Shown: positions 1 to 61,835, numbered from the whole stretch's first letter. The stretch: 61,835 bases of DNA, filler included, from Stramenopiles sp. TOSAG23-3 (GCA_900128585.1; 4 parts of 4 records of this genome joined end to end with filler, not necessarily neighbours in it); one strand, 5' to 3'. Numbers and translations: made by a program. Notes: generated by a model not told the origin, from the letters alone.

Positions 1-85
1 ATCCAAGTCTACTAAGAGTATCATGGATTTTCCACTTCAGGGCGTATTCGTATTCATCATTCAAACTATCATAAAATTGATATTT

Positions 86-180
86 AAAAAGCAAGAAAAT
101 TGGCTGTTATTTAAGTAATTAAATGTACCTGCGAACTGAACTCTAGATTTAGACATTCAAGGTTTACATTCCTTCATGCA
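86..180 (+). repeat. Family A dispersed repeat, long-type copy
   Basis: CAAGAAAATTGGCTGTTATTTAAGTAATT...GCGAACTGAA.TCTAGATTTAGACATTC..GGTTTACATTCCTTCATG. Confidence 0.95.
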
Positions 181-310
181 ACATATTTTAATATTAATTT
201 TTAAAATCTACTTTTAACTTAAAATAACCGCCAATGTTTTTGTTTTTTAACAACATTGACTTTAGGATAAATTAAAATATTCTTAGACGCTCGTGCGCAG
301 TCGGTAAATT

Positions 311-3300
311 TCATTTATGGGAATTGGTGTGCATGTCTTCGTCATCGTCAAAATCGCTTGAATAGCGATCCTCGTCTGATTCGTTCTCGTCCTCGGCTGC
401 ACCGGTTAAGCACCCAAACCTTGCCCATTTTCCGCAAAGGAACTGGTGCTCTCTTAACGTTCGTGCTGAGGGTCTCTTTTTGGGGTCGCGCTGGAAGCAT
501 TGGAAAATAAAATTCCTCAGGTCGGCATGCAGTTTGGAATCTGCAGGAAAATCTGGGCAGCCGCAATTGACCATTTTGAACATTGCCTGCACTGCGTTGC
601 ACTCCGAATAGGGGCACTTTCCCGTGGCTAACTGGTACATTGTGCAGCCGAGGCTCCATATGTCTGCGCTATACGAATACGGCTCAACCAGTATCACCTC
701 CGGCGCAGTGTACCATGGGGTCCCAACGCAGCTCCTCTGCTTTGTCTTTATGAGTCCGTGCACCTGAGTCGATATATCAAAATCGGCTATTTTGACAACA
801 CCCTTCTTGCTGAACAGAATATTTGCGGGTTTCAAATCTCGGTGGATCACTTTCTGCGCATGCAAGTACATGAGCCCATCGACTATCTGTGTTGCAATCC
901 GAACCAGCTCGTCGTGCGCAATACCGTTCGGGAATTTCTTAACAGCATCCGCCAAGGAACCTCCATCAACGTACTCCATGAGAATTTGGTACTCTTTTCT
1001 TCGTTTGCTGAAATGCATCCCACGGTAGGCCACAATATTTCGATGGTGCAAACGACGCAGCGTGTCGACTTCTAGTCTCAATACTCTTCCGATTTCATCG
1101 TTCTCGCTGTTCTTTTTGTTCAGGGTACGCAACTGTTTCACCGCCACAAGCTCCCCTTTGCTAGACGCTCCGGAAGTGCGATGGAGTCGGCCCAAATACA
1201 CTTTTGCCGATGCGCCACGCCCCAGCAATCGCACATACTCAAGTCTTCGGCCACCGTAGGCTTTTTTAGCGGTCAACGATTCCGACAGTTTGACGCTGCT
1301 GCTGGCGCGCACGGCCTGCTCTGCGGTGACTTCTACGGGATGTTTTTTCTTGTGCGGTGCAGTGTAAGGTCTTCGCTTGAATTCATTGCTCTTTCGGCTG
1401 ACCAGAAATGGTTTTGTGGCCCCGTGCCCATCCTTTGCATTTACCTCGAGGAAGGCCACTTTGCTTTGCTTTCTGAGGTGCGCTGTTTCCTCCTCACTTT
1501 TTGCAAAGCCAAACTTATGACCGTTCAACGGAACTTTTTGGTCTGATTGAATTGACGGTGAAACGCTCCCCAAAATGGCAGAAGGACTGGGCGCCATCGA
1601 CGACATGTCTCCATGCTTGGGAATGATCAAGCTCGCGACACCTTTCATTGCAGCTTTTCTCTCTTCTGTAGACTGTAGAAACTGTCGTCTCTCGTTTAAG
1701 GCGGAGAGCATCTGAATCATATGTTCACGGGAAGCCACTTCGCTGGAATTTTCTTCGTCCGCGTCTTGTGCTTTTTTGCCTTCGAGGCCGTGGCTTCCAT
1801 CGCCTACATCGTGCTTCCTTTCCGCCGCCTCAGCAGCAGCCTCGGCTGCTCGAACGATGCGTAGCTGGAATTCAGGGCTCCCGATGGCATTGGGTCGAAC
1901 GGCCCTGAAATTGTACGTTTTATCCAAATTTGGCGAATCCCGTTTTGGATTGACACGAACTCGTGGCATGGGAATTGCGCGCGGATGCTGCTCAATGGTA
2001 GAACCATTGCTCTGGGGTCCTTCCGCAATACTTGACTGCTTCTTGTTTGACATGGTGCTGAACCTCGGGAGCTTGGAATGTGACTTTTTCTCGACTGCGT
2101 TGTTCACAGTCATATGCAGAGATTCCTCTTTTTGGGACAGTCGGATATGCGGCGGTACGTGGTGTTTTCGGCGCGATTCGTCCCCTTCCGTAGGACGGCC
2201 AGTGCGATCCTGGTATTGCGGTAGCCGAGTGCTCCGGGGAGTGGTAAATGCTTCTAAATACTGGAGGTCTTGAGCACTTACATCCTCCACTAACACCTGC
2301 TCCGTGACGGGCAGTTTTGGTATAATTAATTTTTCCCTTAAAACGTTCTGTTGGCTTGCCGCCGTATTGCGCGATTCCTTTCGTGGGGGCGTTTTCCACG
2401 CCTTCATGCTGCTTCCCATTCCACAATACTCAGCCTCAATCTCCCCCTCTTCCGTGTCCTCAGTTTCTTCGCTTGACCCACTCGACGAAGAGTCAGAGCC
2501 GAGATGCTTGGATCTGCCTGGCTCACTTCCACCGTCCTCCTTGTCACTACTGCTGTCGTCGCGCTGCCCTTCATTGTCCTGGTCGCTGTCATCGTCGCTG
2601 CTTTCGTTCCCCTGGTCCGTGTTTGAGTACTGTTCACGATGCGTGAGAACTTGCTCGGTAAAGTCCCTTGTAATCGACAAGCCGAGTTTATTTATTATGA
2701 CTTCGCTGTCATCGCTACTGCTCCTACCGCTGGAGCTGTAACCATCCTCCTCCTCGTTGTACCCGCTAGCAAAGAATTTAAACTGTTGGTCCCCTGGTAT
2801 TCGCCTTACTACGCTTTGCGCGCGCCCCCCCGTGTCCTCCTCGCTGTCACTGCTACTGCCACCGCTACTATCACTGCTGTCACTGTTCAAACTGTCACTG
2901 TTTGAATTACTGCTATTGCTTCCAAGCGAATCACTTTCAAAACGTGTATGTGTTCCGTGTTTAATTGATTCATCGGACGAAGATTCACTATGACCAAGCT
3001 CCCCTTTCGAACGAGGCCGCTCGCTTCCATGGGAACTGTCACTACCGCTGCTTACGTCGTCAATATTTAACATTTCTTTGGCAGCTCTGTCGGTTTTTCT
3101 TGACAATATGCTAGTGCGGCGCTCCGCTTCCTTCGGTTTGACATCGTAGTTGAAGAAGTCCGTCAAAAATATGCTCGCTTCTGAGTTTCCTTTGCGGACG
3201 GACGCGTGCGAGGTATGCGGTCTGTGACGAGGTATGACAATTGGAGACGTTGTTGCAATCGATGACTTCAGGGCTACCTTTCTTTGCTCTCGAGACCCCG

Positions 3301-3424
3301 CTTGACCGGCTGTTCTAGGCCTTTGAATACTCAAAAAATGATCCCTCAAGGGCGGAAGCGGAGGCCTCGCCGTTGACTCCAAGAGCCCCGGTGACTTGCG
3401 TTCCTTGGAGTACTGCTTGTCCAT
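311..3424 (-). CDS. STE-group (MAPKKK/CDC15-like) Ser/Thr kinase with long low-complexity acidic/Ser-rich N-terminus
   Basis: C-terminal kinase motifs LGRGASAKVY, VAVK, HRDLKPANIL, ADFDIS, GTPWYTAPE, ADIWSLG. Start placed at ATG 3424 (MDKQYS), where GC-rich sequence begins; the ORF extends to 3631 in AT-rich DNA. Confidence 0.85.
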   Translation of the reverse strand: MDKQYSKERKSPGLLESTARPPLPPLRDHFLSIQRPRTAGQAGSREQRKVALKSSIATTSPIVIPRHRPHTSHASVRKGNSEASIFLTDFFNYDVKPKEAERRTSILSRKTDRAAKEMLNIDDVSSGSDSSHGSERPRSKGELGHSESSSDESIKHGTHTRFESDSLGSNSSNSNSDSLNSDSSDSSGGSSSDSEEDTGGRAQSVVRRIPGDQQFKFFASGYNEEEDGYSSSGRSSSDDSEVIINKLGLSITRDFTEQVLTHREQYSNTDQGNESSDDDSDQDNEGQRDDSSSDKEDGGSEPGRSKHLGSDSSSSGSSEETEDTEEGEIEAEYCGMGSSMKAWKTPPRKESRNTAASQQNVLREKLIIPKLPVTEQVLVEDVSAQDLQYLEAFTTPRSTRLPQYQDRTGRPTEGDESRRKHHVPPHIRLSQKEESLHMTVNNAVEKKSHSKLPRFSTMSNKKQSSIAEGPQSNGSTIEQHPRAIPMPRVRVNPKRDSPNLDKTYNFRAVRPNAIGSPEFQLRIVRAAEAAAEAAERKHDVGDGSHGLEGKKAQDADEENSSEVASREHMIQMLSALNERRQFLQSTEERKAAMKGVASLIIPKHGDMSSMAPSPSAILGSVSPSIQSDQKVPLNGHKFGFAKSEEETAHLRKQSKVAFLEVNAKDGHGATKPFLVSRKSNEFKRRPYTAPHKKKHPVEVTAEQAVRASSSVKLSESLTAKKAYGGRRLEYVRLLGRGASAKVYLGRLHRTSGASSKGELVAVKQLRTLNKKNSENDEIGRVLRLEVDTLRRLHHRNIVAYRGMHFSKRRKEYQILMEYVDGGSLADAVKKFPNGIAHDELVRIATQIVDGLMYLHAQKVIHRDLKPANILFSKKGVVKIADFDISTQVHGLIKTKQRSCVGTPWYTAPEVILVEPYSYSADIWSLGCTMYQLATGKCPYSECNAVQAMFKMVNCGCPDFPADSKLHADLRNFIFQCFQRDPKKRPSARTLREHQFLCGKWARFGCLTGAAEDENESDEDRYSSDFDDDEDMHTNSHK

Positions 3425-4054
3425 TTGAAAGCCAGGAACCAACCGCCAACAACCGTTTATTTTGCAGCAACGACAACGAGAAAAATATTTGGAAAACCCT
3501 GAATTGTTTGAACGATGGAATTCTAAATATATGGTTAAAACGCTTTCGTTCCTATTGGATTCATAAAAGGTAAAGAATAGTTTGTACTTATTTCTATTTT
3601 CGATTCTTCTAGACGAATAATATTCATTCATAACAAATTATTATAATATTTATTGCGAAAGAGATTGAAAGAACGAAAGAAGAAAAGAACGAAACAACAA
3701 CAACAACAAAAAAGAAGAAAGAGGAGATTAAGAATTCAAGAAGAAGAAAACGGGTACCGGTACCGGTATGTTATGACTGTAGAGTTCTTATTTTTGAAAA
3801 CTATTATTTATATTTTAATTCAATAATGTCCTCATTAATTAATAATAATCCAAAATTGTTGGGTATAATACGACGTAATGTAATAAAATAATAAAAAAAT
3901 AATAATATCAAACGACACACAGCAGTATTGAACGAAGAACGGTGTACGAGTAGTAAGAATACAAATTAGTATACTTAATTATGGTTCTATATTTTTTGGA
4001 GGATGAGGAAGAGAAAAAAAATGGGGACTAAATTCTTGCGTTTTGACAGATGGA

Positions 4055-4537
4055 TTAAAAGGCTTGACTCAAGATATATTTGAATTCACTGAAACTCAAT
4101 TCCCCATCCAAATCACGGTCAAACTCTTCAACCATCGCCTTCAACTCTTCTTCTTTTAAGTCTTCCCCCAGGTCCCGCGCGACCCCCTTCAAATTCTCGA
4201 CGCTTATTCTTCCTGATTTGTCAACGTCGAAAAGGTCAAAGGTCTTTAAAATTTCCCCGTGCGGGTCCCGGGTCGTGATTTTCTTCGTTGCTATTGCCAA
4301 AAATGTTGGATAATCTACCTTTCCCCTGCCACTGCGATCAAATTCTCGAATCGTCAAAATAACATCGTCCTTCTTCATGTCGAACCCCAATGCCCGCATA
4401 GCAATCTTGAATTCATGATAGTCAATGCTTCCAGAATGGTTGATATCGAACAAGTCAAAGCATTCCTGAATGTCGTTCAACTGGTCCTCGTCTAACACCT
4501 TCGACTTGGACGTCAGGGAAGAGCCCGAAGATATCAT
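4055..4537 (-). CDS. CETN3: Centrin (centrin-3/Cdc31 type), EF-hand protein
   Basis: FDLFDINHSGSIDYHEFKIAMRALGFD, FDVDKSGRIS and MVEEFDRDLDGEL EF-hands. IDYHE..AMRALGFD is typical of centrin-3. First ATG at 4537. Confidence 0.88.
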   Translation of the reverse strand: MISSGSSLTSKSKVLDEDQLNDIQECFDLFDINHSGSIDYHEFKIAMRALGFDMKKDDVILTIREFDRSGRGKVDYPTFLAIATKKITTRDPHGEILKTFDLFDVDKSGRISVENLKGVARDLGEDLKEEELKAMVEEFDRDLDGELSFSEFKYILSQAF

Positions 4538-5771
4538 AATACTAACAGTCCCTCTGTTCAAGGTTAAGCTAGAACAATCAAATCAACTGTTTATTTTATT
4601 CTCGTAATCCCCTTGTTAATGTTTAATTTTCTCAGAAGTAACTTTTGAAACATCTGTTTCCGAGTTTAATTACTGTTACGAAAAGAAAGAAGGAACTTTT
4701 TTGTTGACATACCAAGGTACCTGGTGGTAAAAAAAAAATATATTTGTTGACAGAAGACCGAACGACGACGACGATGAACAGATGATAAAAAAAAAATAAC
4801 GCTTTTTTTTAATCTGTTTTTCATAGGTATATCTAATGTTTTACTATATAAATAATTATACTTAATATGCCAACTTGTTTGCTTTTTTAAATCTCCAAAA
4901 GTGTATAGACTAATAATACTTAAATAGATGATATTTGCACTAATAATAAAGGAATCGTACAGTCTAAATTCTAAATTATATCTTCAAAAGAAAATTAACC
5001 ACAAAATTAAAATAAAAACAGCATTACACCAAAACCGCAGAGCAATCCCAACCACTACAATGAGGCAATTAATAAAGACGACTACCTCGTACGAGTATTA
5101 TTTATTTTTATTATCCCGCGCAAATAAAATAGACGACTAAATAATTCTCATTCGTTGGTTTTTTATTAAAATACTACATAAATTTTATTATATCAGGCGG
5201 CTGGGATCTCCTCTTCCTTCGTCCCCCCCCGTCCCTTCCCTTCCTTCTTCTTCTTTGCTTGGTGTTTTGATATATAATACTAATACTATGTATGTACAAA
5301 GCAACGAAGTCGTCTATATAGTAATACTACTAAATAAAGTAGATTTTTTGTTGTTTGTTGTTGTTGTGTGTGTTCTGTGTTCTGTTCTGTTGAAAGATGA
5401 TGATCTGATGATCTCCTCCGAGGAGAGAGAATATTATTTAATAATATCTAAATATAGAGGAGGAGTGTTATTATTATATTATTAGTATTATTATTATATT
5501 ATTATTTTTTTATTATTAAAAATAATAATAATAATAAAATAATAGTTGTGAAAGGTATCCTTTTTTGTTTGTGTATCTTTTATATAGTATTAAACTTTTA
5601 CATTGTCTTTTATATTGTATAAACGATTGAAACAGAAAAGAAAGAGGAAATAAACACTGACTCAATTAACTTCCGTGCTTTCTTTTCTTACGACAAACGA
5701 ATATAAATAAGCTTTTCAACAGTACACATCTATTATCTGAAATAGAAGCAAAACTACCGTCCAAGCCAACT

Positions 5772-7355
5772 ATGTCTTACAACCGCGCAATCGTTGGGTG
5801 CCCCAAACACCTCAATAGTTGGGCAAGTACCCCATACATGAAGAATGAGATGAAGGAGGTAAAAACAAAATACCAGCTCAACGTTTCCCTTTACGTTCCC
5901 CACGGTAGCAAAAAGAAAGACGCCGGCAATTTCGTCTTTGAAGGCCCATCGAGTGCCAAGGTACGGGCTGCAAAGAACATTATCGCAATGCACATGGAGC
6001 AACAGGACGAGGTCATGACGCGCGAAAGGCGCGTCGAGCGCGCGCAGGAGAGCCGCGATGCGGCGTTGAAAGAAATCGAGGACGGCCTTCGGGCCGAGTT
6101 TTACGTCCCAAATAACTTGATTGGTCTAGTCATTGGTAAAGGGGGCGCCCACGTGAACTCGGTGAAGGAAAACACCGGGGTGGAGCGTATTGTGGTGGAC
6201 CCGGAGGACGGCGCCGTGCGCATTGTGGGGCACGACAAGGCGGACGTTGCCCGGGCCCGGGAGATGCTCGAGTACTCGATGAAGACGATGGCCGTCTCTT
6301 CGGAAGACGTCGCCGTGCTCCTGGCCCCCGTTCGTGGTGGCCGAGGGGTCGAGCTGAACAAAATCCGCGACCACGCTGGCCTGGTCAAGGCCCAGCTGAA
6401 CGACGAACGAGACACGCTAGAGTTGATTGGAACGGTGGTCGCAGTGGAGAGTGCCCTCCACCTGGTGGAGACCCGATTGAATTATCGGAAAAAAATTAAT
6501 GAGCTGAAGAAGAAGGAAGACGCCCTGCACAGTGAGGTCAACAATATTGACTACTCTTACGGTTTCGAAAGTAGGCGAGGCGATTTTCCCGAGTTAGGTA
6601 ACAACAACGATCGCCGCAGACGAGGAAGAAATAACAATAGCAACGGAGGAGGACGCAACCCGCGCGCGCCCCAAGCCTCGAACAATTCCTCCTTTTTCAA
6701 CGGCCCTAAGCAAGGCAACAGGGGAAGAAACGGTCGGCAAGAGGGTAGAAGCGGGCGTGCACAGCCGGACAGGAACGGTGCGAGGGCTGCACCGAAGAAG
6801 AATGATGCCCCAAAGGTGAAAAAGAAGCCGTCCACTGTGTCAAAAGTTTCCGCCCGCGCCGACGCTCTGGCGAAGGCGGCGCCCGGCCACAAGAAAACAG
6901 TGCCACCTCAGAAAACTAAGGCCGAGAAAGGCGCCAAGGGAACACCGGTCAAAATTACTTTGAAGGAGCTGCGTGAGGAATTGCCGAGCAGTGGGAAAAA
7001 ACCCGGGAAGAAGAATGACAATAAGAAAAGTGGAAAGGCCAACGGCAGGAATCCGAAAGACGATAAATCTGATAAGCCCCAAGCGAAAAAGTCCAAGGAA
7101 AAGGCAACTCCCTCAAAGAAGTCCGAAAAGCCTGCAAAGAAGAAACCTGCCCCGGCAAAGAAACCTGCCCCAGCAAAGAAACCTGCCCCGGCAAAGAAAC
7201 CTGCCCCAGCAAAGAAACCTGCCCCAGCAAAGAAACCTGCCCCAGCAAAGAAATCTGCCCCGGCAAAAAAGCCTGCCGCGGCAAAAAAGCCTGCCCCGGC
7301 AAAGAAGCCTGCCCCGGCAAAGAAGCGTGCCCCTGCAAAGAAACCAACGAAATAG
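5772..7355 (+). CDS. FMRP/FXR-like KH-domain RNA-binding protein with RG-rich region and Lys/Pro/Ala repeat tail
   Basis: KH motif IGLVIGKGGAHV, a second degenerate KH, the post-KH helix LVETRLNYRKKINELK, an RG/RGG-rich stretch and KKPAPA repeats. Confidence 0.75.
   Translation: MSYNRAIVGCPKHLNSWASTPYMKNEMKEVKTKYQLNVSLYVPHGSKKKDAGNFVFEGPSSAKVRAAKNIIAMHMEQQDEVMTRERRVERAQESRDAALKEIEDGLRAEFYVPNNLIGLVIGKGGAHVNSVKENTGVERIVVDPEDGAVRIVGHDKADVARAREMLEYSMKTMAVSSEDVAVLLAPVRGGRGVELNKIRDHAGLVKAQLNDERDTLELIGTVVAVESALHLVETRLNYRKKINELKKKEDALHSEVNNIDYSYGFESRRGDFPELGNNNDRRRRGRNNNSNGGGRNPRAPQASNNSSFFNGPKQGNRGRNGRQEGRSGRAQPDRNGARAAPKKNDAPKVKKKPSTVSKVSARADALAKAAPGHKKTVPPQKTKAEKGAKGTPVKITLKELREELPSSGKKPGKKNDNKKSGKANGRNPKDDKSDKPQAKKSKEKATPSKKSEKPAKKKPAPAKKPAPAKKPAPAKKPAPAKKPAPAKKPAPAKKSAPAKKPAAAKKPAPAKKPAPAKKRAPAKKPTK
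7140..7345 (+). repeat. 18-bp coding minisatellite (AAGAAACCTGCCCCRGCA)n encoding about 11 KKPAPA units
   Basis: Directly visible tandem repeat. Confidence 0.95.
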
Positions 7356-7621
7356 GAAGTCCCTGCGGGAAAGAAGCCTGTCAAAAAGAAACCTGCAAAG
7401 AACGCAGAATCGAGCCCGAAAGAAAGTTGAGACCCAAAGCGTCGGGCTAAAGTGTTTTATGCAAGAGGTACAGTGACTTCGGGTTGTAAAAAAAATCTCA
7501 AAGAGAGCGCACATTATTCGAAAAAACAAAAATAAGAACTGAATTAATTTCTGCTTTTACTCTTATTAAATTCACAAAAACGACATTTTGGATTATGATA
7601 CGTGTTTGTTTAATAAAGTTT

Positions 7622-7800
7622 AAAAACAAGAAAATTGGCTGTTATTTAAGTACCTTCTATTTTCGGTATGATACACACACGAATTTTTTTTTTAAACATT
7701 AAAACAAGAAAATTGGCTGTTATTTTAAGTAATTAAAATTAATGTACTGCGAACTGAAATCTATCTTTGCTCTTTTGGTCTTACTAAATCGATATACCCT
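7622..7800 (+). repeat. Family A repeat, two copies (7622-7652 short; 7701-7800 long with internal deletion)
   Basis: Exact core twice. The second copy continues ...TATCTTTGCTCTTTTGGTCTTACTA, as in the 59863 copy. Confidence 0.95.
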
Positions 7801-8058
7801 TGTCACTTTAGTATTGACTATCATTCTCAGATGTACTCCATTTATGATCTGAATCGGTAGATTGATTAACATGGCTTCCACATGACCCATAATCAACTTC
7901 CTCATCCGGTGTTCCACTCGTAGATGGTTCATTCCTTGTGTGATCTTCAAAGTTGTCATTTGTGAGTTGGGGTGTCGGGGGAGGGTAATTTATTTAAAAT
8001 ACGAAATTATAAAAAAATTATTATTATCATAAACGAATTACTTTCTTTTTATTTTTCA

Positions 8059-9630
8059 TTACATCGGCGCGTCGATTTCGTTACCACTTGCGTTTCTCTT
8101 TCCTTGCAAAGAGTCTATGCTGGACTCCAAGCTTGCAATCATATCCTTTAGTTCTCGTATCCGATTGTACGGGTTCGAGCTCACCTGTTGGTTCCTGTCC
8201 TGCCCTTGGTTCATGGTGAACAAGCGCCTCCGCGGGTTGGTGGACAGATTGCTGCCCATAGTAGACCTAAACTCTGGTGTGTGCTGGTTGTTGCGGTAGT
8301 GAAAGTACTGTCCCCTGCGGTCGTAGGACGTCGTCTTTGCCCGCTCGCCCAAGTTCCACGATCGCGTCACCTTGAGGTTCCGTATGGGGCTACCATCGGC
8401 GTGAAATTGTTGTGGCCGATCCCGTCGCCGACCAGGCTCCGAAGCCGGTGGTTGTGGCACAAACACCCACATTCCTTGGGTTGTTGGCATCACCGCGGTC
8501 GTGACCGTTCCGGACCATGGGGTGGACATTTTCGCCACCTGGGGGACGGGTGAGCCCGATTGGCGGGACACTTGTTGTACAGGGGACTTCATGTGAGACC
8601 GTTCGGCCTGAATAGGCACCGTTGGGTCGGTAAATTTCAGAGTAAAGTGGTCGCTTAAAATGATGTCCTCATCCCCCGCCAAACTCCGATTCTTCAAACT
8701 ATTGTTTCTTTCGTCGTCGTCGCCGCCGCCCCCGTCTGGGCGTGTCTCTTCGCTATCCGGGCGGTAGCTGTTACCCATCCTCAACGCGTGGCCACCCCCG
8801 TCGGTGTCAAAAAATTTATCTATGTCGCTATCGTTGTCGTTCAGCAAATCGTCTGCTTCCTCTATATCTTCCCACCCTGGGGGTAGTTTTTCAACTTTCC
8901 TATTTATTAGCGGGATCGCTTCGTTAACGTCGTAAATGTCGTCGTCGTCGTCGTCCGCGTCAAACCATTGATACTCTTTGGACGACACCTCCTCGACCTG
9001 CGGCTTGGGGTCGATGTCGTTTATGGTGATGCCGTCGGGGTAGTCCCTGCTTAAGATTTCATCAAAACTCATGTCTAGAATCTCGTCCAACGCAGCGTCC
9101 CCTGACTTGCTCATGCGCTTCTTCCTCAGCTCTTCCGCCTCCTTGCCGTTGTACTTGAACTTTGGAGTTATCACACTCCCACCTTCGGCGTGCTCCACGT
9201 GGGTGGAGATGTGAATCTTGTGAACGTCGGCACCCCAGCTGCCCTCCCTTACCTGCCGCATGGAGTGGACTGGATCATGCAATTGGGGCGGTGATTTTTT
9301 TCGCTGAGTTGAACCGGAACTACTATAACTACTGTATGAGGACACGGACTCCGAGTCTGAAGCGGAATCAGCCAGGCCTCGTAAATCGTCGAAGAGGTTA
9401 AACTTCTCAGCGGTGCGTGCTAGTGAACACGGCAAAAATCTTCTCTTCAACGCCTTCCATTTTCTTCGCTTGGGCTGCTTGCGGTTCAATTCTTCTATTG
9501 AGTGACTGCACGGCAAATGCGTTGCTTTAAGGCGGGCGATGTAGTACTTTCTTGGGAAAGCACCCGGGTGGAGGAACGTGCTCCCCACAGGAAGCAACTT
9601 TGCCTTCAAGTCTATTAGTTTACTGCTCAT
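8059..9630 (-). CDS. Hypothetical, largely disordered protein (523 aa) with C-terminal coiled coil
   Basis: Long ATG-initiated ORF with GC-rich coding composition and AT-rich flanks. No recognised domain. Confidence 0.7.
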   Translation of the reverse strand: MSSKLIDLKAKLLPVGSTFLHPGAFPRKYYIARLKATHLPCSHSIEELNRKQPKRRKWKALKRRFLPCSLARTAEKFNLFDDLRGLADSASDSESVSSYSSYSSSGSTQRKKSPPQLHDPVHSMRQVREGSWGADVHKIHISTHVEHAEGGSVITPKFKYNGKEAEELRKKRMSKSGDAALDEILDMSFDEILSRDYPDGITINDIDPKPQVEEVSSKEYQWFDADDDDDDIYDVNEAIPLINRKVEKLPPGWEDIEEADDLLNDNDSDIDKFFDTDGGGHALRMGNSYRPDSEETRPDGGGGDDDERNNSLKNRSLAGDEDIILSDHFTLKFTDPTVPIQAERSHMKSPVQQVSRQSGSPVPQVAKMSTPWSGTVTTAVMPTTQGMWVFVPQPPASEPGRRRDRPQQFHADGSPIRNLKVTRSWNLGERAKTTSYDRRGQYFHYRNNQHTPEFRSTMGSNLSTNPRRRLFTMNQGQDRNQQVSSNPYNRIRELKDMIASLESSIDSLQGKRNASGNEIDAPM

Positions 9631-10504
9631 GGATGTACCGTTCGTTATATCATCTTCATGTGGTGACTGGGGAAAGAGGATCCGTAAATGTGGGCAATCT
9701 ACCTTGAAAATCTGAAAGGCAATTGCACATGCACAAAATTAAAATGGTAGCTGACTGATGTTTTCTCCTTTTATGTCATCCTTTTTTAAGAAGATAAGTC
9801 GCAAAGTGTGCTGGGGCAGGATTATTATTCTCGCGCACTCTTCTTTTATTATTATTACTTCTTCTTATTATTATTATTATTTATATGTTATTACCACTGT
9901 TTAGTACCGTACCGGTACCGGTATTATTTCATACTTGGTACGGTAGAGGAAATGATCTTGAAGAAAGAAGAGGGGAGCAGCAGCTTTGTTGAGGTTGCAT
10001 GCAGGCAGGCGCTTACGACAGCAGCAGTCGTGTTGTAGGACGTTCGTAGTCTACCGTGGCAAGCGAAAAAAAGGAGTTAAACTTCCACACTTCTTGTTAT
10101 ACTTTTATCTTAGCTAAAATGGCAGCTGAGCAAATTAATGATAGTCGATATAGTTGTGTTAGACTACCATATTAATACTTGTTAGTGGTCTATGAACCAA
10201 ACTAGAAAATTTGCTAAGAAAATAATTACGAAGACAAATTGTTGTGCTTTGATTCTTTCTCTGCTATGCTATGCTATGTCATTATTTGATCTTTGCCCTC
10301 GCTCGTATAACGAATAATAAATAAAATAAGTCAAAGCAGTTTGCGTTATTTAGGTATCGTATTCTTTGTAATTTTAAGTATATAATTACATAGACGATAT
10401 CGTACGACATAAAAGTTAGTCCTCTCCCTCGTTATCAATTAAAATAGGTAAATTAAATTAGTATAATATTACTTTATACAAGTATGATTTGGCCTTGGCC
10501 TGGT

Positions 10505-13500
10505 CTACTTGCAATACAACGATTCTGGTGTGCATTTGGGCATATTTGGGTAGGTCGCCATGGCTTTCTCCAAGTCCTTCATAAACCTCCCTTCCATCGC
10601 ATTGATTTCCGTTGACTCGTGCTCGCGCGACATGGTTTCCGTTTCAACATTTACTATAGAGGGTGTCCCGTTGCCGCCCAACAACAGCATTGCGTTTGTT
10701 TCACCAAAAGTGCCAGACAAGCACTCTTTCATCCACGTTTTGTCCCACGCTTTTCGCCCTCGCTTTTGCCGTGCTTGTCGAGTTTCGCGGTCGAAATCCA
10801 TCGCCATCCGTTTAGCAGTACAGTCACTGTGAACCCATCCGAGGCCTTCGGCGTAAAATTCGCTTTGGCAGTGGTCTGAAAAGTCAATCGCAAGCTTTTC
10901 CCCACCAATCTTAAACTTCACCACTCTGGTGTTGTCCTCGTTCCCAGTCAGCCAGTGGCCAGCAATGCAGCGGGCGGGTATACCGAAGTACCGGAGTACA
11001 CTCACGTAAAAGAAGTTGCTGGTACCACAGACAGCGGTGTCCCCTGCAGCCAGCTCTTCCAACGACCCCGGTCCGTGGTCCTTGTGGGCATAGTAGTAAA
11101 AATGCATTTGAAACGTCTGGTAGCAGTGCGCTGCAAACTGATAGTCGGTCATCTTCTTCTTGTCCCATTTAAGCTCGTAAAATTCAATCCAACTCAGGAA
11201 ATTCGGCCCCGGGTTGAAAGAGTCCAGCTCAAGGTTTTCCTTGCGCTCGGCACTGCTCAGTTTTGTGACAGGGCGAACCCGCGTTCGGTCGTCCATTAAG
11301 TCGCCCGCTTCTGACTTCTTCATTAGTCGTATCCCACATCGGACGCTCGTCGTCTCCACGAGAATACTGATGCGCGATAGTTTTCGTCCTTTTTGTTGTT
11401 CTGGAGTAAAGTGAGGGTGGTTGCCTTTTTGGTTTTCGACCTCGTACTCAAAATTGTAGGGGCCCTTCACTATCCTGTCCTCTTGTGGGACTCGCTCGAG
11501 TTCTCGGAGCCCGCCAGTTCGAAAAAAACCGCACCATCCTGTCGTTTTCGTCGGTTCTTTCACGTACACCCGAACGTGCCCGGCCGGCTGCGTTTCGTGG
11601 CGGTACGGGATGAGCGCCGAAACCCGCCACTTCTTGTCAGAATCCCAAAATTTCGCATCCTCGGTTTGGGCGACATGCGACCGTCGCATCAGCCTACAGT
11701 TTTTGTTACTATGCACGAGCGTGAGCTTGTTGGCCGGCTGGGCGATAGTGTCCCAGATATCTGTGGTGCTTGGAGACGATCCCCCGTCCAAAAGGAAGCT
11801 AAAACGCTCCAGAAGCGCTTGCAGCGCTTTGGGCATGAACATTTTTTTCTGGCTAGCAGGCTTGTACGGGTGGCAAATCTTCCCTCCCGCCACGCGGGGG
11901 TTCGCTTCCTCGTAATACTCCTCGTCCATTCCGTTCCGCTCACCGTCTTCCAGAAAGTTCAGCATGAACGACTTCGTTACCATACTGTACATGATAGTGA
12001 AACCCCTGGCGACCGAATAGACGACCAAGACAGCCATAGCAAGGACAGCCACCGGGCTGGTTGTCCCCAACTGCTTGGAGACCAGCACCGCCGCCCCCAT
12101 GCCGGCCCCAAAGATAAAAAATGTCCCGAACCGTACCGAGAGAAGGATAAAAGACTGCATCCCGGTAACCCTCCGCTTGTTCCTCATCCACAGCTGGGAA
12201 CCGATCCTAGACGCGGCCTTGAAGTGGTGCCCGTGGAGGGCAACTTGGACGATTGCCGCGTCGCAGTCCACATACCGCATGGAATTCCAGCAGCAGCAGC
12301 GCAAGAGGAAAAGTCCAAGGCACTTGCGACGAAACTCTCCTTGGTCGGCCCGACCCTGACGCCTGCGGCAGCTGTCGAGACAGTCCATTATTGGCGCTTG
12401 GACAGCGTGGAACGGCCGGATGAACGCCACGTAGGCGATAGTGCCCATGTGATTCCAGAAGATTCTGGAAAACATGGTAAAAGTGGGGAAGAGCGGCATC
12501 CTTCGCATCCCGTCCTCCTCCTCGTCAGTGAAGAACCACACAGACAGCGTTCCTGATGTTGTGCAACGGGTGAGCTCCAACAGAATGTTCATGTTCCAAA
12601 CCATTCCAAACAATAGGAACGCGGCGCACCACCGCATGCCTGGGTCGAACTCAAAAGACTGTACGCACTTGCAATGGACCAGTGTGTTTTTTGCACATGT
12701 GCACATCTGCTGAACTTTTCCCACGCTCAGCACCTGCACGATCAAGAGGGATGTCCCCCAACCCAGCAAACAGAGCAGCCCAAAGTTGACCACAGGGTAG
12801 ACGAAAAAACCCGACCCGATCTGCTTCACGGCGTGGCTCATTTCGCCCATGACTGGCCAGGCATACTTTGCCAGCTTTCGCTTGCTGAAGAATGAGTAGA
12901 AGGACGTGCTGGAGATTATCAACACTACCGCTACCATCACCATGGTGGTGTCCGACGCGGTCGTGTCCGTCACCTCCTTCTCGATTTCAGCAGTCGGGAA
13001 GGCTACTAAATACAAGCCGACTATGATCACCAGGGTTACAAGGCCGGTCCCACACACAGTGCCACGAACGACGTTTTCCGCGTGCCTGGAGATAGCGTAC
13101 AGCCAAACGGTGCCAACGACGAAGGTGAGGCCGGCCGCTGTCATGATCGTGCTCAAGCCCGTTGCAAGATCTCCGAGGACAAGCATATCCCTTCCGATCT
13201 TCAGCTCGGCCTCTCCCGACTTTTGCGAATCCGGAAGGCAGCGGTTGAGCACGGGGCTCGTCGACCGCAGAACGGTGTACTTGGTCGCACTGGCGGTGTG
13301 ATCCTGCGCGACGACCATGTAGTCCACGATAACGGTGGAGTTCACGTCCGCAGGTCCCGGACACTTCTCCACGCACAACATGTATTTCGGGTCCGACGCC
13401 GGGTCCGGCCACCAAAGATATTCCTTTCTGCTCAAGTCTACGCCGAAACCGCCGGAATTGTGCTTGTTGACGTCGCCACACGTGTTGCCCAGCGTGTCAA

Positions 13501-14641
13501 CCCCGAATAGTAGCCGCTTTGGGTTCCCGTTCTTGCCCGCGTAGTCCGCTAGTGCGATCACGCACACGTAGAAGGCGACCAAGAATGCCAAGCAGCAGCT
13601 GTCCGTAAGCCTGCGACGGATCGAGGTCGGCTCCAGCTTAAACCGCGGTATCTCCCGGAGGGTATTCCCCACGTCTACCCCAAGCTTAACCTCATCGCCG
13701 AGCATGTCGTCCGGCGACTGTGCCATCTCGTCGATGTTTTCCTGGTATATCTCCAGCTGGGCGTCGGACATGGTGGAGAGGTCTTTGTTCCCCCACTGCG
13801 CTTCAATGAATCGCCCATTGCCAAACCCGCCCTCCACCTGGTCCGACCCAGTCACCCAGCCCCGGCCGTCACCAGCTTTTCCCGCATTCAGCAGGGTAAA
13901 CGCGCCCTTCAGCTTGCTCTCTGGGAGCTCCTCCGCGTCTGCGTTGGGCGCCGGGCGGTCGTCAAAGTAGGTCAACCTTTCCAGGGACGCTGCCGGGAAC
14001 GATTTCTTCCCCAAGTTCGCGAACCCTAAGCGAAACGTATTTCTCCGGTCTTCCGACCGAACGGAAACGCTGACATGGTACGGGGAGTTGTCGAACTCCA
14101 CGTTTTCCCGGCGCTGGGCTCGATTGTTATCGCCCGGCAACCCCACGGCCTGCAATTTCCCCATCTTGGCCATGTTGCGCAGCAGCTGCTCCCGGCTCTG
14201 GGTGTCCCGCAGCGATGGGGCCATCATGCTCAGCATGTCCGCGGTGTTGCCCATCCGCCACATCTCCAGGAACGCCCGAGTGGCCTGTTCCACGTGGAGC
14301 GCAGGCTTGCAAACAAGGCTGCTAATGCATAGCGATGACGGCTTTAGCGGCGACCGCTTAATCCCAAAACGAAACTCGATGGGGCATATGTTGTTGGACG
14401 ACAAGCACGTGACGGAAACATCGAAAGGGTCTGCGTCCGGCTTCAGCCCACCGCAGCTGGTCCAGTCCAGGTCCTCTACGTTGACGTTTGTGATCATCGA
14501 ATCAATATCCCTTTGGGAACACTTCTCCCTATACTGCGGTCCTAGCAAACCATGACAAGTAGAAGCATCTCTGTCCCTCCACGCCGCCAAGAATTCCTCG
14601 ACGATGTCTTCTATCTCGCACTGGTCAATAGCTAAGTCCAT
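10505..14641 (-). CDS. CTL/SLC44-like membrane protein fused to a C-terminal transglutaminase-like domain (triad intact), with N-terminal duplicated NTF2/DUF3887-like units
   Basis: CTL motifs RRLTDSCCL, GNPKRLLFGVDTLGNTCG, CVEKCP, GTLSVWFF, HMGTIA, NFLEDGERN. TGase core VCGTSNFFYVSVLRYFGIPARCIAG...DHCQSEFYAEGLGWVHSD. Confidence 0.85.
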   Translation of the reverse strand: MDLAIDQCEIEDIVEEFLAAWRDRDASTCHGLLGPQYREKCSQRDIDSMITNVNVEDLDWTSCGGLKPDADPFDVSVTCLSSNNICPIEFRFGIKRSPLKPSSLCISSLVCKPALHVEQATRAFLEMWRMGNTADMLSMMAPSLRDTQSREQLLRNMAKMGKLQAVGLPGDNNRAQRRENVEFDNSPYHVSVSVRSEDRRNTFRLGFANLGKKSFPAASLERLTYFDDRPAPNADAEELPESKLKGAFTLLNAGKAGDGRGWVTGSDQVEGGFGNGRFIEAQWGNKDLSTMSDAQLEIYQENIDEMAQSPDDMLGDEVKLGVDVGNTLREIPRFKLEPTSIRRRLTDSCCLAFLVAFYVCVIALADYAGKNGNPKRLLFGVDTLGNTCGDVNKHNSGGFGVDLSRKEYLWWPDPASDPKYMLCVEKCPGPADVNSTVIVDYMVVAQDHTASATKYTVLRSTSPVLNRCLPDSQKSGEAELKIGRDMLVLGDLATGLSTIMTAAGLTFVVGTVWLYAISRHAENVVRGTVCGTGLVTLVIIVGLYLVAFPTAEIEKEVTDTTASDTTMVMVAVVLIISSTSFYSFFSKRKLAKYAWPVMGEMSHAVKQIGSGFFVYPVVNFGLLCLLGWGTSLLIVQVLSVGKVQQMCTCAKNTLVHCKCVQSFEFDPGMRWCAAFLLFGMVWNMNILLELTRCTTSGTLSVWFFTDEEEDGMRRMPLFPTFTMFSRIFWNHMGTIAYVAFIRPFHAVQAPIMDCLDSCRRRQGRADQGEFRRKCLGLFLLRCCCWNSMRYVDCDAAIVQVALHGHHFKAASRIGSQLWMRNKRRVTGMQSFILLSVRFGTFFIFGAGMGAAVLVSKQLGTTSPVAVLAMAVLVVYSVARGFTIMYSMVTKSFMLNFLEDGERNGMDEEYYEEANPRVAGGKICHPYKPASQKKMFMPKALQALLERFSFLLDGGSSPSTTDIWDTIAQPANKLTLVHSNKNCRLMRRSHVAQTEDAKFWDSDKKWRVSALIPYRHETQPAGHVRVYVKEPTKTTGWCGFFRTGGLRELERVPQEDRIVKGPYNFEYEVENQKGNHPHFTPEQQKGRKLSRISILVETTSVRCGIRLMKKSEAGDLMDDRTRVRPVTKLSSAERKENLELDSFNPGPNFLSWIEFYELKWDKKKMTDYQFAAHCYQTFQMHFYYYAHKDHGPGSLEELAAGDTAVCGTSNFFYVSVLRYFGIPARCIAGHWLTGNEDNTRVVKFKIGGEKLAIDFSDHCQSEFYAEGLGWVHSDCTAKRMAMDFDRETRQARQKRGRKAWDKTWMKECLSGTFGETNAMLLLGGNGTPSIVNVETETMSREHESTEINAMEGRFMKDLEKAMATYPNMPKCTPESLYCK

Positions 14642-14845
14642 TGGTGGAGTGAAAGTGGGGGAGGAGCGAAGGAGAGAAAGCTATTGCGTTCAATTCCCTT
14701 TCGATTTGTTCCTGTGCTGTTTGAGCATAATACTTGTTATATATTTAATTCACAAAAGACCAGAATAACACTCTGCAAATAAATATATTGTAAAAAATAA
14801 GAAACCAATTAAAGTCTAGTCTTCTACCGGTATTAATATCTATAA

Positions 14846-15055
14846 GCAAACACAAACAAACAAACAAACAAACAAACAAAATAAAAATTTATTATAAAAC
14901 TTCTTCTTTTTTTTGGCGAGCGAAGAAGAAGAAGAAAAGAAATAAAAAGAAATAAAAAGAAATATTACTGTATTAGACTATAAAAAGAAATAAAAAGAAA
15001 TAAATAAAAAAAAAGAAATAAAAAGCAATAAAAAGAAGAAGATAGAAGAAGAAAA
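14846..15055. repeat. Simple repeats (CAAA)n, (GAA)n and (AAATAAAAAG)n in the divergent spacer of the CTL pair
   Basis: Directly visible. Confidence 0.85.
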
Positions 15056-15858
15056 AATTAATATCAAAAAAACAGTGCTGTGTCCATATTATATTAATGT
15101 ATCTTTTTTTATTTGAATATTTCACTATTTTTTTTATTATTATTGTATTTATTATTAGACTAATTAGCTCCTCCTCTCGTGTATGAAATGTACAATAGAA
15201 TCAGGGAGATGATGGTTCGTGGTTTCGTGGTGCAAAGACTATTTTTTTTTTTATAGGACTAATAAAAAAAGAAGAAGAATCATTCCCACTCCATTTTTTT
15301 TTCATCTCATCAGCTACGAGGAGTCTACGCGTAGACGCTATTATTATATTTTATCTAGTAGTACTCCTAGACGTAATAAACGCAGACGCTTTCATATGTC
15401 ATTATTTAGGACTAGCTTTCAACTGATCAAACGACTTCCTGACTAAATCCACGGAGTTACGATTACGGGATAAAACTACTACAAAATTGGCTTTTCAATT
15501 AGTCTAATTTATAATTTTATAAAAAAAAGAAGATACAAAAAAATTTATCATTTTTTCTTTCTTCCTGCTCTCTTCATTTTATACAACAGTGTTGTAATAA
15601 ATTATAATTAAAAAAAAAAAATTTTATTATAATAATATATTTTTTTAACAATAAAAAATAATTATTAAGAAACAAATTGAATTTTTTTTAAATGATTGAT
15701 ATCTCCTTCGATAATAAGTGTACTATAATAAAATATCTTGTTGTCCCCTCCTTCCGCCGATTACGACCGTTTCTATTAAAGCTGTAGTTCGTGTTTCGTG
15801 TTTCTTGGGGAAACGGGTGGGTCTTAAAACAATCGACCGACGAAAACGAGTTGCCGCC

Positions 15859-18800
15859 ATGTCCAAAGCGGACGAAGAGGACATCAAGCTGTGCAAAGAA
15901 ACATGCAAGCAGTTCTTGGGGCATTTTGGGAAGAAGAAAACGAGCCTGCACTCACTTCTTGAGCGAAAATCTTCCGCTGCGAACTCCTTGCTGAAGGGAA
16001 CGATGGGGCGGGCGTATTTGCGGATAGGGAAAGACCGGGCGGTGGAGGTGGACTCGAGCTCGTTAACGGAGGTCACCGAAGTGGAGTCGCTGTTCTCCTA
16101 CAAGGCGAACTTTTCTGTTGGTGGCGCAAAGTTCGAGCTCAAGTTTAAGAACAATTCCAAGTCGCATAAAATAGAACGGCTCTGGGTGGGGCCCCGGGGG
16201 GGCGCCATTCCAAAGGGGGGGGAATTCGACTCCTCCCTGGTCGTGCTATTCAAAGAGGGTTACGAACCGGACAAGAACGACTTTGAGTTCGACCTGTACG
16301 CCCGGCCAAAGGCCCGGTCTTCCGCGTACAAGGCGGCGAAGCTCCACTTCGGCGACGAGCACTTGCTGACGATAAACGCTGGGAAGCCTTTGCCCGAAAT
16401 TGCGAGAGAGAAATTCGACGTCCTAGCCATTCGACGGTACCATCGGGACAAGGTGTGGATCCTGATTTTCCTGCTTTACTGGGCTATCGAGATAGGGGTT
16501 GCAAGCCACGCGGTCGCAAACGGCCGGCTGGACCGGGTCCTCCACGGGGTGGACTCGCTCGGGAACATCTGCGGCTCGAACAACGACCTGGTAGACCTTA
16601 CGGACAGGCCAAAGCTGTGGTACCCGAACCCGGAAGAGAACCGCGCGATCTGCGTTAAGGTTTGCCCCGTTGCCAACCAAACGGCGCTAGTCGATTATTT
16701 GGCCAACATCGCAGCCCCGAACGGGACGGCGCCGCCCCTGAGGGTCACCGTAGGGACCGTCGACGTCTCGCACCGCTGCCTTCCCATCGATGGGCAGTCA
16801 GCAAGCATCATGTCGGCCTCCGCTACGCTGTTCTCGGACGTTCAGAGCGGTTGGGTGTCCTCGCTCTTGACCTGCGTGGTGGCCTTTCTGCTCGGGCTAT
16901 TGTGGATGAAGGCCATGCTGTGGAATCCCAGGGGGGTCATCGGCAGCTTGACCTGCGTGGCGCACTCTGGCTTGCTCCTGTTCTCTGGCTCGTTCTTTGT
17001 CTCGTACTTCGTCGTGGAATTGCCAGAGGGGCTCCCCGCCAGTGCAAAGAGCCACCTGGTGGACCCGAGCGCTCAGACCTTCGCCATGGTGGTAGGCATC
17101 TTCTCCTTTGCCGCGTTTGTCTTTCTCGTGTACAAGGACTGCAAGCTTCGGAAGGACGCCGGCAATGCGATGAAAGTGTTTGACCTTACCTCAGAAGCGT
17201 TGAACGAGTGCAACGTGGCCATCGTCCACGCCAACTGCCTTCCGAAGAAGCTGCCTTGCAAAGGGAGCACTGCGGCGGTGGAAAAGGAGGAGGGTGGTAA
17301 GGCTGCCGACGTTACAGTGGAGGTGGAAGGGGAAGAGGAGAAGGCCCCAGATCGCACGGTCGACCTTCGGCCCATCCTGACCTTTCCGGTGTACAATTTT
17401 TTCATCCTTGTCGCGTTTCTGGTACTATGGTGCGTGGTCTTCGTCCACCTAATATCCTTGGGGAGCATCGAGCAAAAGTGCAAGTGCGCCAAATCGCTGT
17501 CCAACTGCTCATGCGACCGGTATTTTAGGTTCGACGATGGCGCGCGCTGGTTCGCGATAATCCACCTGTATGGGCTACTGTGGGGCGTGGCGTTGGTCGT
17601 GAACGTCTCCCGGGTGACGATCTCGACCGCCGTGAGCACGTGGTACTTCGCAGAGGCCAAAGACTTGGAAGTCCGCGTCGTCCCGGCGGACCTCATCCGG
17701 ACCAGCTACCGACGGGCGCTGGTCTACCACTCTGGGAGCCTCCTAAAGGCCAGTTTTTACCACCCTATCGTCGCCGTGGTGCGACCGCTGGCGTTTCTTT
17801 TCCTGAAGCTGCGAAACATGCTGTCCTGCGTCAACCGAATCACCTTTGGCTTCCGCGGCTGTTTGCGCTCGGCCCTTCTCGGGTGCTGCTGCTTTCAGAG
17901 CATTGCGTACTTGGACGTCCGGGCGGCCATGCAGCAGATTGCCCTCCGAGGGTCTTCTTTCCTCCGTGGTGCGGAGGTTGGCACGAAGCTGAAGATGCGC
18001 AACGAGGGCCGCGTTCGTGGGCTGGAGGAAGCGATCGAATTTAAAATGATGTTTGGGAAAACCGCGATATTCTGCATCAGCTTCTTTGTGGGGTTTCTGT
18101 ACCTGCGGGGGTCCGGGAACTCGGGCGGCTCCGTGGGGGCTCCCATCATTGTCTTGATTCTGAACTGCATCGTGGCGTACGCCACCATGTCCCTGTTCGT
18201 CTCGCAGTACACCATGAGCATCGACACGATATTGCAGGACTTCTTTGAAGACTGTGAACGGAACGTCCGTAGTACGGAGGTGTTCATGCCACCAGAATTT
18301 CGAAAGTTTATCGACGATTACGGGTACTACACCTCCGGAACGTTCCCCTCCGACCCGACCGCAATGTACACAAAGCTGTTCAAGGCGAAGAAACTAGGGG
18401 TCATGCACGTTCCCACCAAGGAGACCATGTGCCATTACGTGACCACCATGGATGTTTGTCTTCACGACAAGACTGCTTGGCCGGAGGAAAAAGAGGGCTG
18501 GTTCATCAAATGCGACCGCCCCCTCGACCACGAGTCACAGCCGAGAAACACGCTTGAGGTGTTCCACAAGAAGTACGGCAGGAACATTTTAGACAACTTT
18601 ACCTCGCTCGTCAAGATCCCTGTGACGGCCAAGGGCTTGGCGGGTGACGGGCCGTGGCGAGAGGGCCTCAAGCACATCATGTGGGATCAAGTTCGGTTGC
18701 CACGCCGCTCGGCTGGGTATCAACGACTGAATGCTATGGACCCAGGGGAAGCGATCAAAAGGGCTGCGAATGACCCCCACGCTTCCCTGATCCAACAGGG

Positions 18801-19797
18801 GCAAGTGAAAGCATTTCACGGGCTGTGTGAGAAAGGGCTGCACGAGCAGTACTCGCCGCAGCAGTGCCTTCAGTACGGGTGGGGATCGATTGCTCTGATG
18901 GTGAACATGAAAACTTTGCGCGTGGCGCGTCGGCTGATCGATGTGGAGGAAGACGCAAGTGTGAGTTGTGCGCCGCCGGCCCAGCTGTCTGCCGTTGAGA
19001 GGGAGTCGTATCTTGCAGACAACGGGTTCGACAATGAAGAGTTTAAAGACTGGTGCCGAGCGAATGATCTCGTAATGAACAAGGAAAAAGGCTTGCACCC
19101 CGAGCTATCCTTCGCCAAAGATGCATTCATCTTCCTTCACCAAAACTTTTATTTTTTTGACTCCTCTCGAGGGTGGGTTCCAACGAAACCCGTCGAAGTG
19201 ATCAAAGGAGACGTTGGCTCCTCGGGAACGATAAACAACTTGTATGTAGCCATCCTGCGCTACAATGGAGTCGTAGCCCGCTGCCTGAGCGGGGCCTGGC
19301 TGTGGTCGAACGACGGCTCGTACACCGCACAGGGGATTCAGCGAGGGGCAACTGAGGGCGAAATGCTGGCCATGGACTTTCAGCGACGAACGATGTCGGA
19401 GTTCTACCTGGATGGGATAGGCTGGGTCCCTACAGATGCGACGCCCACACGCCTCAGCTCGAACAATGACCCCATAGCTCGGCGGGCCAGAGCAAAATTG
19501 GGCAAGTATGGGTGGAGGAAGGACCTGTCCATGACTTGCATGGCGAATTTTGGGAACGACAGCGGGCTTCTGCTCCTTAATACTGCAGGGTTTGAAATGG
19601 GGAAGCCCATGGTGCAATTTGGTCCGATCGGAAAGCCCATGGGGGATGTATCGTTGAATGCGCGAGAGTTTCAGTGCATCGACCTGGCGGTGTCTGCGTA
19701 TAAACCGACCAAGGGGTTTAAGGACGAACTTTACGGCGCGAAGGAGGCGCTCACTCCAGTTGACCCCAATGATGAAAAGGCGCAATTTAAGGACTAG
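15859..19797 (+). CDS. CTL/SLC44-like membrane protein fused to a catalytically degenerate transglutaminase-like domain; paralog of 10505-14641
   Basis: RRYHRDKVW, GRLDRVLHGVDSLGNICG, CVKVCP, AVSTWYF, HSGSL, IDTILQDFFEDCERN. TGase-like SSGTINNLYVAILRYNGVVARCLSG...RRTMSEFYLDGIGWVPTD. Start at gccgccATG 15859. Confidence 0.85.
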   Translation: MSKADEEDIKLCKETCKQFLGHFGKKKTSLHSLLERKSSAANSLLKGTMGRAYLRIGKDRAVEVDSSSLTEVTEVESLFSYKANFSVGGAKFELKFKNNSKSHKIERLWVGPRGGAIPKGGEFDSSLVVLFKEGYEPDKNDFEFDLYARPKARSSAYKAAKLHFGDEHLLTINAGKPLPEIAREKFDVLAIRRYHRDKVWILIFLLYWAIEIGVASHAVANGRLDRVLHGVDSLGNICGSNNDLVDLTDRPKLWYPNPEENRAICVKVCPVANQTALVDYLANIAAPNGTAPPLRVTVGTVDVSHRCLPIDGQSASIMSASATLFSDVQSGWVSSLLTCVVAFLLGLLWMKAMLWNPRGVIGSLTCVAHSGLLLFSGSFFVSYFVVELPEGLPASAKSHLVDPSAQTFAMVVGIFSFAAFVFLVYKDCKLRKDAGNAMKVFDLTSEALNECNVAIVHANCLPKKLPCKGSTAAVEKEEGGKAADVTVEVEGEEEKAPDRTVDLRPILTFPVYNFFILVAFLVLWCVVFVHLISLGSIEQKCKCAKSLSNCSCDRYFRFDDGARWFAIIHLYGLLWGVALVVNVSRVTISTAVSTWYFAEAKDLEVRVVPADLIRTSYRRALVYHSGSLLKASFYHPIVAVVRPLAFLFLKLRNMLSCVNRITFGFRGCLRSALLGCCCFQSIAYLDVRAAMQQIALRGSSFLRGAEVGTKLKMRNEGRVRGLEEAIEFKMMFGKTAIFCISFFVGFLYLRGSGNSGGSVGAPIIVLILNCIVAYATMSLFVSQYTMSIDTILQDFFEDCERNVRSTEVFMPPEFRKFIDDYGYYTSGTFPSDPTAMYTKLFKAKKLGVMHVPTKETMCHYVTTMDVCLHDKTAWPEEKEGWFIKCDRPLDHESQPRNTLEVFHKKYGRNILDNFTSLVKIPVTAKGLAGDGPWREGLKHIMWDQVRLPRRSAGYQRLNAMDPGEAIKRAANDPHASLIQQGQVKAFHGLCEKGLHEQYSPQQCLQYGWGSIALMVNMKTLRVARRLIDVEEDASVSCAPPAQLSAVERESYLADNGFDNEEFKDWCRANDLVMNKEKGLHPELSFAKDAFIFLHQNFYFFDSSRGWVPTKPVEVIKGDVGSSGTINNLYVAILRYNGVVARCLSGAWLWSNDGSYTAQGIQRGATEGEMLAMDFQRRTMSEFYLDGIGWVPTDATPTRLSSNNDPIARRARAKLGKYGWRKDLSMTCMANFGNDSGLLLLNTAGFEMGKPMVQFGPIGKPMGDVSLNAREFQCIDLAVSAYKPTKGFKDELYGAKEALTPVDPNDEKAQFKD

Positions 19798-19855
19798 AGG
19801 GGGGAAATGGATGACATGTCAATCAAAAAAATAATCTCCTGAAATTAACCATAAT

Positions 19856-19881
19856 AAAAAAACAAGAAAATTGGCTGTTAT
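19856..19881 (+). repeat. Family A repeat, short copy
   Basis: AAAAAAACAAGAAAATTGGCTGTTAT. Confidence 0.9.
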
Positions 19882-20004
19882 AATAATATACGTGCGAATG
19901 TTTTCTAATTTTATTAATTTTATTCCCACAATATCTATGTAAATGACTTTTGGTTTTTGAACGAGTTAGGAAGTGTAAACACAAAGTAATCGCTCTTCTC
20001 CTCT

Positions 20005-23000
20005 TTAAAAGATGTTGTAAATCTTTGCTGGGGACGCCGCTTCCGGGCTTCTGCTTCGCAATTGTCGTATCCCGTCCGCCAATCCCTTTTCTCTGCGAGT
20101 GGGAACCCGCTTCCATGTTCTATAGTTTGCCACAGTTATTGGAGATCGTTTGCACGAGACGAGCTTCTCCTCTTTCTCCGTACCAGAATTCTTCAAAAAA
20201 CTCGCCATGTCAATCGTCGACGGTCCAAGCGAACTCTCTGCCCCACTCTTCGTGTCTATCAAAAAATTCGCCAGATCGGTCGTTGAGGGGGACCGTGTCC
20301 GATTCCCCTGCCCAAATGATAAGGAGGGAGGAGAACTAACAAAATAGCGAACGCTCGTCTTCCGGGGTGAAGTTCCGGAAAAAGGATTGTTCAAAAGCTT
20401 CGACATCTCGCTTGTCAACGGGGCAAACGTCCGCAGCCCAACGTCTTCGTCAAAAATAGGTGATGCGGGCAACTGATAATCTAGGTCCGTCTCATCCGAT
20501 TCCTCCTCTTCGATCATCTCAGGGGTCTCTTCCATCTCTTCTTCAATCATCTCGGGTGTTTCCTCCAAGCTTGGTAGTGGGGGCAACTGATAATCAAGAT
20601 CGGCCTCGTCCGATTCCTCTTCGTTCTCGGCTGGTACTGCCTCCTGCACTCCTTCGATCATATCTTGAAGTTCCATAATTTGTTTGCTTAAAACCCCGAG
20701 AGCGTGTCGCCTTTCCTGATTATTCTGCAAACCCCGTGTTTTCTGAATTTCAGACTTAATTGCAGAAAAGCTGCTTTCAACGCCCTCCTCCTCCTCGCTC
20801 TCTTCGGCCGTACTTTCGTTCCCCTTGCTTTCTGGCGTTGCTGGTTCCGTGATATCTTCAAAGTGCATTCGAACGAAAAAATCCTTCCGAAAAGTTCGGT
20901 GCCCTTTGTCTTTCACAGCATCGTCTATCTGCTCTTTCGAGCGGCCAAGCTCCAAGCGATCATGGACCATTGCACTGTTTATCCACGTCTGGAAACACTT
21001 TTCCGGCTTTCGCCCAGCAATGGTGTAAAACACCAGCTTCATGTCTCCCTGAAACACCATACCACGCAATGGCCCGAAGGTAAGCCCCTTGTTCTCTCGG
21101 CCGCCGTCGCCCTTTGCTTCACCTCCGCACACCTCTGCCAAACCTATCTCCATGCGGCTGTCGTACAAAACGGTTGTGTCCTTCTCCGGCAAAGGCTCGT
21201 CCGAGACGGGAATCACACCGCTGTGGTAAGAGGGTGTTATGGCTTGAAAGAAGAGCTTCGACCCCTCTTTTAAGCGAATGTTGTTAATCTCCAAACGGTG
21301 TATCGATTTTGGGTTTTCCAAATTGGCGTTATACTGGGCAATGTTTCCAACGTACCGATGGTAATAATGAACGTACTCGCGCTGAGATGGAATGGTGACG
21401 CCCTGGTGATTCCGTGTCCGTCGATTCCCATACATATCAAGGGCAAGGTTCGGCAATACTCCGGACTCGACCATCAAGCAGCAGACAAAGAGTCCGGTGC
21501 GTCCCTTTCCTGCTTTGCAGTGAATTGCCACAACATTCTTGCTGTCCTCTTTCAGAAACATAATGGCGTGCTCACAAAACTGTTTTATAAATGGAAGAGG
21601 GCATGCGTTGTGGTCCGAGAATGGAAATCGAACCACGCGGCCCCCAAACTTCTTTGCGTCGTACTCCCTCTCCTCACACAAGTTGTAAATCAGGTAATGG
21701 TCCCTGTGGTAATACTCGAGGAACCGCAACGTCTCCGTCAGCCTGTTCCGATACAGCGTTTGTGCACCCTCGCACGGGAAACCCATTGCAATGACCTTGT
21801 TCGTAATATATGTAAGGTCCAAATCGAACCCGTCGTGAATGAACCGGTTCTTTTTCAAAGAAACGGTGTGCCTTGCTTTCCGCACCAAGTTTAAGTCCCA
21901 CGAGGAGTACGTCGATGTTGGGTTTACCTTCAATCTATCGTCCTCCTCGTGTACAGCCTCGCATGCAGAAACCACCCTTACGCCCGCGTTCCCCTCTTCA
22001 ACTTGCATTACCTGGCACGCCAGGGTTTCCGTGATCCAGGACCGGCCGATAATGCCCAAATCGACTGTTCCTAGGGTAGGATTTTTCTCCTCCACGTCCT
22101 TGCCTTCGGCATCGTCAGGCTGCTCCGTTGGTGCGTCCTCTTCTAAATCGTTCAGCTGCCACGTCTTCTCAGAGTCTGCAAAGATCACGTCCTCTTGCCT
22201 CTGCGGCAGCTGTTGGGCACCACTGGAACCCTGAACGTCGAGTGCAATTGGCTGGTATTTGGAAAGTATGGGCGTCGACCGGAGCTGGGGCAGCGCAGGC
22301 GGACGGTACATGGTGCTGTCGGAGCCACTGTCTTGCGCTTGGTGATCGTTCTCCCCGCTTCTGCTCCCTTCGGAGCTGAGGGTGGGGCTCAACTTTTTGG
22401 CGAAAATATCGATCAATGATTTTCGCTTGTGGCTTCTCTGCCTCTTTGGCGGCGGTCTGTTGTTGGAAACAAAATCTTCCACCGTCGATTGACGATTTGA
22501 GAATCTATTTTTCCGGTCCCGCATCGTCCGGAACGGAGAGCTCGAGTCGCCCTTCAACATGTATCGTTTTTTGGACGAAAGCCACGTGTGCGACATGTCG
22601 GTGCCGAGGTAGTTAATCATGGCATGGTAAGACTTCATGCTGGCTGCAATGGGTTCCTCTGGAGTGCTGCAGCCCTCTCCATATTTGTTGACAAGGATGG
22701 ATGATAGAATCGCGATCCGTAGCTCGTCCCTGTTTGCCAGCACAAATTCGCGAAACACGTTCTGGTCCTTATGTTTTTTCTTGGAAGGGTCCTTGCTTGT
22801 GCCAGCCTTGTCGTGTTTGAACGGGGAGAAGGGGTTGGTTACAGGCTGCGACAGCTCTCGAAGAAACCGGTGCATCTTCTCCGACAGGTCGCCGATGTAC
22901 TGCTCCATGACATCGAACCAGGGATAGTTCTCGATATGGTGCTGTCCAAACGCGGCTGCCGAGAGCATTTTGTCGATCAGAAATATCGCGCGCTGCTGCC

Positions 23001-24147
23001 TCTCCCCGAGCGTGCCGAGCACGGAGCCCGACAAAAGCTCCGGCTCCACGATGCGGGAGATTAGGAGCGATGCCAGCGCAGCAATGCCATGCCCTGGGAA
23101 TCGCGCTTCGCTGGTGGCAAAAACTGCCGCGCACAAATGTCGCAACGCGCCTGAACAGTTTGGAACAAATTCTATTGCCTGATCTAATATGGAGTGAACA
23201 ATTCTTGCCAAGCTCAACGCGTGCCTCCCCACCACCCCCTCGTATTCCTCCGCCTCCTCTATGAAGTCTTGGTCCACCTCAAAGTCGTTCTTCTCCTCGT
23301 CCCACAAGTTATCCACCACCGGCTGCAGAAGGCTGTGGTACAGGCCTGATTTCCCTTCGGCTTCTGCTAGGGACTGGCCGTACGCCTCAACAAATTTCAA
23401 GGCGCTGCTCTCAGACTGAAATATTGCCTCTCCAAAGCTGGTGCGGTTAAGTTCTACATCTAGCAAATTTTCCAGGAACTGCTCGCTCCTCCGCTTCCCA
23501 TTCAACTTCAAGTCACCCAAGAACCCCATCAAAACTGCACACACTCGCTTCATCGTTTCCTTGCCAAAAAATAGCCTGATCTCATCTCGAACAAAAGCAT
23601 TTGGTATCAAAAACGCGCCGTCATCACTGATCATCAAGTGGGTGTCCCAGTGCGTGTCCGTAGTGCCACGTCTTGTGACGACAATATCATGCCGCTGGCG
23701 GACATCGTCTTCCTGAATGGTGGTGCCCTGAAGGCAGCCCACTTGTGACATTCTTCCCTTCTTTTCAATCGTTAAATACTCGCACAGAAGGTGCTGTGAT
23801 ATCTTTCGGTCTATATTTGGGGCGAGTAGGAATACTTTGAGCCACTCAACCAGTTCATCCGCAAACTGCGCCAGCAGGTGGTACGTGCGGTCGGTCGTCA
23901 TCACGTCAAAACAGTAGCGGTACGAAACGTCCTCCAGGACCACCGGCAGGGCAGACAGAGCGTTTAACGCTTTCACAGGCGATACTTCGATTACATCATC
24001 CAGGGCAATCGAGCCTTGCAGGTCCATCCGCTGAGGAGACTTTTGGTATCCAACTGCAGCGGTGGTGGGATCGTACACAAACCAACGCAACTTCCAGGAC
24101 GTGTTGATTTTTCCTCTCTTCAACAACCAGCCTCTTAAGGCTGCCAT
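20005..24147 (-). CDS. Multidomain PH + RasGAP-like + PTEN phosphatase + C2 protein
   Basis: PH (RGWLLKRGKINTSWKLRWFV). RasGAP-like helical segment (LRHLCAAVF..RFP..LLISRIVEP). PTEN motifs FDLDLTYIT, FPFSDHN, HCKAGKGRTG, GVTIPSQ. C2-like GDMKLVF..FQTWINS. Confidence 0.85.
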   Translation of the reverse strand: MAALRGWLLKRGKINTSWKLRWFVYDPTTAAVGYQKSPQRMDLQGSIALDDVIEVSPVKALNALSALPVVLEDVSYRYCFDVMTTDRTYHLLAQFADELVEWLKVFLLAPNIDRKISQHLLCEYLTIEKKGRMSQVGCLQGTTIQEDDVRQRHDIVVTRRGTTDTHWDTHLMISDDGAFLIPNAFVRDEIRLFFGKETMKRVCAVLMGFLGDLKLNGKRRSEQFLENLLDVELNRTSFGEAIFQSESSALKFVEAYGQSLAEAEGKSGLYHSLLQPVVDNLWDEEKNDFEVDQDFIEEAEEYEGVVGRHALSLARIVHSILDQAIEFVPNCSGALRHLCAAVFATSEARFPGHGIAALASLLISRIVEPELLSGSVLGTLGERQQRAIFLIDKMLSAAAFGQHHIENYPWFDVMEQYIGDLSEKMHRFLRELSQPVTNPFSPFKHDKAGTSKDPSKKKHKDQNVFREFVLANRDELRIAILSSILVNKYGEGCSTPEEPIAASMKSYHAMINYLGTDMSHTWLSSKKRYMLKGDSSSPFRTMRDRKNRFSNRQSTVEDFVSNNRPPPKRQRSHKRKSLIDIFAKKLSPTLSSEGSRSGENDHQAQDSGSDSTMYRPPALPQLRSTPILSKYQPIALDVQGSSGAQQLPQRQEDVIFADSEKTWQLNDLEEDAPTEQPDDAEGKDVEEKNPTLGTVDLGIIGRSWITETLACQVMQVEEGNAGVRVVSACEAVHEEDDRLKVNPTSTYSSWDLNLVRKARHTVSLKKNRFIHDGFDLDLTYITNKVIAMGFPCEGAQTLYRNRLTETLRFLEYYHRDHYLIYNLCEEREYDAKKFGGRVVRFPFSDHNACPLPFIKQFCEHAIMFLKEDSKNVVAIHCKAGKGRTGLFVCCLMVESGVLPNLALDMYGNRRTRNHQGVTIPSQREYVHYYHRYVGNIAQYNANLENPKSIHRLEINNIRLKEGSKLFFQAITPSYHSGVIPVSDEPLPEKDTTVLYDSRMEIGLAEVCGGEAKGDGGRENKGLTFGPLRGMVFQGDMKLVFYTIAGRKPEKCFQTWINSAMVHDRLELGRSKEQIDDAVKDKGHRTFRKDFFVRMHFEDITEPATPESKGNESTAEESEEEEGVESSFSAIKSEIQKTRGLQNNQERRHALGVLSKQIMELQDMIEGVQEAVPAENEEESDEADLDYQLPPLPSLEETPEMIEEEMEETPEMIEEEESDETDLDYQLPASPIFDEDVGLRTFAPLTSEMSKLLNNPFSGTSPRKTSVRYFVSSPPSLSFGQGNRTRSPSTTDLANFLIDTKSGAESSLGPSTIDMASFLKNSGTEKEEKLVSCKRSPITVANYRTWKRVPTRREKGLADGIRQLRSRSPEAASPAKIYNIF

Positions 24148-24803
24148 GGTCAGCGGGAAAACGGGCACCGTGCGAAGCAGAAAATCCTTCCTTTCGTTCA
24201 GAGATCTTGTATGAATTCTCTCTCTCTTTCCGCTTCGCCTGGAATTACAAATTATTCGAGTCAGGACATGTGTGTGTTAACAATCATCCACGAGTATCGT
24301 GATGATAAAGAAACAATTTAAATGGACTATAAATATATATGAACGGGTACCCCTAACTTCCTTCCATAATAATAATTTTAAAAAAATGTTTTTTTTCTTT
24401 CTTCTTCCTTTTTTTTTTTCCCGCTATTGTTTGTTTGTTTTTTATTAGGTACCGGTACGGTACGAATACAAAGAGAGAAGAAGAAAATATCCAAAATTAA
24501 AAATTAAAATTACTCTCAGTCTATCTCTAGTAAAAAAAGGCACAAAAAAAAACTGAAAACGGGGAAGGAGGTAATCCTATCATTTTTTTTACTTACTGGT
24601 GGGTGGGTGGGGTATTCAAGAATTAAGATTTCGTTGGACTCATATACGTATAATCCTCGTAAGTAAGTACAGCATGCCATAATAAATGAGAGATGAATGG
24701 GGCTGTTATTTTAGGTACAGTTACGAAGGTATTTTAAAATTTAATTATTTACTTCCTTTATTCCATTTATGTTCACTGCGTATCAACTTACAAGTATTAT
24801 TCT

Positions 24804-25016
24804 AAAAACAAGAAAATTGGCTGTTATTAAAACAAGAAAATTGGCTGTTATTTAAGTAGTAGTACTAATTAAAAAACAAGAAAATTGGCTGTTATTTAAG
24901 TAATTAAATTTAGCTTCCTCATACCCTAATCCTGGCTGTTATTTAAGTAATTAAAATTAATGTACTGCGAACTGTAATCTAGATTTAGACATTCTAGGTT
25001 TGCATTCCTTCATGAA
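24804..25016 (+). repeat. Family A repeat, four head-to-tail copies of increasing length
   Basis: Copies start at about 24804, 24829, 24871 and 24933; both subtypes are present. Confidence 0.95.
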
Positions 25017-25131
25017 TATTCTATATTGATACTTCTATTTACTATAAGCTTATGAACTCTTTTAGCCAACAACTATTTTGCTTTGCCCCTCGACATAAGT
25101 GCCGGTACTGGTGCATTCTTCTGCACTATCG

Positions 25132-27757
25132 CTATATCAAATCGGTCGCTGGAAGGTGTGCTCCATCTTCATTCTCCACGAACGAGTCTTCGGGCTCAAA
25201 AAAAGCTTCCAAATGCTGTTGCTGCTGCTCCATCGCGACGCGCCTTCTTCGCTCTTCCAGCCTGGTTCGATACTCTGGGTGGCGTTCAAGTGACGTTCGC
25301 GCCCGCTCTACGAACGCCATCAGCGGCTCCTCGGTTCCCCGGCGCATTGTCTCAAGGTCATCCTCGAACTTTGCCGCACTATCCACTGCCTCCGCCTTGG
25401 CCACGTTCTCAAACACCCGGGTAGCCCTCATCAAGTACTTGCTCATGCTCTCCTTTTTGCGACGTTTTGGCAAAAGCTCCACGTCCGTACGGCGGCGGTT
25501 TGCCGCGCCGGGCTTCGGGTGGCTCTCGGCGATGCTGGCCGGGATGTCGCTTTTGTCCATACCCATTGCCTGTGCTGCCCGCATCACCAAGTTGTTGTTT
25601 CTCTCCAGCCCCGCTGAATGGGTTTTTCGACCTTTCTTTCCCGATTTCTTCTTCTTCCCGACCCGGCTGGTGGTTTTCCCCTCGGCCTCGAAGCTTTGCC
25701 GTTGCTTATTTTTGCCGAAATTTTTGCTGTACTGCTGCTTTTGCCGGACGCCAGCGGCCGCGCTAATTTCAGCGCGCCTGCGAGCTTCTTCCTCCAGCTT
25801 CAGCTTTTTGTCCAGGTTCTCCCGCGCGGCTTTCTCCGCCTTCTTTTTCTTGCGCTTTTCTTTGCGCTTCTTTTCGAGTAGCCTCTCTTTAATTTGCGCA
25901 CGAACCTTTTTCGTGTGTTCTTTCCGCTCGGCCTTCTTTGCGGCCTCTTCCTCCTCCAACTTTCTCGTGTTTGCTTCCTCGACGACTTTCTTCTCTATGG
26001 CGAGTTTCTCCATTCGTATACGACGACGGTAGGCATCTTCGCGCTGCCTCCTCTGTGCTTCCAACTGCCTTTGTACCTCTTCCTCCTGAAAGATGGCCTG
26101 TTGCAGGGCGCACTCTTTCTCGTACTTCTTTCTCTCCACCGCTTTACGGGCCGCTGCCTCGCGCATACGGATCCGTTTCTTCTTCTCCTTCTCCTCCCGC
26201 AGCTTCTTGGAGGCCTGCTTCACCTGCTCCTTCGCTTCTTCTTCTTTTTTTTCCAAAACCTTTTGCTTTCTTTTCTCAATCTTTTCCTTTTCAACTGCTG
26301 CGCGAAGCTTCTCCCTCATTTTTTTCATCCCATCGTTGAACCGTTTCTCGCGCTCCGCCTTCTCCCTTTCTTCCTTCTCCTTCATCCTTTGGGCGTGCTG
26401 CCTCTCGATCTCTTCCTGTTTTTCCCGTGCGGCAGCGTTCTTCTTGCTCTGCTCGCGCACCCATGCCAGGCGCTTCCTTTCTATTTCTGCGACTTTCGCG
26501 GCGCCCGAAATTTTTGCCTCTAGTATCTCGTCCCGCTTTCCTGGTCTGACCATTTCTTTCATCTTTCTCAGCCCACGAATCACGTTGATCGACCCCCCCC
26601 ACGCTCGTCACCGAGGCCTGCTCCAGCTGGGTAGGGTCGGCCCGGGTGGCCCCTCCGCTGCTGCTGCTCGAGGTCTTGTCGAACCGAGCCTCGTCGCGCT
26701 CCAGTTGATCCCTCCAGCTCTTTGAAAATTCACTTGCCTTGTCCAAAAACTCATCGTTGTAAGAGTACTTTGGCTTCCCCGAATCGTCTTTCAGTCCGGC
26801 CAGGTTGAGACTGAACCCCCCGAGCCCCTTGGCCGGTTCGCCGGCGCTCGCATCGACGATTGGGGCCGCCGACGACGCCGCCGCCGTCAGGTTGAACACC
26901 TCAAACCCATTTCCCTGTCCTCCCTGCTCGACCTCACACACTGCACTGTCTATGCACTCCACGCACAGGTCGTAGCAAAATTCGTACACTTTTTTCCTGG
27001 CCCGAGCAATTCGTCTGCCCATGTGCCCGCGGGCGTACCGCTGTATGGTCGCCTTCGCCTCCCTTCTTTTCTTTACAATTTTTTTTGTTCTGTACCCACG
27101 GTACAACGTCTGAAATGCAAGCGCCCCCCAAAGCTCCTGGCATGCTTTTGTTTCTCGATTGAGCCAAATCATGCTAACCCACCGTTGGATCAGGACTGCC
27201 GCCTTGTCCCGCTTCTGTTCCCAGTGTTCAGCATGCGAGCGCCAGCACCGTTGAATCATGGTTGTGGCAAAGCACCTCAGGTGCGCCTGGCGAACCGTGC
27301 GCATGGTGGTAAACTCTTTCTTGGCCATGAATGCTCGAAATCGGGTCTGTATAAGCAGCGCTGATTTGTACAAAAGGTGACGTTTTCTTCTGGAATTCAT
27401 CCGTTCCTGCCTTCTCTTTCTCTCAATTTCTCTTTTGTTAAGCTCATCTTTGACGCGTTGAACCTCCTCTTCCAGAAGTTGCACGTTCCGGTCGCGCTCG
27501 CACAGGGCCTGCTTTGCGAGCTCCCTCTTCTCTTCCAGCTTGTTCTTATACGTCGTCCCCGTCAGGGTAGTGTCGTTGAAAAATCTACCTTGCAGATGGG
27601 AAGTGAAACGGGAGGACTGGACGTTGCCACGAAAAACTCTGGAATTGGCAGTTTGCATTGACACTAAATTGTTCTGTATATGCCGTGCGTGTCGAACTGG
27701 CGACTGCGGCGCACGTGGGACAGGGCGATAGTTTTCGTTACCGCGTGGAAAGCTCAT
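25132..27757 (-). CDS. IQ-motif/coiled-coil protein; two overlapping ORFs probably one gene interrupted at a G8 run (26593-26600)
   Basis: IQ motifs (IQTRFRAF, IQRCWR, IQRWV, FQTLYRGY, IQRYARGH) in ORF 26291-27757 and a charged coiled coil in ORF 25132-26583. Removing one G joins the frames. Confidence 0.65.
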
Positions 27758-28299
27758 CTTTGCTCAATTGGTTGGTGCCACTAAAAAAAGAGTAACCTTC
27801 CGAACAAATATTATTAAAGCTTGAAAAAATATTATACAAACGTTTTAAAATGTAAAACAATACTTCTTTCATATGTTCAGCATTCTCATAACTTAGTAAA
27901 AGCAATAAACAATATACAATCAATCACAACCTGGGTTGTGAAAAGAAATTACTGCTTCTTCTTTTTTTTTCTTTTTCTCTTCTTCTTCTTTTGTCTTTTT
28001 CAACCAACAACAACACACAACAATATCATTGATTCGTCGTCGGGGTAAACCTTCCGTATTTTTTTTATTATTATAATAATTAATATGATGGTGTATTGAT
28101 GTAAAATTAAGTTTCTATTTCTTTTTTTGTTTTCAATAATCTCAATGCTGTGTAATTGTGAAAATTTATCGAAACAGCTAACGGTTCTGCCAACGTCCTT
28201 CAATTCGCATTCGGTGTTTTATTTAATAGGCAATAATAATACATATGTACTTGTATAAAGAAACCAATACGACAAAATCATTTCGAAGGTTTTTGGTCT

Positions 28300-28640
28300 A
28301 GTATCTTTGGCGCGGAATTGAAAAGTGACACCGGACTTTATGTTAACTGTTTGAAACGAAGAGATCTTTATTAAAAAAATATCATTTTTAAAATTTTAAA
28401 CAGTCAAATGCCCTTTTAGATATATAAAATTGTGTTTCTATGACTCGTTTTTCCCAACCCCACAAATAAATAAGTGTTTGTCCGGGTGATATTTGGTCCA
28501 AATCGTCCATTTCACAAAAAATTGTCCCTAGGAACCGACATTCCAAGTCAATGGAGGGCAAACAATTTATAAACGTTCGTTTGGGGCCAGACATCGTGAC
28601 CACAACAATTGCCTGGTCTAAACTTATGCCGTTATGCGTT
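28300..28640 (-). repeat. Dispersed ~340-bp repeat, family B copy 1
   Basis: Reverse complement is colinear with 38165-38504. Identical block CGGTTCCTAGGGACAATTTTTTGTGAAATGGACGATTTGGACCAAAT and shared end TTTTCAATTCCGCGCCAAAGATACT. Confidence 0.9.
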
Positions 28641-28693
28641 CCCCTTCCTTTCATTTGTCATTTTCTGGCCGAACGCTTCCATACTTTGAAAAT

Positions 28694-28793
28694 NNNNNNN
28701 NNNNNNNNNNNNNNNNNNNNNNNNNNNNNNNNNNNNNTTAATTAATTAANNNNNNNNNNNNNNNNNNNNNNNNNNNNNNNNNNNNNNNNNNNN
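28694..28793. other. Artificial contig linker (N run + TTAATTAATTAA + N run)
   Basis: 100-nt spacer with a six-frame stop cassette, identical to the other two. Confidence 0.97.
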
Positions 28794-28925
28794 CTTGTAC
28801 CTTCGTTCCTGAAAGGCCCTTCGACCGTCGTGGAACTGTCCGAGGGCTTCATTTGAAAGTGACGGTTGCACATGCGCAAGCAAGAGGGACAGGCGCACGA
28901 AGAAAAAGCACAGTCTCATGCCCAT
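28794..28925 (-). CDS. 5' fragment of a gene (signal peptide followed by a possible TPR-like helix), truncated by the gap
   Basis: Manual translation MGMRLCFFFVRLSLLLAHVQPSLSNEALGQFHDGRRAFQERRYK, open to the gap. GC-rich; below the ORF-track cutoff. Confidence 0.55.
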
Positions 28926-29487
28926 GAATTAAAGTGCGGCAAAGTCTAACTCTCCGGTTCCATTTATTTTAAATTATCCTCTCTCTCTCAAACTGCATCC
29001 TTTTGTTTCATTTCAAAACAAAAAGATTAAATTATATAAACATACTCGTACGCAAGAAATGATTCATTGAAAATTAATTCAATATAAACATTTTGAATTG
29101 AATTGAATTGAATTGAATTGAAATATAATAAATATAATAATAGACGACTAGAGAACGGCTCTATCTCTCTACTACTACTCCTATAATATATTTATCCATC
29201 ATATTATTTAGTCAGTCTATATTTCGTATATAATATGATGAACAAAAAACTGTTTAAATTCATTCACCTCATCCTTCGGGTAATATTAAGGATAAGCTAT
29301 TATACATGGATGTACAGAGAAGACAAAATACGAGCATAATATAGTCTATCAAAAAAGGAGACAATCTATTTATTCCCCAACAAAGGGACGAAAGAATCAA
29401 TCTGATTTCCAATACAGACAAATAAATACTAAATCCTCGTGTGCCTCGGTCGTTAGAGTTGTTTACTGTATTAGTGGCCAATTAGAC

Positions 29488-29602
29488 TCCAAGTGATTCA
29501 TGTCGCATTTTAAAATTATTTTGGAAACCAACCCAATGATATGCCTATGTAATAAATATCCCTATCAAAACACATAAAATGCGACATGATGAATCACTTG
29601 GA
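29488..29602. mobile_element. MITE-like element / long hairpin with ~25-bp inverted repeats
   Basis: TCCAAGTGATTCATGTCGCATTTTA (29488-29512) and TAAAATGCGACATGAtgaATCACTTGGA (29575-29602); perfect apart from a 3-nt insertion. Confidence 0.55.
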
Positions 29603-29970
29603 TTATAGCTCGTATATTTATAAAAAATATCGTTCCTAATAATTATAATTTTTTAAAAATATTACTACATTGATGATGATGGATGGGTGAAGAAGAAACT
29701 GTACGTACAGGAGTTTCTTCTTCGAGGATTATTTATTTGTCTGTCGTACGTCGTCGAACAAAGAAGAAGAAGATTGGATTGTTCACATACTACAAAATAA
29801 TAATTGAAATTGTGATTAATGATTATGATGTAAGAGGTGGAGAAAGTTTATAAAATATAAATGATTATTAGAATTTAAATAAAACTGAAAATTATACAAA
29901 AGGATAAAATGGCGAACTGCCTTTTGTGATTGGTACGGAAATATAGCCGTGTTTGATTGGATTTGGAAAG

Positions 29971-31959
29971 ATGGACACAGTTGGGGAGGGTTCGGATGTA
30001 GTTATTTTAGAGCTCGCTGGTGCTGATAATTTGCAAGATTTGCCGAAAGAAAATGATGATCGTCCTGGCACTCCAGACCAAACAAAGCATGAAAAACCTC
30101 CAGCAGGCCGTTCTAAGCGAAGTTTGAAGCGAAGTTTGACGACAGAGGTGTCTAAAATAGATATAAGTGCACGGACGCACGTTGGGTGCGACGGTCTTTT
30201 CGTGACAGGGTTAATGATTGTCCTTTCTGCGCTATGCATATACATTGTGTATCAATACAGCTATCGTTTTACATTTCTTGACCGTGCATGGGTCTGGGTG
30301 TACCTTGCACTAGCGCCAGTGTTTCTTCTGGTCGCACTGATACAGATTATCCAGTGGAGGAAACTGGCCGAGCAGTACAGCAAACAGGCCATGGGAAGAG
30401 AAAAGGAAAAGAAGAAAAATTGGATCTTGGACCTCTATAGCAAGACCATCATAAACGGTCCCTTATTTTTGTTTAAACTCTATTTTTTCGAGGTCCTGGA
30501 AAGCATTAACCAATTGAATAATTTGTTTGTCGTGTACTCGTGCTCATTACCGCAATGGGGCTACGTGACCATGTGCGCGGTTCTGGGCATAGACAGTTTC
30601 CTTCGAGCGCACGCTGTTCTGCAAAAAAATACGGTTTCACAAAGGAACATGCAGATTAAGGTGGACACTGGCGTTGATTTCTTCTGCGGTGCGTTTCCCC
30701 TTATGGTTATGCGGGTTGTATACAACATTGAAATCTCAATGGAGGAGATGCTTCTTGTCACACTGGTTCCTCTCCTCTGTTTGCTCGCAAAGCTGCGATC
30801 CATGTTCCGGGAGATTGTCCGATCCCGCAGCGCAGCGGCGTTGGAAAAAGACATGTCGATCGCTGCTAAGCGCGTAAAGCGTAACCGAAAAAGTATTTTT
30901 GGGGTGACAAAGTCGGAAAACATAGCCCGCTTGCAGCAGGAGAGTGTTCCATCTTGGGTCAGGACAGGGTTCAGTGCGTACAGCATTTTTTATGGGGTGT
31001 TTATGCTTGCAGCAGGGATCAACAGCTTGGCGTCCGTAGCTTGGCAAGAGTGTGATGCGATCCTGTGGGAGAATTGCAGGGTTAAAGTGCCCTTTTGCGG
31101 GACGATATTTGTTCCCAGCTGTGACTGCGCCGTATTGAACGTGCAGGGGCACAATTGGACAACCCTGCCCCAAGGCGTCGCTGAAATGAAATCGTTAAAG
31201 ACGATGAGGGTCAACCATGGGCCGTTGAGGCGTGTGCCAAGTTATGGGGAATACCTGAAATTGACCAAGTTTGATTTAAGTTACAATGAACTGGGTGAGA
31301 TTCCGGTGCAGTTTAGAACGCCAAATATTTTGAATATGAAAATGGCAAATAATAATATCTCCAATATTCCCATTGCTCTTGGGGGGTACAAAGAGATGGT
31401 GTATTTGGAATTGGACAATAACAATATATCTGAAATTCCAAGTGCTGTGATGGGTTTGCCGTGGCTTTCCAGTTTTTATCTAAGTAACAATACCCTGTTG
31501 GAGCTATCCCCGGAACTTGGAATACTGCCGTCATTGTTGTACCTGTTCGTAGACGGAAACAACCTGACAGAAATACCAGACTCATTGTTTGAGGCTGTCG
31601 GGTTACTTGGATTAAAATTTCACAATAACAAAATTGGAATCGTTCCGCCAAAAATTGGCCAATTGGTACGGCTTAATAATATTGACCTCAGGTATAACTC
31701 CATAAACGCCCTTCCCGGTGAGTTTGCAAAGCTGAAAAAATTACAGTATGCGTATTTTCATGGTAATCCAATGTGTGCAAATGGCTTTTTGGATGGCAAG
31801 ACAGATGTAACCGAGCTTGTGGGATCGGTGGAAGGTGGTTGCAAGGCCCAGTGCTCCCGATTTTGCCAGGATAGATTATTGGGAAAGGGTTCTTCTTGTG
31901 GGCGAGAGTGCAACTCTGAAGCCTGTGACTACGACGGCGGTCTTTGTGTTCAATCATAA
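29971..31959 (+). CDS. Multi-pass membrane protein with C-terminal leucine-rich repeats and an LNR (Notch)-like module
   Basis: Several hydrophobic helices in the N-half. LRRs (LTKFDLSYNELGEIP, LELDNNNISEIP, IDLRYNSINALP). Terminal CSRFC..LG...CGRECNSEACDYDGGLC. Confidence 0.8.
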   Translation: MDTVGEGSDVVILELAGADNLQDLPKENDDRPGTPDQTKHEKPPAGRSKRSLKRSLTTEVSKIDISARTHVGCDGLFVTGLMIVLSALCIYIVYQYSYRFTFLDRAWVWVYLALAPVFLLVALIQIIQWRKLAEQYSKQAMGREKEKKKNWILDLYSKTIINGPLFLFKLYFFEVLESINQLNNLFVVYSCSLPQWGYVTMCAVLGIDSFLRAHAVLQKNTVSQRNMQIKVDTGVDFFCGAFPLMVMRVVYNIEISMEEMLLVTLVPLLCLLAKLRSMFREIVRSRSAAALEKDMSIAAKRVKRNRKSIFGVTKSENIARLQQESVPSWVRTGFSAYSIFYGVFMLAAGINSLASVAWQECDAILWENCRVKVPFCGTIFVPSCDCAVLNVQGHNWTTLPQGVAEMKSLKTMRVNHGPLRRVPSYGEYLKLTKFDLSYNELGEIPVQFRTPNILNMKMANNNISNIPIALGGYKEMVYLELDNNNISEIPSAVMGLPWLSSFYLSNNTLLELSPELGILPSLLYLFVDGNNLTEIPDSLFEAVGLLGLKFHNNKIGIVPPKIGQLVRLNNIDLRYNSINALPGEFAKLKKLQYAYFHGNPMCANGFLDGKTDVTELVGSVEGGCKAQCSRFCQDRLLGKGSSCGRECNSEACDYDGGLCVQS

Positions 31960-32033
31960 AATATTTTTAAATAATATATTAATTCATTGTGTTTAAGTGA
32001 TTAACATGAAAATGTGTTGCTGATGACCTTCCT

Positions 32034-32867
32034 TCAACAGCCACCACCACCGCCCTTCTGCAACAGCCTCCTCCTCCTCTTGTCGCCTTCGTCGCTGCAG
32101 CTAATACTATAGGTTATCTCGTCGTTTTCCTTGGCAAGAGTCAAATAGTCACTGCCGCTAGTAAATTTTGCATTATTTCCTTCTCCTACCCATGCCAAAC
32201 AGTCGCACAACTTTGCATTGTTCGTACAGTCAAATTGAACAGACTTGTCGCCGTTCGGGCATTCTTCTGGTATATTCTCGAACACTTCGCTAGCGGCCAT
32301 TCCCTTGCATTCTCCTTGCACTTCACCCCAACTCAATTCTTTTGCAGTCTTCATCCCTGAAGCAACTTCCAAGAAGGTGGAATGCATTTTCTTTCGTGTG
32401 TTCTTTTGCTTTTTCTTTCTATACGGTCCTGTCCTTGTGCACACCTGAAATCGACGTTCGTACTTTTTGTATTTCTTTTTGAAGTTCATCTCGCCACCGC
32501 TGTTTACGTCCATTCCTGGGACAAATTCGTTCGGTGCAAGCAACTTACATCTTCGGTTGTCGTATGTGTTTGATAGTAGTCCGAGCAATGAGCACTGGCA
32601 CTTGATTAACTTTTCCGTAATTTTTCCGTGCGATAACCTTTGGAGACATTTTTTCTGCTCTTTAAACAGATGCGATTTTTTTTTACCATTACCTGTTCCA
32701 CCCAAACAACGATGTTTTTCTGCCTGCTTTATATCCCAGCGGGCCTGTCTCTCTCTCTTATTGTTGATCTGCTTATCGTGATCCGTCTTGTCAAATCTGG
32801 GACTGCCACCTTCCACAATAACGACAAGGAGACCCACAAGGAGAAACGCAACGTTTACTCCTTTCAT
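32034..32867 (-). CDS. Secreted Cys-rich hypothetical protein ending RRRRLLQKGGGGGC
   Basis: Signal peptide MKGVNVAFLLVGLLVVIVEG, multiple Cys, polybasic clusters. Confidence 0.7.
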   Translation of the reverse strand: MKGVNVAFLLVGLLVVIVEGGSPRFDKTDHDKQINNKRERQARWDIKQAEKHRCLGGTGNGKKKSHLFKEQKKCLQRLSHGKITEKLIKCQCSLLGLLSNTYDNRRCKLLAPNEFVPGMDVNSGGEMNFKKKYKKYERRFQVCTRTGPYRKKKQKNTRKKMHSTFLEVASGMKTAKELSWGEVQGECKGMAASEVFENIPEECPNGDKSVQFDCTNNAKLCDCLAWVGEGNNAKFTSGSDYLTLAKENDEITYSISCSDEGDKRRRRLLQKGGGGGC

Positions 32868-34020
32868 TTAAACGAATGACAGAACACAACAGAAATGCAA
32901 TTTGTTTGTTCTGCTTTAAAAGCAGTGACCTCGTTCTAAATAAACTTTCTTCGTTTAGCGTTTGCACAACTGTACGAACTAAACTTCCATTTCATTTCTA
33001 ACACTTTCCTTTACTATATACTATTCTCTAATTTCCCTTGAATGATTTAAAGTTTTAAAAATATTATTGTATTGTACCTGTATATGCTTGTAATTTACGA
33101 GGTGTATTAAAATTAACAATAGATCGTCGTCCCTCTACTATCTTTATATATAGTCTAAATAGAACAGACTAATAATTAGATCAGCAGTGGCCATATTAAT
33201 ATTTGAAGCTATCCTCTAGCTATTATTTAATATTTAATACACAATACCCCCCCCCCCCCTTTTCTTAATAATAATAATTTTATCATCAATTTTTTGAGGA
33301 AGAATTGTGTCTTTTTTTATAATAAGCAGAATAGTGTCTTCGTAGTTAGCTTATAGTTTATATATTTACTTTTTAACAGAGAGCAGGAGGGAGGAGTACG
33401 AAGGTTGCTAATAAAAAAATATTATAAAAAAGCAACTGCTTTTTTGATCGAATGCTGTGTCATACTATACTAATGATTTACACCACACAACATAGAAATT
33501 GCTTTTTTCTCATTCAAGCGCTCAACAAGAAGATGTATTAGAACGACTACCTGTACCAATTTTGGTATTATACCACCACATCATACTGTAGCAATCAAAG
33601 AAGAAGGTTTTTTTTTCTTCTTCTGTCTTCTTCTTCTTCACTTTTATTATTACTACCTACCGATACTACGTATACGACTACCTTACCGGTAACGGTACTT
33701 GGAAAAAATTATATTACCTATCAAAATACCTCTATTATTATAAAATAAAATAAAATACGACAATTATTACAGTATAAAAAATATATTATTATAATAAAAA
33801 ATAAGAAGACGATAGAGGAGAAGAAAAAAGGTCGTCTTCTATTTTATCAAAATAATAAATATCGTCTTTTTTTTACTCATTTGGGAAGAATGGAAATATA
33901 CATTGTAATTCATTCATTACTTAAAGAAAGAAGAACATACGCTTTCAACTTCCGTTGCAGAAGGCTTTCAATTCCCGCGCACGCTGTATAGAGTTTGCGG
34001 AGAGCGTTTCTTTCTGTACG

Positions 34021-35811
34021 ATGGAGCCGAAACTTAAAAAGGCAAAGACGGCGGCCGTTCCCGACGCTGCGGGCGGGGACATTATCAACCGCGCTCTTAC
34101 CGCCCCAGCGTCGGTGAAGAGCTATAAGGAGGAGTATGCGAACGCACTGCCATACCCGCACGTGACATTTACCCCATTTTGTGACGAGTTGAAATTTGAA
34201 GGCGTCCGTGACGAAATATTAACAAACTTGAACGTAAAATACAAGGAGACCGACCTGTTCAAATTGTACCAAACGCAAGATCTAGCGAACATAAAGCGCT
34301 CGAGCCACCCCGAACTGGCTGCAAAGTTGCCCCATCTCCTGGCTCTGCGGGATTCTTTGTACTCAAAAGATTTTCGCGCATTCATATCGTCGATAACCGG
34401 CTGCCCTGAGCTGACGGAAAGGGTCGATATGGCGGCGTCCGCGTATTCCAACGGGTGCCACCTACTGGCGCACGACGACGTGATCGGAACCAGGGCCGTA
34501 TCCTTTATCATATACTTTTGTGCGAAAGACTGGTCCGACTCGGATGGGGGGGCACTTGAACTGTACCCTTTGGAACCTTCTAGCATCCTGGTTAACCCAG
34601 ATAGCAGGCTGCCGCAGGGCGTGCCAAATCCGAACCCTTCCAAGTCGATCTTGCCAAAGTGGAACAGCATGGCTATTTTCAATGTTGAGCCTGGACGTTC
34701 GTACCACTCCGTCCAAGAAGTCACGAGGGACGGGAGTCCTCGTCTCAGCATCCAGGGATGGTACCACGCTCCGCACCCCCCGAAGGGAGCCGAGATGGCT
34801 TCGTTGAACCAGTTAAAATCAATTGCAATGGCGAAAAACTGCGAAAGTACCCAGGTAGGGGCTTCGGCACCGGGGGGGGGAGTTGATGACCAGGCCGACT
34901 GGGAACTGACGGAGGAGGACATGGCGCTTCTCTCCGCATGGGTCAACCCAATGTATTTGCAGAAAAAGTCGATGGGCGACATTGAGAAACGAATGCAAGA
35001 AGACTCTAACCTTGAGTTGAGGTCATTTTTGAAAGCCGACGTGGCAGAACGCATCCGAGAAGCATGCGCGGGTGCTGAGAATTGCGCGGGGGGAATTGTA
35101 GAGCCGAAAGGGTGGACCCTTGTTGGCCCAGCGCACGTGCAACGATTTCTCCGGTGCGGTGCGGAACAGCCCGTTGTTGCTGGCAAGAGCGCCATGTCCG
35201 AAGCGACAAGCCTTTTGAAACGCTTGAAGTCCGAACTGTTCGTTACGAAAGCGTTTAGAAAATTAGTTCACAAGCTGACTGGTGAGAGCAGGCCCAGCCA
35301 GAATGGTTTTTCCACCGAGATTAGGCACTTTCGCCGAGGAAGGGACTACACCGTCGCCCACCACGGAATGCTCCTGAAAGAGGGAGAGTCCGTGCTCGAC
35401 GTTACCCTGTGCTTTGTTGATGACAAGTCCGAGGAGACCGAAGATACCGCAGGTGCGGGGGGGAGCAGTGGCACCGCGGAAGACGAGCCCCAGCTAAATG
35501 AGAAGGCTGCGGCATGGGACTATGGGGAAAACGGCGGGTTCGACTGTTACATTGCAGCGGAGGATGAAGCCAACGAGGCCGCGGAAGTGTACGACGACTC
35601 CACCGCGAATGACCCGAACGACGATGGGGGAATTCTTTTGAGTGTTTCCCCGTCGTTCAACACCCTTTCTGTTGCACTTCGCGATGAAGGCACCATGCGC
35701 TTTATCAAGTACGTCTCAAAGAATGCCCCAAGCGGACGGTGGGACGTTGCTACTAGCTTTGGCGTGAATTACGACGAGGGGGACAGCGACGACGATGGCA
35801 GTGACACGTAA
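34021..35811 (+). CDS. OGFOD1: Ribosomal protein uS12 prolyl hydroxylase OGFOD1/Tpa1 (2OG-Fe(II) oxygenase)
   Basis: KETDLFKLYQT, LLAHDDVIGTRAVSFIIY (HxD), GGALELY, SYHSVQEV, RLSIQGWY. Ofd1 C-terminal domain (RHFRRGRDYT, FNTLSVALRDEGTMRFIKYVS). Confidence 0.92.
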   Translation: MEPKLKKAKTAAVPDAAGGDIINRALTAPASVKSYKEEYANALPYPHVTFTPFCDELKFEGVRDEILTNLNVKYKETDLFKLYQTQDLANIKRSSHPELAAKLPHLLALRDSLYSKDFRAFISSITGCPELTERVDMAASAYSNGCHLLAHDDVIGTRAVSFIIYFCAKDWSDSDGGALELYPLEPSSILVNPDSRLPQGVPNPNPSKSILPKWNSMAIFNVEPGRSYHSVQEVTRDGSPRLSIQGWYHAPHPPKGAEMASLNQLKSIAMAKNCESTQVGASAPGGGVDDQADWELTEEDMALLSAWVNPMYLQKKSMGDIEKRMQEDSNLELRSFLKADVAERIREACAGAENCAGGIVEPKGWTLVGPAHVQRFLRCGAEQPVVAGKSAMSEATSLLKRLKSELFVTKAFRKLVHKLTGESRPSQNGFSTEIRHFRRGRDYTVAHHGMLLKEGESVLDVTLCFVDDKSEETEDTAGAGGSSGTAEDEPQLNEKAAAWDYGENGGFDCYIAAEDEANEAAEVYDDSTANDPNDDGGILLSVSPSFNTLSVALRDEGTMRFIKYVSKNAPSGRWDVATSFGVNYDEGDSDDDGSDT

Positions 35812-36074
35812 TTTTGTTATTCTAAATAATATTTCTTAAATGAGGATATTTGTTTCTTATCGTTGTAACAATTTATCTTAAATTTTATGAATATGTTCCT
35901 ATCATATATTACGACTGAGACTTGCAAGAAAAACACGACACACTTTTTACTAAAGAGACCGAGATTTTAAAAAAAATGTAAATTCGACACGCTCACATTG
36001 CGAGATATGCCTTCAAAAATGTTCTAAAATTATTTGTACACACAGGATTAAAAAACGTTGAGGATCGCCAGTCT

Positions 36075-37778
36075 TCACACTCGCGTTCGCCTGCGATTAA
36101 TCTTCTCTGCTTGAAGGGCTTCGATTGCACGCTGGATCTCCTCAATCGACATGGACGAGACCAGCTCCTTCCGATATGCAAGGGGCTCCGGATCATTGTA
36201 CCCTACAGTTTCCAACCACCAGCGTGGGTAGCCAATGTACCTCCCATCTGCAGGGTGTTGGCATCGATTGCAGTTTCCTTCGCCGTACCAGCTCAGCAGA
36301 TCCTCTGAAAAGTTCCACCAGGTCTGTACAATCTTGTCAGCGTTGTGGCCAAGAGTCACAGCCACCTCCGTGTCGTTTATTTCACCTTTTCCGAGCTGTT
36401 GGCTCAATTTTTGGACGAGTGCGAAGGACTGTTCCTCTATTGGATCCCTGACCCGTTGGACGTCCTGGATCGCGTAGGTAAAGTGGATTTGCGAAAGGTG
36501 AAAGACGTAGCGGTTCGCCCAAAACGCCTTCTGCCTGTCAACGGGTGGGAAAATGCTGCAACTACCAGAGAAAGACGCAGGGATGTACGACCGTGACGCA
36601 GAGTCGGACGCAAGGAAAGGGGCGTACACTGCAGTATGGGCAGCGTGCGGCGCAAACCAAACAACGCCCTGGTCGGAGATGCCACCACTGTTTGCAACGA
36701 AACTAACTTGGGTTTTCCACGTCGCAATTGGCCGTTCCCATCTCCCGTTGGGAAAGGTTGCCTCTGCGTACCCCGCGTGTGCTCTGAAACTGGTCCCGAA
36801 CGGACCGCCCTGTATTTTACGAGTCGATGCTGCTGACGACTTCGACAGATCGTACACTGTACCGTTGTAGTACGAACGCATCACTTTGAACACGGATTTC
36901 ACACTCACGCTTTCCTGAGGGACACTAATGCTCGTCTGGACCCAGTTGTTGAAAGATTCGTAGGTGGGTGCAACGTCAGCTTTCCCCCGACTCATGAGCC
37001 GGTACCCTTCCCACATGCGTCGCCCAGAGTTATACTTTGGCCCCAGCTCACCTTTGCTGTAAACATTCACGAAATCAAAAGGTTGGCCCTGTTTCCAAAA
37101 CCCGTACTTTTCCGCGATCGAACGAATGTTCGACGAAGTGACAAACTTGAGATTGTCTGTGAAGTCTATATTTCTAATGGTAAACGCGTTCGTGACCATT
37201 GCCACTTGGCTTCCAGTAATCTGCTCCGCTGCAAAAATCGCGCTAGTGTTCGTGTCGTCTGGGAGTATTTGGAATACCCAACTCTCGTTCGTGTCCACGA
37301 CAAAGAGGCTTTCCGCTGCGTCCCGGAAACCATATTTTGTGGCAATATCGCCCATCACCCCGATTGCTTCTCGTGCCGACGAAGCCCTCTCCAACGCAAT
37401 TTTCCCGAGATCTACGATTGTTACCAAGCCCTTTCCACCCCAACCACCGTTGTTGACGTCGAAAACGCCGCTGCACGTGCTTTCACAGAGGCCGACGGAA
37501 AATTCGTTCATGATTCCGTACCCTTCCGTTTTGTAAGCAAAAGTGTGCGAAACTTGGGGTATCTCGCCGTACTGAACTTTCCGGACTGCCCCCTCCGGAA
37601 AATCTTCTGGGGGAACGTGTGTAAGTCGCCCAGCAACATCACCATCACCATCGTTCGAATGACTGCACATTGGGTGCCCATTTGCACTTGCTTTGCCCGT
37701 CACTGCCACTGTCGTACAACATTGAGCAACGGTCACCCCCAGCACGAGACAAAGAGTTACTATCAGTTGAAAGCGCAT
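36075..37778 (-). CDS. Secreted/lysosomal peptidase family C69 (Ntn-hydrolase dipeptidase)
   Basis: Signal peptide, then CTTVAVTGKAS..G (N-terminal nucleophile Cys), GEIPQVSHT, MNEFSVGLCESTC, IALERASSAREAI, NAFTIR, RRMW, WERPI. Confidence 0.88.
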   Translation of the reverse strand: MRFQLIVTLCLVLGVTVAQCCTTVAVTGKASANGHPMCSHSNDGDGDVAGRLTHVPPEDFPEGAVRKVQYGEIPQVSHTFAYKTEGYGIMNEFSVGLCESTCSGVFDVNNGGWGGKGLVTIVDLGKIALERASSAREAIGVMGDIATKYGFRDAAESLFVVDTNESWVFQILPDDTNTSAIFAAEQITGSQVAMVTNAFTIRNIDFTDNLKFVTSSNIRSIAEKYGFWKQGQPFDFVNVYSKGELGPKYNSGRRMWEGYRLMSRGKADVAPTYESFNNWVQTSISVPQESVSVKSVFKVMRSYYNGTVYDLSKSSAASTRKIQGGPFGTSFRAHAGYAEATFPNGRWERPIATWKTQVSFVANSGGISDQGVVWFAPHAAHTAVYAPFLASDSASRSYIPASFSGSCSIFPPVDRQKAFWANRYVFHLSQIHFTYAIQDVQRVRDPIEEQSFALVQKLSQQLGKGEINDTEVAVTLGHNADKIVQTWWNFSEDLLSWYGEGNCNRCQHPADGRYIGYPRWWLETVGYNDPEPLAYRKELVSSMSIEEIQRAIEALQAEKINRRRTRV

Positions 37779-38164
37779 GGTGCTCACCTTCTGAAATATT
37801 TGCAGGGGTTCAAAGATAGTCTGTTGTTGCAATTCTGCATTGATTCTACCGACACAGTGTTCATGGGGAAATTTTGAATGATGAAAAGCGAACTATAGAC
37901 TTTAAATCATCGTCGCGGCGCGGCGTTCGTCTTCTTGGGAGCTTGGTGGGAGAAGAAAAAAAAAGTAATAATAAAAAAAAAAAATCATTTCTTTACTACA
38001 GCAGCTACACAGCGCTGCGATTAAAAATCGTCGTGAAACACGCATATTATTTATGTGGGCCTCGCCAATGCTCATTTAATCGATACTGTGTGGATGTATC
38101 TGAAAAATGCACGTTGGCTTGGCGCGAATAAAAATCCGACTCGAATTTCAAAGAAGCAACGGAG

Positions 38165-38504
38165 ACGCCTAACTGCATAAGTTTAGACCAGACAATCGCT
38201 CCTCGTGCGGTGCTCGATCCCCAACGAACCTTTATAAATTGTTTGCCTTCAAATGACTTGGAATTTCGGTTCCTAGGGACAATTTTTTGTGAAATGGACG
38301 ATTTGGACCAAATGCCACCGCAACAAACACTATTTCATTCGTTGGCGTTGGAAAAATGAACCGTACTGGCGTACTTTTGTATCGTAGAAAGCACTTTTGG
38401 CGGTTTAAATTTGCAAAAATTATCCTTTTTTCATAAAGATCTCTTCGTCTCAAATAGTTAACACAAAGTCGTATGCACTTTTTCAATTCCGCGCCAAAGA
38501 TACT
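38165..38504 (+). repeat. Dispersed ~340-bp repeat, family B copy 2 (may extend left)
   Basis: Homologous to the reverse complement of 28300-28640. Confidence 0.9.
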
Positions 38505-38927
38505 TGCATCCGCAATTCTTTCGTCTCTCTCCGTTATCAATGCTGTGTTAATATTAATATTCTATTATGTACGTAGTATAGTACCGGTAATAGGTATAGA
38601 AGAGTCAGCATCTCAATTTTCACAATTTTTTTTCTTCTTCTTTTTTCTTCTTCTTCTTTTTTCTTCTTCTTCTTTTTTCTTCTTCTTCTTTTTTCTTCTT
38701 CTTCTTTTTTTTCTTCTTCTTTATTTTATTATTATTATTTATTTTAAAAAAATTTGTTTTTTTTGGATTGGCGGGGGGGGAATAAAAAGAATTGGAACTT
38801 CATTCACTCCTACAGACTATTATATAGTTGAATGTTTTAAAACGGCATCAATAATTGGTTCAGATAGTTTCATTTTCATCTTTGCTGCACTCATTTTTCC
38901 TGTGTTTAATATTTGGTTTATCCGGAA

Positions 38928-40532
38928 ATGAATTGTATACTGAAAGTTGTCGTGGCCGTGCTTCTTGTGGTGGGACACTTTGCGGAAGCTTCCCAAAAAA
39001 AGAAGAATTTTATATTCTACCAGCCAGACGAACTTCGAGCCGACGCCCTGGGGGTTTATGGCAATAAAATAAGCAAGACACCAAACTTTGATGCCTTTGC
39101 AGAAGAGGCGACCAGGTTTGATCAGGCCCATGTGAGCTACACGGTATGCACCCAGTCCAGGGTAGCTTTTATGACCGGTTGGCCCACCCATGTCAGAGGC
39201 CATCGAACGCTCTGGTCACTGTTGCACAAGTGGGAGCCTAACCTGCTGAAATATTTCAAGCAAAACAATTATACGGTCAAGTGGTGGGGAAAGAATGACC
39301 TGCTGGCGCACGATTCTTTTCCTGATTCGGTAACTAGCGCTATCCAAAGCAAAGGCCAGGACAATGGCAAAAATCCGTACGACTTGAGCGACCCAAGGCA
39401 CTACAGCTTTCTGTACGAAGCGTACGAGGGCAGCTTTAACACGACGAAAGACTATTGCAACGTCGCGGAGGCAATTAATTTTCTGAACAGCAGGCCAAAA
39501 GAACCATTTTTTATTTTTCTTCCGTTGACAAAGCCACACCCCCCATACAGTGTCCCAGAACCGTTTTACTCTTCCATCGACGTAAAGGATGTTCCGGACT
39601 TGCGCCCTCACTCCTTGCCAAATAAGCCGGATTACCACAAGTTGATCCGCCAGTACCGGAACATTACATCCTTGGACGACGCATTTTTCAAGAAGATTCA
39701 CGCGGTGTACTTGGGTTCGGTCTCTTACTCGGACTTTCTGTTCGGACTGTTGTTAGCAGCAGTGAAAGAGAACGGTTTTGATGATTCAACGACAGTCAGC
39801 GTTTTTGCGGACCATGGAGACTATGCAGGCGACTATGGACTTGTGGAAAAGTGGCCTAGTGGCCTGGAAGACGTGTTGACAAGGGTGCCGCTGTTGATAA
39901 GAACCCCGGGGGGGGCAAGAGGGCACATCGTGGACGAGCCTGTTCAACTGTTTGATATCGTTCCCACCATGCTAGAGATAGCAAACATATCTCTGGCACA
40001 CGTGCAGTTTGGGAAAAGTCTGCTCCCTCAATTGCATGGTGCCACGGGCGATCCAACGTGGGCAGTGTACAGTGAGGGTGGGTACGCGACCTCCGAACCG
40101 AGGGATTTCGAGGGCAACCCAGCAGTTGGCGGGATAGGAAAGAAAAAGAGCATATACTACCCAAAAGCGCTGCAGCAAATAGAGAGACCGTTGAGCGTCT
40201 GCCGTTCAACGTCGGTGCGCACCCTCACGCACAAATTGGTCTTTCGCTCGGATCCCCAAAGCGAAGACCACTGCAGCGAGTTGTACGAGTTGCAATCCGA
40301 TCCAAAAGAGCTGAAAAACTTGTACAACGACCCGGCGTACTCGTTAATCCAGGCACAGTTGAAAGAAAAACTGTTTCTTTGGTACATGCAAACAAGTGAC
40401 GTGACCCCATGGGCGATTGATCCAAGAAGTGGTGGAATGCCGTACCCGTCGACTGGAAGGCAGTTGCCCATCGACATCAGCGAAGATACGCCCACAGACT
40501 CCTCCGTCCCTGTGATGTATTTCACGACTTAA
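38928..40532 (+). CDS. Formylglycine-type (S1) sulfatase with signal peptide
   Basis: NFIFYQPDELRAD, TPNFD, CTQSRVAFMTG, PHPPY, ADHGDY, RVPLLIR, ELYELQSDPKELKNL. Confidence 0.9.
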   Translation: MNCILKVVVAVLLVVGHFAEASQKKKNFIFYQPDELRADALGVYGNKISKTPNFDAFAEEATRFDQAHVSYTVCTQSRVAFMTGWPTHVRGHRTLWSLLHKWEPNLLKYFKQNNYTVKWWGKNDLLAHDSFPDSVTSAIQSKGQDNGKNPYDLSDPRHYSFLYEAYEGSFNTTKDYCNVAEAINFLNSRPKEPFFIFLPLTKPHPPYSVPEPFYSSIDVKDVPDLRPHSLPNKPDYHKLIRQYRNITSLDDAFFKKIHAVYLGSVSYSDFLFGLLLAAVKENGFDDSTTVSVFADHGDYAGDYGLVEKWPSGLEDVLTRVPLLIRTPGGARGHIVDEPVQLFDIVPTMLEIANISLAHVQFGKSLLPQLHGATGDPTWAVYSEGGYATSEPRDFEGNPAVGGIGKKKSIYYPKALQQIERPLSVCRSTSVRTLTHKLVFRSDPQSEDHCSELYELQSDPKELKNLYNDPAYSLIQAQLKEKLFLWYMQTSDVTPWAIDPRSGGMPYPSTGRQLPIDISEDTPTDSSVPVMYFTT

Positions 40533-40749
40533 TAAGGTTGTGTTCTTCTTGTACATTGTTTTATGGTATGCATACCGTGCTGTGATATCATTGACAAGCA
40601 TATATGTTTTTAAAACCGACACCATTTTAAGCTAAAAAGGTTTTGAATTCTAAAATACGAAGTTATAAGAATTATACAAAAGAGAAACAAATCAATATAT
40701 AGTATATTGTTCTTAGCTATTTTGCCTCTGTTAAATTTTCTGGTATGGC

Positions 40750-41778
40750 CTACAACCCTTTGTTGAAAAACAGCTCTTTGATCGGCGAGCCGTCTGAATA
40801 TTTCAAATGATGAAACTCTGGTTCCAAGGCCTCCGTTGCCATGGAATCGTACTGCGGAAAAAGCCCAAGGGCCGGAGGCACGCAGAAAAAGAGATGCGCT
40901 CCGTACAGCACTGTCATGAAAGCAATGTTTACCCTTGTGTTTTTTTTCAGGATAGGAAAGATCTTTTCCGCCTGCAAAGCGATGACAGGCGGAAACACCA
41001 TGATGGGCGTGCACCAGGCAAAGCGCGCCAGAGAGCACTTTATGATGGAATTCCTTGCAGCTATTGGACTTTTCCCAACTTCGTTTTTGTCCCGGTCAAA
41101 CACGGAAATTCCTTCGTACAATTCGTCCCGACGGACTAAAGCCAAATTCAAACTCCCTGCAGACGCCACGGCAGCAAATGGCAGCCCGATTCGCAGCGCG
41201 TTGGCTACTGCACGGGGAAACCTGTCCGCTCGATTCGTCACAGCAGTCGCCACCAGGGCAATTCCGACAGAGGACGTTACCGCCCCCAGGTAGCCCTGGA
41301 ACACTTTCATGTTATCCTGGTCGTTCGACGCGTTTCTGTTCTCATAATTAACGCCGGCGTTGTAGCTCTGGTTCAGAATGTGCACCCCTATTGTCCTGGG
41401 CGCACTAGCAATCGTCGATGGGTGCAACATAAACGGCATGATCAGCAGATTGGCGGGTACAAAGAAGGAAAATCGGAAAAATGGATTCAGAGGCTTTTGG
41501 GTGTCAGGGTGCAGTATGCTGTCTGTCACAGAGCGTGCGTCCCACAACATGGAGTTCAGCACCGTCTTCGACACCGTCTTCAGTTCAGGATCGTTATCGA
41601 CAGTGCCCTCTCTGAACTTTTTCAACAGCGAAATGGACGACTCCAAGGTGGCCTTACTGGTCAAAAGGGTAAAAGGTGACGTAGTCTCGTAGAAGAACCG
41701 GGACCTTCCGAGGAAAGTCGACATGTCATACTTGCTGGCTGAAAAAGAGAACGATGGCAACTTCGTGCTGGTGTCCAT
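40750..41778 (-). CDS. SFXN: Sideroflexin (mitochondrial carrier, Mtc family)
   Basis: YDMSTFLGR, SILHPDT, FRFSFFVPAN, NQSYNAGVNYENRNAS, PFAAVA, PPALGLFPQ, C-terminal FNKGL. Confidence 0.93.
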   Translation of the reverse strand: MDTSTKLPSFSFSASKYDMSTFLGRSRFFYETTSPFTLLTSKATLESSISLLKKFREGTVDNDPELKTVSKTVLNSMLWDARSVTDSILHPDTQKPLNPFFRFSFFVPANLLIMPFMLHPSTIASAPRTIGVHILNQSYNAGVNYENRNASNDQDNMKVFQGYLGAVTSSVGIALVATAVTNRADRFPRAVANALRIGLPFAAVASAGSLNLALVRRDELYEGISVFDRDKNEVGKSPIAARNSIIKCSLARFAWCTPIMVFPPVIALQAEKIFPILKKNTRVNIAFMTVLYGAHLFFCVPPALGLFPQYDSMATEALEPEFHHLKYSDGSPIKELFFNKGL

Positions 41779-42134
41779 GGTTCCCCGCTGCTCACAAACA
41801 CGGCCAAATATGTTGATATTATTTCGTGGAACGATGCAGAACGGCAAACGGGAACGTCACCAGGGCAAACTTTCCAGAACTCAACAATGTCTGCAAAGAC
41901 TTTGATGAGATTCAGTCCATGCCTCATAATGAATGAATTTAGTTTTTTTGTTATGTAGTATATTGTACCCCCCCCACTTATTTCTTATTTCTCCCTGCTG
42001 CCGATCATCGATGATATCAGAGGATGGATGTGTTCAAGGTTGTTCTTCCGTTGTCGTCGTCTGCTATTGCCATATGATGGTAGTATTCAAAATTTGTTTT
42101 TGTTTGTGTGCTACACATATAATATACGTAGTCT

Positions 42135-42780
42135 TTACATAGCTAATATATGTACTTGAATTACGTATAATAAATAATAATTATTTAGAAGAATATGAAG
42201 CACGGTTGCGTGGTAAATGAATGAATCAATTCTCGCTTTCAATTTCATTTCCTGTTGGGTGTCCCACAAGTTTCTGTACCAGCCAGCCAAAACAATCCCG
42301 CTATTTGATTTGATTAGTTCAATCTTCATTAAATCGTCGTGCGTGCCTTCTTTGGCTCCCCCCCCTTGTCCATGACAATGATTAAATCCGATTGGCGGAT
42401 TGTGGTCAGCCTGTGCGCAATCGTAATCGAGCAACCTTTTCCGCGATCGTTCAGCATTTTGTAAATAGCGTTCTGGACAATGCGTTCATTTACGGCATCC
42501 AAAGCCGAAGTCGCCTCGTCCAACAGTAAAATATCTAGGCTACGAATTAGCGCACGTGCTATGCTCAATCTTTGTTTCTGAGCACCGGACAGATTATCGT
42601 CGTAAACTGTGTTCAATTTATCTTCGATATCTTTCCATATCGACGCTTTCTTGCATGCACGAATGATCTCTGAAACGGGCGGGGAACTCCGTTGTTTGTG
42701 CAACGATCGCTAACTTTTTTCTTAAATATCGAGGCTCGTACAACCTTTTCAATCTTTGCCCGTCGCAAAATGGAAAAAAA
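42135..42780 (-). pseudogene. Fragmented ABCB/MDR-type ABC ATPase C-terminal remnant
   Basis: LRKKLAIVAQ, LSGAQKQRLSIARAL, LLLDEATSALD, IAHRLTTI and EGTHDDLM..GWYRNLW are spread over different frames. No Walker A and no TMD. Confidence 0.8.
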
Positions 42781-42842
42781 AGATCTGTCAAAACCATTAG
42801 TATGAAACTTCCAAACAAGCATTTTGCTTTTCTCTCTCCTCT

Positions 42843-44024
42843 TTAACATTGTTTTTCAATTTCTTTCAAGACACTTTGGGACATCTTTATGAACTCCAAT
42901 TTTGCCATCCGATAATCGTCGTGATTACCGGCTTCTAGGCCTTCAAAAACGGATAATGCCTGGTGCATAACGATGCACTGTTCGAGCAGTTGCCAATCAT
43001 CGCTTTTTAAAACTTCACCAGATTTGCGATTTCTATTTCCGGTTCCCAGCGACCGTTGCCCTGCGACTAAGAAAGAGTACAGTTCCCCCACAAGTCCATC
43101 GATTTTATCATTTGATACAGTCCCAGACGACAAACGATCAACCGCTTTGATTTCTTCTACAGTGGTGCCCTCTGGCAGTTGCCCCGCGCACGAGGGCGCG
43201 ACCCTTATTTCACACTTGCTGGTTTGCCGACCAAGCCCAGGAAACAAAGCATTCTCTGAAGCGGCTTTTGGACCACCAAAGGGGACCAAGTTAGGCCATG
43301 CGTACGGGGCAGCGTTGGTCTTCCTCAACAAAATTTCTACCACCCCTGATCCTCTTGCACTATGTTTTTCCGGCATCAACGATGCTTCGACCATAAACCT
43401 AATCGCATCGGTCACAGTTTCTCTACTCGTTACCGAAGTCCAGCGCCAACCTTGAAAACCATTTGCGTCTATGAACTTGTCCATGTCTTGCGGTGATATG
43501 CACGACCGCCGTTCCGTCAGTTTATCCGCCTTGTGGGCCAAGACCACCGTCGGCAGGACAGGCCGCGGCAGTTCACTTAGCACTTTCCGGACTCTGGCAG
43601 ACCAAATGTCCAACTCCCTAAACGTCTTCGTATTCGTGGCATCAAAAAGAAAAAAAATGCTACTGGCATCAGTCAGTGCCATTTGAAGGCTCACGTTTTC
43701 ATTGTCGAAAATTTCTGCAGAACCAATGTCGTAAAAATGCAAATAGACTTGCCGCCCGGCGATTACCCCGTGGGGTACGATCGTCAGCTCGATGCCAACC
43801 GTTTGCATATAGTCTATCGTGACGGGATACTCGGCAAAATACTTTACAAACGTACTTTTTCCTACTTGAGGACCGCCGACAAGTACTATCTTAAATATAA
43901 GCTCCGACTGTACAGGGACCGGGTCGTTGCTCGGGATGTCCGAGACGGAACGAAGCCTGCTTCTCCACCCTCGCTTCCACTCCGACGCCCCCGACTCGTC
44001 GTCCTGCTTCAACGATGACGCCAT
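42843..44024 (-). CDS. Atypical Rab-like (Rab32/38/29-like) small GTPase with C-terminal extension
   Basis: FKIVLVGGPQVGKST, TVGIE, LHFYDIGSAE, LAHKAD, GWRWTSV. Confidence 0.75.
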   Translation of the reverse strand: MASSLKQDDESGASEWKRGWRSRLRSVSDIPSNDPVPVQSELIFKIVLVGGPQVGKSTFVKYFAEYPVTIDYMQTVGIELTIVPHGVIAGRQVYLHFYDIGSAEIFDNENVSLQMALTDASSIFFLFDATNTKTFRELDIWSARVRKVLSELPRPVLPTVVLAHKADKLTERRSCISPQDMDKFIDANGFQGWRWTSVTSRETVTDAIRFMVEASLMPEKHSARGSGVVEILLRKTNAAPYAWPNLVPFGGPKAASENALFPGLGRQTSKCEIRVAPSCAGQLPEGTTVEEIKAVDRLSSGTVSNDKIDGLVGELYSFLVAGQRSLGTGNRNRKSGEVLKSDDWQLLEQCIVMHQALSVFEGLEAGNHDDYRMAKLEFIKMSQSVLKEIEKQC

Positions 44025-44307
44025 GACCCGCCCCCCCAATAACCTAACAACACCAAACGGCTTTATAACTACAACTGTACAAAATAATGAACACTTGAAA
44101 CGATTCCATGAGAACAAAGAGGATAGGGATTAATAATAGTTGAACGATAAACACTTTCCCCTTTTTTTCTACTCAGACAGTACTTGGTATAGTATTTAAT
44201 TTTTTTATTTGAAGAGAAGAGTATTATTAGACGACTACCAAGTATTATTATTATAATAAGTCCGGGAGGACGGACTATGTGATGAGTGGACTGATGATGA
44301 GGTCATC

Positions 44308-44605
44308 AGAAGAAAGAAGAAGAAGAAGAAAGGAAAAAAAAGAAAAAAAAAGAAGAAGGAAAAAAAGAAGAAAGAAGAAGGAAAAAAGAAGAAGTATTTA
44401 ATAAAATATAATACGTAGACCTTAGAGAGACATTTTAAAACCTACGAGTACTACTAAATAAGAAGAAGAAGAAGAAAAGAAGAAATAATAATAATAATAA
44501 TAAGAAGAAGAAGAAGAAGAAGAAGAAGAAAAGAAGAATGATGATTGATGAAGAAGAATGATGAATGATGAAGAAGAAAAAAAAAAAGAAGAAGAAGAAG
44601 AAAAA
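44308..44605. repeat. (GAA)n/(TAA)n/(TGA)n microsatellite tract; similar tracts at 38626-38740 and 61610-61750
   Basis: Directly visible purine-rich simple repeats in upstream spacers. Confidence 0.85.
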
Positions 44606-44813
44606 AACATCTCTCCGCTCCTCCTCCGATCCCTCTCGTTGAAAAAATAATAATGTTTTTTTTATAGATATTAGTCTTACATATATATATGTATATTGTC
44701 AAATTGAAACTGAACCAAACCGTTGGTATTGTCAATCGCTTCTCTACCCAGGAAGCCGTGGACGCACACTTGCCTTGAGTTTGTCCCCAAAGTGCCGCCC
44801 TTGCGAGAACGCC

Positions 44814-46103
44814 ATGAGCACTTTCTCTACGGCAGGGGCGACAATTGACTTGGTGCCGCCTCCGGAGTTGTGCGACCCATACGACATGACCAAGTACTCT
44901 ATTATAGAGAGAATTGGAGAGGGAACTTTCAGTGTTGTATATCGTGCGAAGCGAAATGTCACGAATGCAACAAAGAGTGTTTGCGATCTTGAGGGCGTAG
45001 ACCCTGGGGTTGTTGCGCTCAAGTGTATCCATCCAAACTCTAGCCCGACAAGAATTCTGAACGAGCTGCAGCACTTGAAAATTCTCAGCGGACAGAACAG
45101 CGTCCTTCCGTTGCTCGGGGGGTTTCGCGCAAGGTGCGGTTTTATAGTCATTTTGCCCTACTTTGAACACGATGATTTCAAATGGTACTTGCCGCGCTTG
45201 TCCACGGCCATGCTGCAGTGTTACCTGAAAGGTTTGTTCTTAGCCCTGGCCCACGTTGCGAACCATGGGATAATTCACAGGGACATCAAGCCCAGAAATT
45301 ACCTTTTTTCGATGGAGAAGCGGCAAGGGCTTTTGATCGACTTTGGTCTCGCTCAGGGCCCATCGGAGTGGCAGCCCATCTTCGAAGCAAAAGGGATCGC
45401 TTGGGACGGTTCAAAATTAGTAAGCAGTAGCAGACGAAGCAGTACGTCTCGCAAGAGCAGGTCTGACAAGAAACGGTCCACTGCCTCGTCCGCCGACCAC
45501 GACGCGGAGAACGTTGCCCCGAAGCTCAAGAGAAAGCGTTCTATGGGAAGAGGGATTACCAGCAGCGGCGCAGTCGACAGCGGAGCGGCCAGTAACAGCA
45601 ACAAGCCGCCGGCGCGCGTCCGGGCGGAGCGGGCCGGGACGCCCGGGTTTCGTGCTCCAGAGGTCCTGTTCATGTCGCTGGAGCAGACACCCGCGATCGA
45701 CATGTGGTCTGCTGGAGTTATCATGCTGTCGCTGCTCTCCTCTCGTTACCCTATTTTCCCGAAACCAGAAAGGGGCCCTATCAGTAGCGATGCACAGGCG
45801 ATTGCCCAAATAGAGGCATTGCTGGGGCGCGACGCACTAGAGCGGGCAGCCCGCGCGTGCCACAAAGATTTGATCGAAACCCCTGGGGACAGAAACCCAA
45901 TTTCACCACCGTCTTTGAAAGATTTGTGCGAACAGGGTCGAAAAGTTTTTTTTGACGCAATTTTGAAGAAGCAACCGAACCACAGCCCGCTAGATAAATT
46001 CCCCGATTCTGTGTACGATCTATTGCACAGATGCCTTGAAGTAGAACCAGAGCGGCGCATTTCTGCGAAAGACGCCCTCTCCCACAGTTTTTTCTCGGTG
46101 TAG
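44814..46103 (+). CDS. CDC7: Cell division cycle 7 kinase
   Basis: IGEGTFSVVY, VALK..SSPTRILNEL, PYFEHDDF, HRDIKPRNYL, IDFGLAQ followed by a kinase insert, then RAGTPGFRAPEVL. Confidence 0.92.
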   Translation: MSTFSTAGATIDLVPPPELCDPYDMTKYSIIERIGEGTFSVVYRAKRNVTNATKSVCDLEGVDPGVVALKCIHPNSSPTRILNELQHLKILSGQNSVLPLLGGFRARCGFIVILPYFEHDDFKWYLPRLSTAMLQCYLKGLFLALAHVANHGIIHRDIKPRNYLFSMEKRQGLLIDFGLAQGPSEWQPIFEAKGIAWDGSKLVSSSRRSSTSRKSRSDKKRSTASSADHDAENVAPKLKRKRSMGRGITSSGAVDSGAASNSNKPPARVRAERAGTPGFRAPEVLFMSLEQTPAIDMWSAGVIMLSLLSSRYPIFPKPERGPISSDAQAIAQIEALLGRDALERAARACHKDLIETPGDRNPISPPSLKDLCEQGRKVFFDAILKKQPNHSPLDKFPDSVYDLLHRCLEVEPERRISAKDALSHSFFSV

Positions 46104-46114
46104 TCTTTTGAATT

Positions 46115-46272
46115 AAAAACAAAAAATTGGTGGTTAACTTATCATAACAGCCAATTTTTTGTTTTTATGATAAGTTAATTAAAATTTATCGTCTTCATGT
46201 AACATGCGAACTTTTTAAATGCGAACTTATCTCTCTGCTTTTAATCTAACAAGAAAATTGGCTGTTATTTAA
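46115..46272. repeat. Family A repeat, inverted degenerate pair (46115-46166) plus exact copy (46248-46272)
   Basis: AAAAACAAAAAATTGGTGGTTA...TAACAGCCAATTTTTTGTTTTT; AACAAGAAAATTGGCTGTTATTTAA. Confidence 0.88.
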
Positions 46273-46430
46273 TCTTAATTTTTCTTATAAAGAATTACGA
46301 AGTACAACAAGTAAGAGCTTAACATGTGTGATTGTTTTTACGAAAACTTTCTCTTTTGATGCGGTGTGTGTTATTTTTACTTTATACGCGCCCGCCAAAC
46401 CCCTCTCCATCTGTCATACCTCGAATCTTC

Positions 46431-48068
46431 CTATTTAAATTTTTTCTGCGCAGCTTTCCATTCTTTGGAATTTGTCGTTTCCTCAGCACTACCGGGCACA
46501 GCAGCAATGTACCGCGAAACATTTGCAAACAGCCTTTTCCGGCGATGGTACACCAGGCCGATGGCTGACACACAAAAAGTAGACAACAGAGCCCACCACA
46601 ATAAAAACCCAATGACCGGGCGAAAAATTCTTCCAGTAAAGACCTGACTCGACGACACACCAACCAACCACTGCATGATTTGCTTGGTTTCCGCGTCGTC
46701 TTGGTTCAAAAGCAGGCCCAGCAGGCCCTTGTCAACCGCTGGCGCTGGCTTTGGAACGTCGGTGATTTCCCAGCCCACTTTCGACAGCCCACTTCGCACA
46801 ACCGCGCAGACTTCAGTGTTGTGCTCACCTTTCTTTTGCAAGAGCACACTTGACGTAAAAACAAACACTACGGGCCCTAAATATTGCACACCCACAACGC
46901 ACGTACGGAGAAATATTTGCTGGATGCCATATTGAACGCGGTTGATCATGGCATCATCAATGTTACTAACAGAATTTAGGACGTACTGCACCTGGACCAT
47001 TGCATCACTTAAATGCACCTGCAGAATCGTTCGAAGAATACACAAAGAGAGCAATGCGTACGCCATCACAACCAAGATTCTTCCCCCATTGTACATGGAC
47101 TCGTTTACGAAGTATTTCCCTGGAGGAAACGGGCTGCAATCACGAATCAGGAGGTCCTTCTCGCACTCCATCAAATTCGGCGATAGTACAAAGTCCGACG
47201 TTAGCGGGGGAATCCACAGCAACGCCAGGAACAAAGGGGCAAAGAAGTTCACATTCAACAAGAAGCTTTTGCAAGCCCCCACGTTTTCCGATTCCACTAG
47301 TTTGTTAAAATACCCAGTTATGCGCAACATGGGGATAATGCTAGCGGAAGTGATTAGCCCAGCTGCAATGGCCAACGGAAGCCTAAACATTTCAGCGTCA
47401 ATGCCCTCGTCCGCCTTCGTGGATGGGGTGCCGACCGCCGCCGTCAAGTTTTTCCACCTCCTGTTGAAGTCTGGCATTGCCAAGGCGAGGCGAAAGTCAA
47501 GCATGTCTGCTTGCATAAGCAGACACACGTATGCTACCACCCCACCAACGATACCGGCGAAAAAGGTTGTGCGCACATCAAACTTGCTGATTCCCCGCAA
47601 ATAGAGAAGTTTCAAGTTCAGGTATACCGCTGACGCGCCAGCGTACGCGAGCAAGATATTTCCGAGATCGAAAGTCATCGTTCCCGGTGCCAGGCAGTTC
47701 CACGTCACGGCGACCAGATTAACAAATATGGACTGCAGGGTCAACTGAAGGAGCCAAGAAAATTCATCAAGAAAAATCATGTGCTTCTGGTAATTGTAAA
47801 GGTCCTCATCGTCAATTTGTTCCTGAATTATCGGAAATCCGTGACGGCGTGAGCTGACAAACTTTGGCTGCTTTGCCTTCTTTTTTGGGTTCGGCTTTCT
47901 TTTGTGCTCCTTCGGAAGTATACCTTGAAAGCTTCCAGTGGACGGCGGCAAATAGTACACCAAACCTTTCAAAAGAGCCCGCGCAGGATCCCAAACTAAG
48001 GTGCAAAACTTTATCGAAATGTAAAGCGTCAAAAGTTGAGCAACAGTAGAATAAGCGATTATAGGCAT
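46431..48068 (-). CDS. TMEM161: TMEM161-family multi-pass membrane protein
   Basis: LLKGLVYYLPPS, LNVNFFAPLFLALLWIPPL, CVVGVQYLGP, FLLWW, GLVYHR. Confidence 0.75.
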   Translation of the reverse strand: MPIIAYSTVAQLLTLYISIKFCTLVWDPARALLKGLVYYLPPSTGSFQGILPKEHKRKPNPKKKAKQPKFVSSRRHGFPIIQEQIDDEDLYNYQKHMIFLDEFSWLLQLTLQSIFVNLVAVTWNCLAPGTMTFDLGNILLAYAGASAVYLNLKLLYLRGISKFDVRTTFFAGIVGGVVAYVCLLMQADMLDFRLALAMPDFNRRWKNLTAAVGTPSTKADEGIDAEMFRLPLAIAAGLITSASIIPMLRITGYFNKLVESENVGACKSFLLNVNFFAPLFLALLWIPPLTSDFVLSPNLMECEKDLLIRDCSPFPPGKYFVNESMYNGGRILVVMAYALLSLCILRTILQVHLSDAMVQVQYVLNSVSNIDDAMINRVQYGIQQIFLRTCVVGVQYLGPVVFVFTSSVLLQKKGEHNTEVCAVVRSGLSKVGWEITDVPKPAPAVDKGLLGLLLNQDDAETKQIMQWLVGVSSSQVFTGRIFRPVIGFLLWWALLSTFCVSAIGLVYHRRKRLFANVSRYIAAVPGSAEETTNSKEWKAAQKKFK

Positions 48069-48897
48069 TTGTGCGCCTTGGATTTCCAATAAAAAGTAGA
48101 GGCGGTTGAATTGAAAACGCTTTGGTATTTTGAGAAGTTCGATTAGATACTCTATAAACAATGATAATTTTATCTTTCCTTTTATTCCAAAATAACCAAT
48201 ATGTTGTCGTCTCATTTTCTTAATTTACTAACTATTACAATTTTCCATGCAATGACGGACTCGTTTCTTTCTTACCGTTATAATGTACATTATTACATCT
48301 TCGACTACTATTTAAATTAAAAGAAGACGACTCTTCTCGTCCGTCCATCCCCTCCCTCCTCTAATTCATCCACCACCTCCTTCAATTTTAAATGCACCTT
48401 ACTGTGTTCCTACTATTACGGTACGATACGATATTAATAATACTGATAAAAATAATTCCTCCAGCTCCGGTATTGTAATTTAAATAGCCTACGAGGACTA
48501 CCGTACCGTACCGTACGAGTAGAAGAGGACTTCTATTATTATATACCTCCTCGTAGGTAGCTCTACGAGGATACGAGGACCGGTATAAATAATTAGACCG
48601 ATTCAATTTTTTAAACAGTTGCAGTGAGTGGAGTGAGTGGTGAGAGTGTATTAGGACTCTATTAAAAATAAAATATTTATTTTTAATTTTTAATTTTATA
48701 AATAGTCTGGATGGTTCCATTTGGTTGTTGTTGTTGTTGTTTTATTATTATTATTAGAATTAATATTGATTTTTTTTTAGACACCATTCACCAGAATGTA
48801 CGAGGCAACATTGTTCACGTGGTTTGGAAGAAGGTCAATTAAATTAATTAAATTAGAGAACATTCTAATTTTTTTAGTTAAATAATAGATTGCCTTC

Positions 48898-50787
48898 TCA
48901 CCGCCGTCTTCTTTTTGCAACGTCCCAGCCACCGAATTCTCCTCCAGCCCCACCGTGTGGACCACCACCGCGCTGGCCGCGATTCCCATACTGTCGCCCG
49001 CCTCTCCGTCCCTGGTTTCCACGCTTCGTCTTTTGGTATCTAGGACCTTTCGTACGAGAACTGCTCACCAAATAATCCACCCAGGCTTGGGCCCCTTTCG
49101 CACCGAGCTTGTCTTTGAATCCTTCTGTGCAACCAATGGTTTCAAAGTAGACCTTCCAATCGCCTCCTGCGCGCTCTTCCAGCGCTGCTTTGCGCGTCTG
49201 CCAGGACTTGAACAATTCGTCTAAGGTCTCCGGGTCGATCCCTAAGGAACGGTCCAGCCGTTCCGTCGCTGCGGCTACGGACCCTTTCACCACAAGTCGA
49301 AGGACCAGCGTTTGGAACGCGAGCAAGTTCCGGGACACCGCTGTCTTACTGTACACCGCCCGTTGCGGGTATCGCCCGTTCTCACAACGCACCGAGTCTT
49401 GCCACCACATGACTGAGCGCACGAAACTCTCGTCCACGTACGCGTCCACAAAGGTGGCAATGGCTGCAGGCACGGTCGCGGTGAACAGCGCAAGCGTTTG
49501 GCCAACATCGGGGCAGACGTCCTTGTGCCGCTGACTCTCGGCTCCAATAAAATCCTTGACCACATTTCGGGCAGCGCTGCCGATGCCAGGCTCGGTCCCA
49601 CCAGCGTCCGTGTCTACCACCCAGACTAGCGTCCGCCACAACGAACAGAAGGCTTCGAAATAGCGAATGCTCTCGACCTTGCTCCCGTTCATCATCTCGA
49701 CCAAGAGCATGTTCATCAACTTCGGTACTACAACGAGGGCTGGGTACCTAGCTTTTGGTGCTTTCGCACGAGCCTGTGCCTCATTCAAAGCGCGCACGCT
49801 GTCTTTGAAAGTCTTGACCCATGACGTTTTTTCGTTGGCATGCTCTGGGTTAATAAATGCTGGGAAAAAATGGGTAAACGGACTCTTTTTTGAAGTCTGC
49901 CGAAGCCCCCCGCGGAACGCGTCGATGGACAGCAATTCGGCGTGGCAGGTCAGATTTTTGCCTTTCACGCTCACGCCGTATCCCAGTGTGGTCTCTGTAT
50001 GGTTGTCCCCGGAGAAGTAGCATTTAATGTTGTCGTTGACAGCACATGCCGCTACTTTGCGCTCCACTGTTCCCTCCTCTAAAGGGGCGAGCGTTTCCGC
50101 GAGCAATAGACGCAGCGTCGTCTGTTGGTCAGGGTTCAAGGTGCCACAGAATTCGTCCCACTTCCCTTTCACCTCACCTGACAACATGCTGTCTAATGCA
50201 CGGTCGACCTTTTGCATCTTTAAACTCTGTTGGAGCTCCACAGCCGTGTTCACCGCTGGCCACGGCCGTTCGCCAGAATGGGCAATGCCATCGTCGACGA
50301 GGCATGTGCACGCCATCGCACGCCGGTACAAATCCAACCGAGAGGATTCGTCCATGGACGCGTTCAAGTCTAGCAGAACGGACTGGAGCTGGACGAGCAC
50401 CGAGGCGACGCTCATGCCCGGACTCCATCCCTCACCTTCTTGCCCGCTCCATTCGGTGTGGATGTCTGCGAAATTACCTAGGATGTTCAAGCAGAGGACC
50501 ATAAGGCCGTCTTCGTCTATGTCGGTTGCCCCCATATTGTAAGGGAACGGTGTGCAAAAACCTACAGATGGCGGGCTCGACGGGTAGTCTGGCTTGAACG
50601 ACATGATGAAGTGCAGAGGTACCGCCACCATTCCTTTCCCTGGCACGTCCAAAGTTATAGCTAAATTTCCGTGCCATTTCAAAAAGTTGCTCGGGGAGGG
50701 CATGGCGTTGGCCCCGGGCAATGGACTGGCTAACAGGGCCCTGTGGTCCTTCAGCAAACGCTTCATTGCTACTGTTTGTTGACTCAT
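48898..50787 (-). CDS. Ubiquitin-conjugating (E2/UBC) domain protein with large C-terminal domain and RGG tail
   Basis: AMKRLLKD, WHGN, FKPDYPSSPP, LCLNIL (Cys at 50491-50493), GWSPGMSVASVLVQLQS. Confidence 0.82.
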   Translation of the reverse strand: MSQQTVAMKRLLKDHRALLASPLPGANAMPSPSNFLKWHGNLAITLDVPGKGMVAVPLHFIMSFKPDYPSSPPSVGFCTPFPYNMGATDIDEDGLMVLCLNILGNFADIHTEWSGQEGEGWSPGMSVASVLVQLQSVLLDLNASMDESSRLDLYRRAMACTCLVDDGIAHSGERPWPAVNTAVELQQSLKMQKVDRALDSMLSGEVKGKWDEFCGTLNPDQQTTLRLLLAETLAPLEEGTVERKVAACAVNDNIKCYFSGDNHTETTLGYGVSVKGKNLTCHAELLSIDAFRGGLRQTSKKSPFTHFFPAFINPEHANEKTSWVKTFKDSVRALNEAQARAKAPKARYPALVVVPKLMNMLLVEMMNGSKVESIRYFEAFCSLWRTLVWVVDTDAGGTEPGIGSAARNVVKDFIGAESQRHKDVCPDVGQTLALFTATVPAAIATFVDAYVDESFVRSVMWWQDSVRCENGRYPQRAVYSKTAVSRNLLAFQTLVLRLVVKGSVAAATERLDRSLGIDPETLDELFKSWQTRKAALEERAGGDWKVYFETIGCTEGFKDKLGAKGAQAWVDYLVSSSRTKGPRYQKTKRGNQGRRGGRQYGNRGQRGGGPHGGAGGEFGGWDVAKRRRR

Positions 50788-51399
50788 TTTGTTTAGAGGG
50801 AATTGGGCGAAGAATGGAGGGGCTGAATGCGAATGTGTGGGTTGGACTATTTCTATTTTAACGTATTTGGGTTGGCACGTTTATGTTTATCTTTTGTTAA
50901 GCAGGTTTTTGATTATTGTTTTGTTTTCAAAATATACATATAAAGGCTTTCCATTTTCATTCTCTATTGTGAAACGGAGCTGTTACGGGAGAAGAAGAAA
51001 AACTGAAAAGGTGGTGAATAATGAAATCATTCACGCACATCATCATCACCACCACATCTCTTCTTCTTTTACTTTTATTCCATGTTGTATTGCTGTATTA
51101 TTAAAATATAATAATCATCATCTTTTTCATTTTTTTTCTTTTTTTTTGTTGTTGTTTGAAGTTGTTTCTTTCTTTCTTTTTCTCGTTCTTAATTGTCTTA
51201 CACTGTTAGTTAGTCGCCCAGTATATTTTAAAACGATGCTCTGTAGGTACTAATATCGAAACCTTTGTAGACCTGTACTTTAAGAAGAACGAAAAAGAAA
51301 TTTCTTCTTCTTTCTAACCCTATATTACTTATATTATAGATCGAAAACAATATTATAATTAAAAAAAAATGCAGACGTATTTCATGAACATATCATAAT

Positions 51400-53535
51400 T
51401 TAAATAAGGCCTTCTCCTTTTTCTCCCCCTTCTTCTTTTTCTTCTGGTGGCGGCTGAACAACGGTTGCGTTTAATTTTAGTATGTACCAATGCCTCATGA
51501 TTATGTCGAAGGCAACGTCTAGTTCGATAACCTTCCCCGTGCGCTTTCCGACTTGCTCAGCCTTTGATCTTAGTTCATTGTAGCATTCTTGCACTTTGGA
51601 CGTTTTGAACTCTTTAAATATAGCCGAGCATCCGTCTAACGTGCTTTTCAACTTGATGTGACACGGATCGTCGTCCATGCGCTCTTCAATGGAGTCGACG
51701 GGCAAAACGACCTGCAGCACGCTAAGGTACGTGTCTATTGCGTTCTCGTGGTAAGGTGTTTTCACGACCTTGTGGCAGTCTTCAGGCAGCCAACCGGTAA
51801 GAGTTCCGAACCAGCGCGTGCGCAGATCCTCTTCTTCATATTTGACAATGCCATTTCGAAATTCTGCCTTTTTCTTCGAACTCAGCGCCGGTATACCGTA
51901 CATGTGCTCGAAAAAATCAGCCACGAACTCTGGAAGGGTGTCCTTTTCGTTACCTTTTCTCTCATCGATAATGTCTGCTTTAACCTTTTTCTCGAATATG
52001 CCTGCAATAGTATCCAAGACTTTGGCAAGCGGCAATATCGACTTTGTGACACCCTTCTTCTTACCGCGCCTTTTCTTTCTCTTCTTCTTTCGCATTTTCC
52101 CAGCTTTCTTGAACATCTTCATAGCAGAAAATCTTCGCCAGGTCTTTTGTATTACTATCGCTTGACTAATTCTCCGCTTTTGCTTTGCCCAGTTTGCTTT
52201 CATTGCTTGAAGTATAGCATAGGTCTTCGGGTCCATATTGTTTCTTACAGAGAACCCCCTCCACATTTTTTGAATTTTTAGCACGACACCGCTCTTTTCT
52301 AGTCTTTTGTAGAATATTCTCCTCCGGGCCAGCCGTTGAATTCGTTTCACAAGGTGCATTATGCGCAACTTCACTGCAGTCACCGAAATGATCCCGTTTC
52401 TTTTTTTGTACTGAAGCGTTCGCCGCGCCATCTTTTGACGCCAAGCGGACTGAATGATAATGGCCGAACTAACAAGCTTCTCTGGTTTGTGATTGTAAGC
52501 CGAGAGCATCTTGAACCTGGCGCGTCCTTTCTTGCCGCGCCAGATCTTTTGCACCTTTAGGCACGCCACGTTCCGCTTCGAAAATTTGTAACCATCTTTT
52601 TTTCGGTCCACAAATCGGCTCAACGTGTCGACAGCCTTCTTAATCTCCAGAGCGTCCCGCCGTCGTCGTGCACGACTAACGTACGTTCGGATGAACCGTT
52701 GCAGCACACGAATGGCTCGCTCGTGCTTGATGTGGGCCGGTGGAAAGTTCGACCAACTCTTTGAATCCTCCTCGTTAACCAAATCCGTCTTGAAGTTGTG
52801 CTGTATTGTGTCTTGCAAACTGTTCCCTGCCTGAAGCTTTTCAAAATTAGCCCGGTCTTTTATCATTTGAAGCGTTTCCTCTATAGTGTAAATTTTGCTT
52901 CGCTTCTCTACCAGCTCGTTCTCTTTTTTTCCCTTCTCTTTCTCAACGTTGTTGTGATACCACTTATTAGTCGTATCCTGGGACTTGTAGAGTTTCTTCA
53001 AGTCGACATGGTCTTCAAAGGAGACGTATGATTCGCAAGAGTACGCCCCTTTCGGCCTATGCAAGAAAGAGTAGCCCCCAAAATTAAAACTGACCTCCCC
53101 AGACGAACCCTTCAAACTGATCGCGGGAACGAGGGTCCCCCTTCGGATTGCATCCCCTTGCGACATTTGCTCCAGCTTTCCATACATTTCGCTGTGTGCC
53201 CCAAAGGCTACCCCCAGGTTTCTTCCATCCACAACAAAAGAAATGCACCCGGACAATTTGTCAAGCAGACACCCTATTACAGAGCACCGTCGCAGGTCTA
53301 CACCGGTGGCGTAAAGCTCCTTCGACTCGTTCTTGTGCCACAGTTTGCCATTGTGGCCAATGCCAAAACTGTGCTGAGAACACCCCAAGTGGTCTTCTTC
53401 TTTATCACCAGGTTTGGACGTCCACCCCAAGACAAAGTCAAAACTCTTCCTGCAGGAAGGCGGCCTGTACATTTCGTAATAGAAAACAGAATACAGCAAG
53501 GACCGTTGTATCATTTTTTTGAAACAGGCTTTCAC
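51400..53535 (-). CDS. SPRY-domain + multiple IQ-motif protein (probably the 3' part of a gene starting at 54887)
   Basis: SPRY: FYYEM, LGW, SVIGCLLD, ISFVVDGRNLGVAF, VPAISL, FNFG. IQ motifs VQKIWRG, IQSAWR, IQKMWRG, IQKTWR. Confidence 0.8.
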   Translation of the reverse strand: MKACFKKMIQRSLLYSVFYYEMYRPPSCRKSFDFVLGWTSKPGDKEEDHLGCSQHSFGIGHNGKLWHKNESKELYATGVDLRRCSVIGCLLDKLSGCISFVVDGRNLGVAFGAHSEMYGKLEQMSQGDAIRRGTLVPAISLKGSSGEVSFNFGGYSFLHRPKGAYSCESYVSFEDHVDLKKLYKSQDTTNKWYHNNVEKEKGKKENELVEKRSKIYTIEETLQMIKDRANFEKLQAGNSLQDTIQHNFKTDLVNEEDSKSWSNFPPAHIKHERAIRVLQRFIRTYVSRARRRRDALEIKKAVDTLSRFVDRKKDGYKFSKRNVACLKVQKIWRGKKGRARFKMLSAYNHKPEKLVSSAIIIQSAWRQKMARRTLQYKKRNGIISVTAVKLRIMHLVKRIQRLARRRIFYKRLEKSGVVLKIQKMWRGFSVRNNMDPKTYAILQAMKANWAKQKRRISQAIVIQKTWRRFSAMKMFKKAGKMRKKKRKKRRGKKKGVTKSILPLAKVLDTIAGIFEKKVKADIIDERKGNEKDTLPEFVADFFEHMYGIPALSSKKKAEFRNGIVKYEEEDLRTRWFGTLTGWLPEDCHKVVKTPYHENAIDTYLSVLQVVLPVDSIEERMDDDPCHIKLKSTLDGCSAIFKEFKTSKVQECYNELRSKAEQVGKRTGKVIELDVAFDIIMRHWYILKLNATVVQPPPEEKEEGGEKGEGLI

Positions 53536-53570
53536 GGCAATCGCCGCCCGCTTATCGCTGTGCTTGTCGC

Positions 53571-54887
53571 TCAGTACCAGGCTGTTGTCATGTCCCTTTG
53601 TTTGTCCATGTGACGCTTCAGTTTCCCGTGCATGCGAGGTCCTCGGGTGTGCAAACCATCAAGCCCCCGGGCCAACAGTCCAAAGGCAGAATCAGCTTTG
53701 ATTGGGTTGCCAAAAACGTCTTTAGAATCAACTTCTTTGACCGTTCTGTCCAGGTACTTCGTCTCAAACGAGTGGCTCAACCGCTTAGTTTGTTGCGGTC
53801 CATGGTTTGCGCACATGGTTTGCCACACCGGGTCTTTTGGGGGAGGCAATGATTCTTGGTTTTCAAAATGGATAGGAAGCTTCGATAATTTAGATGTTGG
53901 ACGGATGATTTCGCAAGTCAAGTGCCCATTTTTAACGTGCAAAGCATAGTCGTTCTCAGAATGCACGAGGAGAAACTTTTTGTGCATAAAATGGTGCGAG
54001 TCGTACATGTTCAACCTGCCCACCCTTAACTTTTTCTGATACATTGCTTTCATCGTCAATTCCATGTGGTTCTGTTTTATGTTTGAGCACGTTTCATCGA
54101 TCTTGTCGCCCAACTGTTTTAGGATTTCCGCTGAATTTTTGAAACAATTTTTTATGTCCGTCTTACTTTTAAAGCGCCGTCGCTGTAGCTCTTCATTGAG
54201 CGCGTTCCGTTCGGTGAAAATCTTGTCCAGCAAGGTAGATTCCTTCAGCATGCCTTTCACTTTCCAGTTGCCTTTCCGCCGTTTTCTCTCTTTTCTATTT
54301 GCAATGCTTGACAGCGCAATTATTGGGATGAATTTCACACTGTCCTCGTGCTCTAGTTTTGCCGAGCGGGCTCGAAACGCATTGATTTCTTTTTCACTTT
54401 TCATCAAATCCCATTCGGTCTCGATCTCAATGAACGCGCGGGCTTCTTCTGCCCATCCGGAAATCAAATCGCTCTCATAATGCAGCGCACGGGCTTGGGT
54501 TACTTCAACCTCTGCGTCTGTAGTCCCGCTGGATACTTGGAGCTTCTTGTACCACGGCATATTGCTCATGTCCACGCCCTCCTGTTGCTTTGCGTTTTCA
54601 AATGATGTCATTGAAATTTTATCTGACAGTGGAACGTGCACGTCAGTCGCCGTTCTTTTCGCGTGCTTTTGCTGAGCTTCCAACACCAAATTGTGCCCTT
54701 GGTGCATTTGGATGCTCGTCCGCCGGGTCAATATCCTCTGTTTAAATTTCAGGTCCGCGCCCGAAGCCCTTTTAGAAAAAGTGGTAGTACGCTTTCTTCT
54801 CCGTAATGGGGATTCTACAATTTGAGCCCCTTCCGTGGGCCTCAGCGGACGTTTGTTCATCGTCGTCCTCCGCTTCGACCTCCTCAT
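53571..54887 (-). CDS. Hypothetical basic/coiled-coil ORF, probably the 5' part of the SPRY/IQ gene
   Basis: Long ORF ending about 35 nt before the SPRY ORF, with no AT-rich spacer between them. Confidence 0.6.
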   Translation of the reverse strand: MRRSKRRTTMNKRPLRPTEGAQIVESPLRRRKRTTTFSKRASGADLKFKQRILTRRTSIQMHQGHNLVLEAQQKHAKRTATDVHVPLSDKISMTSFENAKQQEGVDMSNMPWYKKLQVSSGTTDAEVEVTQARALHYESDLISGWAEEARAFIEIETEWDLMKSEKEINAFRARSAKLEHEDSVKFIPIIALSSIANRKERKRRKGNWKVKGMLKESTLLDKIFTERNALNEELQRRRFKSKTDIKNCFKNSAEILKQLGDKIDETCSNIKQNHMELTMKAMYQKKLRVGRLNMYDSHHFMHKKFLLVHSENDYALHVKNGHLTCEIIRPTSKLSKLPIHFENQESLPPPKDPVWQTMCANHGPQQTKRLSHSFETKYLDRTVKEVDSKDVFGNPIKADSAFGLLARGLDGLHTRGPRMHGKLKRHMDKQRDMTTAWY

Positions 54888-55675
54888 AACTGCAATCTGG
54901 TGAGTGAAAAAGAAATGGGAACAAAACACGTAGAAAGATCGAAAAAGAGTGCGACTACCATGAAGTTGGTTGGTTGTTCCATTACTTTTATAATTGAATT
55001 TATTTATTTTATTGGATTACATGAACGATTGGTATATTGGTGAATTAAATGAATTTACAAAGTCGTATATATGAGGGCTACTCCACTAATACCAAACCGT
55101 TATTATCAAATTATTTTTTGTTTTTTTATCATTTAGTATAGTAATACACTCCTCCAAATTGCATAGTAATTAATTACGTACAGTATTCTAAAGAGTACGA
55201 GGCTATGCTGCCATCTTCTTCTTCTATCTCGTCGCGTAACGGCAAAAGATACCGTATTTGTATTATTTATTATTATATTCTAATTTCAATTTACCTATAC
55301 AAAACTAGGAGGAGTCCAACCGTTCGATAGGGTAGGGTACACGTTCGAGTATTAATATTTAGTATTAATATTTATTTCTGCTTGAACTTGCTTGCTTCAT
55401 TTCGCACTTCGAACTTTGTGACCATCTCCAACTCCTCGATGTTGTGTTACCTTGGTACTATTTAATTCTTCTTATAGAATATATATTATTAATAAATTGG
55501 TATCGTACGACGTACCTTCGCAGTCGAGAGTTGTGCAACAAAATTTCATGTGCGATTCAATAAAAAATAATTTATACAAACATTTTTGTATACTTACCTT
55601 TCAAGTATTCTGAAAGAGGCTCGCACGTCTCTCTCTCTCGTACTTTTCACGAGTGTGGACGTTTGAACATATGGT

Positions 55676-57172
55676 TTAGTCACCGTACAGTTCAGATACG
55701 TCAGCAGTTAGTTTACCATTGCGAATGGTGTGAACGTACTGTTCTGGAATTGGACGCTCGATAAGGTCATCGTCATCCGTTGCTCCCGGGTACGCAACGT
55801 TCATCTCAGAACTTTTCGATGCAACGATCGAAATACTGTCCATACTTTCACGGCTTACGTAGACAGTGATGCCGTCGGTCTTGTCGATCGCAATATTGTT
55901 GCAATTCTTTCGGCCCTGGACCTTTACATTCTTGCTGTTCACAATTTCGCAGCTACCCAACGTGGCATCAAAGACTACATTCGTACGAGAGCAGTTGTCG
56001 AGCGTAATGTTGTTCACTTTGCCGTTGATCACGATGGTAGCGCCGGTGCATTTGTAGATGTACACGGTTTGCTTCACATTCAGCTCCTCCTCGGATAGCT
56101 CACACACCCCAGTCTGGTATTCAATTTGCCATTTCTTCCCGGCAAGCTTGCGGACAGGATCTTTCTTCACAGCGACAGCTTTCTTTGTGACGGAACCGGT
56201 CCCGAAGCGTTTCTTTGCAGCGGCCGCAGACTTCTTCTTCTTCACGGCGTCGTCCTCGGCGTACTTTTTGCCGGCGGCATCCTTCTTCACGTGGCGAAGT
56301 CCGGCAGTTTTCCCTCCTTTTTGGCGCTCCTGAACGGCTCGAATTTGTGCGAACAAGGCACCGGAATCAGCGCCCTTCGGTGCGGCCGCCGCCGCTGCCG
56401 GTGCCGGGGGTGGCATAGGAGGGGGTGGGCCCCGCGGGACCCCTCGCGCACCGCGAGGACCACGGGCACCGGCTGGCGCAGGTGGGCCCGCGCTGCCGCT
56501 GCTACTACTAGAATAATCCTTCGGGTCCTTTCCTCCCAGGGCCTTGGCTTTCCAGTCCAGGCCAGCTTTGTGGTACTCCGCGGTAAACTCTTTTAGCCCC
56601 TTGAGCATTTGAAGCAACGCTTGGTACCACTTTTTCTGGTCGGCGTCGTCGGGGCTGTCCTTTCGAATCTTGTTTATGTAGAACATAGCCGCATCGATTG
56701 CGCCCTCCTGGATTGTTTTCGGGACGGGGCACGGGGGCATAACCGTCCAACTAAAACTTCCCTGGCAGGCATCCGACCACGCCATCTTGTGGTTGAAGGT
56801 TTTGGATCCGCGGGCAGCGTCTTTCGACGCCGAGGACGCCTTGACTTGTTGAACCATCCCGTCGGCGTACTTCATCAAGTCTGCTTGAGAGGTTGGCTTG
56901 AAGCACTTTGAGGCCATATCAAAAAGAGTGCGCATTCCGTTGAAGCCACTTTCTACTTGCTCGGCCATCTCAGTAAGCTGGATTTTCTTACACGCTGCAG
57001 AAAATGCGGCCACTTTGTCCTTTCGAAAAGCATCGAACGCGAGAACGTTCTCTGCAACTTCTTCTTCGGCATCCGGACCCGGGCCGCCACTCTGGATGCC
57101 GGACTTTAGTTCCAGCCGTCCAAGTCTGGCAGAAATGCCTTTGAGCAAATCCAATATTTCGGCGTTTGACAT
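55676..57172 (-). CDS. CAP1: Adenylyl cyclase-associated protein (CAP/Srv2)
   Basis: N-terminal RLGRLE, helical domain (DAAMFYINKI), poly-Pro, WH2 (ALFAQI..GLRHVK), CARP beta-helix (GKVNNITLDNC, IDKTDG, SKSSEMNV, PIPEQY). Confidence 0.95.
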   Translation of the reverse strand: MSNAEILDLLKGISARLGRLELKSGIQSGGPGPDAEEEVAENVLAFDAFRKDKVAAFSAACKKIQLTEMAEQVESGFNGMRTLFDMASKCFKPTSQADLMKYADGMVQQVKASSASKDAARGSKTFNHKMAWSDACQGSFSWTVMPPCPVPKTIQEGAIDAAMFYINKIRKDSPDDADQKKWYQALLQMLKGLKEFTAEYHKAGLDWKAKALGGKDPKDYSSSSSGSAGPPAPAGARGPRGARGVPRGPPPPMPPPAPAAAAAAPKGADSGALFAQIRAVQERQKGGKTAGLRHVKKDAAGKKYAEDDAVKKKKSAAAAKKRFGTGSVTKKAVAVKKDPVRKLAGKKWQIEYQTGVCELSEEELNVKQTVYIYKCTGATIVINGKVNNITLDNCSRTNVVFDATLGSCEIVNSKNVKVQGRKNCNNIAIDKTDGITVYVSRESMDSISIVASKSSEMNVAYPGATDDDDLIERPIPEQYVHTIRNGKLTADVSELYGD

Positions 57173-57405
57173 GGTTGTATTATGAAAAGGAATAAAAAAA
57201 GAATAGAATGTATAAAACTGCTGTACGTAAACTTTCTTGGGGTTGGGTTGTCATATATTTAAAAACTTAATTCCACATCTTTCTTTCATTTCTTTCACTC
57301 AATCCGTTCACTCTCTATCATAATCCATTCTTCATAGACCAATAGTCGTCTTCTTCTTTATTATTGACCAATAATAATTATTATTTTTTTGTTTTTCTTC
57401 TTTTT

Positions 57406-57505
57406 NNNNNNNNNNNNNNNNNNNNNNNNNNNNNNNNNNNNNNNNNNNNTTAATTAATTAANNNNNNNNNNNNNNNNNNNNNNNNNNNNNNNNNNNNNNN
57501 NNNNN
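57406..57505. other. Artificial contig linker
   Basis: N run + TTAATTAATTAA + N run. Confidence 0.97.
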
Positions 57506-57507
57506 CC

Positions 57508-58260
57508 GGCTGCGAGCTTCTTGCGGACCTGTTCTATCTGCAAGAACCTTCAAAAGTAAAACCGAACGATTACGTGGAAGACCTCTCCTCTTCCAGCGAC
57601 GACGAGAGCGACTACGAGACGGACGAAGACGACGATGTCGCTGCACCGAACGACGAAGGTTCCGCCCCCGCAGTGCTTGCACCGTCGGAAATCGTGTTGG
57701 ACCAAAGGGCTGGCGAGAGGGATGGGGACAGCATGGATCAGCCCAGCAGCAACACCGACGCGCCGAAAGTTAGCGAGGTCGACCCGTTGGAAACCAAGAG
57801 CGCCCTCGGGAATGACCAGGAAGGAGCACTCTCTGCGTCGGAGAAAACAGCGTCCGAGACCGAGGCTGCGACTGTTGACGAGGGACACGCTGCACCCGCG
57901 GAGGAGGAGGAAGAAGCGGCCCCGGCAGGGGAACCAGAGGCGGCGCCCGCGGTCGAGGCCGAGGATGCAAAACCATCGCAAGAAGCCGACGGCAACGACC
58001 GCCAGGCACAATACTTTCATGACATGAAGCAACAGAAAATAGAGGAAGAAGAGGCGAAAAAGAAGGAACGAGAACAGAAGCTTGCCGCGATGACGGAAGA
58101 CGAAAGGGCGGCGTTTTTGGATGGGGAAAAGCAAAAAGAGACCCACGAAAAGGAGAAGGAAAAACATTTAAAGACACTTGCGAAATCTGCCGGTGGGAGC
58201 AAGAAGAAGAAAAAGATCGGTGGTGGCAGGGGAAAAAAGAAAAAGAAAGCAAATAAATAA
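57508..58260 (+). CDS. 3' fragment of an acidic, low-complexity protein with Lys-rich tail (5' end lost in the gap)
   Basis: Frame open from the gap edge (GCELLADLFYLQEPS...) to TAA at 58260. Confidence 0.65.
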   Translation, partial: GCELLADLFYLQEPSKVKPNDYVEDLSSSSDDESDYETDEDDDVAAPNDEGSAPAVLAPSEIVLDQRAGERDGDSMDQPSSNTDAPKVSEVDPLETKSALGNDQEGALSASEKTASETEAATVDEGHAAPAEEEEEAAPAGEPEAAPAVEAEDAKPSQEADGNDRQAQYFHDMKQQKIEEEEAKKKEREQKLAAMTEDERAAFLDGEKQKETHEKEKEKHLKTLAKSAGGSKKKKKIGGGRGKKKKKANK

Positions 58261-58532
58261 TACACAGTATCCCTGTGTGTTCTCGTGTATTTCCTTACTA
58301 TGATATATAAAAAAACAAATTATATAGACTAGTATGTTTTAAGACTCTCATTTTAAATCAAATACTAATTCAAATCCAACCCTAATCCTATCTCGATTTG
58401 TTAATTTGATTTTTAGTTTCAGTTCGTCGTGGATGATTATTAGTCATCATCACAGAGGAATTATTTTTATTCCTATTCCAAAGAGAAGAATTATTACCAG
58501 ATGATTTTTGATATATAATATTTTATAACTTG

Positions 58533-58599
58533 TAGGGTAAGTATGAGGAAGCTAAATTTAATTACTTAAATAACAGCCAATTTTCTTGTTTTTTTTTAG
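58533..58599 (-). repeat. Family A repeat, short subtype
   Basis: Reverse complement matches the 24871 copy (...GTAATTAAATTTAGCTTCCTCATAC...CCTA). Confidence 0.95.
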
Positions 58600-58630
58600 T
58601 AATTAAAAATATAAACATCTCAGCTTGAAT

Positions 58631-59413
58631 TTAAACAGTTTTTGACGCTCCAACTATGCCTGAAACCAGATCAGATTTACACCGCTGAAATTCTGCTTCA
58701 GACATAAGGCCTAGGTCTTTAGCCTGTTTCAGCTCCTGTAATTTACTGGCCAATGAATCCGAAGGTTTTACTTTTCGGTTGGCTTCTCCTGGAGCCTGCT
58801 GATTATTTTCTTTTGGCTGTTCTTCACCTGTGATCACTTCTCCGAGCTCCAGCTGATTATTTTCTTTTGGTTGCTCTTTACCTGCGATCCTTTCTTCGTA
58901 AAATATTCTCAAAAATATAATATTAATGAGAAAATAACCAAGTAAAGAAAAAAAATTCACAAACAACAACATAGTGTGTGTTCCTTTGCCCGTTTGCCGT
59001 TGCCTTTGGGCCGCTGCAAGCCCTAATAACACCATAATCCATAAACCGCCGAAGATACACGCACCACATCGAATTGGGCAAAAACAAAAAAGGCAACAGC
59101 AACAGGTAGGACAGCACCACTTGCCCTTGAACAAAAGACAGCCGCTACCTTCAATAATGAAATACGCCAGCCCGTGCAGTGCCCCACCAATTACCAACAG
59201 AATCTCATCTGCTACTTGGTTTGGTTGCTTTTGCTCTTTATCAATTATCATGCCGGTTACCCAAAAGGGAACGGCAAGTAGAACCAGAAAAATAGAAAAC
59301 TTATATCCTTTAATATAACGTGTTTTTTTAAGAGCTTGGTAACCTTCTCCCTCCACAAATTGTCCTTCGCCACGTGCTTGACCCATAGCAAAATTAGCGT
59401 AGGCGGAGGCCAT
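58631..59413 (-). CDS. Small multi-pass membrane protein with Cys cluster and C-terminal SHOCT-like domain
   Basis: About 4 hydrophobic helices, WCCPTCCCCLFCFCP, SLASKLQELKQAKDLGLMSEAEFQRCKSDL. Start codon uncertain. Confidence 0.65.
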   Translation of the reverse strand: MASAYANFAMGQARGEGQFVEGEGYQALKKTRYIKGYKFSIFLVLLAVPFWVTGMIIDKEQKQPNQVADEILLVIGGALHGLAYFIIEGSGCLLFKGKWCCPTCCCCLFCFCPIRCGACIFGGLWIMVLLGLAAAQRQRQTGKGTHTMLLFVNFFSLLGYFLINIIFLRIFYEERIAGKEQPKENNQLELGEVITGEEQPKENNQQAPGEANRKVKPSDSLASKLQELKQAKDLGLMSEAEFQRCKSDLVSGIVGASKTV

Positions 59414-59620
59414 TCTCTTACCTTCTAGTGCTATTTCTTTTAAAATAACGGTTTGAAGCGTCAATAATATTTGTCGACTTGAAATTAGTTTTCCATTATT
59501 CCAAACTAATATTTTTTGTATGTCATCGTCGGACTACTATAACTTCTTGTCGGTAGAGAAGGATAATTGTGGGATTGTTTTTTATTCAACAATAAAAAAT
59601 ATCCACATAATAATAATAAA

Positions 59621-59720
59621 NNNNNNNNNNNNNNNNNNNNNNNNNNNNNNNNNNNNNNNNNNNNTTAATTAATTAANNNNNNNNNNNNNNNNNNNNNNNN
59701 NNNNNNNNNNNNNNNNNNNN
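59621..59720. other. Artificial contig linker
   Basis: N run + TTAATTAATTAA + N run. Confidence 0.97.
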
Positions 59721-59862
59721 AGTTCTGGTCAAGATTCCAATTGATTGGTCTTAAAAGTACACAAGCGGCATAAATGTTTTAAAGGGGCTCGTTGTCTGTG
59801 GTACTGAAATATAATATCCGAAACATCTATCATATGAAAAGTACTTAATATTTTCCTTTTAT

Positions 59863-60270
59863 AAAACAAGAAAATTGGCTGTTATTTAAGTAATTAAAAT
59901 TAATGTACTTGCAAACTGAAATCTAGATTTAGACATTCTAGGTTTACATTCCTTCATGAACTGCGAACTTATCTTTGCTCTTTTGGTCTTACTATTGGTA
60001 GTAGTTTATTTTTTACGCAAACGCACATTGTACGAAACCGCAGTTTTTACTCGGTACACACACACACACACACTTAATGGCAAGATAAAGGAACGGGGAT
60101 GGATTGGAGGGAAGAACGTCTGTGAGAACAACAAAGTCATACTGCGCGCGGCCTCTTCATCATACGCAACTCTTACTCGTACTATTGCACGTAGTTCGTA
60201 CTTAGTACTTTGTAAGATCTTATATCTATGAAAGATAATTACTTAAATAACAGCCAATTTTCTTGTTTTT
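59863..60270. repeat. Family A repeat, longest copy (59863-59993, +) and inverted copy (60236-60270, -)
   Basis: Exact core in both orientations flanking about 240 bp of unique sequence. Confidence 0.95.
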
Positions 60271-60276
60271 AAAATG

Positions 60277-61191
60277 TTAAAATAAGCTCTTGAACTCTAC
60301 GCTGCCCAACTTCCAACCAGTACCGTCGTCCGTACGGGAAAGATCTATAACGGCGAACTTTCCACCGTCCAACCGTCCCGGGCAGATTACGGGAACGCCA
60401 CTGACTATCGTCTGGCCCTGTTCTGAGCCACCTCCGCACCCCCCGGCTATGTTCAAAACCACGTCCTCTTCAGCGAAAAAATCTTTGTAAGCGTCGCTTG
60501 CCAGGGCGGCGTCTTTGCCATGGCTGTCCGTCGGCGCGCTTGCTGGGCTGTTGTGCGACAGCAACAAAATTGGAACCCCAGGACACTCTTTATTTACATG
60601 TTCACGAATTTCCTTCAGCTTAATACCAGTGCTGTTCCCCGAAGCGCCGCCTTGCCTAACCCACTGGCCCTGTTTTCCGCCAACTCCCGCCAGAACCAGG
60701 CTCTCTTTTACAAGCGAGGCCTTAGAGTGCACATTAAAACTACTATGCGTAAGTTTGGGCGTCTCCGTCGGACGGAGGGCGTTTGGGCCCTTTCCTTGTT
60801 CCCCGTAACACACGTCAGGGTCGCTGTCCCCCGGAACGTAGTACACGCTGCATACGATCTTTTCCAACGCACACGCAACACTGCTGGATGTTCCCAAAGA
60901 TGCCACGTCTACTTTATCATTTGCGACAATTCCTGCCCCGTCATCGCAGTTCGCCAAGCTTCCCGTACATGCTACGAAATCAATGTTTGTGATATCGTTG
61001 TAAATGAGATACTTATTCAAAGTGTTCAAAATTTCCAGGTTTGAATTGATGGAGGACACAGCTATTAGTCTTAGCCCTTTTTTCTTAGACGGGTAATTGT
61101 CACGAAAAAACATTTGGGGGCGACTGTTTTCATCCGCTTCGCCAATACCTAACTCCATGGTTTCTCTTTCGCCCTCCACCACTGATGCCAT
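60277..61191 (-). CDS. Calcineurin-like metallophosphoesterase-fold protein with degenerate metal ligands
   Basis: Motif order RLIAVSSIN, DFVACTGSL, YYVPGDSD, LLSHNSP, LNIAGG, VICPGRL..GKFAVID. Confidence 0.7.
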   Translation of the reverse strand: MASVVEGERETMELGIGEADENSRPQMFFRDNYPSKKKGLRLIAVSSINSNLEILNTLNKYLIYNDITNIDFVACTGSLANCDDGAGIVANDKVDVASLGTSSSVACALEKIVCSVYYVPGDSDPDVCYGEQGKGPNALRPTETPKLTHSSFNVHSKASLVKESLVLAGVGGKQGQWVRQGGASGNSTGIKLKEIREHVNKECPGVPILLLSHNSPASAPTDSHGKDAALASDAYKDFFAEEDVVLNIAGGCGGGSEQGQTIVSGVPVICPGRLDGGKFAVIDLSRTDDGTGWKLGSVEFKSLF

Positions 61192-61835
61192 CCTTTACCC
61201 GAACGAAGACAGACGATGGTAACTATAGCGGTAACCAAATAAAACAGCCTATATCACAACTGTATTATATTGTTATTAACCTAACAATAGCTCAAAACGA
61301 TAAACATGAAAACGAACATTGTAGATACTTCAAGCATCTCATCATATCTATAATTATATTACCTAATATTTCTCTCTTCGTCATAAAAATTACTCATTCA
61401 AAATAATCATTTCAGATTATTATATTATTTATTAAAATTTTTTTTTTTTTTTTTTTTTTATTATGCTAACAAAACTACTACGGGTACCGGTATTATTTAG
61501 ACACTATAATAGTGTGATACCGGCACCACCACCGACTCGTACCGCTGTGTCCTCGTACGCCGGTGATGGTGAAGCAGCATCAGGGGTAAAAAATAATAAA
61601 AAAAAAGGATGAATGATGAGATGAGAATATGATGATGTGATAAAAGAAGAAGAAAGAAGAAGATAATAATAAAAGAGAAGAAAAAAGAAGAAGATAATAA
61701 AAGAGAAGAAAAAAGAAGAAGAGAAGAAAAGAGAAGAAAAAAGAAGAAGAATCAAAGCACAGCACAGAGAGGAGCTGAGATGAGAGCGATGAATCTACTA
61801 TATTTTTATATTTTTATTGTAAGGCTATTATTATA

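Follow-up and report, generated by a model that had tools for sequence, protein, structure and literature searches.

A head-to-head gene pair of Stramenopiles sp. TOSAG23-3 joins a CTL-fold membrane domain to a transglutaminase-like domain whose Cys-His-Asp triad is kept in one copy and deficient in the other

Introduction

Two neighbouring, divergently oriented genes of Stramenopiles sp. TOSAG23-3 (GCA_900128585.1) code for proteins in which a membrane domain of the choline transporter-like (CTL/SLC44) type is followed by a transglutaminase-like domain, and the question arises of what such a fusion does and whether both copies do the same. The genes are located in a stretch of 61,835 nucleotides, filler included, in which parts of four records of the genome, not necessarily neighbours in it, are joined end to end; this whole stretch is referred to as the window and all coordinates are counted from its first letter. 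A full-text literature search found no account of a CTL-transglutaminase fusion, in line with the sequence-only reading, and the combination, with the catalytic residues kept in one copy and not in the other, appears to be undescribed so far.

Results

The gene pair

Gene A starts with ATG and codes for 1378 amino acids. The longest open reading frame (ORF) of gene B (15718-19797, plus strand) starts with GTG and codes for 1359 amino acids, but translation most likely begins with the ATG at 15859 and yields a product of 1312 amino acids, since the database protein P0009, which differs from it in a few residues, has the same length (1312 amino acids) and an identical N-terminus and since P0161, the ortholog from locus L003, can be aligned from that ATG onward only. 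The locus is thus organised as follows:

10505-14641, minus strand: gene A (P0001), CTL-fold membrane protein with a transglutaminase-like domain, predicted to be cytosolic, with Cys-His-Asp kept (ORF, translation, Pfam, orthologs)
14642-15858, no strand: intergenic spacer between the divergent genes (1,217 bp), AT-rich and containing microsatellites, presumed to be a shared promoter region (sequence, tandem-repeat scan)
15859-19797, plus strand: gene B, 1312 amino acids, paralog of gene A with like architecture and a triad-deficient transglutaminase-like domain (ORF, translation, P0009, Pfam, P0161)

The sequence-only reading had described two intact and highly diverged paralogs about 1.2 kb apart, and these points were confirmed: the ATGs of the two genes are separated by 1,217 bp, neither translation contains a stop or a frame break, and the two proteins are 25% identical over 1,135 aligned residues (E 5e-103). 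Both ORFs were found again in independent assemblies, and orthologs of A have identities of 69%, 61% and 57%. Contigs of the window genes with at least 99% identity were present in all four RNA-library runs, which come from four studies. A contig of 1,805 nt corresponds to 10467-12271 and covers the core, the linker and the end of the CTL domain of A; another of 1,882 nt corresponds to 17862-19743 and covers the CTL-linker-core junction of B. The domain junctions of A and B are both bridged by such contigs, without splice joints and with 0 or 1 differing letters; contigs alone prove neither transcription nor a single transcript.

The head-to-head layout was also looked for elsewhere and was found again in a relative with 61% identity. 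In this locus (L001), an ORF matching the B-type N-terminus lies 505 bp upstream of the A ortholog on the opposite strand, and its residues from MDGGAEKK on are the N-terminus of the L003 B ortholog; the genes downstream of the pair are not the same as in the window. In EukProt, an A-like and a B-like protein carry the consecutive gene names g2103.t1 and g2104.t1. The divergent A/B gene pair is conserved. Co-regulation of the two genes is no more than suggested by the common divergent spacer. No blocks conserved between this spacer and the 505-bp spacer of L001 were found, and searches of the former for Rfam families and tRNAs gave none.

The CTL/SLC44-type membrane domain

Choline_transpo (PF04515, curated cut-off 26.9 bits) was matched by residues 572-900 of A (E 2.2e-36, 126.2 bits) and, in the numbering of the 1359-residue ORF, by residues 553-847 of B (E 1.3e-46, 159.7 bits). 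The membrane domains extend further towards the N-terminus:

11942-13621, minus strand: CTL/SLC44-type membrane domain of gene A, residues 341-900 (Pfam, hydropathy peaks)
16444-18258, plus strand: CTL/SLC44-type membrane domain of gene B, residues 196-800 (Pfam, E 1.3e-46)

A profile built from the family only matched the solved structures of CTL1 (7wwb with E 7.4e-30, and also 9qu3), and the last helix ends, as in CTL/SLC44 proteins, with the conserved motif FxEDxERN. In a crude hydropathy scan, A had 11 windows, some of them overlapping, and B had 8, and the number of helices does not follow from these alone. The loop between the first two transmembrane helices contains four conserved cysteines in A (388, 423, 427 and 468) together with one N-x-S/T sequon, and the corresponding loop of B has four cysteines (238, 265, 269 and 307) and two sequons; these are the only cysteines of each loop, and all four are invariant in the 29 aligned sequences. 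According to the alignment, the CTL domain of B has an acidic insert between helices that is absent from A. CTL1 has ten helices and an extracellular M1-M2 domain (PMC13160678, accessible text). Since the loop cysteines and sequons are conserved here, both termini and with them the transglutaminase-like domains of A and B are, by analogy with CTL1, probably cytosolic.

That CTL/SLC44 proteins are choline or ethanolamine transporters, from which the sequence-only reading had started, is now contested. In the accessible text of a structure-function study from 2026 (PMC13160678), oocytes with CTL1, PNS1 or CherI did not take up choline or ethanolamine, the closed, bowl-like fold could not be matched by the authors with any known transport mechanism, and an unidentified regulatory role is proposed for CTL1/Pns1/CherI proteins. 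Mapping by hand onto the pocket residues listed there, the CTL1 pocket appears unconserved in the fusion family.

The transglutaminase-like core

Transglut_core (PF01841, curated cut-off 23 bits, profile length 108) was matched by residues 1161-1273 of A (E 7.9e-9, 36.2 bits, profile positions 9-107) and by residues 1125-1241 of B in 1359-residue numbering (E 1.3e-8, 35.5 bits, profile positions 10-108). With about 36 bits, these scores are modest. Both proteins thus exceed the thresholds of both Pfam families and have the architecture in common, and the core motifs noticed before are present (LRYFGIPARCIAG and SEFYAEGLGWVHSD in A, LRYNGVVARCLSG and SEFYLDGIGWVPTD in B). The positions of the triad were set by the pattern G-x-C...LRxxGIPAR...H-x3-E-x-Y...GW-x3-D, which we take to be the canonical one:

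10823-11161, minus strand: Transglut_core of gene A, residues 1161-1273 (Pfam, 36.2 bits)
11027-11029, 10871-10873 and 10823-10825, minus strand: triad codons of gene A for Cys1205, His1257 and Asp1273 (codons verified)
19090-19440, plus strand: transglutaminase-like core of gene B, residues 1078-1194 (Pfam, 35.5 bits; alignment)
19222-19224, 19387-19389 and 19435-19437, plus strand: triad positions of gene B, with Ser1122 for Cys, Arg1177 for His, and Asp1193 kept (codons, alignment)

The two copies are not equivalent, a difference that had been missed in the sequence-only reading: B has neither the Cys (Ser1122) nor the His (Arg1177). A census of the representative sequences covering each position extended this to the family. 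Among A-type sequences, the Cys was present in 7/7 and His and Asp in 9/9; among B-type sequences, the nucleophile position was never Cys (0/6) but Ser (5/6) or Thr (1/6), the His position was Arg in three of four and His in one (P0035), and Asp was kept in 4/4. Since B lacks Cys and His, a conventional thiol enzyme can be one subunit at most. A-type sequences have two further invariant cysteines, Cys1258 and Cys1274, which adjoin the His and the Asp and might form a redox or metal site instead of, or besides, a simple triad.

None of the solved transglutaminase-like chains was matched significantly by sequence. An alignment with TgpA (6g49) brought its LRxxGIPAR, His and Asp segments into register with these positions, but it is weak (E = 1) and illustrative only. 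Two AlphaFold models were of poor quality (mean pLDDT 44.1 and 45.1); in the second, likewise of low confidence, a helix begins at Cys1205 and strands follow. The top Foldseek matches, TgpA (6g4h, 6g49) and PNGase (1x3w), were not significant (E ~0.5, TM ~0.2), and of the 30 ESM-Atlas clusters nearest to residues 1100-1378 of A, 25 were Transglut_core, which is a lead only.

N-terminal repeats and linker

The regions before the membrane domain of A and between membrane domain and core of both proteins are:

13937-14641, minus strand: N-terminal soluble region of gene A, two tandem repeats of residues 1-112 and 113-235 (hhalign)
11162-11941, minus strand: linker of gene A, residues 901-1160, with the motif W-x6-P-x2-H-x2-Q-P at 11585-11629
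18259-19089, plus strand: linker of gene B, with the motif WFIKCDRPLDHESQP at 18499-18543 (motif check, alignment)

The two repeats of A were aligned with each other over 84 columns with a probability of 87% (E 4.2e-6) and have sub-threshold Pfam matches only (DUF4864, E 0.022; MecA_N, E 0.09), with hints of an NTF2-like kind. The linker motif that had been claimed is present in A (WRVSALIPYRHETQP) and in B, but W and P are separated by six residues and not by four. Its residues W1005, P1012, H1015, Q1018 and P1019 of A are invariant in alignment A2; a Pfam search with the A linker alone gave nothing up to E 10.

Conservation and origin of the family

The transglutaminase-like core is more conserved than any other segment in A and B alike. 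In A, its identity in two comparisons was 80% and 80%, compared to 56-75% in the other segments; in B, it was 83% and 46%, compared to 53-69% and 29-41%, the 83% being with the L003 ortholog and making the core the best conserved segment of B. Since the core of B is conserved like that of A but without the triad, catalysis need not be the function for which the domain was selected.

In a tree, the seven CTL domains of the fusion family were separated from 35 ordinary CTLs (SH-aLRT 100) and were divided into an A clade (91) and a B clade (99), each with one member from a distant organism. The tree thus places a single origin of the architecture first, the A/B duplication after it, and the split from this third, distant organism after the duplication. 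That the pair is old and maintained, as supposed from the sequence alone, agrees with these clades and with the conservation of the core. When 1.84 billion representatives were scanned exhaustively, just a few relatives turned up, all of them environmental or from EukProt, with a MAST-4 marine stramenopile protein as the nearest named one, and the family appears to be confined to uncultured marine protists. Both paralogs and every full-length relative found have kept the fusion. Family members also occur in RNA-library contigs, in marine metatranscriptome runs from several studies.

Discussion

We propose, with a probability of about one half and judging from the sequences, that A is a thiol amidase or transamidase anchored in the membrane and facing the cytosol, and that B is a pseudoenzyme, the two being ancient paralogs of a small, protist-specific family. 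Each protein would consist of a ten-helix membrane domain of CTL/SLC44 fold with cytosolic extensions at both ends, the N-terminal one made up of repeats and the C-terminal one a module of about 480 residues with a linker domain and a transglutaminase-like, papain-fold core. Cys1205 of A would attack an amide at the cytosolic face, be it the side chain of a protein glutamine, an isopeptide or some other amide bond. Water would then resolve the thioester if A is a protease or deamidase, and an amine would do so if it is a transamidase. B would keep the fold without catalysis and bind the substrate or regulate A. The CTL domain would anchor the protein and probably offer a platform for the sensing of a ligand or lipid; it is not a proven transporter. 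A bolder version is improbable: the CTL domains would be outward-facing bowls that sense a ligand or lipid, carry no solute and control a cytosolic thiol amidase/transamidase acting on membrane-proximal amides or amines, such as protein glutamines or protein-phosphatidylethanolamine links, with A catalytic, B an obligatory pseudoenzyme partner and one bidirectional promoter for both. If so, the stand-alone CTLs of animals, plants and yeast may use separately encoded transglutaminase-like partners.

A considerably less probable reading than our proposal is that neither transglutaminase-like domain is an enzyme and that both are binding or scaffold modules, which tether cytosolic partners to a CTL-fold protein whose own activity is what the system is for. 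It would account for B, whose cores lack the Cys in 6/6 sequences and are still its best conserved part, and there is precedent, since scaffold roles of inactive PF01841 members or relatives (EPB42, FBXO21, Rad4 family) are well documented in the accessible text of PMC10318531. The A-type triad, however, is kept without exception in orthologs down to 57-61% identity, and this is difficult to account for unless there is catalysis, or some active-site chemistry at the least. It is unlikely that, as first imagined, a primary amine, for instance ethanolamine, is taken in by the CTL domain and used directly as acyl acceptor by the attached transglutaminase, A and B forming a heteromeric machine for transport-coupled transamidation. 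The conserved covalent fusion, the Cys-His-Asp of A that transamidation needs, and the incorporation of biotin-cadaverine by the purified periplasmic domain of TgpA in a transglutaminase assay (PMC3507681, accessible text) speak for it, but the oocyte assays and the fold of CTL1, PNS1 and CherI do not agree with transport (PMC13160678, accessible text), the triad census excludes B as a conventional transamidase, and none of our results connects the domain with an amine. Since the fusion-family CTLs sit on a long branch apart from the 35 ordinary ones, even proven CTL transport might not carry over. Very improbable is a pair with two chemistries, in which B is also an enzyme with Ser1122, or Thr in one lineage, as hydroxyl nucleophile: Ser or Thr in all six sequences, the Asp in 4/4 and the His of the P0035 lineage would fit, but Arg replaces His in B of the window and in two other B-type sequences, which removes the general base, and we know of no member of the transglutaminase-like fold family with a Ser nucleophile. 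To an artefact, in which a chimeric assembly or ORF read-through has fused two separate genes, we give practically no credence, since full-length ORFs of like architecture come from several independent assemblies and sources, the window genes are free of stops and frame breaks and RNA-library contigs cross both junctions almost without differences; nothing was found in support, but the A-type frame of L002 is split into ORFs of 791 and 574 amino acids.

Our proposal of a catalytic A and a non-catalytic B can be compared with four known systems. With CTL/SLC44 proteins (human CTL1/SLC44A1, 7wwb and 9qu3; yeast Pns1, 9f63; Arabidopsis CherI), A and B share Choline_transpo, the four loop cysteines and FxEDxERN. 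Ordinary members stand alone and have about 600-700 amino acids, and most database matches have 550-900; A and B, in contrast, have 1312-1378 with the N-terminal repeat domain and the C-terminal 480-residue transglutaminase-like module, and in the tree their CTL domains are set apart as a long-branched clade of their own. With CTL/SLC44 function again in question (PMC13160678, accessible text), the fusion to a papain-fold amidase/transamidase domain is a concrete and testable functional link for the CTL fold, as is the duplication, after which a live and a dead copy have remained neighbours, and the fusion may help to reveal the actual role of this membrane family.

TgpA of Pseudomonas aeruginosa (6g49, 6g4h) is a bacterial protein. 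It resembles A as a polytopic membrane protein with Transglut_core and a conserved triad and was the top match by sequence profile and by Foldseek, non-significant in both. Its membrane domain (DUF3488, PF11992), which precedes the transglutaminase core, is unrelated to the CTL domain and had no Pfam match in A or B. The transglutaminase domain of TgpA is periplasmic and lies between helices (PMC3507681, accessible text), whereas that of A and B is C-terminal and presumably cytosolic. The fusion family would thus be a eukaryotic, probably cytosol-facing counterpart of bacterial membrane-anchored transglutaminases such as TgpA.

PNGase (Png1/NGLY1) is a cytosolic, soluble amidase with a papain fold, a Cys-His-Asp triad and accessory domains of its own, and belongs to the same Pfam clan. 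Among this and other cytosolic eukaryotic Transglut_core enzymes, PNGase chains were in the top Foldseek rows without being significant, and the sequence match of PNGase to A and B was not significant either.

B resembles EPB42, FBXO21 and Rad4/XPC in that the fold is kept and catalytic residues are lost. That a polytopic membrane protein can carry a dead transglutaminase domain is known from the bacterial "inactive transglutaminase fused to 7 transmembrane helices"; the name of the latter occurred in an ESM-Atlas row with a score of 0.78, within or below noise, and beyond PF04515 and PF01841 A and B had no Pfam match, including none to inactive-transglutaminase families such as this fusion. 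Unlike these inactive proteins, B has a live partner, a paralog with the same architecture, and A and B provide a clean natural case of an enzyme-pseudoenzyme pair, the activity of A being predicted, and the family may bear on the cell biology of abundant ocean grazers.

Two divergent genes with one architecture

The window carries long, intronless, eukaryote-type ORFs with AT-rich spacers between them, and two of these ORFs are a divergent pair of paralogs, gene A and gene B. The parts of gene A were delimited by residue number and are listed with the two genes.

Coordinates and parts of the gene pair
10505-14641, minus strand: gene A, 1378 aa
15718-19797, plus strand: gene B ORF, 1312 aa if counted from the ATG at 15859
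Gene A, residues 1-235: a soluble domain without family assignment, present as a tandem repeat of two units (hhalign probability 87%, E 4e-6)
Gene A, from the end of the repeats to about residue 340: glycine-rich stretch
Gene A, residues 341-900: CTL membrane domain
Gene A, residues 901-1160: linker with an invariant W-x6-P-x2-H-x2-QP motif
Gene A, residues 1161-1273: Transglut_core
Gene A, C-terminal tail: 105 residues

The ATG at 15859 is most likely the true start of gene B, since the database protein P0009 (1312 aa) starts there and the alignment with the ortholog at the metagenome locus L003 begins only at that point. The ATGs of the two genes are 1,217 bp apart. Pfam identified Choline_transpo and Transglut_core in gene A as well as in gene B, with all four matches exceeding the curated cut-offs, and the two proteins align with 25% identity over 1,135 residues (E 5e-103) from just ahead of the first membrane helix to the end. 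The sequence-only reading had described two genes of shared architecture, and this description was borne out by the ORFs, the Pfam matches and the alignment; the motifs it had quoted were all found in both genes. Gene B differs in its N-terminal domain, which is single and shorter, and by an acidic insert within the membrane domain; its order of parts is otherwise that of gene A. The N-terminal repeats of gene A gave only sub-threshold NTF2-like hints in Pfam, the linker matched no Pfam family at E up to 10, and a search of NCBIfam returned no family.

The loop that follows the first helix carries N-x-S/T sequons in A and B alike, and its cysteines are exactly the four that an alignment of 29 CTL sequences shows to be invariant. 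For human CTL1, the available text of PMC13160678 describes ten helices, an extracellular M1-M2 domain and an outward-open bowl. Because of this topology, both termini of A and B, and hence both transglutaminase-like domains, would be located in the cytosol.

Every gene examined in the window is a single uninterrupted ORF, and orientations are mixed. The GC content of the spacers is ~0.31-0.39 vs ~0.45-0.59 in coding 2-kb bins, which fits an intron-poor, compact protist genome. The gene at 20005-24168 (minus strand) is convergent with gene B, with ~207 bp between the stop codons, and encodes a 1387-aa protein composed of PH, RasGAP, PTEN-like dual-specificity phosphatase and PTEN C2 domains; in two runs, contigs of the RNA libraries reach into this ORF. 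At 25052-27757, three long ORFs lie on both strands and overlap one another (25052-26032, plus; 25132-26583, minus; 26291-27757, minus, with an IQ motif) and may be one gene with a frame change or an intron. Further gene content includes sideroflexin, CAP, TMEM161, an Ofd1-type oxygenase, a C69 peptidase and a sulfatase. Rfam families and tRNAs were not found in the window.

The triad is kept in A-type and lost in B-type proteins

The canonical triad positions in A and B were placed by the transglutaminase-like motif context. The assignment is also based on the Pfam profile, whose coverage is near-complete and finishes at the Asp in both proteins, and on a weak profile alignment with TgpA (6g49, E = 1), in which the LRxxGIPAR, DAHAW and SVDPT segments of TgpA fall in the same columns. 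The triad positions are Cys1205, His1257 and Asp1273 in gene A and Ser1122, Arg1177 and Asp1193 in gene B.

An alignment of the C-terminal module with a residue census divided the family cleanly into A-type and B-type proteins, one with a live and one with a dead triad. A-type proteins follow the pattern GDTAVCGTSN ... HC(Q/K/A)SEFY ... (S/T)DCT; the Cys is present in all 7 representative sequences covering the position, the His and Asp in 9 of 9, and additional cluster members at ≥90% identity are concordant, although not independent. B-type proteins carry GD(V/I)GSSGT(I/M)N, or GDTGDTATLN in one lineage. Their nucleophile position is occupied by Ser (5/6) or Thr (1/6) and never by Cys (0/6), the His position by Arg in three of four sequences and His in one, whereas the Asp is retained in 4/4. 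Gene B fails the triad that defines active Transglut_core members. Directly after His and Asp, A-type proteins have two further invariant cysteines, Cys1258 and Cys1274 (HC...DC; region 10823-11029 of the window), neither of which is present in the B-type. A redox switch is one conceivable role for these cysteines, a metal site another.

Both cores are under strong constraint. This was read from per-domain identity, since the DNA-bearing orthologs are only 57-61% identical at the protein level and synonymous sites would be saturated. Of all segments, the transglutaminase-like core shows the highest conservation in both paralogs: the core of A is 80% identical to each of two orthologs (other segments 56-75%), that of B 83% and 46% (other segments 53-69% and 29-41%). 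Because it is the best conserved part of the protein, the core of gene B is, as judged by sequence, a conserved triad-less domain and not one in decay.

The fusion family has a single origin

A word-indexed search with A returned 4 proteins from 4,989 candidates, namely three orthologs (69%, 61% and 57% identity) and the window's own fragment; the 69%-identity cluster contains a protein named 'Stramenopile-MAST_4_protein_1550', the one informative name in the family, and the window is therefore likely to derive from a MAST-4-like marine stramenopile. An exhaustive HMMER scan of 1.84 billion representatives with residues 330-1378 of gene A gave 743 matches at E 0.001 or better. Among the best 150 listed were, besides family fragments, ordinary CTLs, mostly of 550-900 aa and with 22-36% identity; only three listed matches exceeded 1,000 aa, the B-type proteins P0009 (gene B itself, 1312 aa) and P0010 (2383 aa), and P0091 (1608 aa). 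The transglutaminase-like module, used alone or as a profile, matched the fusion family only: a search for stand-alone distant relatives of the domain found none (3 proteins from 761 candidates, all of the family), and a wider search at E up to 10 yielded 9 proteins from 4,176 candidates, again all of the same family. The family sequences come from JGI, ENA, Logan, one NCBI metagenome record and EukProt.

P0010 (EukProt g2104.t1) has ~1,000 extra C-terminal residues including a Walker-A-like GANGTGKS; the extension probably stems from a gene model that took in an ABC-type gene lying downstream, the alternative being a real longer fusion.

A quick IQ-TREE analysis of the CTL domain, rooted at the midpoint only, included 7 family members and 35 ordinary CTLs hand-picked from the HMMER matches listed. 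A long branch (SH-aLRT 100) separated the fusion family from the ordinary CTLs, with a warning of long-branch contact with one of the latter (P0050). Within the family, A-type (91) and B-type (99) sequences formed separate clades. Both clades have a member from a much more distant EukProt organism (P0014 in A, P0010 in B); therefore, the fusion arose once, and the duplication into A and B is older than the divergence from that organism. The age that had been proposed for the pair is thus upheld. The distant organism has an A-like model g2103.t1 and a B-like model g2104.t1, and the consecutive names suggest that the two are adjacent.

A metagenome scan gave 7 loci from 363 pattern matches. L001 carries the 61%-identical A ortholog at 789-4904 and, 505 bp upstream, an ORF on the opposite strand running off the contig. 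From MDGGAEKK on, the sequence of this ORF is identical to the N-terminus of the B ortholog that is complete in L003, and therefore the head-to-head arrangement, for which conserved synteny had been put forward as a check, is conserved and recurs beside an A ortholog. The genes downstream of A differ: L001 encodes Cpn60 and an ATP synthase alpha/beta subunit there, the window a 523-aa protein without family assignment. The divergent spacers of the window and L001 have no sequence block in common; that of the window contains at 14852-15058 an (ACAA)7 microsatellite along with roughly ten repeats of a AAAAGAAATA-like unit. L004-L007 match over the CTL part only, with 23-27% identity on contigs of 1.6-2.7 kb. 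In L002 (916-5030), the 57%-identical A-type ortholog is broken near 3291-3309 into ORFs of 791 and 574 aa, the latter open at its 3' end and with Cys, His and Asp all kept; the break may reflect an error in assembly, or the locus may be a pseudogene.

RNA-library contigs bridge the domain junctions

Part of the window was listed for 20 runs, 12 of them recorded as RNA and coming from 9 studies. One run from each of four studies was compared with the window, two of the four being poly(A) libraries; the evidence consists of contigs and speaks to presence and continuity, not to level, strand or ends. Contig pieces matched at ≥99% identity in 12/13, 16/16, 16/16 and 12/12 cases. One contig (10467-12271) extends from beyond the stop of A across core and linker into the CTL domain, and another (17862-19743) bridges the same junction in gene B, as expected from the fusion that had been proposed. 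Splice joints were not reported in gene A or B in the contigs of these four runs, and a control on silent stretches revealed no DNA-like cover. The contigs fit continuous, unspliced coding regions that hold both domains, although contigs alone are no proof of transcription. The bins 9700-10407 and 15010-16071, the latter including the start of gene B (15859-16071), were without cover in the four runs, which counts as no finding.

Structure comparisons

AlphaFold models of gene A residues 905-1378 (13 rows) and 1120-1340 (15 rows) had mean pLDDT values of 44.1 and 45.1, too poor for claims on the fold, and Foldseek on the low-confidence model gave no match at E 0.001 or better. PDB sequence searches gave no match for the C-terminus of gene A alone (E up to 1) or for its CTL part alone (E up to 0.01); the profile of the transglutaminase-like domain hit TgpA only (E = 1). 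The best score of the linker against the Atlas was 0.78, within noise.

Proposed function and comparison with known systems

In sum, the domain fusion is real and conserved, is present in RNA-library contigs, and takes the form of an enzyme-like and pseudoenzyme-like gene pair of uncultured marine protists. As the likeliest reading we propose, with a probability of roughly 0.5 for the whole, that A is a membrane-tethered cytosolic thiol enzyme, B its pseudoenzyme paralog and the CTL domain an anchor and possible sensor; the catalytic step and the partnership are what we infer. A would be a thiol enzyme of the transglutaminase/papain type, an amidase, protease or transamidase whose substrate lies close to the membrane; B may bind substrate or regulate A; and the CTL domain would anchor the module and possibly sense an external ligand or membrane lipid. 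Of the two CTL1 structures mentioned in the available text of PMC13160678, one is dimeric and one monomeric, which speaks neither for nor against an A-B heteromer formed through the CTL domains.

That the cores of A and B are both non-catalytic scaffolds is rather unlikely. It is well known that some inactive members of the superfamily serve as scaffolds (PMC10318531, available part); on the other side stands the complete triad of the A-type. Clearly less probable is the model of the sequence-only reading, in which transport is coupled to transamidation with ethanolamine. It took CTL/SLC44 proteins to be choline/ethanolamine transporters, and this premise is weakened by PMC13160678, the accessible portion of which describes no choline or ethanolamine uptake by CTL1, PNS1 and CherI, and whose authors suggest a non-transport, regulatory role for CTL proteins. 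Activity of gene B via a hydroxyl nucleophile, for which Ser or Thr at the nucleophile position could serve and beside which stands the frequent Arg at the His position, is highly improbable, and an artefact can practically be dismissed.

The fusion gives a functional way into the CTL/SLC44 fold, whose role is still debated. No description of a CTL-transglutaminase fusion was found in the full-text literature collection searched, partly judged by titles and abstract openings. By Pfam, A and B are members of the CTL family but fail its stand-alone architecture, and both are members of the Transglut_core superfamily. In function the closest analogue is Pseudomonas aeruginosa TgpA, a polytopic membrane protein with a transglutaminase domain active in vitro (PMC3507681, available part); unlike A and B, however, TgpA has an unrelated membrane domain and, as described there, its catalytic domain is periplasmic.
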